16,538 nt of DNA from Promethearchaeum sp. Its GTDB lineage: Archaea > Asgardarchaeota > Lokiarchaeia > Sigyniarchaeales > Promethearchaeaceae. The notes under the pieces were generated by a model, which saw nothing but the letters and a program-made list of their open reading frames with translations, did not search any database and was not told where the DNA came from. Positions 1 to 16,538 of the stretch are shown piece after piece; within the stretch, counting starts at the first letter, position 1; the number at the start of each line of letters is the position of its first letter. The stretch spans positions 1 through 16,538 of the forward strand of contig JAUWOE010000069.1 in NCBI GenBank assembly GCA_030612265.1, in the 5' to 3' direction. The position numbers were made by a program, and so were the translations under genes.

Positions 1-111
1 AGGAAAATTATAATCATCTGCAATTTTAACATGAAGATTGAGAATGAATGGAATGTCGTCCAAAATAGTTCCATCTAAATCGAAAATAAAACCAATTTCC
101 TTTGTTTTCAT
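1..111 (-). CDS. HAD-superfamily hydrolase/phosphatase, N-terminal 37 codons only (gene runs off the left edge)
   Basis: Manual reverse-strand translation from the ATG at 111..109 gives MKTKEIGFIFDLDGTILDDIPFILNLHVKIADDYNFP. FDLDGT is HAD motif I (DxDGT) at the usual distance from the N-terminus. The frame stays open to the window edge. Confidence 0.6.
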   Translation of the reverse strand, partial: MKTKEIGFIFDLDGTILDDIPFILNLHVKIADDYNFP

Positions 112-230
112 GTTTTCTAATAATGAATACTAAACTATTACCATTCTGAATTTAAATTGGAAAAAATATCAAAAAATTCATAATATCCAATAACATATAT
201 TTATAGTAAAAACGTTTTAAAGAAAATTGA

Positions 231-677
231 GTGAAAAAAATGGCGAGAAAATCTGCTAGCAATTTAAAAAAAGGTAACTATTATATTTACGAGGGCGAAC
301 CTTACTTAGTTTTATCCAACGACCATAGTAAGTCGGGGAAACACGGTCATGCCAAGAGCCGGATAGGCTGTGTGGGTTTATTTACTAAGAAAAAAAAATC
401 ATTGACCATGACCGCCGATACAAGCGTAGAAGTTCCCGAAATTGAAAAAAAAACCGGACAACTTCTAGATATTAATGAAAATGATCAAATAGTGCATATA
501 ATGGACTTGGAAACTTATGAATCCATTGAAGTAATGTATCCCTTTGAGGACGATGAATTAAACCTAAAAAAACTTACCAAATTAATCGGCGATCATGAAC
601 TACAAGGAGAATGCACAATAGATTTCTGGACGGTAATGGAAAAATCGTTTGTAACAAGAGTAATTCTTCCGAAATAG
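231..677 (+). CDS. eif5a: Translation initiation factor 5A (aIF5A)
   Basis: 148-aa ORF with the hypusine loop SKSGKHGHAKSRI (modified Lys would be K37, codon 339..341) and the length expected for a/eIF5A. The start could be GTG 231 or ATG 240. A TATA-like TTTATA lies at 200..205. Confidence 0.9.
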   Translation: MKKMARKSASNLKKGNYYIYEGEPYLVLSNDHSKSGKHGHAKSRIGCVGLFTKKKKSLTMTADTSVEVPEIEKKTGQLLDINENDQIVHIMDLETYESIEVMYPFEDDELNLKKLTKLIGDHELQGECTIDFWTVMEKSFVTRVILPK

Positions 678-736
678 GTCTTTCGTAAAATTTTTTTTAG
701 TTTTAATCAATAATGTGAATTTGAGGGGAATTTCAT

Positions 737-1672
737 ATGCATGAAAATCTTTTTAAGATCAAGCCGAAAAGTGAAGGTGATAATCGTTCTGTAGCCATAG
801 CTTGTCGTTTAGATTCTCCGAAAGCCCTTAAGGTCGTTCAGTTCATTACAGATTATTTATTGCAACGAAAAGAAAAAATCTCATATGAAACTCGCATTTC
901 CTCGAAATTTATCCGTCATTTTGCTAAAAATTTAGAAGATATGACTGTTTCTAATACCAAATTCTTAATCTCTGTAGGAGGGGATGGGACAGTTTTACGT
1001 ATTGCTCAAAATTTGCCTAAAGTGGATCCTCCTTTAATTTTAGGGGTTAATTTGGGTAGTGTTGGTTTTTTAGATGAATCTGATGCTGATCCTGATATTT
1101 TAAAGAAAGACTTGGATAAAGTATTCAAAGGTGAATATTTCGTAGAAACAGCGTCAAGATTATCAACTTTTATCGGAAAGCATAAACTCCCGCTAGCTTT
1201 AAACGAAGTTCTTATAATATCTTCAAAACCTTCTAAAGTGTTATATGTCAGCATTGAAATCGACGGTAATTATTTCACTTCGAGTTATTTAGACGGTTTA
1301 ATAGTTTCAACGCATACGGGTTCAAGTGCTTACGCATTAAGTGCAGGAGGATGTCTTATGGATCCTAGGTTGAATGGTTTTGAAATCGTTCCTCTTAACC
1401 CTTCTGCAAGTACTGGAGTATTTCGCCCTTTAATTGTTCCAGATTTCGCTGAAATTACTATTAAACTTGAAAGAGCGAGACTAAATGGTCTTGTAATCAT
1501 AGATGGTCAAGCCGAATATAAGGTCAGTCCTCAAGTTTCTGTTAAGATCTTACGCTCGGATAGTGAAATTCAATTTATTCGCTTTAAAGAGAATGTTTTG
1601 GGTTATTTTAAAAGAGTTCGTGAGAAGATTCTATTCAGTAGGAACATTATTGAGAACTCAATCGATAATTAA
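737..1672 (+). CDS. nadK: NAD(+) kinase
   Basis: 311-aa ORF with the GGDGTVLR motif, the NLGSVGFL motif and DGLIVSTHTGSSAYALSAGG, all characteristic of ATP-NAD kinases. A GAGGGG Shine-Dalgarno-like site at 723..728 sits 8 nt upstream of the ATG. Confidence 0.85.
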   Translation: MHENLFKIKPKSEGDNRSVAIACRLDSPKALKVVQFITDYLLQRKEKISYETRISSKFIRHFAKNLEDMTVSNTKFLISVGGDGTVLRIAQNLPKVDPPLILGVNLGSVGFLDESDADPDILKKDLDKVFKGEYFVETASRLSTFIGKHKLPLALNEVLIISSKPSKVLYVSIEIDGNYFTSSYLDGLIVSTHTGSSAYALSAGGCLMDPRLNGFEIVPLNPSASTGVFRPLIVPDFAEITIKLERARLNGLVIIDGQAEYKVSPQVSVKILRSDSEIQFIRFKENVLGYFKRVREKILFSRNIIENSIDN

Positions 1673-1687
1673 ATTAAAATTATTTTA

Positions 1688-2266
1688 TTGGAAAAGAATT
1701 ATATGGTCGCAAATTTTAATTCCCTTAATTTTATAATACTGGATAATACAGCCTTCGTATCCGCTTTTGATCCAAACCAAGTAGCTCTTCAGAATCCTGG
1801 AATTCGCTTTTATATAACATCAAGTGTGTATGATGAGGCAATATCCAATCCGAGATCTTCGCGGATAATAGAAATAGCGGAAGATCAACAAATATTAAAA
1901 TTAAGAGACCCAATACCGGAATCTTTGAAATATATTAGCAATACTGCAGAAGATACAGGTGATATTGCTGTTTTATCCAAAACCGATCAAGGAATTATTG
2001 CATTATACATTGATTTAAAAAAAGATTTCCCCGATCAGAATGGGATAATTATATCTGATGATTATTCGGTTCAAAATGTATGTGCTCTGTTAAAAATCCC
2101 TTATTTTTCATATCAAAAACGCGGGATTAAAAGAAATATTAAATGGGAGATTTATTGCCCCTATTGTTATGAAACATTTCCGTCGAAATTATTAGGGAAA
2201 AAATGTGATCATTGTGGAGCAACCCTAAAAAGACGAGCTTATAGAGGAAAAAAAAGAAAACTTTGA
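1688..2266 (+). CDS. nob1: Nob1-like endoribonuclease (PIN domain + C-terminal zinc ribbon), pre-16S rRNA 3'-end processing
   Basis: PIN-type acidic motifs are present (ILDNTAF, TSSVYDE, SKTDQGIIAL, ISDDYSVQNV). They are followed by CPYC-x15-CDHC and a basic tail, which is the archaeal Nob1 architecture. The start is TTG 1688 or ATG 1703. Confidence 0.75.
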   Translation: MEKNYMVANFNSLNFIILDNTAFVSAFDPNQVALQNPGIRFYITSSVYDEAISNPRSSRIIEIAEDQQILKLRDPIPESLKYISNTAEDTGDIAVLSKTDQGIIALYIDLKKDFPDQNGIIISDDYSVQNVCALLKIPYFSYQKRGIKRNIKWEIYCPYCYETFPSKLLGKKCDHCGATLKRRAYRGKKRKL

Positions 2267-2342
2267 ACTTTAAAAATATAATAGGTAAAATAAATATAAT
2301 AAGGTAAACACTAATTATTTTGTTAATAAGAGGCGATAAATA

Positions 2343-3392
2343 TTGGGAGTTAAACTAAAAGAATTGGTCGAAGATGTAAAAAAAATAATTACTTTTGAAA
2401 ATTTACTTAGTAAGACAATCGCTATTGATGCTTTTAATATTCTTTATCAATTTTTGGCAATAATTCGCGGTGTAGATGGCACACCATTAAAAGATTACGA
2501 GGGGAATGTAACCTCGCATTTATCGGGAATTTTTTATCGAACGATTAGAATTATTGAAAAAGATATTAAACCAATATACGTTTTTGATGGTCCGCCCAAT
2601 ACTATGAAAATGGCTGAAATACAACGTAGAAGAATTATAAGGCAAGATGCGAGAAAAATGGCTAAAGAAGCCCAGGATTTAGGTAGAATCGAAGAAGCTG
2701 CAAAATTTGCTCAAGCTTCAAGTAAATTAAATTCTGTTATGATAGAAGAAAGCAAAGAACTTATTGCAGCAATGGGAATTCCTGTAATTCAAGCAGCTCA
2801 AGATGGGGAGGCACAAGCAGCTTTTCTAGTTCAAAATGGGGATGCTTGGGCAGTTGCATCTCAAGATTATGACTCTTTTCTTTTCGGGGCTCACCGGATC
2901 GTGCGTAATCTATCCCAAAATAGGCAACGAAAAGTTAAATCAACAACAATTAGTATAGATCTGGAATGGTTTAATCTTAATCAGGTTTTAAAATATAATC
3001 ATATTTCAAGGGAACAATTAATCGACATTGGAATATTGAGCGGAGTTGATTTTTTTCCCGGAGTAAGCGGTGTAGGAACAAAAACTGCGTTCAATCTTAT
3101 CAAAGAACATGATAATCTAGAAAATATGCTAGAAAAAAACATTATAATTCGTAAAAAACCAATTAGTGAAAGTATAGATTTAGATACAATAAGGCAAGTA
3201 AGGGAAATTTTTCTAAATCCAACGATCAATAAAGATTACCCAAAACCAAAATGGAAACGCCCGGATAGTGATAAAATAAAGGAAATTCTTTGTGAAAGGC
3301 ATAATTTTTCCGAAGAAAGAGTAGAAAGTGCCTTGATTAGGTTAAAAAAAAAGGCTGGAACAACCCAGAAACGTATAGATAGTTTTTTTTAA
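2343..3392 (+). CDS. fen: Flap endonuclease 1 (FEN-1)
   Basis: 349-aa ORF with the conserved FEN-1 N-terminus MGVKLKEL..IAIDAFNILYQFL and the XPG-N, XPG-I (QAAQDGEAQAAFL, SQDYDSFLFG) and H3TH (GVSGVGTKTA) regions. It uses a TTG start at 2343, preceded by GAGG about 10 nt upstream. Confidence 0.92.
   Translation: MGVKLKELVEDVKKIITFENLLSKTIAIDAFNILYQFLAIIRGVDGTPLKDYEGNVTSHLSGIFYRTIRIIEKDIKPIYVFDGPPNTMKMAEIQRRRIIRQDARKMAKEAQDLGRIEEAAKFAQASSKLNSVMIEESKELIAAMGIPVIQAAQDGEAQAAFLVQNGDAWAVASQDYDSFLFGAHRIVRNLSQNRQRKVKSTTISIDLEWFNLNQVLKYNHISREQLIDIGILSGVDFFPGVSGVGTKTAFNLIKEHDNLENMLEKNIIIRKKPISESIDLDTIRQVREIFLNPTINKDYPKPKWKRPDSDKIKEILCERHNFSEERVESALIRLKKKAGTTQKRIDSFF
3366..3389 (+). other. PCNA-interacting PIP box at the FEN-1 C-terminus
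   Basis: The last eight codons encode QKRIDSFF, matching the canonical Qxx[LIM]xx[FY][FY], directly before the stop at 3390..3392. Confidence 0.75.
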
Positions 3393-3458
3393 ATGATAGT
3401 ATTTTAGTATCATAATCTATTTACGAACGGTTTAACTTATTTAATGTGAGAAATAAAG

Positions 3459-5693
3459 ATGAGCACAGAAGGAATTCCTAAAAAAAAATCAACCAAATCG
3501 CCTAAAACTCTGAAATTAAGAGTCCAAGAAGCTCGTAAGCGCGATGTAGGCCGCTCAATAATAAGATTGGACTCAGATTCGATGAAGCAGCTATCTGTTA
3601 ATACGGGAGAAATTATTGAAATAAAGGGAAAAGAAAAGACTACCGCTGCAATTGCATGGCCATCCTACCCTCAAGACCAAGGATTGGGAATAATACGCAT
3701 TGATAGCCGTGTTCGGAGAAATGCTAATGTAAAAATCGATGATTTTGTAGAAGTATCAAAAATTAAGGAAGAAACTACAAAATCAGTTATTCTTGCCCCT
3801 ATCTCATTAAAAATTACCCCGAATGTTCGGTTTGAGAGTTTTGTTAAAAGAAAATTACTTAATTTTCCAATTGCGAAAGGAGATTTAATTTATATTAACA
3901 TAGGAATGACCAAAGAAATTGTATTTCGTGCAATTTCGATAAAACCCCCAGGTATATCCATCATTAAACAAGTAACCCAGTTATCAATTAAGGAATCTAC
4001 TAATGAAGAAATCCCAACCGGAATTGCTTATATTACCTATGAAGATATTGGGGGTTTAGATAATGAAATTCAACAAGTCAGGGAAATGGTTGAACTTCCA
4101 TTAAAACATCCTGAACTATTCAAACGCTTGGGGATTGATCCGCCTAAAGGAATTTTATTACGTGGGCCTCCAGGATGCGGTAAAACTCTTCTAGCAAAAG
4201 CAGTAGCTAATGAAAGTCGTGCCCATTTCATTTCTATTAATGGTCCCGAAATTATGAGTAAATTTTACGGAGAATCTGAAAAGAAATTAAGAAGTTTATT
4301 TAAAGAGGCTGAAGAGAAAGGACCTAGTATAATTTTTATTGATGAGATAGATGCAATCGCTCCAAAACGAGAAAATGTCACAGGAGAAGTCGAACGCAGG
4401 GTAGTTGCACAATTACTTGCTTTAATGGATGGGTTAGAAACACGAGGAAGGGTTGTGATAATCGGTGCAACAAATCGACCTAATGCCGTGGATCCGGCAT
4501 TAAGGCGCCCCGGACGTTTCGATAGAGAATTAGAAATAAAAGTTCCAGGAGAAAAAGGAAGAATGGAGGTTCTACAAATTCATACACGTAAAATGCCATT
4601 GGATAAAGATGTTGTCCTCACTGAAATTGCCCGGAAAACCCATGGTTTTGTTGGAGCAGATATTGCAAGTTTAGTTCGCGAAACTGGAATGTATGCTTTA
4701 CGAAGGTATCTTCCAAAAATCAATCTGGAAGAGGATGATGTTGATCCTAAAATCTTGGAAAAAATGGTTGTCAAAAAGTTAGATTTTGATAACGCATTTA
4801 AGGAAATTATCCCATCGGGAATTCGTGAGGTTTTTGTCGAAATCCCATGTGTTCACTGGAATGATGTTGGAGGATTAGATTATACGAAACAACAATTGAT
4901 CGAATCGGTAGAATGGCCAATTAAAAATCCTGCAGCATATAAAAGAATGGGGGTTTCTCCTCCGACAGGTGTGTTATTATATGGCCCACCAGGGTGCGGA
5001 AAAACTTTACTGGCACGAGCAGTTGCTACTGAATCTGAAGCAAATTTTATATCAATAAAAGGACCAGAATTACTCTCAAAATGGGTCGGTGAAAGTGAAA
5101 AAGCAGTTAGAGAAGTTTTTCGGAAAGCGAAGTTAGCAGCACCTTGTATTATCTTTTTTGATGAGCTTGATAGTATTGCTCCACGTCGTGGGAGTGGCGG
5201 TTCTGATTCAGGAGTAACTGAACGAGTAATTTCTCAGCTCTTGACGGAGCTCGATGGGTTAGCTCAAACAAAACAGATAATTCTTATTGCTGCTACAAAT
5301 CGACCAGATATTATGGATCCTGCATTAATGAGACCTGGAAGGATAGATAGATTATCATATGTCGCTCCCCCTACATCCGATGATAGAGAAAAGATCTTTA
5401 AAATTTTTACTAAAAACATGCCCCTTGCTGATGATGTAGATATCCATAATTTAGCTGTTAAAAGTGAATTTTTCTCAGGAGCCGACATTGAGTCTCTTTG
5501 TAGAGAAGCAGCGATCAGAAGTCTGCGAGAAAATATAAGGGCTGATAAAATTTTTAACAAACACTTTAAAATTGCAATGGATGATATTCACCCAAGTGCG
5601 TCTCCAGAAGTTTGCGAATTTTATGAAAAATTTGAAGAAAACATGAAAAGCAGAAGAATTGGGAAACACAAAAGAACTGATTTATACGCGTAA
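3459..5693 (+). CDS. cdc48: Cdc48/VCP/p97-type tandem AAA+ ATPase
   Basis: 744-aa ORF with an N-terminal Cdc48_N-like region (IIRLDSDSMKQLSVNTGEIIEIKG). It has two AAA modules, each with Walker A GPPGCGKT, Walker B (IIFIDEID / IIFFDELD), pore loops KFYGESE / KWVGESE and second-region-of-homology ATNRP..DPALRRPGR. Confidence 0.93.
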   Translation: MSTEGIPKKKSTKSPKTLKLRVQEARKRDVGRSIIRLDSDSMKQLSVNTGEIIEIKGKEKTTAAIAWPSYPQDQGLGIIRIDSRVRRNANVKIDDFVEVSKIKEETTKSVILAPISLKITPNVRFESFVKRKLLNFPIAKGDLIYINIGMTKEIVFRAISIKPPGISIIKQVTQLSIKESTNEEIPTGIAYITYEDIGGLDNEIQQVREMVELPLKHPELFKRLGIDPPKGILLRGPPGCGKTLLAKAVANESRAHFISINGPEIMSKFYGESEKKLRSLFKEAEEKGPSIIFIDEIDAIAPKRENVTGEVERRVVAQLLALMDGLETRGRVVIIGATNRPNAVDPALRRPGRFDRELEIKVPGEKGRMEVLQIHTRKMPLDKDVVLTEIARKTHGFVGADIASLVRETGMYALRRYLPKINLEEDDVDPKILEKMVVKKLDFDNAFKEIIPSGIREVFVEIPCVHWNDVGGLDYTKQQLIESVEWPIKNPAAYKRMGVSPPTGVLLYGPPGCGKTLLARAVATESEANFISIKGPELLSKWVGESEKAVREVFRKAKLAAPCIIFFDELDSIAPRRGSGGSDSGVTERVISQLLTELDGLAQTKQIILIAATNRPDIMDPALMRPGRIDRLSYVAPPTSDDREKIFKIFTKNMPLADDVDIHNLAVKSEFFSGADIESLCREAAIRSLRENIRADKIFNKHFKIAMDDIHPSASPEVCEFYEKFEENMKSRRIGKHKRTDLYA
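5682..5690 (+). other. C-terminal HbYX-like tripeptide (L-Y-A) of Cdc48
   Basis: The protein ends ...KRTDLYA. The order hydrophobic-Tyr-X at the extreme C-terminus is the 20S-proteasome docking motif known for archaeal Cdc48/PAN. Confidence 0.55.
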
Positions 5694-5701
5694 ATACAAA
5701 A

Positions 5702-5709
5702 TTTTTTTT
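5702..5709 (+). terminator. Oligo-T tract (T8) 9 nt after the cdc48 stop, a candidate archaeal terminator
   Basis: TAAATACAAAATTTTTTTTA follows the stop directly. Archaeal RNAP terminates at oligo-T stretches. The AT-rich background lowers specificity. Confidence 0.3.
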
Positions 5710-5799
5710 AATTTAATAGATTATTTAACCTTAGTTTTTTAAATAAATTATCTGGTAATATTTTTCTTACATTTTATTGAGAAATAATGGTAATTAACT

Positions 5800-6087
5800 A
5801 TGGCAAAAATGAAAATCGCATGGAATTCTATTCCTATCGAATATGAGATTATAAATGCATTAATCGACAACCGTGGCGAAATGCTCACCACCGACTTACA
5901 ACGCAAACTATCAAATATGTATGAAGATTTTAGTCGTACAGATTTGATGAAGCACCTATTTCGACTTGAGGTTCGTTCTTTTATACATGTCGTGGGAATT
6001 AAAAAAGATGTTTCTAAAGTAGAAATTAATAAAAATGGGCAATTTACCGAAGAAATTCGAAAAAGAATAAAAGAATTTATGCATTAA
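5800..6087 (+). CDS. Small (95 aa) predicted winged-helix protein, function unknown
   Basis: ORF with a helix-helix-helix-wing pattern (EYEIINALIDNRGEMLTTDLQRKLS .. RTDLMKHLFRLEVRSFIHVVGIKKDVSKVEIN). Its stop lies 2 nt from the stop of the convergent HerA-like gene. I recognise no family. Confidence 0.5.
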   Translation: MAKMKIAWNSIPIEYEIINALIDNRGEMLTTDLQRKLSNMYEDFSRTDLMKHLFRLEVRSFIHVVGIKKDVSKVEINKNGQFTEEIRKRIKEFMH

Positions 6088-6089
6088 AC

Positions 6090-7850
6090 CTATTCTTTAA
6101 TTTCAAAGCTATCAAAATCTATAAAATTTTCTTGGATAAAATTCGGCAAAATATTTCCTATTGGTTTTTTGGAGTTATTAAATGCATCTTTATCAACATA
6201 TTTTTGACAAATTTCAGAAATTAATTTTTCTCCACGAGGATTTGGTAATTCCCTCTTTCTAATTTTGGTAAAAATTGGATAATTTAATGCAGCGCCCATA
6301 ATCAAAGCATTACCTGTAGGTAATGTGCTAATTATATCGATTGAGCCCCTTGTTAAAGCTTCAGATGTTTGCTTTATATGTTTTAAATCATAGGGATTCG
6401 TTATTCTCATTACAATTTGAGTGTTACACTGAGATAAAGCAGTTGTACTGAGTCTGACAGGTCTTTGAGAAACCAAGACTAATTGTGCAAAAAATTTTCT
6501 TCCTTCACGTGCAATAGTTTCAAAGATATTCTTTGTTATTGCATTTTTACCTCCGTATTCAGGTAAAAAATTATGTGCTTCTTCAAGAAAAATGATAAAA
6601 GGGGAAATTTTCCCACTTCTGCGGTAATAGAATAATTTTGAAGTTATATAATGAAGTAAAATCTGTTTTTTTCTCATAGAAATTATTGAAGATAAATCCA
6701 AAATTGAAAGTTCTGCCACTTTTATTAATTCATAAATAGACGGAGATTCACTCTTGCCGAAAATGTTTAAATTATTTAAATCCGCTAACCAACCGATTAA
6801 AGTTGATTGCAATTTTGAATTTATATCGGGATTTTCTGATAATTCAGTAATGATGTCATTAATATCATAACCCTTTAAAACGTCATCATCTGTTGAAGTT
6901 TTACTCTTTTTGAATTTCTTTCTACAATTTTTTATAGATTTTCGAAGTTCTCGTAATTGTGGAACAGAAATACCTGGTTGATAATGTTTAAAATCATATT
7001 CTGTCAAATCTGGCACTCCAATTTGTATAAATAATCCATTAAAAATTGTAATTTTATTTTGTATTCTGTTTAAACTTGAAATTTTTGATTGTTCTAACTT
7101 TTCTTGGGTATTATCTTCTATTTTTTCCTTTAAAAAGCGATATTCACCATGAATATCTATAAGAAATAGAGCGGGTGTTCCTAGATCTTTTGGACGAGAT
7201 AAAAGTTCTTCAAATAAAACTGATATTAGATAACTTTTTCCCGCTCCCGATTGAGCCAATATTGCTACATGTTTATTAAAAAGACGATTTATATTCAAAG
7301 TGACATCTTGATTATAATTGCTTAAATTTCCAATATTTAGTCCTTTATCATCTAGACCTAAGAAATTTCTAAGATAATCTCCTTTTAGAATATATACCTC
7401 ATTACCTGGATTGACTGGAAATCCTACTCTTTGGATCTTCTTAAAAATTGAAGGATCAATTTTTTCAGAAAATTTATTTTTAGAGCGAACTGTTCCTAAC
7501 AGATGTACGTCGACAATGTTACATTCCCATTGATCACTCGGGAAGAAATTTTGCATATTAACATTTGCAAGATTAAAGTTTTTCACTGTTTGAACATTGG
7601 AGAAATATTGATTATTCGTTCTGATTTGCTCAATTATACCAATCACAAAACCTTCATGTGATTCTACTAAACAATATTGGCCCTGTTGTATAAAAAGTGA
7701 GTTTTTTGATGTGAATGCAGACTGATTATTAGTAAGGATGAATGAATATTCAAATATATTAGGAGATAAGTTATTAATTCCTGAGATAACAATTCCAATT
7801 GATTCGATTTGCTGTTTTGATTTTGAATCAAGAACTTTTTGAAGTGTCAT
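6090..7850 (-). CDS. HerA/FtsK-superfamily (DUF87-type) ATPase with N-terminal HAS-barrel-like domain
   Basis: 586-aa ORF with an N-terminal barrel-like segment (IGIVISG...GQYCLVESHEGFVIGIIEQI). It has Walker A AQSGAGKSY (codons at 7233..7250), a DIHGEY motif, Walker B FIIFLEEAHNFLP and the HerA-typical REGRKFFAQLVLVSQRPVRLSTTALSQCNTQIVMRITNPYD. A TATA-like ATTTTAAAAA on the minus strand at 7875..7884 lies about 30 nt upstream of the ATG. Confidence 0.8.
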   Translation of the reverse strand: MTLQKVLDSKSKQQIESIGIVISGINNLSPNIFEYSFILTNNQSAFTSKNSLFIQQGQYCLVESHEGFVIGIIEQIRTNNQYFSNVQTVKNFNLANVNMQNFFPSDQWECNIVDVHLLGTVRSKNKFSEKIDPSIFKKIQRVGFPVNPGNEVYILKGDYLRNFLGLDDKGLNIGNLSNYNQDVTLNINRLFNKHVAILAQSGAGKSYLISVLFEELLSRPKDLGTPALFLIDIHGEYRFLKEKIEDNTQEKLEQSKISSLNRIQNKITIFNGLFIQIGVPDLTEYDFKHYQPGISVPQLRELRKSIKNCRKKFKKSKTSTDDDVLKGYDINDIITELSENPDINSKLQSTLIGWLADLNNLNIFGKSESPSIYELIKVAELSILDLSSIISMRKKQILLHYITSKLFYYRRSGKISPFIIFLEEAHNFLPEYGGKNAITKNIFETIAREGRKFFAQLVLVSQRPVRLSTTALSQCNTQIVMRITNPYDLKHIKQTSEALTRGSIDIISTLPTGNALIMGAALNYPIFTKIRKRELPNPRGEKLISEICQKYVDKDAFNNSKKPIGNILPNFIQENFIDFDSFEIKE

Positions 7851-7960
7851 TATTTCGAGTTATTTTCCACAGCCTTTTTAAAATGACGAGTCTAACGGTT
7901 TAGTTCATTTGATTCTTAGAAAAAAAATTCTTCCAATTATTCAATGATAACTTTTTTGAA

Positions 7961-7984
7961 AAATGTTTCCATATGGAAACATTT
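7961..7984. promoter_or_regulatory. Perfect 24-bp palindrome (candidate operator) overlapping the BRE/TATA region of the 8023 operon
   Basis: AAATGTTTCCAT|ATGGAAACATTT is its own reverse complement with no mismatch. Its 3' end overlaps a TATA-like TTTATATG at 7982..7989, about 35-40 nt upstream of ATG 8023. It lies in the 172-nt divergent intergenic region shared with the HerA-like gene. Confidence 0.5.
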
Positions 7985-8022
7985 ATATGTTTTTAATCTA
8001 TTTTTTTTTTGATTAAGAAAAT

Positions 8023-9393
8023 ATGACTCCCAAAGATCATAAAAAAAATAGGGAAATTCCCATAAGTTTACGGGGTATCGAATCAATTCTCCGTGTTCTA
8101 AACAATGAACTTAAGGACCCTTCTAGTATTAGACAAATTAGTGAAGTTACTGGTCTTTCAATGCGGGTAGCTAAAAATATTTTAATGCAATTAGAAAATC
8201 TTAAGCAAGTAGAACGAGTTTTAGAAAAAGGGCAAATACTACCAAAATGGGGTTTAACTAGGCTAGGAAAGGAAAATGCTAAAGCAATTGAAAAAAGTTC
8301 CAATGGTTTGAATAAAAAACCGAGTAATAGATTATCAGAACTTTTAATTAGTAATATACAAATAGCAAAAAATATAGAGGAACAAAATACAAAAATTGGA
8401 GCAACCCATCGAAATTTCATAAATTTATTAGATAAATTAAAATTAAATTTGAGTAAATCTATGGGTATTTGTTATAACTTGGAACAACCAATTTTTGCTG
8501 AACGGTTGGGAGATATTATACGCAAATTAAAATCCATCAAAACCAATTTTTCGAGTTTTCGTGTAAATCCCTTATCTTTTTATGATTTACATAAAAAAGG
8601 GACTAAAAAGAAAATTTCCGCTCGAAAAAAGAAAGATTTTCTTTCAGAGATTTTATTTATCAATCAGATCTTGCTTAATCAGCTTAATTTTATCTCAGAG
8701 TTGGAATTAGAGGTAAGTAAAAACCTCGAGCAAGAAAACTATAGATTATTTAGTGAAATTTATAATCAAATAACAGACCAAATCAGGATTTTAGATTTTT
8801 TACTCCAAAAAAGAACCAGTGTTGATGATGGTATTCACATACTTGCAGAAGATGAATTAAATTTACTTCAAAAGAATCAAGTTGGGTTAAGTTTGCTTAA
8901 AAAATTCTTACCTCCATTAATCCAAGATAATAGAAAAGAAGAAATACTGAAAGAAAGCCTAATATCACTTATTTCTGATTTATTGGGAGTGCACTCAAAA
9001 AATAATAGTAAGCCATATAATATCCCACTTGTTTCTTTTTATGAATTAGCCAAAGACAAGTGTAACTATACAGGCTTTACAGTTGAGAATTTAGAAAATG
9101 TGTTAAACCAACTAGCTGAACAAGGCTTAATATCCGGGATAATTGAAATAAAAGATGATGAAAATCATATTTTTAAAATTGTCCAGTTAAAACCGTATGA
9201 TATTTCAGTTGACGAAATAAAACTTCTTCGATTAGCAATTCAATTAAAATCTTTTTCAATGGCTGAAGTTATGGAAAATTTAAGTTGGAATCAATCAAAA
9301 GTAGAAAAAATACTTCAAACTATGACAAATAACGGATTACTCCGGCATTCTCAATCATATCTACAAGGAGATAAATGGTATATATTAATGTAA
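8023..9393 (+). CDS. Multi-winged-helix/coiled-coil protein: N-terminal MarR/TrmB-like wHTH, long helical middle, C-terminal tandem WH resembling ESCRT-II EAP30 (Vps22/Vps36)
   Basis: 456-aa ORF. The N-terminal wHTH is SIRQISEVTGLSMRVAKNILMQLENLKQVERV. Residues ~100-330 are helical and heptad-like. The C-terminal residues 334-455 (nt 9022..9390) form two WH units: FTVENLENVLNQLAEQGLISGIIEIKDDENHIFKIVQLKP and FSMAEVMENLSWNQSKVEKILQTMTNNGLLRHSQSYLQGDKWYIL. I am confident it is a gene and only moderately to weakly confident of the EAP30 likeness. Confidence 0.6.
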   Translation: MTPKDHKKNREIPISLRGIESILRVLNNELKDPSSIRQISEVTGLSMRVAKNILMQLENLKQVERVLEKGQILPKWGLTRLGKENAKAIEKSSNGLNKKPSNRLSELLISNIQIAKNIEEQNTKIGATHRNFINLLDKLKLNLSKSMGICYNLEQPIFAERLGDIIRKLKSIKTNFSSFRVNPLSFYDLHKKGTKKKISARKKKDFLSEILFINQILLNQLNFISELELEVSKNLEQENYRLFSEIYNQITDQIRILDFLLQKRTSVDDGIHILAEDELNLLQKNQVGLSLLKKFLPPLIQDNRKEEILKESLISLISDLLGVHSKNNSKPYNIPLVSFYELAKDKCNYTGFTVENLENVLNQLAEQGLISGIIEIKDDENHIFKIVQLKPYDISVDEIKLLRLAIQLKSFSMAEVMENLSWNQSKVEKILQTMTNNGLLRHSQSYLQGDKWYILM

Positions 9394-9417
9394 AATTAAA
9401 AAAAGAGTGAAATTATA

Positions 9418-10314
9418 ATGTTAAGAAAGAAAAACGGCAGTAATGGTAAAGATCGATTTCCATCAATTACTTCATGGCCCCAGGATGATTCAAAAGATCA
9501 AAATTCTCAATTAATTTATTGTTTTCCCAAACAAAACGATAATATTAAGAAAGCAAAATTCTTTAATGTTAAAGAACATGAACGCGCGTTATATCTAAAA
9601 CACGGTGAATTAATTGCAGAACTTGGTGGCGGAACGTATGAATTAGAGAAAAAGTCCCGCGCTAAGGGTACAAAAATTATTTGGTTTGACACTTCAATGC
9701 ATCAAATTTTATGGGGTATCCCAGAGATAAATGGCATTCCAAGTCAAGACGGGTTTATATTTGGAATGTTTGGTGATCTTAAATTACATATTTACAATGT
9801 CAGCATTTTCTATAAATACGTTATTGGCGGAAGTAAAGAATGGACGATACAACAATTGAAAGATTGGATAATAAGCCTTTTTTATGTTATTCTCCGTGAT
9901 ATTTTTAAGGAATTTGATATTTCAGAAATTTTCCAAGAATCTCGAGAAATAGTTATGAATAAAGTGATTTCCAAAGTTTGTGATGAAATGAATCTTTATG
10001 GCTTGGAATTGGACGCGTTTAATATTTTAGGTTTTAAAACACCAGAAAATGCAAAAGAAGTTCTTAATTCCAAACAAGAACAAGCGTATCAATTCAAGAA
10101 ATGGCTTGAAAATGAAAAAAAACGAGATATCGAAGATCGAGAAATCATTCAAGATCGAATAAAATCTTTAAAGAGTCGTTTGCAAGGGCTTCAAAACGAT
10201 TTACTGGAAAGTAAAATCACCAGGGAAGAATATGATTACAAGTGCCAAACAATCAAAGAATTCATAGAAGAAGCAAATTCAGAACTGGAACCGGATAGAA
10301 GGTATGAAAAATAA
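9418..10314 (+). CDS. SPFH/band-7 superfamily protein of the YdjI (Band_7_1, COG4260-like) type with C-terminal coiled coil and no Zn ribbon
   Basis: 298-aa ORF. SITSWPQDD..LIYCFPKQNDNIKKAKFFNVKEHERALYLKHGELIAELGGGTYELE matches the N-terminal pattern of this family (I..W....Y.FP....I..ga.l.V.E.q.Av....G.....lgpG.Y.L). This is followed by WGIP..DG..FGMFGDLKLHIYN and GLELDAFNILGFKTPE. Residues ~215-298 are coiled coil. It starts 24 nt after the upstream gene. Confidence 0.6.
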   Translation: MLRKKNGSNGKDRFPSITSWPQDDSKDQNSQLIYCFPKQNDNIKKAKFFNVKEHERALYLKHGELIAELGGGTYELEKKSRAKGTKIIWFDTSMHQILWGIPEINGIPSQDGFIFGMFGDLKLHIYNVSIFYKYVIGGSKEWTIQQLKDWIISLFYVILRDIFKEFDISEIFQESREIVMNKVISKVCDEMNLYGLELDAFNILGFKTPENAKEVLNSKQEQAYQFKKWLENEKKRDIEDREIIQDRIKSLKSRLQGLQNDLLESKITREEYDYKCQTIKEFIEEANSELEPDRRYEK

Positions 10315-10334
10315 TATTTAGGAGAAAAATCAAA

Positions 10335-13300
10335 ATGAGAAATGGAAATAAAAAAAGGACACATAGTCAAATTACATTAATTATATTAGGAATTTGTATC
10401 ATTCTTATTTCAAGCATTGAAACCCATGCATTGTATAATGATTCTGCGCAAAATCAGGAGAAAATTTTTGAAGTAAATGCAGCAACATTACTTATTTCAC
10501 ATGAACCAATTCGGATAGACGGAAATAATGATTTAGAAGCTTTTTGCGCTGGTAATGGGACTGATGGATTATCATGGGGAACCGCTTTTAAAATTGAAAA
10601 TTATTCAATTACTTCAGGTGAGCATTCGGGAATTTTTATCCAAAATACCGATAAATTTCTAATAATCAATAATTGTTCAATCAAAAATTTTGATGAAGAG
10701 AAGGTTACTGATAACGGGACTTACTACGAAAAAGGGATTGAAATTCAAAATTGTTCGAATGTTAAAATCACTAATTGTTCATTGATAGACAACATATATG
10801 GGATCTATTTAAACTCATCAACCAATAATACAATAATTCAAAATAATTGTTCTTTAAATGATTATGGATATACATTGGTGAATTCAGAAAATAACACCCT
10901 ATTCAATAATACTGCTTCAAATAATGAAGGTGATGGATTTAGATTAGTTGGAAGTATCCACAATAATATCTCAACAAATATTGCAAATTTTAATAATTGG
11001 AATGGTATTACTCTTGATCAGTATTATTCAGATATTAGTGCTGTGAGTAGTCAAGAAAATTTAATAGTAAACAATATAATTGAAAATAATCAAGAAAATG
11101 GTATTAGTTTCTCATATTCTGATAGTAACTCAGTACTTAATAACTGTATTTCGAATAATCGAGGTTCTGGAATTACATTAAGATTTTCTTCTGATAACTA
11201 CTTATCTTTTAATTTAATTAATAATAATAATAACGCAGGAATAGAACTTTTCGATGATTGTAACTGGAATTTGATTTTAAATAATAATATTAGTGACAAT
11301 TCCAATGGAATATATATCATTAATTCTGGTCAAAATACTATTGGAGAAAACATCATAACTAATCATACTAGTGGTTATGGTATTTTAATTCTATATGAGG
11401 ATGAATATCAATCAGAACAGAATATTTATGGAAATATTTTTGAAAATAATTCACAAGATATATCATATGAGCAAATTACTTATTACTCTTATTCACCACC
11501 ACCTTATTATGTTTATGTGATTATAGCAGTTTTTATTATTGGAATCGTAGTAATACTCATGATAAATCGAAAAAAAATAAAAAAACGATGGAAAAAATTA
11601 ATTTCTGATCGCGAAATAAGAAAAAGCGAACAGAAAATTGAACGAGCGAAAAAAAATAAGGAAAGTAGTTTAAAATTATCAAAAATATCTGTAGAAAATA
11701 TTGATCGGGAAGATTCTAAATTAAGTTTGCTAAGAATTTATAAAATATTTAAGGTTATTGGATGGCTATGTGTATTATCTATAATGTTTCTATTTATAGG
11801 ATTTACCTTCGGAACAGGAGCTCCATATTTCCTTATCGATATTCCTATTTTGATAATTTTATGGATTATTAATCGAAAAAAAATCTCATATCAATGGAAT
11901 AAATTCATTGCTGAGCGCGAAAACGAACTGAGAATTAATAGAGATGAAAGGACTAATAAACACGATTCAAAAACTTCAAAAATTTTAATAAAAAATATGA
12001 ATCGGAAAAAATCGAAATCAGGAAAACAATTTATTTTTAAATTACTAAAAGTACTTTCTTGGCTTTTTGTATTATTCTGGATGTTTCTATTTATAGTTTT
12101 TAGCTTCGTAACAGGAGATCAATATTTCCTTATCGATATTCCTATTGTGATCATTATTTGGTTTTTTTATAGAAAAAAGACAAAATTTAATTATCATAAA
12201 AGGAAAACCAATCATTTAATTAAAATTAGCAAAAGTAAAACTAAGAAAGCTATAGATTATGCAAAAATGCATAAATATAAAAGATCCAGGAATTATTGGT
12301 TAAGTTCGGAACGAAATTATCGAAGAGCTCTAAGACTAGTACCGGATTTTCATAAAATTGATTTTCTTGAGAAAAAAATAATTTCCATTAAACAGAATAT
12401 ATTAGCTACCTATATTTCTGAAGGTATTCTTCTAAGTAAAATTGCCTGGGCTAAATTCCAAGAAAATCACTTTTCCCAAGCAAAAAAACAATATTCTAAG
12501 AGTATTTCGGCAATCGAATTAGTTTTAAAAAGTATTGAAACAGAGAATGTTTTCAGTGAAGAAGAGGAGTTTCCAATTACCGCTTCCTTAATTTTTGAAA
12601 TTTTGCAATTCTTAGAGAAAAACCTAGATCAAATTAAAATTAAAGAAAATAATAAAAAGAAATCAAAGGTTTTTATAAAATCCAGTGATGTACAAAAGAT
12701 AAATGAGAAAATTGTTAAATCAATAAAAGAAATGAATGAATCTTTATGGATTTATTGCCAATCACTTGATTCTCATGAAGATTTACTCGATTTAGATGTA
12801 TTATCGAAAATATTGGAGAGTAAATTAACAAAATCAGAAAAAATATTGAACTCGGTTCAAGAACAAATGCAATATTTATTAAATTACATGCAAACTTCAA
12901 CCAATAGATATGAGAGAAATGGTGTTGAAACAAAATCGATTGCAATGAATATAAACCGCACTTTAGAACAAGAAAGAATTGAAAATAAACATCTGAAAAT
13001 TATTCGAGAATATGAATATATCGGGGGTAAAATTCGCTTGAAAGTTGGCATGGTGAATCATTCAGATAATGTTTTAACAAATTTAGCACTAAGATTCGAT
13101 TTACCTGAATCTTTAAAGTGGATTATCCATGAACCGAATTTAAAACGCAGAGGTGATACTATTCATATTGCAAAACTGGGTGGGAATGAAAAAATCGCAA
13201 TATCGCTTTATTTAGAACCAATAAATTGTTTAGAAAGTACGATTAATGCTACTTTAACCTATTTTGACAATAAAGATCGTCCACAAGCAATTATAATGGC

Positions 13301-13865
13301 ACCGAAAAAAGTTTCGATATCATGTCCAATTTTCTTTACAAGAGAAGAAGCCAACTTAGCCCGAGTAAAAAAAATACAATTGGAGCTTAAATATGAAGAC
13401 CATAAAATTTTCCCGCTTGTTAAATCGAATAAATCTGAATTGATTTTTAACAAAATTCTCGCTTCTATTGGAAAACATGATGTCAAATTAGTAAGCAAAG
13501 AGTATTCCCTTGATAATAATAAGGGCGAAGCATATTTCTATGGGATAACTAAAGTTAAGAAGGAAAAAATGATAATTTATTTATTATTGGATTCAAACCA
13601 TCAAATTATTGAAATTTCCGTAAATGGTGATGATCAAGAACCGATTACAGGGCTTCTTGCTGAACTTGAAAGCGAAATTCGTGATAAATTGCTAGTTCAT
13701 AATATTATCGAAGATTCCGATAAATTCCATGACATAAATACATCTATTCTTTTAGGGAATTGTCCTTTTTGTAATGGTCCTATTTCACAAACTAGTATAT
13801 CACTTTTCAAGAAAGGCGAAACTATAACATGCAAATATTGTGATACTATTATAACACCCTATTAA
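10335..13865 (+). CDS. Large (1176 aa) multi-domain membrane protein: signal peptide, PbH1/NosD-like right-handed beta-helix ectodomain, TM, duplicated TM-hairpin modules, cytoplasmic helical + beta-sandwich + alpha/beta region, C-terminal zinc ribbon
   Basis: AGGAG lies about 9 nt upstream of the ATG. The N-terminus is KKRTHSQITLIILGICIILISSIETHA. Residues ~55-375 hold repeated rungs of the type NCSIKNF / IEIQNCSNVKITNCSLIDNIYGIYLNSSTNNTIIQNNCS / NNEGDGFRLVGSIHNNIS / NQENGISFSYSDSNSVLNNCISNNRGSGITL. The first TM is YVYVIIAVFIIGIVVILMI followed by NRKK. Two TM hairpins follow. The C-terminus is CPFC-x18-CKYC (13761..13841). Confidence 0.8.
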   Translation: MRNGNKKRTHSQITLIILGICIILISSIETHALYNDSAQNQEKIFEVNAATLLISHEPIRIDGNNDLEAFCAGNGTDGLSWGTAFKIENYSITSGEHSGIFIQNTDKFLIINNCSIKNFDEEKVTDNGTYYEKGIEIQNCSNVKITNCSLIDNIYGIYLNSSTNNTIIQNNCSLNDYGYTLVNSENNTLFNNTASNNEGDGFRLVGSIHNNISTNIANFNNWNGITLDQYYSDISAVSSQENLIVNNIIENNQENGISFSYSDSNSVLNNCISNNRGSGITLRFSSDNYLSFNLINNNNNAGIELFDDCNWNLILNNNISDNSNGIYIINSGQNTIGENIITNHTSGYGILILYEDEYQSEQNIYGNIFENNSQDISYEQITYYSYSPPPYYVYVIIAVFIIGIVVILMINRKKIKKRWKKLISDREIRKSEQKIERAKKNKESSLKLSKISVENIDREDSKLSLLRIYKIFKVIGWLCVLSIMFLFIGFTFGTGAPYFLIDIPILIILWIINRKKISYQWNKFIAERENELRINRDERTNKHDSKTSKILIKNMNRKKSKSGKQFIFKLLKVLSWLFVLFWMFLFIVFSFVTGDQYFLIDIPIVIIIWFFYRKKTKFNYHKRKTNHLIKISKSKTKKAIDYAKMHKYKRSRNYWLSSERNYRRALRLVPDFHKIDFLEKKIISIKQNILATYISEGILLSKIAWAKFQENHFSQAKKQYSKSISAIELVLKSIETENVFSEEEEFPITASLIFEILQFLEKNLDQIKIKENNKKKSKVFIKSSDVQKINEKIVKSIKEMNESLWIYCQSLDSHEDLLDLDVLSKILESKLTKSEKILNSVQEQMQYLLNYMQTSTNRYERNGVETKSIAMNINRTLEQERIENKHLKIIREYEYIGGKIRLKVGMVNHSDNVLTNLALRFDLPESLKWIIHEPNLKRRGDTIHIAKLGGNEKIAISLYLEPINCLESTINATLTYFDNKDRPQAIIMAPKKVSISCPIFFTREEANLARVKKIQLELKYEDHKIFPLVKSNKSELIFNKILASIGKHDVKLVSKEYSLDNNKGEAYFYGITKVKKEKMIIYLLLDSNHQIIEISVNGDDQEPITGLLAELESEIRDKLLVHNIIEDSDKFHDINTSILLGNCPFCNGPISQTSISLFKKGETITCKYCDTIITPY
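11562..12167 (+). repeat. Intragenic tandem duplication (102 aa + 100 aa units) encoding a basic juxtamembrane linker plus TM hairpin
   Basis: Unit 1 is 11562..11867 (INRKKIKKRWKKLISDRE...KIFKVIGWLCVLSIMFLFIGFTFGTGAPYFLIDIPILIILWI). Unit 2 is 11868..12167 (INRKKISYQWNKFIAERE...KLLKVLSWLFVLFWMFLFIVFSFVTGDQYFLIDIPIVIIIWFF). They share an identical 25-nt core ATATTTCCTTATCGATATTCCTATT at 11825..11849 and 12122..12146. Confidence 0.85.
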
Positions 13866-13889
13866 AATGTCTAAAAAACTTACATCCTG

Positions 13890-13908
13890 TTTTTTTAGTT
13901 TATTTTTT
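13890..13908 (+). terminator. Double oligo-T tract (T7 then T6) after the operon's last gene, a candidate archaeal terminator
   Basis: CCTGTTTTTTTAGTTTATTTTTTAA begins about 25 nt after the stop at 13865. No comparable intergenic T-tract lies in the 24-nt and 20-nt gaps within the operon. Confidence 0.3.
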
Positions 13909-13930
13909 AATAATTAACATTATTATCTTC

Positions 13931-14340
13931 TTAAATAGTGGGTGGAATTAAAGCACACTTTGATTTCTTCATTCCTTTAGATAAGAAATAATCATATCGA
14001 CTTCTATGTTTTTGATAGAATTTTTTTCCGTAGAGGACAACACCTTCACCTATCGCATCGATGGCTGTAAGGGCATAACTTTCAAACACTCTTCAAATTC
14101 TTCTGTTTTATAGCAAAATAAATCTAAAGATAAAAGAGGGGCTGATTTTATAACCCAATCACTTCTCTCAATAAAACTCCCTTTAAAATCACCTACTAAT
14201 AATATATCATAATCACTGTATCGTGTGGCTTCATCTCGCCCTTGGGAACCAAATAAAATTACCATATTTAAATTAATTTCACTTTTTACCTGATTAATCA
14301 TGGATTGAAAAAGGGTTTGCCATTTATTCAAAGATTTCAT
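13931..14340 (-). pseudogene. MNT-type (DNA pol beta-like) nucleotidyltransferase, split by a frameshift
   Basis: The 96-aa ORF 14050..14340 carries the NTase motif ILFGSQGRDEATRYSDYDILLV and is preceded by GGAGG. It ends prematurely at ...KTEEFEECLKVMPLQPSMR*. A second frame (13931..14092, below the ORF-track length cutoff) reads RVFESYALTAIDAIGEGVVLYGKKFYQKHRSRYDYFLSKGMKKSKCALIPPTI*, the typical C-terminal helix of this family. This implies a 1-nt indel between about 14074 and 14092. Confidence 0.6.
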
Positions 14341-14429
14341 TCTTTTTTTGCCTCCATTTCGTTATTAACAAAATCAATTATTAATTTTGCTAATGCAAAA
14401 TAGTATTTTTTTAGTAATTTAAAGTATCT

Positions 14430-15061
14430 CTATAATAATAAAACAAAATTTTTCAATAGTTTTATCCCATCATTAAACGATGAGGGATCATCCGGATATT
14501 CTGGATGAAATTGAACACCATAAATTTGCCGAGATTTATACTTAATGATCTGAATTTTACAAGAAGGGCTGGAGGCATATATTTTGAAAATATCTGTAAA
14601 TCTTGGAACGAATTCGATTTCTTCTAAGTGGCTTTCGAACACATGGATTTGATCTTTAGGAAATAATTCAAATTTTGGATTTATATTTAGAATTAAAGAT
14701 TTTTCATTTTCAATATTAATAATTGTATTATTAATCGGTTTGATCTCGAAACCATATGCACACGCGATTAATTGTAGACCATAAATATACCTAAAATCGG
14801 TTTCTCATATTTTCTTATGAAATTCATTTCTGTTTGATATTTTTCAATGATTTTTATATCTGATAACATGTGATAAGAACCGGTTAAAAGTAAACCATCC
14901 ATTTTTTTCAAAATATCGATTGTTTCAGGTTTTTCTAATTGTGAATAATGGATATGTTTCCAAATTAATTTATCTTCACAACTCTCAAAGTATTTGTTAA
15001 ATCTTCGTTCAAATTTATCAATCTCTTTATCAAAATTATTAATAATACCTAGAATTTTCAT
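14430..15061 (-). pseudogene. Class I glutamine amidotransferase (GATase1, COG0518/GuaA-N-like), frameshifted at the catalytic Cys codon
   Basis: ORF 14768..15061 ends ...KPILGIFMVYN*. Shifting one frame at about 14782..14787 gives YGLQLIACAYGFEIKPINN...DQIHVFESHLEEIEF, which runs without stops into ORF 14430..14642 (..IYGVQFHPEY, the His/Glu of the triad). The expected nucleophile elbow is GIC-YGLQ. The observed GGTATATTTATGGTCTACAA is what a single G deletion from ...ATA TGT TAT GGT CTA CAA would leave. Confidence 0.65.
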
Positions 15062-15158
15062 AAAACTATTGATAAAAAAATATTACTCAATTTGAGATTT
15101 TCCAAAATTTAAAAACTAAGAAAAAAAAAGAAATGAGAAGAAAAAAGTAGAAAATATA

Positions 15159-15806
15159 TTAAGCAGAAATAGGTAAATTGTTTACTTGGTTGAATTTCTT
15201 ACCGCAATGTTCGCAAAATGTATATGCATTATCTGTTAACATATCTATCATCTTTGGTGTGAATTCTTCTCCACAATCTGTGCAGAAAAACTTAGGACTA
15301 TTAATTGCTGATTTCTTTGGGTGAGAGATTATCGTTGTTTTTGAATTTAATTCTTCAGATCTAGATTCATATCCAGGTTGTTTTGTGCGAATAATTCTCA
15401 TTTCTTTGGGTCTTCTAACAACATACTTTTTAGGTTGAGGTGGAGATTGAACGATTCTTTTATTTTTCTCTTCTTTGAACAATTTCGGATAGAAAATATT
15501 GACAATTTGTTTTAAATTTGAAAAATAATTATCAAGAATTGTTGATAAGTCTTCTCCCCCTGAAATCAGTCCAATTGGCGCAGTTAGAAATGCTACAATA
15601 AGTGTATAGAACATAATTGATAGCCCTAAAAAGGTGGCTTTCAAGATTTCAATAACTAATAGGAAGGTTAATTTTAAAATTTCAAAAGTAAACCAAATGG
15701 CCAAGATCGATATAACTATTGCAAGAATTAAACCAATTATTCTCGTTTCTAAACCTCCGCTCATAAACCAGTTTTCAAGCGTATTCCATGCGTAATCGAG
15801 TATCAT
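15159..15806 (-). CDS. Membrane protein (2-3 N-terminal TM helices), basic/Pro-rich linker, C-terminal zinc ribbon; function unknown
   Basis: 215-aa ORF with hydrophobic segments IIGLILAIVISILAIWFTFEIL and FLGLSIMFYTLIVAFLTAPIGLI. The linker is low-complexity (QSPPQPKKYVVRRPKEMRIIRTKQPGYESRSEE). The C-terminus is CTDC-x22-CEHC. Confidence 0.6.
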   Translation of the reverse strand: MILDYAWNTLENWFMSGGLETRIIGLILAIVISILAIWFTFEILKLTFLLVIEILKATFLGLSIMFYTLIVAFLTAPIGLISGGEDLSTILDNYFSNLKQIVNIFYPKLFKEEKNKRIVQSPPQPKKYVVRRPKEMRIIRTKQPGYESRSEELNSKTTIISHPKKSAINSPKFFCTDCGEEFTPKMIDMLTDNAYTFCEHCGKKFNQVNNLPISA

Positions 15807-15977
15807 TTTTTTTTCACGTTATTTTTTATTAACTTAATCTGATCAAAGGAGATTGCATTATTGAATTTATTAGGAGCCATTTTTTAGCATTTTTTATCAC
15901 ACTAATTTGGAAAAAAAATTAAAAATATTAATTAAGAAATTGAAATTTAGGGGATAATTAGGGAGATCGTGGATCAA

Positions 15978-16538
15978 ATGAAAAATTTTGCCTTAGAGAA
16001 TTTAAATATTGAAGAAACACTTCCTGATATATATTTTATCCATCAAATTAAGGCATCTGCCTATTTTACTCGTTGTGACGGGTTATTGGTATTGCCTCGA
16101 GATAACAGGAATTTAAACCCTGTAATAATTGACCTAAACCTTGAACCTGAATACATTCAAAAAATATATAGTGTTTTCAAATTAAACCAGTATTCAAGAA
16201 TTGATTACATATGTTCACACGGGCACATGGATCATATTTCTCATGTATCAAAATGGGAAAAATTAGGCGCAGTTATTCATTTTCCTTTTCCCCATCAAAA
16301 TAATTTAGTCAGTTTAGATGCTTTTTTAGAGGATTTCGGTTTTTTGAAAGTATTAAGTAAACCTATTGCTGAAATTCTGGGTTCTTTAAATCATTATAAA
16401 CCTTGTAAACGAGATCCTAAAGTTTTTCGCCCAGGCGACATATTAACTTTTGATAAACTTGAAATTCTAACAATTCCGCTTGAAGGACATTCACTAGGTC
16501 ATGTTGGTTTCTTTTTCCCCATCGAAAAACTATTTCAT
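15978..16538 (+). CDS. MBL-fold metallo-hydrolase, N-terminal 187 codons (runs off the right edge)
   Basis: Manual translation gives MKNFALENLNIEE...IDYICSHGHMDHISHVSKWEKLGAVIHFP...IPLEGHSLGHVGFFFPIEKLFH. It contains the HxHxDH motif (HGHMDH) and a downstream GHSLGH motif. The frame is open to the window end, which explains its absence from the ORF track. An alternative GTG start at 15969 lies closer to the GGGAG at 15961..15965. Confidence 0.75.
   Translation, partial: MKNFALENLNIEETLPDIYFIHQIKASAYFTRCDGLLVLPRDNRNLNPVIIDLNLEPEYIQKIYSVFKLNQYSRIDYICSHGHMDHISHVSKWEKLGAVIHFPFPHQNNLVSLDAFLEDFGFLKVLSKPIAEILGSLNHYKPCKRDPKVFRPGDILTFDKLEILTIPLEGHSLGHVGFFFPIEKLFH

Follow-up and report, generated by a model that had tools for sequence, protein, structure and literature searches.

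Related ESCRT loci that encode SPFH and appendage-Zn-ribbon proteins have already been described in archaea (Makarova et al., mBio 2024, PMC10936438). Among them is the 'Meth_adaptin' archaeal ESCRT system of Methanosalsum zhilinae (WP_013898571-WP_013898578), and the same study reports multidomain proteins of Asgard archaea in which an appendage region is joined to TPR/PCI or further domains. Asgard homologues of the AP2/COPI appendage domains were also reported by Eme et al. 2023 (PMC10307638). In Bacillus subtilis, the cytosolic SPFH protein YdjI is recruited by the membrane proteins YdjG/H and in turn recruits PspA, and pspA-ydjGHI (samGHI) encodes a membrane-stress complex with transcription links (Scholz et al. 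2021, PMC8581546; Baur et al. 2026 preprint, bioRxiv 10.64898/2026.02.06.704340). Promethearchaeum syntrophicum MK-D1 encodes Vps22/25/36, ESCRT-III and Vps4, all outside the locus considered here (10.1101/2025.11.01.685982).

Here we characterise a three-gene locus from a close relative of MK-D1 (about 85% amino acid identity). We tentatively read it as an autoregulated Lokiarchaeial operon for a membrane-anchored SPFH/ESCRT-II-like scaffold made of ESCRT- and coat-related parts, a reading that we consider possible rather than probable.

Results

Organisation and conservation of the locus

The window (the whole stretch of DNA analysed, 16,538 nt) contains three co-directional ORFs, encoding proteins of 456, 298 and 1176 aa (Table 1) and separated by gaps of 24 nt (9394-9417) and 20 nt (10315-10334), exactly as a first-pass annotation of the same sequence had described them. 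The AGGAG motif which it placed upstream of gene 3 is present, as are the palindrome/TATA element and the double oligo-T after 13865, and no T-run was found on reading either intergenic gap. The tight spacing, together with a promoter-like element on the 5' side and oligo-T on the 3' side, agrees with the single transcription unit that had been proposed. The surroundings are housekeeping genes (eIF5A, NAD kinase, Nob1-like PIN, FEN1, CDC48), with a HerA ATPase and a minimal nucleotidyltransferase also flanking the operon, and the locus is syntenic across three Promethearchaeum genomes. No Snf7, PspA or Vps4 gene was found within the window, as had been noted before; an AAA protein at 3459-5693 was identified as CDC48.

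Table 1 Coordinates of features in the operon region (positions refer to the window)
Feature	Position	Strand	Basis and remarks
Perfect 24-nt palindrome AAATGTTTCCATATGGAAACATTT, core TTCCATATGGAA at 7967-7978; candidate operator	7961..7984	.	Sequence reading and motif conservation
TATA-box-like TTTATATG, abutting/overlapping right arm of palindrome	7982..7989	+	Sequence reading; about 35 nt before gene-1 ATG
Gene 1, 456 aa: wHTH, helical stalk, EAP30-type tandem WH	8023..9393	+	Profile searches, AF2, Foldseek, hhalign
Gene 1 N-terminal winged helix, aa 16-78; candidate DNA-binding domain	8068..8256	+	AF2 model; weak wHTH Pfam/NCBIfam matches
Gene 1 helical stalk/bundle, aa 100-321	8320..8985	+	AF2 model; without Pfam family
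Gene 1 C-terminal tandem WH, aa 333-388 and 396-454, EAP30 (Vps22/Vps36) superfamily	9019..9384	+	Profile, AF2, Foldseek, hhalign
Shine-Dalgarno-like GAGTGA	9405..9410	+	Sequence reading; 7 nt 5' of gene-2 ATG
Gene 2, 298 aa: TM-less SPFH (about aa 50-225), C-terminal coiled coil (about aa 226-290)	9418..10314	+	Pfam, hydropathy scan
Shine-Dalgarno-like AGGAG	10320..10324	+	Sequence reading; 10 nt 5' of gene-3 ATG
Gene 3, 1176 aa: multidomain integral membrane protein	10335..13865	+	Pfam, hydropathy, AF2, Foldseek
Gene 3 N-terminal signal/anchor helix, aa 15-33	10377..10433	+	Hydropathy scan
Gene 3 extracellular right-handed parallel beta-helix, NosD-like, about aa 50-386	10482..11492	+	Pfam, NCBIfam
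Gene 3 membrane region: TM aa 392-410 and two duplicated hairpins, aa 466-512 and 567-612	11508..12170	+	Hydropathy and duplication test
Gene 3 cytoplasmic helical region, aa 614-853, weakly TPR-like	12174..12893	+	AF2; family-profile TPR matches E 0.004
Gene 3 Ig-like beta-sandwich, aa 887-995, proximal appendage-like subdomain	12993..13319	+	AF2, Foldseek
Gene 3 alpha/beta platform subdomain of appendage-like region, aa 1008-1121	13356..13697	+	AF2, Foldseek
Gene 3 C-terminal Zn ribbon CxxC...CxxC, C1143/C1146/C1166/C1169	13752..13862	+	Sequence motif; Cys invariant
Two oligo-T tracts, T7 13890-13896 and T6 13903-13908; candidate archaeal-type terminators	13890..13908	+	Sequence reading

Gene 1 and the SPFH gene were adjacent and co-directional in 14/14 distinct loci, and because the pair is kept amid unrelated flanks, its arrangement is beyond chance. 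This invariance does not extend to the three-gene module which the first-pass annotation had put forward: in some loci the third position is filled by unrelated proteins (TPR, LRR or soluble), and two loci have no third gene. In loci L002 and L008, a third gene of 360 aa keeps the platform and Zn ribbon of gene 3 (hhalign 93.7%, E 1.9e-7). None of the 14 loci contains an ESCRT-III, PspA or Vps4 gene, and the gene-1 family is confined to a few Promethearchaeota lineages.

Gene 1 is a divergent EAP30-type protein

Gene 1 is the ortholog of P. syntrophicum DSAG12_01531, and its AF2 model (pLDDT 79.8) places a winged helix (WH), helices and two further WH domains in that order. The ESCRT-II/EAP30-type tandem WH suspected in the first reading was recovered by a PDB profile match to SNF8 (E 0.0099), by best Foldseek matches to human and yeast ESCRT-II Vps22/Vps36, and by hhalign against the EAP30/Vps36 family (99.6%, E 1.8e-24), in which 298 columns of the tandem WH and preceding helices align with bona fide Asgard EAP30/Vps36 proteins. 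Gene 1 itself lies below the Pfam EAP30 threshold; the domain is present in 55/69 of its distant profile matches, and its closest relatives carry the names EAP30/Vps36 in Asgard MAGs. Gene 1 is a further, divergent EAP30 paralog of the Vps22/Vps36 type, extended by an N-terminal wHTH and a helical stalk, and comes as a fourth such paralog on top of the canonical MK-D1 proteins.

The EAP30-superfamily tandem WH would also be expected if gene 1 were a regular canonical ESCRT-II subunit (an ortholog of Vps22 or Vps36) and the operon a part of the core ESCRT pathway. We disfavour this explanation as highly improbable, given that MK-D1 has separate Vps22, Vps25 and Vps36 proteins with other N-terminal domains (10.1101/2025.11.01.685982), that gene 1 misses the Pfam cutoff and its family is phylogenetically restricted, and that in the loci examined it never lies beside Vps25, Vps4, ESCRT-III or ESCRT-I genes.

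A conserved candidate operator precedes the gene pair

The core motif TYCCATATGGRA occurs once per locus, 56-76 nt 5' of the operon start, in 13/14 gene-1 loci, and was not found in the paralog loci L010-L012. The junction between palindrome and TTTATATA/TTTAAATA is kept in L002, L007, L008, L043, L052, L104 and L136, and all matches of the extended motif in a metagenome scan (5/5) sit 5' of gene-1 genes. In the clade with a variant operator, recognition-helix residues of the gene-1 N-terminal WH differ as well. Gene 1 and SPFH are an obligate pair, preceded by a conserved palindrome that adjoins a TATA box and is a candidate operator. In 13/14 loci the motif keeps this place beside the TATA box, which suggests autoregulation through the gene-1 N-terminal wHTH; DNA binding by gene 1 is something that we infer from co-conservation only. 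The conserved N-terminal wHTH and the conserved status of the palindrome were both absent from the first-pass annotation.

An operator in this position could also belong to a multi-wHTH transcription factor, with gene 1 controlling an SPFH membrane-homeostasis gene and the genes downstream, its EAP30 likeness reflecting shared WH ancestry only, and gene 3 being an unrelated, co-transcribed surface protein. Such a role would fit the N-terminal WH being the most conserved gene-1 domain (68% identity in distant relatives versus 33-47% for the other domains), the weak TrmB/IclR/MarR/Lrs14-type matches of gene 1, and a third gene that is variable or absent. It nevertheless appears unlikely to us, as the 298-column alignment ties gene 1 to Asgard EAP30/Vps36 proteins and its closest folds in the PDB come from ESCRT-II rather than from transcription factors. 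Furthermore, the platform and Zn ribbon recur in third genes of several lineages, so that the third position is not random, and the short gaps and unbroken pairing of gene 1 with SPFH suggest that their products are partners.

Genes 2 and 3 encode an SPFH protein and a membrane protein with an appendage-like tail

Gene 2 passes the Pfam cutoffs for both Band_7_1 (E 2.5e-9) and Band_7 (E 3.5e-7), gives weak PDB matches to stomatin/HflK/prohibitin, and has no TM segment that we could find. Its product is a cytosolic SPFH protein of the Band_7_1 kind that carries a C-terminal coiled coil, in keeping with the earlier assignment to the YdjI type, YdjI being TM-less too.

Gene 3 (AF2 pLDDT 81.7) is an integral membrane protein with its beta-helix (Pfam NosD 8.6e-30, Beta_helix 9.4e-29; NCBIfam para_beta_helix repeat 1.5e-19) facing outward, and with the helical region, appendage-like domain and Zn ribbon in the cytoplasm. 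Its membrane region has five TM helices, including the two duplicated hairpins (local alignment score 213 versus 33 +/- 5.6 for shuffles), and the helical region that follows is kept in many paralogs. The beta-helix, duplicated hairpins and Zn ribbon had been recognised on first reading, which missed the appendage-like domain (Foldseek E 1e-9). All 13/13 best Foldseek matches of this ear region in the PDB are adaptin/COPI appendages (E 1e-9 to 1.5e-5), over alignments of about 245 columns that cover both subdomains; the resemblance is at the fold level, with low global TM-scores of 0.36-0.40, and was not found by PDB sequence profiles. The matches that cover the Ig sandwich include ears of alpha/beta2-adaptin, gamma-COP and COPI (E 1e-9 to 9e-7), as well as GAE domains (TM 0.74). 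The appendage-like and Zn-ribbon module is common to a large Asgard paralog family with highly variable N-termini (beta-helix, FN3, TPR, WD40, Ras/Roc, PCI), and 31/53 of its paralogs carry sub-threshold Pfam Alpha_adaptinC2 matches. Among close relatives, the ear is 90% identical versus 63% for the extracellular and 36% for the TM part, and in locus L001 the ear and Zn ribbon are 68% identical versus about 40% for genes 1 and 2. In gene 3, conservation resides in this cytoplasmic module rather than in the beta-helix.

Sister loci point to a serious rival

The fast divergence of the extracellular and TM parts, and a third gene that is extremely variable or missing, would also suit an antiviral or stress conflict system, in which disturbance of the membrane or envelope is sensed by SPFH together with a fast-evolving, lineage-variable sensor (surface beta-helix, LRR or TPR), gene 1 acts as a signalling/effector adaptor with RNase output in some lineages, and the Ub-like E1/E2/JAB proteins of sister loci act as in bacterial Bil/CBASS-type defence. 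Proteins of two gene-1 orthogroups, P0084 and P0089, end in a Swt1-like HEPN domain whose RNxxxH motif is intact (Pfam 3.7e-6 and 1.1e-8), a divergent TIR-LRR gene abuts one HEPN-bearing locus, and E1/JAB/E2-like/PCI genes lie downstream of the pair in L002, L008 and L043. These HEPN fusions and neighbours suit a conflict system at least as well as they suit a scaffold. The narrow distribution (13 and 12 word-index matches among 5.8 billion proteins) and the HerA ATPase and minimal nucleotidyltransferase beside the window operon point the same way. However, PADLOC gave no match for genes 2 and 3 and noise only for gene 1, the gene 1 of the window has no HEPN or other effector domain, and its locus is syntenic amid housekeeping genes. 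In addition, the TIR neighbour is seen in that one locus only, HerA is unlinked in other lineages, and a promoter/operator kept down to 37% protein identity suggests long vertical inheritance. We regard this explanation as a serious rival, albeit a rather unlikely one.

Discussion

Under the autoregulated scaffold that we tentatively prefer, gene 3 would anchor a gene-2 oligomer (ring or basket) at the inner membrane face, by analogy with YdjG/H-YdjI. This anchoring step cannot be general, because the third gene is TPR, LRR, soluble or absent in some loci; in other lineages a different third partner might take the role. Also weighing against the scaffold are the lack of ESCRT-III, PspA and Vps4 genes in the window and in all 14 loci, the Pfam EAP30 score of gene 1, which stays under the threshold, and the low global TM-scores of the ear. 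Gene 1 would be docked by the gene-3 ear and Zn-ribbon hub and by the SPFH coiled coil, and its EAP30 WH pair could link the assembly to Vps25/ESCRT-III encoded elsewhere. Through its N-terminal wHTH, gene 1 would occupy the operator and control expression of the operon, perhaps according to whether it is retained at the membrane, while the surface beta-helix may be a lineage-specific sensing or anchoring end. The role in membrane remodelling or envelope stress that was proposed on first reading is putative, as is any ESCRT-III link.

Gene 1 shares with Vps22 (EAP30/SNF8)/Vps36, its best structural and profile matches, a C-terminal tandem WH core after helices. It differs in its extra N-terminal wHTH and helical stalk of about 220 aa, in having no GLUE/OB, steadiness-box or Zn-ribbon additions, and in being encoded with SPFH rather than with ESCRT-I/III/Vps4. 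Like the ears of AP2 alpha/beta2-adaptin and COPI beta/gamma-COP, gene 3 has a C-terminal Ig-like sandwich and alpha/beta platform, here following a low-confidence linker. Unlike them, its ear (global TM-score only 0.36-0.40) sits on a TM/TPR-like helical protein instead of a HEAT-repeat trunk, is followed by a Zn ribbon, and belongs to a family with highly variable N-termini.

As in B. subtilis pspA-ydjGHI (samGHI), a soluble Band_7_1-type SPFH protein without TM anchor is encoded beside an integral membrane protein. In contrast to that system, the operon has no PspA/ESCRT-III gene and an ESCRT-II-like protein in place of the ESCRT-III-like one, its membrane partner (beta-helix and ear) is unrelated, and gene 2 has no counterpart of the Zn-finger motif of YdjI.

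Compared by description, the operon shares with Meth_adaptin a coiled-coil SPFH protein, an appendage region (Ig and TBP-like platform) with a Zn ribbon, and membrane-linked appendage proteins, and ESCRT-II-like wH proteins are likewise present in archaeal systems related to Meth_adaptin (PMC10936438). No mention of MK-D1, by locus tag or organism, was found in the text supplements of PMC10936438. Where Meth_adaptin has Vps4, ESCRT-III and ProX, the operon and its related loci have none of these; its Zn ribbon lies on the appendage protein, not on SPFH; it encodes an EAP30-type paralog equipped with an N-terminal wHTH and is preceded by a conserved candidate operator; and its lineage is Lokiarchaeia. 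The operon puts together in a new way building blocks that were already known from the surroundings of archaeal ESCRT systems.

Operon structure and genomic neighbourhood

The three genes share one strand of a window with a GC content of ~0.29, and every element from which the first-pass annotation had described a single operon (the ORFs, the two short gaps, AGGAG ahead of gene 3, the palindrome with its TATA element, and the trailing oligo-T tracts) was found in place (see the table). T-runs were absent from both intergenic gaps. A sigma-70 promoter scan was discarded, as it returned 40 counts against 38.5 in shuffled sequences and uses a model without relevance to archaea.

Gene 1 is 85% identical to the hypothetical protein DSAG12_01531 of the cultured Promethearchaeum syntrophicum MK-D1, whose gene order is the same as that of the window: eIF5A, NAD kinase, PIN_6, FEN1, CDC48, a 95-aa ORF, HerA (minus strand), and genes 1, 2, and 3. 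This shared order and the identity of gene 1 place the window among the Lokiarchaeia (Asgard). The stand-alone HerA/DUF87 ATPase (PADLOC HerA, E = 8.8e-56) diverges from gene 1, with the 95-aa ORF, which has no family match, converging on it; no NurA, Mre11, or Rad50 genes were found nearby. HerA and CDC48 were ruled out as parts of the system because they, like the 95-aa ORF, are linked to the operon in Promethearchaeum only. Beyond gene 3, the window carries a minimal nucleotidyltransferase (NTP_transf_2/Polbeta) that MK-D1 lacks at that position and that may be a small TA-like insertion, followed by a class-I glutamine-amidotransferase-like gene, which is intact in MK-D1 (211 aa) and split into two frames here, through either pseudogenisation or a frameshift in the assembly.

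Positions of features in the window, in the proteins of genes 1 and 3 (aa), and in related loci (L-numbers)
Feature	Located in	Position	Strand	Remark
95-aa ORF	window	5800-6087	+	
HerA/DUF87 ATPase	window	6090-7850	-	
Palindrome AAATGTTTCCATATGGAAACATTT	window	7961-7984		perfect, 24 nt; upstream of gene 1
TTTATATG	window	7982-7989	+	overlapped by palindrome; ~35 nt before gene-1 ATG
Gene 1, ESCRT-II-like WH	window	8023-9393	+	456 aa
Gap, genes 1/2	window	9394-9417		24 nt
GAGTGA	window	9405-9410	+	ahead of gene 2
Gene 2, SPFH	window	9418-10314	+	298 aa
Gap, genes 2/3	window	10315-10334		20 nt
AGGAG	window	10320-10324	+	ahead of gene 3
Gene 3, membrane protein	window	10335-13865	+	1176 aa
T7; T6	window	13890-13896; 13903-13908		after gene-3 stop
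Minimal nucleotidyltransferase	window	14050-14340	-	96 aa; between gene 3 and amidotransferase
Glutamine-amidotransferase-like gene	window	14430-15061	-	split near 14784-14786; ORFs 14768-15061 and 14430-14642
TM + Zn-ribbon protein	window	15159-15806	-	outside operon
N-terminal WH	gene 1	16-78		AF2
Helical region	gene 1	100-321		AF2
Tandem WH	gene 1	333-388; 396-454		AF2; C-terminal
Signal/anchor helix	gene 3	15-33		
Parallel beta-helix	gene 3	50-386		NosD-type
TM helix	gene 3	392-410		
TM hairpins	gene 3	466-512; 567-612		
Long helices	gene 3	614-853		AF2
Beta-sandwich	gene 3	887-995		AF2; Ig-like
Alpha/beta platform	gene 3	1008-1121		AF2
Zn ribbon	gene 3	C1143/C1146/C1166/C1169		
Divergent ear-like paralog	L001	915-2174		419 aa
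Ear + Zn-ribbon paralog contexts	L010; L011; L012	8001-12675; 5448-10157; 7466-10000		
Conjugation cluster	L002; L008; L043	3836-8794; 11555-14510; 6235-10412		co-directional with gene pair
C-terminal motif region	L104	43-3538	-	
C-terminal motif genes	L043	4451-5128; 7420-8277		
Two small TM + double-Zn-ribbon proteins	L008	6880-7942		between palindrome/TATA and gene 1
HEPN-bearing gene-1 ortholog P0084	L133; L134	2692-4497; 2588-4393		
HEPN-bearing gene-1 ortholog P0089	L135	699-2537		
TIR-LRR gene	L133	1614-2645		divergent

A conserved gene pair with a variable third partner

Across 14 distinct loci carrying relatives of gene 1, down to 35–37% identity and with unrelated flanks, an SPFH gene followed on the same strand in every case (14/14), 19–110 nt on, and the third position varied. 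In three Promethearchaeum genomes it encodes a beta-helix–TM–ear–Zn-ribbon protein, the ear being an adaptin/COPI appendage-like region. Elsewhere it encodes a multi-TM N-terminus joined to the same helical–ear–Zn tail (L001), a multi-TM protein truncated where the contig stops (L007), a soluble 360-aa protein followed by ThiF-type E1, JAB, UFC1-like E2, and PCI genes (L002/L003, L008, and L043), Zn-ribbon–LRR proteins (L104), or an 843-aa TPR protein without an ear (L133/L134); nothing co-directional follows the pair in L052 and L135. The ear of the L001 third gene is 68% identical, compared with ~40% for genes 1 and 2 of that locus, and the 360-aa protein aligns with gene 3 over the platform and Zn ribbon only (hhalign, 93.7%, E = 1.9e-7). 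What is conserved is thus the unit of gene 1 and the SPFH gene, with a lineage-variable third partner often ending in a platform and Zn ribbon. The trio, initially put forward as a set of neighbours, is conserved in its first two members and not in its third, which varies or is absent. Genes for Snf7/PspA, Vps4, Vps25, Vps23, and Vps28 were found neither in the window nor in any of the 14 loci, extending to all of them the earlier observation that the window holds no ESCRT-III/PspA/Vps4 gene.

Two further features were seen downstream of the pair. The E1/JAB/E2 genes of the sister clade form a ubiquitin/UFM1-like conjugation cluster co-directional with it, and several LRR/Zn-ribbon and PCI-like genes (in L104 and L043) end in a similar motif, roughly D..I.EF...L...F..W.K.E..K.GK, which may be a docking peptide or a WH tail.

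Gene 1 is a divergent EAP30-superfamily paralog

Searching Pfam at E ≤ 1 gave no EAP30 match for gene 1, only sub-threshold wHTH matches; NCBIfam models offered no informative name for gene 1 or gene 2. Its AF2 model, built with 11 homologs (pLDDT 79.8), combines an N-terminal WH, a helical region, and a C-terminal tandem WH, and the best Foldseek matches in the PDB were human and yeast ESCRT-II over ~230 columns (E = 1.7e-4 to 1.1e-2), headed by Vps22 (3cuq_A, 2zme_A, and 1u5t_A) and Vps36 (2zme_B and 3cuq_B); human SNF8/Vps22 was also matched by the family profile (E = 0.0099). Profile searching was exhaustive over 1.84 billion representatives and recovered 124 proteins. Pfam EAP30 was present in 55 of the 69 distant ones, whose named members are annotated as 'EAP30/Vps36 family vacuolar-sorting protein' in MAGs of Baldr-, Odin-, Loki-, Sif-, and Jord-archaea, and hhalign aligned the gene 1 family to this EAP30-rich set with 99.6% probability (E = 1.8e-24, 298 columns). 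This amounts to membership of the EAP30 superfamily and not of the curated Pfam EAP30 family (PF04157), and it is at superfamily level that the original 'ESCRT-II-like WH' call is supported. Canonical Vps22, Vps25, and Vps36, as well as ESCRT-III, Vps4, and ubiquitin, are encoded elsewhere in MK-D1 (preprint 10.1101/2025.11.01.685982). Taken with the structural and profile matches, this makes gene 1 an additional, divergent EAP30-superfamily paralog, in which the N-terminal wHTH and the helical stalk are novel.

A putative operator upstream of the operon

The core of the palindrome, TYCCATATGGRA, occurs once in the window and once per gene-1 locus, 56–76 nt before the first ATG of the operon and abutting TTTATATA or TTTAAATA; exceptions are a single mismatch in each of MK-D1 and L134, a degenerate copy in L135, and its loss through rearrangement in L133. 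Additional half-sites lie upstream in L001, L007, and L136. In L008, the operator precedes two extra genes for small TM + double-Zn-ribbon proteins that head the operon; a similar TM + Zn-ribbon protein is encoded in the window, outside the operon. When a metagenome scan with the 17-mer operator, which gave mostly random matches and does not define a regulon, was filtered for the extended motif, all five loci carrying that motif among the matches listed (5/5) were gene-1 loci.

Within gene 1, the N-terminal WH is the most conserved domain (68% versus 33–47% for the others). The sequence of its putative recognition helix is SMRV[AV]KNIL.QL alongside operator TTCCATATGGAA and SLRV[TA]KNIL.EL in the clade with operator TCCCATATGGGA; the difference may stem from no more than a single evolutionary event. 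This indirect but coherent sequence evidence suggests that gene 1 may regulate its own operon via the putative operator. The same observations bear on another reading of the pair, a plain transcription factor accompanied by an SPFH protein, which, with the ESCRT-II-type architecture of gene 1 also in view, we consider unlikely.

Gene 2 is a soluble SPFH protein

Gene 2 passed the Pfam thresholds for both Band_7_1 (PF13421; E = 2.5e-9, 37.5 bits, GA 24) and Band_7 (E = 3.5e-7, 30.9 bits, GA 23.6), and profile matches in the PDB were weak (stomatin, E = 0.0035; HflK; prohibitin). No hydrophobic segment was found, and hence no N-terminal TM or hairpin anchor; the last ~70 residues are conserved, charged, and helical or coiled-coil, and the C-terminus lacks a Cys cluster or YdjI-like Zn-finger motif. 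The proposed assignment to the YdjI type is supported by Band_7_1 and the missing TM anchor; unlike YdjI, gene 2 has neither a Zn finger nor a PspA gene in its operon.

Gene 3 carries a conserved adaptin-ear-like module

The beta-helix, duplicated TM hairpins, and Zn ribbon named by the first-pass annotation were all borne out: Pfam matched the beta-helix at ~1e-29 (E = 8.6e-30 for NosD and 9.4e-29 for Beta_helix) and NCBIfam TIGR03804 did so at 1.5e-19, the hairpins are clear duplicates (score 213 versus 33 ± 5.6 in shuffles), and all four Zn-ribbon cysteines are invariant. The beta-helix is not NosD itself, because its 48.5 bits fall far below the 300-bit equivalog cut-off. From the layout of the TM segments, the beta-helix is predicted to be extracellular and residues 613–1176 cytoplasmic.

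That annotation had missed the conserved part of gene 3, an ear-like module. At least 68 Asgard proteins share the cytoplasmic part (Promethearchaeota, Hermod-, Thor-, and Lokiarchaeia); their last ~290 residues are always C-terminal and 45–54% identical, and their N-termini are unrelated (beta-helix, FN3, TPR, WD40, Ras/Roc, or PCI). The AF2 model of this part (53 sequences, pLDDT 81.7) places long helices, a disordered linker, an Ig-like beta-sandwich, and an alpha/beta platform before the Zn ribbon. All 13 best Foldseek matches in the PDB (13/13) were appendage domains, aligned over ~245 columns and both subdomains (COPI 9qpq_H, E = 1e-9; AP2 alpha, 3.4e-9; AP2 beta2, 2e-8; gamma-COP, 9e-7), followed by GAE and TRAP-beta sandwiches. 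Global TM-scores were low (0.36–0.40), probably because the subdomain angles differ, and the sandwich alone reached 0.74 on the GGA GAE domain. Pfam Alpha_adaptinC2 and B2-adapt-app_C gave no match above threshold in gene 3; sub-threshold Alpha_adaptinC2 matches occurred in 31 of 53 family members (best E = 1.7e-4, ≤22 bits versus GA 27.6).

Upstream of the ear there is no HEAT/ARM trunk; TM segments and a TPR-like helical region stand in its place. PDB sequence profiles of the family returned TPR-like helices only, weakly (E = 0.004), with a non-significant match to the Vps4A MIT domain (E = 0.48). MIT domains occur in 6 of the 53 paralogs and not in gene 3, and a Vps28-C or MIT identity of the helical region was rejected, given no Pfam match and only noise in a PDB phmmer search.

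Ear + Zn-ribbon paralogs also occur in other, apparently conserved contexts (L010–L012), as tandem pairs by ribosomal-protein genes (S28e, L7Ae, L24e, S6e, and RpoN) and gelsolin, or in the vicinity of genes for gelsolin and an Arf-like GTPase; a general linkage of these paralogs to SPFH/EAP30 genes was accordingly rejected. A 419-aa protein encoded 8 kb upstream of the L001 operon weakly matches the ear profile over the sandwich and part of the platform (E = 2.5e-9) and is a divergent ear-like paralog.

Conflict-system signals

The main rival explanation, a conflict or stress system, draws on two gene-1 orthogroups, P0084 and P0089, whose proteins end in a Swt1-like HEPN RNase domain that retains its RNxxxH motif intact, and on the divergent TIR-LRR gene beside one HEPN-bearing ortholog (L133). 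We nevertheless judge it rather unlikely: HEPN is confined to those orthologs, with none in the window, and PADLOC-DB v2 gave no matches for genes 2 and 3 and only noise for gene 1 (E > 1e-3), so that membership of the three proteins in known anti-phage defence families was rejected. The E1/E2/JAB sets of the sister loci could be either proto-ubiquitin sorting or Bil/CBASS-like defence machinery. If the conflict reading were true, ESCRT-II-like and coat-like domains would be used in archaeal immunity.

A candidate membrane-anchored scaffold

The best explanation, which we hold tentatively, is that the pair forms an autoregulated, membrane-anchored SPFH/ESCRT-II-like scaffold, for which a receptor-like beta-helix protein with an adaptin-ear hub would provide the tether in this organism. 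A bolder version, which we regard as quite improbable, would be an Asgard-specific signalling scaffold. Here an ESCRT-II-type protein would also bind DNA sequence-specifically to regulate its own operon, an SPFH cage and an adaptin-ear/Zn-ribbon receptor tail would keep it at the membrane, and perturbation of the membrane or envelope would release or engage it. Were this true, a prokaryotic system would unite three eukaryote-signature modules (ESCRT-II WH core, SPFH microdomain, and coat-adaptor ear) in one regulated unit, recalling the dual transcription and trafficking history of EAP30. The operon of the cultured MK-D1 (DSAG12_01531 and the two genes downstream) offers a compact, genetically linked, and directly testable set, comprising an EAP30-type protein, a soluble SPFH protein, an adaptin-ear-like membrane protein, and a defined candidate operator.

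Comparison with known systems

The literature search turned up no account of this particular locus: DSAG12_01531–01533 go unmentioned in the full texts searched, and the text portion of the supplements of Makarova et al. 2024 contains neither MK-D1 locus tags nor the organism name. Adaptin appendage Pfam domain homologues in Asgard were reported by Eme et al. 2023 (PMC10307638). Multidomain Asgard proteins that contain appendage regions were pointed out by Makarova et al. 2024 (PMC10936438), who also referred to the YdjI–PspA link. The latter authors described 'Meth_adaptin' ESCRT loci with Vps4, ESCRT-III, an SPFH protein with a coiled coil and Zn ribbon, ProX, and a pair of appendage-region proteins of which one bears a Zn ribbon (PMC10936438). 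Like Meth_adaptin, by its description, the present operon pairs an SPFH gene with an appendage-region protein bearing a Zn ribbon (genes 2 and 3); unlike it, neither the window nor any related locus contains Vps4 or ESCRT-III genes. Should the links hold, the SPFH–appendage–ESCRT contextual association, proposed on the basis of euryarchaeal loci, would also cover the eukaryote-proximal lineage, independently of Vps4/ESCRT-III co-location.

In B. subtilis, soluble YdjI/SamI is recruited by the membrane proteins YdjG/H, in turn recruits PspA, and affects transcription (Scholz et al. 2021, PMC8581546; Baur et al. 2026). Gene 2 resembles YdjI (PMC8581546) in having no membrane anchor of its own, and differs in lacking the Zn finger present there. 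Overall, the operon holds the same parts as known systems in a different arrangement: an EAP30 paralog with a wHTH replaces ESCRT-III/Vps4, a putative operator is dedicated to it, and the third partner is swappable.

Follow-up and report, generated by a model that had tools for sequence, protein, structure and literature searches.

A winged-helix pair resembling that of the ESCRT-II subunits Vps22 and Vps36, fused to an additional N-terminal winged helix-turn-helix (wHTH) and encoded beside an SPFH gene, raises the question of whether a 456-residue protein of Promethearchaeum sp. belongs to the ESCRT machinery, to transcriptional regulation, or to both. The window that we analyzed is a stretch of 16,538 nucleotides (contig JAUWOE010000069.1), and its gene set includes aIF5A, NAD kinase, PIN, FEN1, CDC48, HerA-like, SPFH, and beta-helix membrane protein genes. 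The orthologue of the 456-residue protein in Promethearchaeum syntrophicum is DSAG12_01531 (QEE15704.1), at 85% identity. Its gene is the first of a conserved operon (Table 1), with the SPFH gene second, starting 24 nt past the stop of the first, and a multi-pass membrane protein gene third in this genome. The window contains none of the genes for Vps25, Vps28, Vps4, or ESCRT-III, and neither do the related family loci. In addition, no Snf7 or PspA domain was detected among the window ORFs scanned, and no tRNA or Rfam element was found within the window. A minus-strand ORF at 8037–8420 was treated as spurious because it is contained in the conserved plus-strand gene. DSAG12_01531 and QEE15704 go unmentioned in the literature searched, of which the Makarova 2024 supplement, available in part, may hold an asCOG number for the family.

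Table 1. Features of the 456-residue protein gene, its promoter, and its operon, in window coordinates
Feature	Position	Strand	Details
Perfect 12+12 palindrome, candidate operator	7961..7984	.	Right half at BRE position
TATA-box-like TTTATATG	7982..7989	+	~34 nt 5' of ATG
wHTH / helical / ESCRT-II-like tandem-WH protein gene	8023..9393	+	456 aa
N-terminal wHTH	8068..8262	+	aa 16-80; AF2 secondary structure
Helical region	8263..9018	+	aa 81-332; AF2 model
WH-A, first winged helix of ESCRT-II-like pair	9019..9192	+	aa 333-390; AF2, Foldseek, hhalign, HMM
WH-B, second winged helix	9193..9390	+	aa 391-456; invariant W422; C-terminal SYxxGxxWY motif common to Vps22
SPFH/Band-7 protein gene	9418..10314	+	298 aa; C-terminal coiled coil, no transmembrane segment
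Membrane protein gene	10335..13865	+	1176 aa; signal/TM 8-34, NosD-type beta-helix ectodomain
Alpha/beta + Zn-ribbon module, C-terminal part of 1176-aa membrane protein	13347..13850	+	aa ~1005-1172

The AlphaFold2 (AF2) model of the full-length protein (pLDDT 81.7) contains every part that the first-pass annotation had read from the sequence, namely, a wHTH at 8071–8262, a helical region of ~230 residues, and two consecutive C-terminal winged helices at 9022–9390 (aa 334–456). A model of aa 270–456 had a pLDDT of 79.9, with 83–95 in the winged-helix part. The N-terminal wHTH is built from helices 16–28, 36–43, and 47–59 and strands 63–66 and 75–78. No other domain is as well conserved across the family (column conservation averages 0.68 here versus 0.39–0.56 in other parts), and its recognition helix carries the nearly invariant motif S-[ML]-R-V-x-K-N. 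Moreover, it is basic, with a net charge of +4, compared with −4 for WH-A and 0 for WH-B. Pfam returned weak generic wHTH matches for this domain (FaeA, HTH_45, and DUF7342), its profile found nothing significant in the PDB (MarR at E = 0.11), and the Foldseek matches to the wHTH proteins AspA and AF1382 came from the full-length query only and not from the C-terminal model. No named regulator family of the MarR/TrmB-like kind matched the 456-residue protein at threshold level. The long helices of the helical region span residues 118–152, 156–177, 200–236, and 240–268, and shorter ones follow up to the WH pair, with helices at 276–321 immediately N-terminal to WH-A. This helical stalk is likely a dimerization or coiled-coil element. 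WH-A comprises strand 333–335, helices 336–346 and 354–366, and strands 372–377 and 383–388, whereas WH-B comprises helices 396–408, 413–420, and 424–436 and strands 440–445 and 449–454. The two are arranged in the mutual geometry seen in Vps22/36.

Residues 333–456 are homologous to ESCRT-II Vps22/Vps36, and this homology is solid. Aligned by hhalign, the family and the canonical Asgard Vps22 of ESCRT clusters matched at 99.1% (E = 1.5e-18, 25% identity over 120 columns), and the canonical Asgard Vps22 in turn matched human SNF8 at 6.3e-33. An HMM of the canonical Asgard Vps22 detected the 456-residue protein at aa 332–453 with 68.9 bits and an E-value of 2.7e-17 (computed with Z set to 1e6); because of this score, the match of the WH pair is, at the level of sequence, not a matter of chance. 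When the family profile was searched against 1.84 billion proteins, EAP30 proteins made up 60 of the 72 remote matches (those of at least 200 aa outside the family itself), the best at 5.8e-26, followed by TrmB with eight. Structure comparison pointed the same way, with Vps22 and Vps36 as the best Foldseek matches of both the full-length and the C-terminal model. Against the PDB, the C-terminal model matched SNF8 at 7.8e-7 and 8.8e-7, yeast Vps22 at 9e-5, and Vps36 at 2.8e-4 to 1.5e-3, whereas matches of the MarR type stood at 1e-2 or weaker; Vps25 was missing among its best 50 PDB matches. The structural matches to Vps22/SNF8 and Vps36 had a TM of ~0.5 and an rmsd of 4.0–4.7 over ~150 columns. 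The ESCRT-II resemblance proposed in the first-pass annotation was thereby supported, and the matches were not of a generic MarR, PadR, ScpB, or PCI type devoid of any EAP30 preference.

The first-pass annotation had also aligned both winged helices to human SNF8/EAP30 by eye. HMMER placed the family profile on SNF8 138–221 (DVSQDDLIRAIKKLKALG...LKWETERARQVLEHLLKEGL) in the identical register, and therefore the SNF8 segments used in that alignment agree with the PDB chain; the family-invariant W422 falls on the SNF8 tryptophan. In a PDB hmmsearch with the family profile, SNF8 was matched at 4.5e-3. Pfam EAP30 (PF04157; gathering threshold 26.8 bits) gave no match in the 456-residue protein even at E ≤ 10, and in the divergent family members P0009–P0012, it was the top Pfam match at 18.1–24.0 bits, below threshold, over profile positions 90–215 of 219.

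The 456-residue protein is nevertheless no canonical ESCRT-II subunit, since it is subthreshold for Pfam EAP30, lies outside any ESCRT cluster, and carries an extra wHTH and extra helices. With eukaryotic Vps22/SNF8/EAP30 and Vps36 (PF04157; 3cuq, 2zme, and 1u5t), it shares the tandem WH pair, its register, the WH-B tryptophan, and a strand of the SYxxGxxWY type. However, it is twice as large, has long helical hairpins besides the N-terminal wHTH, and is encoded without Vps25 or ESCRT-III partner genes behind a promoter with a dedicated palindromic operator. Homology to the N-terminal helical domain of Vps22 was not detectable when canonical Vps22 was compared by hhalign: the alignment to the ~240-aa canonical protein ends at the WH pair and leaves the helical region unaligned. 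The full-length Foldseek alignment covers 232–240 SNF8 columns, and the family profile aligns to Asgard EAP30 proteins of 340–390 aa over the helical region (profile positions ~105–320). Canonical Asgard Vps22 (asCOG cog.002769, "EAP30/Vps22 family protein") has a homologous WH pair and comes from the same phylum. As anticipated, it is about half the size, as in Baldrarchaeia P0144 (246 aa) and Odinarchaeia P0059 (299 aa), and is encoded in ubiquitin–UEV–Vps28–Vps25–Vps4–Snf7 clusters, whereas the 456-residue family is encoded in an SPFH operon. In a rough NJ tree, the members of the family group together in a separate clade. The wHTH-bearing proteins come from Lokiarchaeia-type genomes in every case in which the taxon is known, and the family therefore looks like a derived fusion. 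Of the two descriptions first offered, a non-canonical ESCRT-II-like paralogue or an ancestral-type WH adaptor, the non-canonical ESCRT-II relationship is supported, and "ancestral" gains no support.

The neighboring SPFH gene, likewise proposed at the outset, encodes a protein that passes the Pfam thresholds for Band_7_1 (37.5 bits) and Band_7 (30.9 bits). YdjI of B. subtilis is a Band_7_1 member as well, and we term the gene YdjI-type. An SPFH gene lies directly 3' of the family gene in the window, in 16 of 16 distinct genome loci having downstream DNA, and in all nine metagenome loci with enough downstream sequence. The pairing extends to the remote EAP30-like proteins P0046, P0051, P0061, and P0068, which are wHTH-less or differently extended, with gaps of 11–14 nt to the SPFH gene in three of the four. 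No EAP30–SPFH fusion was found among the Pfam-scanned remote matches or among the homologues that a search from the SPFH protein yielded (only 12, all close), so physical binding of the 456-residue protein to SPFH would be argued from gene order alone. The SPFH protein is devoid of hydrophobic segments, and the 1176-residue protein encoded directly after it has at least four TM segments (among them ~387–415, 468–514, and 565–620) and a cytoplasmic tail that closes with a Zn ribbon; it is a probable membrane partner. Relatives other than the closer ones (L008, L019, and L001) do not keep this third gene after SPFH.

About half of the family loci also carry genes for E1, E2, Ubl, and JAB proteins next to the pair. 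A UFC1-like E2 (Pfam UFC1 24.8 bits, cut-off 25), a ThiF-type E1, a small Ubl, and a JAB protease adjoin family genes in L002/L003, L012, L015, and L020; parts of the set occur in L011, L021, and L022 and also beside a wHTH-less relative in L007. We suspect the small Ubl to be UFM1-like, a lead only that drew no support from a Pfam or PDB profile search. In the Ubl-linked loci, a 360-residue Zn-ribbon protein is encoded after the SPFH gene and before the E1 gene, and the Zn-ribbon module of the 1176-residue membrane protein matches it by hhalign at 91.8% (E = 7.2e-7, 155 columns), with shallow alignments (Neff 1.5). The window, the MK-D1 locus, and L001/L004/L009 are without the Ubl cluster.

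Upstream of the 456-residue protein gene, the halves AAATGTTTCCAT and ATGGAAACATTT form a perfect palindrome, a candidate operator with the half-site CCATATGG. It is the sole copy in the window, and none of 200 shuffles matched with up to two mismatches. In 16 genome loci, the operator consensus TGtTnCCATATGGnAACA precedes the family gene while its flanks diverge; the palindrome is conserved among loci whose proteins share only 36–47% identity. The sequence ttTaTATAT is kept directly 3' of it in all family loci, and from the general layout of archaeal promoters, we infer that TTTATATG is the TATA box. A metagenome scan by the palindrome motif alone returned 23 loci, and a family protein is encoded just 3' in 20 of the 21 that were assessable. 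No other full copy occurs in ~336 kb of fetched loci, where further CCATATGG sites stand without the flanks, and the genes of the wHTH-less relatives have no such palindrome upstream. A palindrome in the gene's own promoter, as in autoregulators, is conserved in, and specific to, the family loci. Across 35 operator–gene pairs, recognition-helix residues showed no clean covariation with the operator flanks. A hairpin resembling a terminator was also scored for the palindrome, but we rejected this weak reading because the only upstream gene is divergent and because the register of the palindrome relative to the putative TATA box is fixed across loci.

The fusion of a Vps22 relative with a wHTH, the SPFH gene that follows it, and the palindromic promoter suggest that a membrane-sorting module has been reused in a self-regulated SPFH system. 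On balance, and with some reserve, we favor the view that the protein is a member of the EAP30 superfamily rebuilt in three parts, serving both as a dimeric, self-regulating DNA binder and as an ESCRT-II-like module on its SPFH partner. The wHTH of the dimer would bind at TGTTTCCATATGGAAACA, the palindrome that extends into the BRE position beside the putative TATA box, and would autoregulate the operon, more likely by repression, while the acidic-to-neutral tandem WH pair would be a protein-binding module, as in ESCRT-II, that holds on to the SPFH protein of the operon or to the assembly of that protein at the membrane. The WH pair may, in related genomes, cooperate with the neighboring ubiquitin-like conjugation system. 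More speculatively, SPFH assemblies at the membrane might titrate the protein off DNA, in which case expression of the operon would track the state of the scaffold. We offer only as a tentative possibility the stronger proposal that the ESCRT-II-type tandem WH is the domain with which a DNA-binding autoregulator, hard-wired to SPFH, senses its partner and that the EAP30-like and SPFH proteins, with or without E1/E2/Ubl/JAB, constitute a second ESCRT-II-related system of Asgard archaea.

Alternatively, the protein may be a pure adaptor, an ESCRT-II-like subunit that acts in the cytosol as the scaffold of a membrane complex with SPFH. The wHTH would then be a protein-interaction domain, and the palindrome would be bound by a different regulator. 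Such an adaptor may connect SPFH assemblies with either Vps25/ESCRT-III or cargo that carries a Ubl. The winged helices of ESCRT-II are established to bind protein and not DNA (Hatano 2022), other Asgard lineages have the EAP30-like and SPFH pair with neither wHTH nor palindrome, and the Ubl-linked loci also speak for it. However, the palindrome is restricted to the wHTH-bearing family and found essentially nowhere else, the wHTH is precisely the basic and best-conserved domain with a nearly invariant recognition helix, and Vps25, Vps4, and ESCRT-III genes are missing from the window; we therefore consider a pure adaptor rather unlikely.

A bona fide ESCRT-II subunit, replacing or partnering Vps22 as a Vps36-like second stalk subunit in ubiquitin-dependent sorting, appears improbable from the sequences compared. 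The homologous tandem WH would suit such a subunit, as would the Ubl system linked to the pair in related loci, and a vacancy can be argued because only a single Vps22/36-like gene is reported for each Asgard genome, and full-length Vps36 for none (Hatano 2022). Yet, in the loci seen, the family gene is never beside Vps25, Vps28, Vps4, or Snf7, as canonical Vps22 genes are, and MK-D1 already has VPS22, VPS25, and an OB-fold "VPS36" assigned (bioRxiv 10.1101/2025.11.01.685982); the subthreshold EAP30 scores and the confinement to Lokiarchaeia-type genomes also speak against it.

Even less probable is a UFL1/DDRGK1-like multi-WH scaffold acting as an E3-like adaptor for the neighboring UFC1-like E2 and Ubl system. 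Several family genes do adjoin such conjugation genes, and Foldseek matched the UFL1–DDRGK1 chimera 8b9x at 8.7e-3, but this match lies four orders of magnitude below those to Vps22, the 456-residue protein has no Pfam UFL1 or DDRGK match, and the window, the MK-D1 locus, and L001/L004/L009 lack the Ubl cluster. Finally, that the protein is just another transcription factor of the MarR/TrmB type, its three winged helices being generic and its ESCRT-II likeness fold-level convergence, is largely refuted and scarcely credible: although TrmB is its top Pfam match (24.7 bits, cut-off 25.6, on WH-B at aa 389–444) with HTH_IclR second, a MarR protein is the best PDB sequence match (6e-4), and a conserved operator is present, these Pfam and PDB matches are subthreshold and cover one winged helix each, whereas both winged helices jointly match Vps22 by profile and structure and EAP30 proteins dominate the remote relatives.

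The favored reading, a self-regulating DNA binder with an ESCRT-II-like module, can be set beside known systems. Autoregulated dimeric wHTH regulators found in archaea and bacteria (MarR, TrmB, and PadR) likewise combine an N-terminal wHTH, long helices, and a perfect palindrome overlapping their own core promoter; here, however, the "effector" is a WH pair of the ESCRT-II type and not a ligand-binding domain, and a threshold-level family match is lacking. In B. subtilis, the soluble SPFH protein YdjI depends on YdjG/H in the membrane and recruits PspA, a homologue of ESCRT-III (PMC8581546). Both PspA–YdjGHI and the present locus encode a TM-less SPFH protein with one or more membrane proteins and a member of an ESCRT-machinery family, but here the partner is ESCRT-II-like rather than ESCRT-III-like, the operon contains no PspA/Snf7 gene, and the system is archaeal. 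According to Makarova et al. (2024; PMC10936438), the Meth_adaptin ESCRT systems of Methanobacteriales include an SPFH component, a contextual link between ESCRT and SPFH. In both cases, ESCRT-type WH or adaptor proteins are linked by context to SPFH with a coiled coil or zinc ribbon; Meth_adaptin loci have Vps4 and ESCRT-III as their defining genes and also encode adaptin-appendage proteins, whereas the present locus has neither Vps4 nor ESCRT-III and has an EAP30-type WH pair. The same source describes Asgard diversity mainly inside ESCRT clusters.

The locus represents a further lineage of the EAP30 superfamily outside the ESCRT cluster, invariably coupled to SPFH and, in Lokiarchaeia, fused to a wHTH with its own conserved operator, and the family bears on the question of how ESCRT-II arose from winged-helix proteins. 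It extends to ESCRT-II-like proteins an ancient connection between SPFH and ESCRT, represented by PspA–YdjI in bacteria and by Meth_adaptin. In the cultured MK-D1, it offers a testable system (gene DSAG12_01531) in which the 24-bp DNA site, the partner gene, and the domain are all defined. If the stronger proposal is true, the archaea in culture most closely related to eukaryotes would possess a direct switch between the state of a membrane scaffold and transcription, in logic analogous to PspA/PspF; the EAP30-like and SPFH system would be a previously unrecognized one, distinct from the classical ubiquitin–ESCRT cluster; and the EAP30 fold would have served a function tied to transcription in archaea.

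The window has a G+C content of ~30%, is archaeal, and carries genes for aIF5A, NAD kinase, a PIN nuclease, FEN1, CDC48, a HerA-like ATPase, the target protein, an SPFH protein, and a beta-helix membrane protein. The target protein shares 85% identity with DSAG12_01531 (QEE15704.1, annotated "hypothetical protein") from Promethearchaeum syntrophicum MK-D1, for which no mention was found in the literature searched by locus tag and accession. In a word-indexed search, 5.8 billion proteins yielded only 13 relatives; those that carry a source name are all labeled Promethearchaeota or Helarchaeota. Only the closest relatives, MK-D1 and related locus L019, keep the HerA-like gene in its divergent position, so its product probably lies outside the system. 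Further along the window, two neighboring ORFs in different frames jointly resemble one class-I glutamine amidotransferase (…LLLTGSYHM… and …YGVQFHPEY…); the split is due to a frameshift, pseudogene, or assembly error.

Coordinates of features in the window, the target protein (aa), and related loci (L numbers)
Feature	Location	Strand	Description
HerA-like DUF87 ATPase	6090-7850	minus	586 aa; divergent from target ORF, common 172-bp intergenic region
Candidate operator	7961-7984		perfect 12+12 palindrome, AAATGTTTCCAT then ATGGAAACATTT; fifty nt 5' of ATG
Target ORF	8023-9393	+	456 aa
wHTH	aa 16-80		AlphaFold2 model
Long helices	aa 118-152, 156-177, 200-236, 240-268		AlphaFold2 model
Shorter helices	aa 276-321		AlphaFold2 model
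Two complete winged helices	aa 333-388 and 396-454		AlphaFold2 model
Multi-pass membrane protein (third gene)	10335-13865	+	1176 aa: signal/TM, NosD-type beta-helix ectodomain, several TM segments
Split glutamine amidotransferase-like ORFs	14050-14642	minus
Second operator copies	L001 7900-7935; L004 7895-7925; L009 7915-7940
Only operator and TATA match not followed by the family gene	L038 (metagenome contig SDBV01077755.1) 3110-3390
SPFH fusion, gene after P0068	L006 2504-3850
Ubl-set loci	L002 7143-10316; L003 2735-8794; L012 3468-7474; L015 792-4826; L020 2947-7092; L007 2752-5735 and 8711-9562		ThiF-type E1 (~275 aa), Prok-JAB protease, small Ubl (~89 aa), UFC1-like E2, 360-aa Zn-ribbon protein

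AlphaFold2, supplied with a 13-sequence alignment, gave a confident full-length model (pLDDT 81.7, pTM 0.66), and a separate model of aa 270-456 concurs with it (pLDDT 83-95 in the winged-helix part). Both models bear out the first-pass annotation, which had read 9022-9390 (aa 334-456) as a tandem winged-helix (WH) pair, and the register of its by-eye SNF8 alignment was obtained independently by HMMER against human SNF8. Conservation in the family peaks in the N-terminal wHTH (0.68 versus 0.39-0.56 elsewhere), which is basic (charge +4) and whose recognition helix, S-[ML]-R-V-x-K-N, hardly varies; the WH pair ranges from acidic to neutral. The archaeal DNA-binding wHTH proteins AspA and AF1382 are Foldseek matches only if the query includes this N-terminal part.

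Because five independent lines, drawn from sequence and structure, favor an ESCRT-II-like over a generic WH pair, the EAP30/ESCRT-II preference anticipated on first reading holds. The target protein's own best Pfam match is TrmB, sub-threshold and on the second winged helix (WH-B); EAP30 (PF04157) is the top Pfam match of four divergent family members, scoring 18-24 bits (cut-off 26.8) with both winged helices covered (90-215 of the 219 profile positions). When 1.84 billion representatives were searched in full by HMMER using the family profile, 127 matches came back, and those outside the family were Asgard proteins aligned at profile positions ~320-450, with looked-up source names from Loki-, Hel-, Jord-, Odin-, and Baldrarchaeia. 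Pfam EAP30 proteins make up 60 of the 72 remote matches of at least 200 aa (best 5.8e-26) and TrmB matches eight; some bear the annotation "EAP30/Vps36 family vacuolar-sorting protein." Against canonical 240-300-aa Asgard Vps22, which was originally found through the family profile, hhalign gave 99.1% for the family (E 1.5e-18, 120 columns, aa 331-454), and the canonical HMM scored 68.9 bits on the target protein. The Vps22 identity of these sequences is independent of the family profile, being given by Pfam, the SNF8 match, and ESCRT-cluster context (P0059 and P0144); their alignment matched human SNF8 (6.3e-33) and Vps36 (2e-12). In the PDB, the family profile matched a MarR protein at 6e-4, with an alignment straddling WH-A and WH-B, as well as SNF8 (4.5e-3) and yeast Vps22 (0.12), each spanning both winged helices. 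SNF8 chains were the only Foldseek PDB matches of the full-length model below 1e-3. They also headed the matches of the C-terminal model (7.8e-7 and 8.8e-7; TM 0.51, rmsd 4.7, ~155 columns), followed by yeast Vps22 (9e-5) and Vps36 chains (2.8e-4 to 1.5e-3). TFIIIC tauB was the sole outsider among its top eight, MarR and MecI matches were weaker (at least 1e-2) and covered one winged helix each, and Vps25 was absent from its top 50 PDB matches. A rough NJ tree of WH pairs, too weak regarding monophyly of the SPFH-linked proteins, places the family as a distinct clade beside other SPFH-linked Helarchaeota proteins.

An SPFH/Band-7 gene directly follows the family gene at every locus with downstream DNA (after a 24-nt gap in the window). 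This holds for MK-D1, for another 14 genome loci whose proteins are as little as 36% identical, and for 9 of 9 metagenome loci with sufficient sequence. The upstream genes vary by locus. Since the same pairing is seen for the remote EAP30-like genes P0046 (333 aa) and P0061 (Helarchaeota, 356 aa), both over the Pfam EAP30 threshold, and for Helarchaeota P0051 (386 aa) and P0068 (570 aa), the partnership predates fusion to the wHTH. The SPFH neighbor of P0068 is fused to a PLD-like (PLDc_2) domain. The window's SPFH protein contains no hydrophobic segment, as is likewise the case for B. subtilis YdjI, which depends on the membrane proteins YdjG/H and brings in the ESCRT-III homologue PspA (PMC8581546). 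An ESCRT-SPFH link has been described in Methanobacteriales (Makarova et al., PMC10936438).

The candidate operator continues directly into TTTATATG, is single-copy in the window, and was never produced by shuffled controls. Its consensus, TGtTnCCATATGGnAACAttTaTATAT, lies upstream of the family gene in 16 of 16 genome loci, where the intergenic surroundings have fully diverged, and the motif is absent at wHTH-less SPFH-linked relatives. A metagenome scan with the DNA motif alone found 23 loci; in 20 of the 21 whose downstream sequence could be assessed, a family protein begins 55-110 nt after it. Metagenome locus L038 has the only operator and TATA match that no family gene follows; its downstream sequence differs, and this locus may be rearranged or represent a second regulon member. 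In three loci, a second operator copy, degenerate in sequence (e.g., TAATCCCATAAGGAAACA), precedes the main palindrome by ~23 bp; their clade has GATC half-sites, not GTTC/GTTT.

The simplest model fitting all the evidence, which we hold with slightly more than even confidence, is a dimeric autoregulator whose WH pair binds the SPFH protein encoded alongside it, or the membrane assembly of that protein. The wHTH of the dimer would bind its own promoter, and the WH pair would engage the SPFH partner in the protein-binding role that such pairs have in ESCRT-II. The model builds on homology, gene pairing, and an operator that are shown, and infers DNA binding, SPFH binding, and the sign of regulation. 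Repression is suggested because the right half-site of the operator overlaps the BRE position. Release from DNA could, speculatively, proceed via sequestration at SPFH assemblies, following PspA/PspF logic. A pure adaptor, with a separate factor on the operator, is a less probable reading that still carries appreciable weight.

The target protein does not qualify as a canonical ESCRT-II subunit. In Odinarchaeia (P0059, 299 aa) and Baldrarchaeia (P0144, 246 aa), the canonical Vps22 genes lie amid ubiquitin, RING, UEV/Vps23, Vps28, Vps25, Vps4, and Snf7 genes, whereas none of these was found in the window or any related locus examined. As VPS22, VPS25, and an OB-fold "VPS36" are already assigned in MK-D1 (preprint, bioRxiv 10.1101/2025.11.01.685982), DSAG12_01531 is an additional paralogue, in agreement with the initial suggestion of a noncanonical ESCRT-II-like paralogue; a single Vps22/36-like gene per Asgard genome was reported by Hatano et al. 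(Hatano 2022). A true ESCRT-II stalk subunit is improbable. Outside the window, the 601-aa Promethearchaeota EAP30 protein P0057/P0139 has a weak, sub-threshold PF11605 (Vps36 GLUE-domain) match at aa 246-290 (E 1.8e-4, 22 bits), possibly a Vps36-like architecture in an archaeon.

The 1176-aa membrane protein has a cytoplasmic region of ~560 aa with a Zn ribbon at its end. In the clade at 36-38% identity, the SPFH gene is followed by genes for a soluble 360-aa Zn-ribbon protein and then a ThiF-type E1, a JAB protease, a small Ubl, and a UFC1-like E2. The last ~170 aa of the membrane protein are akin to the 360-aa protein (hhalign 91.8%, E 7e-7, from shallow alignments), which suggests that the loci have a third component in common. 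This ubiquitin-like conjugation set adjoins the EAP30-like/SPFH pair in many related loci. The small Ubl has a conserved C-terminal end (IIDRG[IV]VG) and gave no Pfam or PDB sequence match, and the E2 scores 24.8 bits against the Pfam UFC1 cut-off of 25; locus L003 fuses the two in a single 270-aa protein and also encodes two PCI-domain proteins. A survey found UFC1 and UFM1 to be exclusive to eukaryotes (PMC10183829). That the target protein is a UFL1/DDRGK1-like scaffold serving the neighboring E2 seems very improbable.

A generic MarR/TrmB regulator is essentially excluded because of the remote EAP30 matches, the Foldseek ranking of SNF8, Vps22, and Vps36, and the hhalign and Vps22 HMM results. 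Asgard EAP30 WH pairs also stand at the C terminus of large proteins with CarboxypepD_reg, TPR, UQ_con, or UEV domains (P0092, P0104, P0119, P0122, P0126, P0134, P0136, and P0137 (760-790 aa), with others in the alignment of remote matches), a distribution that shows wide shuffling of the ESCRT-II module in Asgard archaea. The novelty of the target family is its architecture and gene context within the EAP30 superfamily, not another kind of protein.

Follow-up and report, generated by a model that had tools for sequence, protein, structure and literature searches.

A receptor-like Lokiarchaeal membrane protein carrying an adaptin/COPI appendage-like ear

The third gene of a Promethearchaeum operon encodes an 1176-aa protein that is well supported as a receptor-like protein in the membrane of a Promethearchaeum-type Lokiarchaeon, with an extracellular beta-helix, a membrane anchor and a cytoplasmic cassette that includes an ear resembling the appendages of adaptins and COPI. 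From gene order, gene fusion and fold, on which its links to SPFH and ESCRT proteins rest, we infer that it may be a receptor or anchor that brings SPFH and ESCRT-like partners to a patch of membrane, with a probability of roughly 0.45. Because a matching locus exists in the cultured strain MK-D1, this possible archaeal cargo-sorting device is open to testing. The features of the operon, within the window (the whole stretch of 16,538 nucleotides that was analysed), are as follows.

8023..9393, + strand: gene 1, 456-aa ESCRT-II (Vps22/Vps36)-like protein (AF2 pLDDT 81.7, Foldseek, profile)
9418..10314, + strand: gene 2, YdjI-type SPFH/Band-7 protein (Band_7_1), 298 aa, C-terminal coiled coil (Pfam)
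10335..13865, + strand: gene 3, ORF including the stop codon, 1176 aa
10335..10433, + strand: residues 1-33, basic n-region and hydrophobic core, ending ...THA/L (hydropathy, sequence)
10434..11498, + strand: residues 34-388, extracellular right-handed beta-helix of NosD/PbH1 repeats (Pfam, NCBIfam)
11499..11570, + strand: residues 389-412, TM1, followed by NRKKIKKRWKK (positive-inside; KD peak 3.15)
11571..11735, + strand: residues 413-467, basic cytoplasmic linker 1, first half of repeat unit 1 (charge count)
11736..11870, + strand: residues 468-512, hydrophobic hairpin 1 (hydropathy, self-comparison)
11871..12026, + strand: residues 513-564, basic cytoplasmic linker 2 (15 K+R, self-comparison)
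12027..12170, + strand: residues 565-612, hydrophobic hairpin 2, duplicate of hairpin 1 (self-comparison)
12171..12542, + strand: residues 613-736, four membrane-proximal TPR/MIT-like helices (AF2 pLDDT >90, family profile)
12543..12905, + strand: residues 737-857, three long helices, stalk (AF2, pLDDT 55-70)
12906..12992, + strand: residues 858-886, flexible hinge (pLDDT <50 at model residues 239-271)
12993..13322, + strand: residues 887-996, Ig-like beta-sandwich, resembling the sandwich subdomain of an adaptin/COPI appendage (GAE-like; Foldseek, Pfam)
13323..13709, + strand: residues 997-1125, alpha/beta platform, resembling the platform/TBP-like appendage subdomain (DSSP, whole-ear Foldseek alignments)
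13761..13862, + strand: residues 1143-1176, CPxC-x19-CxxC zinc ribbon (alignments)
13890..13908, + strand: two oligo-T tracts (sequence alone)

Gene 3 is a genuine gene, with an ATG start and a translation free of internal stops. Its syntenic orthologue in the complete genome of Promethearchaeum syntrophicum MK-D1 (QEE15706.1 in locus QEE15704-15706) has 1133 aa and is 71.5% identical to the 1176-aa protein; a further orthologue, P0077, has 1171 aa. The oligo-T tracts, 25-43 nt past the stop codon, are possibly the archaeal transcription terminator of the operon. A Cdc48 gene, syntenic in MK-D1, lies near the operon, with a HerA gene on the opposite strand between the two.

Hydrophobic segments were called on a 19-residue Kyte-Doolittle window, and topology was assigned from hydropathy, the positive-inside rule and domain logic. 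The N-terminal h-region (~13-30) would belong to a Sec signal peptide or an uncleaved signal anchor, cleavage being a prediction from the sequence, and the TM1 core spans ~391-409. The beta-helix matches Pfam NosD (E 8.6e-30) and Beta_helix (E 9.4e-29), as well as NCBIfam para_beta_helix repeats (n=5) and a NosD-family model spanning residues 93-380. The ectodomain (residues 34-388) is rich in N and holds 16 N-x-S/T sequons (11.5+/-2.8 in shuffles), with six in the 564-aa cytoplasmic part; it is presumably a glycan- or surface-binding domain of the NosD/pectate-lyase type. Thus, the 1176-aa ORF with a signal or anchor segment, beta-helix, TM and two linker-plus-hairpin modules, as described in the first-pass annotation, is borne out by the ORF listing, Pfam/NCBIfam and hydropathy.

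The AF2 model of residues 613-1176 (mean pLDDT 82.8) comprises seven long helices (613-857), a disordered segment (~851-883), a beta-sandwich (887-994), an alpha/beta domain (1003-1121) and a C-terminal Cys4 element, in agreement with the order of helical, beta-rich, alpha/beta and Zn ribbon parts proposed earlier. The whole helical region is ~250 aa long, a length conserved across the subfamily. Family profile A3 matches consensus TPRs and the MIT domains of VPS4A/B at profile positions ~11-72 (MIT matches 1yxr, 4.7e-4; 2jq9, 1.5e-3; 1wr0, 3.6e-3), and Pfam MIT is weakly matched, below curated thresholds, in 7 of 61 family members; the helical segment of the 1176-aa protein searched as a single sequence gave no significant match, MIT included. 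In the model, the stalk helices (737-857) possibly form a coiled coil. The identification of the beta-rich and alpha/beta blocks as an adaptin/COPI appendage-like ear, beta-sandwich plus platform, is well supported. Modelling the cytoplasmic region and searching it with Foldseek, as had been suggested, returned gamma-COP, alpha-adaptin and beta2-adaptin ears at E 4e-9 to 2e-7, in alignments of ~245 columns that cover whole ears of 233-250 aa. The sandwich superposes on the GGA2 GAE domain (3mnm_A) with TM 0.70 and rmsd 3.8 Å, and the platform has alpha-beta-alpha-beta4-alpha topology (DSSP). Furthermore, the ear is the most constrained part of the protein, with identities among orthologues of 91% in the sandwich and 91-92% in the platform, against 62-66% in the ectodomain and 35-68% in the hairpins. 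The C, P, C, C and C of the zinc ribbon are invariant in alignments A1 and A2; the ribbon is found throughout the close subfamily (~36 representatives), whereas the wider ear family lacks it.

The homologue search, likewise suggested earlier, showed that the ear marks out a large family of archaeal proteins, most of them Asgard, with 893 representatives, in which it is nearly always the C-terminal module (a constant ~302 aa in the close subfamily) behind interchangeable N-terminal parts: beta-helix, SBBP propeller/TSP3, PKD/Big, WD40, transporter-like TM domains, Ras GTPase, PCI, TPR or SPFH. An ectodomain of at least 200 aa with a TM and the same C-terminal module occurs in 57 of 210 members examined, and 81 more of the 210 have polytopic TM domains. 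Wiring a beta-helix to intracellular domains, which had been called unusual, is therefore not so, being common in the family. Paralogues with the same cassette have unrelated membrane anchors or none, and in TM-less ones it is joined to cytosolic Ras/Roc GTPase, PCI, TPR, WD40 or SPFH domains. Because of these TM-less paralogues and the Cys4 zinc ribbon, the C-terminal region must lie in the cytoplasm, regardless of whether the hairpins span the membrane twice each or only dip into it. This supports the proposed topology, with the beta-helix outside, the membrane crossed an odd number of times and a large C-terminal region (~560 aa) in the cytoplasm.

Gene 3 follows genes 1 and 2 at spacings of 24 nt (gene 1 to the SPFH gene) and 20 nt (SPFH gene to gene 3). 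The gene-1 product, with no TM segments, has a winged helix (wH) at its N-terminus and a tandem winged helix at its C-terminus, with a long helical stretch between them. Its best Foldseek matches are to human EAP30/SNF8 (3cuq_A, 2.1e-4; 2zme_A, 2.8e-4), with others to EAP45/Vps36 (2zme_B, 3.6e-3) and yeast Vps22 (1u5t_A), these ESCRT-II alignments running over ~230 columns each, the whole target; its family profile finds SNF8 in the PDB at 4.5e-3. The gene-2 product is a TM-less SPFH protein (maximum KD-19 = 1.13) matching Band_7_1 (37.5 bits) and Band_7 (30.9 bits), both over the cut-offs. Five distinct loci (the window, L001; MK-D1, L006; L003; L031; L034) have the gene order wH, SPFH, stalk-ear protein, with third genes that differ in their N-terminal domains, and the wH and SPFH genes adjoin in seven loci; SPFH/wH neighbours are absent beside most paralogues. 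In two proteins (P0010 and P0126), the stalk-ear cassette is fused directly to the gene-2-type SPFH subfamily (Rosetta-stone fusions, E 1e-75 and 1e-64). No Vps4 or ESCRT-III gene was found within the window or the related triad loci, and the Pfam scan did not detect Vps28-C, steadiness box or longin domains. Neither the adaptin-ear identity nor the conserved operon with ESCRT-II-like and SPFH proteins had been noticed in the first-pass annotation.

The combination of variable input domains with a constant C-terminal module also resembles one-component and receptor architectures, and the wH protein also matches wHTH domains of the MarR/TrmB/IclR type (MarR at 6e-4 by profile, Pfam TrmB at 2e-5, and many MarR structures by Foldseek). 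These features would fit an outside-in signalling receptor, in which ligand binding by the beta-helix, or its clustering, alters how the stalk oligomerises, the ear and Zn ribbon serve as an output that binds a downstream regulator, and the wH protein is a DNA-binding transcription factor that is sequestered or released, rather than an ESCRT-II analogue. We consider this joint proposal unlikely: over its whole length, the wH protein finds its best structural matches in ESCRT-II subunits rather than in dimeric MarR regulators; Pfam EAP30 is matched in 4 of 13 gene-1 homologues (best 3.6e-5, below curated thresholds); the SPFH-cassette fusion suggests a membrane scaffold, not transcription; and Pfam found no known signalling output domains.

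Beta-helix surface proteins are common in archaea, and the protein might instead be a surface adhesin or envelope protein whose cassette is a generic domain for oligomerisation or anchoring, for example to the cytoskeleton or, through the nearby Cdc48 that is syntenic in MK-D1, for proteostasis, the ear likeness being a convergence of Ig and helix-grip folds of no trafficking meaning. Indeed, Ig-like sandwiches match many unrelated proteins, among them TRAP-beta, complement MG domains and glycosidase accessory domains (Foldseek), and whole-ear superposition is poor (TM ~0.35, rmsd ~19 Å); therefore, either the subdomains are oriented unlike those of AP2/COPI or the inter-domain geometry of the model is wrong. 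However, the eleven best Foldseek matches are without exception coat appendages of two subdomains, each aligned from end to end, Pfam Alpha_adaptinC2 independently recognises 27 of 61 homologues at the sequence level (weakly, best 1.7e-4, below curated thresholds), and the operon partners, ESCRT-II-like and SPFH, are of membrane-trafficking or scaffold families; moreover, HerA parts Cdc48 from the operon, and the Cdc48 synteny is confined to a close relative, MK-D1. This explanation is accordingly quite doubtful.

The linker-plus-hairpin units arose by tandem duplication (404-510 against 505-609, 47% identity over 107 aa, pairwise E 4e-33). Linker 1 is rich in K/R (23 K+R against 9 D+E across residues 410-478), and 41 of its 55 residues are deleted in the MK-D1 orthologue, which retains hairpin 1. 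That hairpin consists of an arm of ~18-24 aa (468-491), the turn GTGAPY (492-497) and the short arm YFLIDIPILIILWII (498-512); hairpin 2 has arms at 565-591 and 598-612 around the turn VTGDQY (592-597) and is 35% identical to its MK-D1 counterpart, a continuous ~30-aa hydrophobic block from which the polar turn is lost. For the C-terminus to stay inside, the number of membrane crossings made by this block must not be odd. A role for the hairpins as a conserved coupling device is not supported: they occur in the three orthologues only, evolve fastest, have lost the second turn in MK-D1, and no homologues were detected outside the three orthologues. That they are reticulon/caveolin-like curvature wedges, for instance in Promethearchaeum protrusions, with the cytoplasmic part merely regulating, is very unlikely: the short arms (~15-18 apolar residues), the 6-residue turns with G/P and the reticulon-like length of the MK-D1 block, which exceeds a single pass but would not suffice for two, fit such a role, but the hairpins are orthologue-restricted and least conserved, cassette-sharing paralogues have unrelated anchors or none, Pfam gives no reticulon or caveolin match, and selection is focused on the ear.

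Returning to the receptor or anchor that gathers SPFH and ESCRT-like partners, the 1176-aa protein would most likely serve a complex of three parts both as its membrane anchor and as the subunit that binds cargo or ligand. Carried by the stalk and hinge, like the ear of an AP/COPI large subunit, the ear and zinc ribbon would form a protein-interaction hub recruiting both the soluble SPFH protein, which would oligomerise into a membrane-microdomain scaffold, and the ESCRT-II-like protein; ESCRT-III may be recruited through the latter or through the MIT-like helices. The patch under the ectodomain would thereby be singled out for sorting or for remodelling, be it budding, the upkeep of protrusions or repair, for example. 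Locally, the hairpins may also insert into the membrane, substituting for the hydrophobic hairpin that stomatin-type SPFH proteins bear themselves.

The hairpins of reticulons, caveolins and stomatin likewise pair short hydrophobic arms around a tight Pro/Gly turn with both ends cytoplasmic, but share no sequence similarity with those described here, which are lineage-specific and poorly conserved. The Bacillus subtilis YdjF-G-H-I system also encodes a TM-less Band_7_1 SPFH protein beside membrane proteins, of which YdjG is a Zn-ribbon membrane protein; the Lokiarchaeal operon differs in having an ESCRT-II-like partner and no PspA/ESCRT-III gene, and its membrane partner bears an ear and an ectodomain. 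The bacterial YdjI-type SPFH protein is required to localise PspA, of the ESCRT-III family, at the membrane (PMC10936438), and SPFH-like baskets have been observed at the inner side of an Asgard plasma membrane (bioRxiv 10.1101/2025.11.06.686947). Eukaryotic ESCRT-II subunits (Vps22/SNF8, Vps36) share with gene 1 a helical N-terminal part and tandem winged helices, whereas the gene-1 protein, at 456 aa, has twice their length and includes a further wH at the N-terminus and a ~150-aa helical insert; its matches all fall below curated thresholds, and Vps25 partner, GLUE and NZF were not found. Compared with the AP2 alpha/beta2 and COPI gamma/beta ears (PDB 1b9k, 2vj0, 1e42, 9qpq_H), which are interaction hubs (PMC10936438), the archaeal ear similarly places a beta-sandwich and then an alpha/beta platform beyond a long helical part, from which a flexible hinge separates them; however, sequence identity is 14-16%, the HEAT/alpha-solenoid trunk and tetrameric adaptor context are lacking, and the ear has an added Zn ribbon and is fused directly to a membrane receptor instead of being recruited to cargo tails.

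The closest published relatives are the 'adaptin appendage region' proteins of archaeal ESCRT neighbourhoods (Makarova et al. 2024, mBio; PMC10936438), including arCOG15284, the Meth_adaptin and Halo_adaptin systems, and Asgard multidomain appendage proteins combined with TPR, PCI and Ig domains. Those proteins share the two-subdomain region, Ig-like plus TBP/platform, that resembles AP2/COPI ears; one of them carries a Zn ribbon, and in one a TM linker leads to an extracytoplasmic GOLD domain. They are associated with wH proteins resembling Vps36/Vps22 and an SPFH protein with a coiled coil and Zn ribbon (PMC10936438). The accessions QEE15704-15706 are absent from the main text and from portions of the supplement of that paper. 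In contrast to the published appendage proteins, the present protein has a NosD-type beta-helix ectodomain, an anchor of TM1 plus two duplicated hairpins, a TPR/MIT-like stalk before the ear, and an operon without Vps4 or ESCRT-III. The 1176-aa protein is a variant of these archaeal adaptin-appendage proteins (PMC10936438), likened to arCOG15284 by description.

The main interest of this locus lies in the adaptin-ear-like cassette at the C-terminus of its 1176-aa protein, in the linkage of this cassette to an ESCRT-II-like protein and an SPFH protein, and in the presence of the locus in a cultured Asgard archaeon. The protein is encoded by the last of three co-directional genes, which are separated by gaps of 24 nt and 20 nt and followed by oligo-T tracts downstream of the final stop codon:

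8023-9393, + strand: gene 1, wH protein (456 aa), ESCRT-II-like
9418-10314, + strand: gene 2, SPFH protein (298 aa)
10335-13865, + strand: gene 3, 1176-aa protein with signal/anchor, beta-helix, TM helix, two hairpins and cytoplasmic cassette

We favour, at a probability of roughly 45%, a reading in which the 1176-aa protein would serve as membrane anchor and ligand- or cargo-binding subunit. Its hinge-tethered ear and zinc ribbon would form a hub to which the ESCRT-II-like protein and the soluble SPFH scaffold are recruited, perhaps along with ESCRT-III. By this recruitment, a patch of membrane would be marked out for remodelling or sorting.

The third gene starts with ATG, and at the G+C content of the window (~27-30%) an open frame of this length is not attributable to chance. 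Its syntenic orthologue in the complete genome of Promethearchaeum syntrophicum MK-D1 (QEE15706.1 / WP_147662608.1; 1133 aa, 71.5% identity) is annotated only as 'NosD domain-containing protein'. Behind a basic N-terminus and hydrophobic core (signal/anchor), the protein is a right-handed parallel beta-helix (NosD / PbH1 repeat) protein, scoring above the Pfam gathering scores for NosD (104.2 bits, cut-off 23.6; 8.6e-30) and Beta_helix (100.5 bits, cut-off 25.9; 9.4e-29) and containing five TIGR03804 para_beta_helix repeats. NosD proper, of nitrous-oxide reductase maturation, is ruled out by the TIGR04247 (NosD_copper_fam) score of 48.5 bits against a cut-off of 300, and the window holds no nos genes. 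The ectodomain has 16 sequons compared with 11.5 ± 2.8 in shuffles, an excess that is modest once the Asn-rich composition is allowed for and lends weak support to an ectodomain lying outside. In a 78%-identical orthologue (L002:930-1060, JBQSDX010000269.1), the beta-helix and the remainder were called as two ORFs with a 4-nt overlap, and over an A-rich stretch the homology passes into a different frame. Rather than being naturally split, the gene carries a frameshift there, through an assembly error or as a pseudogene.

Of the two partners, the SPFH protein is TM-less and of the Band_7_1/YdjI type (Pfam Band_7_1, 37.5 bits with cut-off 24, and Band_7, 30.9 bits with cut-off 23.6). The wH protein has only 13 homologues, and those with a taxon name are all from Promethearchaeota or Helarchaeota. 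The best matches of its AF2 model (pLDDT 81.7) are ESCRT-II subunits, over their whole length: human EAP30/SNF8 (3cuq_A, 2zme_A; 2e-4) and EAP45/Vps36 (2zme_B; 4e-3), with TM 0.44-0.47 on the target, and also yeast Vps22. Furthermore, the family profile finds SNF8 in the PDB at 4.5e-3, and Pfam EAP30 matches 4 of the 13 homologues (best 3.6e-5), with the window protein itself unmatched. The wH protein could instead be a transcription factor and the 1176-aa protein a signalling receptor, which we consider unlikely; the Foldseek matches of the AF2 model, the SNF8 profile match and the EAP30 hits among the homologues together point to gene 1 as ESCRT-II-like. The loci examined contain no Vps25-like or ESCRT-III gene.

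Gene order and gene fusions bear on recruitment of the two partners by the ear. The order wH, SPFH, stalk-ear occurs in five distinct loci (the window, MK-D1, L003, L031 and L034), whose third genes differ in their N-terminal membrane domain, and the wH-SPFH pair is present in two further loci. Two proteins, P0010 and P0126, lack a membrane domain and carry an SPFH domain from the subfamily of gene 2 (E 1e-75 and 1e-64) joined straight to the stalk-ear cassette; these fusions are Rosetta-stone evidence that SPFH and cassette work together. A sigma-70 promoter scan gave 40 sites compared with 38.5 in shuffles and is uninformative for an archaeon. Just downstream of the L031 triad lies an Arf/Rag-family small GTPase gene (L031:6636-7547). 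In another Promethearchaeota locus (L035:4749-10316), a 360-aa protein is encoded after the wH-SPFH pair. It ends in a CPxC...CxxC zinc ribbon and contains a stretch similar in sequence to the end of the platform, but the ear profile does not match it. A ThiF/E1-like gene and a JAB-type deubiquitinase-like gene come next; these neighbours hint at a link to ubiquitin-like modification.

Residues 613-1176 were modelled with AlphaFold2 from 60 homologues (mean pLDDT 82.8). The model contains seven long helices, a disordered hinge (residues ~851-883, pLDDT below 50), a beta-sandwich, an alpha/beta domain and, at the end, a Cys4 knuckle, the same order of helical, beta-rich, alpha/beta and Zn-ribbon parts that had been proposed from the sequence. 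By sequence, the cytoplasmic region and the ear profile match nothing in the PDB, or only LuxQ spuriously (E 0.23), so that the ear is identified only by its fold. The Foldseek search suggested in the first-pass annotation returned coat-protein appendages as all of its best eleven matches, aligned at full length, with BBSome GAE-platform subunits lower in the list.

Foldseek matches of the modelled cytoplasmic region (ears overall, E 4e-9 to 2e-7)
gamma-COP appendage: 9qpq_H, 3.6e-9
AP2 alpha ear: 2vj0/1w80/1b9k, ~2e-8
AP2 beta2 ear: 1e42/2iv9

In the model, an Ig-like sandwich of the Alpha_adaptinC2/GAE type is present at the level of fold and only below threshold by sequence; on its own, it aligns with the GGA2 GAE domain (3mnm_A) in Foldseek with TM 0.70 and rmsd 3.8 Å. 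The putative platform that follows has the modelled topology alpha-beta-alpha-beta4-alpha and matches no Pfam platform model, and the Foldseek alignments span whole ears (245 of ~240 residues). Superposed as a whole only, the ear fits poorly (TM ~0.35, rmsd ~19 Å), which indicates that the orientation of the subdomains differs or is mis-modelled. A generic anchoring or oligomerisation domain with a convergent likeness to ears is a rather improbable explanation; Pfam Alpha_adaptinC2 (PF02883) weakly matches 27 of 61 homologues (best 1.7e-4, below the gathering score), which is independent support for an ear at the sequence level. Four aromatics are family-invariant in alignment A2 of the family (W55, F126, F127, Y195).

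The hinge is preceded by a 245-aa stalk and the membrane anchor; a HEAT/alpha-solenoid trunk (Adaptin_N) is absent. Throughout the subfamily, the helical region leading up to the ear keeps its length of ~250 aa. In the family profile, its first three helices match the VPS4A/B MIT structures over the whole MIT domain (5e-4 to 2e-2; best 1yxr, 4.7e-4), TPR consensus proteins score as well or better, and Pfam MIT matches 7 of 61 members, below its cut-off. The helical segment of the window protein alone has no significant match in the PDB, so the assignment is one of the family profile, and we term the stalk TPR/MIT-like. Vps28-C, steadiness-box and longin domains, reported in other Asgard ear proteins, have no Pfam evidence here.

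A homologue search with residues 613-1176 returned 72 proteins, whose named sources are Asgard archaea (Promethearchaeota/Lokiarchaeia, Hermod- and Thorarchaeota; one 'Lokiarchaeota') or unassigned subsurface and marine-sediment metagenomes, many being without a name. In the aligned homologues the last 302 aa are strikingly conserved, with a length of 298-303 aa and always at the very C-terminus. The profile of this module finds 893 representatives (50%-identity clusters) at E ≤ 1e-3 and 306 at E ≤ 1e-30. The close subfamily with zinc ribbon comprises ~36 representatives; the remainder match only profile positions ~5-250 and thus lack the ribbon. Stalk, hinge, ear and zinc ribbon move together as a ~560-aa cassette, whereas the N-terminal part is freely exchanged, as emerged from the co-variation check, also suggested in the first-pass annotation, across 210 members.

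Layouts among the 210 family members examined
Non-membrane segment of at least 200 aa, then TM, then module: 57
Compact polytopic TM domain, then module: 81
No TM segment: 72

The ectodomains of the first group include beta-helix, SBBP propeller plus TSP3, PKD/Big/CARDB and WD40/PQQ, and an ectodomain joined to this intracellular set is a standard design of the family. The first-pass annotation had described a topology and coupling architecture that hold, and had called the wiring unusual, which the first group contradicts.

Identity between orthologues
Ear (sandwich and platform): 91-92%
Stalk: 65-74%
Ectodomain: 62-66%
Hairpins: 35-68%

Judged from these identities, selection between orthologues is clearly concentrated on the ear.

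Several relatives extend the range of the family. P0050 is a Ras/Roc GTPase fused to the cassette. P0002 (572 aa, TM-less; L033:22-2330) has, across an 18-nt gap upstream, a 190-aa membrane fragment resembling Gpr1/Fun34/YaaH acetate channels, and its close relative P0003 (879 aa) has TM segments at the N-terminus of one continuous protein. Gene splitting is the probable explanation of P0002, and would imply a transporter-like domain fused to the stalk-ear cassette. Many Promethearchaeota carry tandem pairs of ~770-790-aa paralogues, each a polytopic TM domain plus ear-Zn-ribbon (L012-L017, L030), and no SPFH or wH neighbours were detected beside these pairs. Distant ear members of 1570-1960 aa (30-34% identity, without Zn ribbon) occur in Thermoplasmata / Methanobacteriota MAGs (L025, L027, L028). 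In L027 and L028 the ear member is followed by an M6-peptidase-like surface protein of ~1180 aa, and in L028 a proteasome-activating nucleotidase gene is nearby. A Vps4/ESCRT-III association of the distant members at L027/L028 was rejected, since the AAA gene is that nucleotidase and the neighbour the M6 peptidase, with no ESCRT link; no ESCRT genes were seen in the three loci.

Every membrane-proximal and extracellular element listed in the first-pass annotation, from the signal/anchor and PbH1-like beta-helix to TM1 with its basic tail and two six-residue-turn hairpins, is recovered through domain matches and hydrophobic segments. TM1 (~391-409) is a strong TM helix followed by NRKKIKKRWKK, and the two hydrophobic hairpins, each with a K/R-rich linker before it, turn at GTGAPY (492-497) and VTGDQY (592-597). 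Including turns they measure 45 and 48 aa, with short arms of ~15-18 apolar residues, and the linker-plus-hairpin units are a tandem duplication (residues 404-510 vs 505-609, 47% identical over 107 aa, E 4e-33). Strongly basic loops follow TM1 and each hairpin, and the cassette occurs in many TM-less paralogues fused to cytosolic Ras/Roc GTPase, PCI, TPR, WD40 and SPFH domains; together with the terminal zinc ribbon, these features place the cassette in the cytoplasm, as had been proposed for the large C-terminal region. With the beta-helix outside behind a signal sequence and the cassette inside, an odd number of crossings must lie between them. TM1 provides one, and each hairpin provides two if a true TM hairpin or none if re-entrant, so the C-terminus is inside either way. 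In MK-D1 the second hairpin unit is reduced to one uninterrupted hydrophobic stretch of ~30 aa that lacks the polar turn, a length that suits a dipping hairpin better than two full passes.

The hairpins were rejected as a conserved module because the unit is restricted to three orthologues in a local search, and the TM/hairpin region (residues 381-640) has no homologue at E ≤ 0.01 among 5.8 billion proteins. Similarly, a reticulon/caveolin-type signature was discarded, with no Pfam match and no homologues of the hairpin region. A membrane shaper that would act through hairpin wedges is very unlikely, being disfavoured by conservation.

Further genes noted in the window are as follows:

5800-6087, + strand: 95-aa ORF without family match
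6090-7850, - strand: HerA/DUF87-type ATPase (586 aa)
14050-14340, - strand: 96-aa minimal nucleotidyltransferase (NTP_transf_2/Polbeta)
14433-15061, - strand: class-I glutamine amidotransferase gene, broken
15159-15806, - strand: 215-aa membrane protein

The HerA-type gene is divergent from the operon across a 172-nt intergenic region with a 10-bp-stem palindrome (7961-7984), and both it and the adjacent 95-aa ORF are syntenic in MK-D1. HerA matches generic PADLOC HerA models, with no partner defence gene seen; a role of the operon in anti-phage defence, raised by this neighbour, was rejected, as PADLOC had no matches for the 1176-aa and SPFH proteins and only trivial wHTH matches for the wH protein. 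The nucleotidyltransferase could represent the MNT component of a HEPN-MNT toxin-antitoxin system, with no HEPN partner identified. The reading frame of the glutamine amidotransferase gene is interrupted near 14783-14786, leaving two pieces (a 97-aa ORF at 14768-15061 and a 70-aa ORF at 14430-14642), whereas L002, L005 and MK-D1 have the gene intact (210 aa); the break is either a frameshift error in the contig or a pseudogene. The 215-aa protein, encoded near the operon, has N-terminal hydrophobic segments and a C-terminal cytoplasmic CxxC...CxxC zinc ribbon.

Recruitment by the ear of an SPFH scaffold and an ESCRT-II-like protein could be part of something broader. Lokiarchaeia and other Asgard archaea might possess a large family of self-contained receptor-adaptors, both membrane receptors and transporter-like proteins, each with its own stalked ear of the adaptin/COPI type. 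Of these, the present subfamily, partnered by an SPFH cage and an ESCRT-II paralogue of its own, would constitute a primitive cargo-selective sorting or budding machine. We regard this extension as speculative and doubtful as a whole; if true, it would be a prokaryotic forerunner of the eukaryotic coupling of cargo to an adaptor ear and to ESCRT or coat. Cargo-selective membrane remodelling in Asgard archaea is a central open question of eukaryogenesis, and the receptor-adaptor reading is testable in cultured MK-D1, in DSAG12_01531 (the ESCRT-II-like protein, QEE15704) and its two downstream genes, QEE15705 (SPFH) and QEE15706. The closely similar locus there offers a small, defined three-protein set open to direct tests of ear-partner binding, SPFH cage formation, ESCRT-III recruitment and hairpin topology. 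Furthermore, ~900 representative proteins currently without a Pfam domain in the ear region gain an annotation.

What has been reported so far on adaptin-ear-like domains in archaea comes chiefly from the ESCRT gene neighbourhoods with which they are associated. Alpha-adaptin-C and beta2-appendage domains were reported in Asgard genomes (Eme et al., 2023), and archaeal 'adaptin appendage region' proteins with Ig plus TBP subdomains were described, including one with a Zn ribbon and one joined via a TM linker to a GOLD domain (Makarova et al., 2024; PMC10936438). In Methanosarcinales-type and haloarchaeal loci the appendage genes lie alongside SPFH (coiled coil plus Zn ribbon), Vps36-like wH, Vps4 and ESCRT-III genes, and Asgard multidomain ear proteins carry Vps28-C, longin, TPR and PCI (PMC10936438). 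The accessions and locus tags of the MK-D1 triad found no mention in the searchable literature or in the PMC10936438 supplements searched. In the present locus, one polypeptide joins an ear to a binding domain outside the cell and is encoded with an ESCRT-II-like protein and an SPFH scaffold, with two independent gene fusions tying SPFH to the ear cassette. The 1176-aa protein is of the same kind as the appendage proteins of Makarova et al. (2024), and differs from them in its beta-helix ectodomain, its duplicated hairpins and its TPR/MIT-like stalk. Unlike the loci described there, its operon is a stand-alone set of three genes with a dedicated ESCRT-II paralogue and without Vps4 or ESCRT-III.
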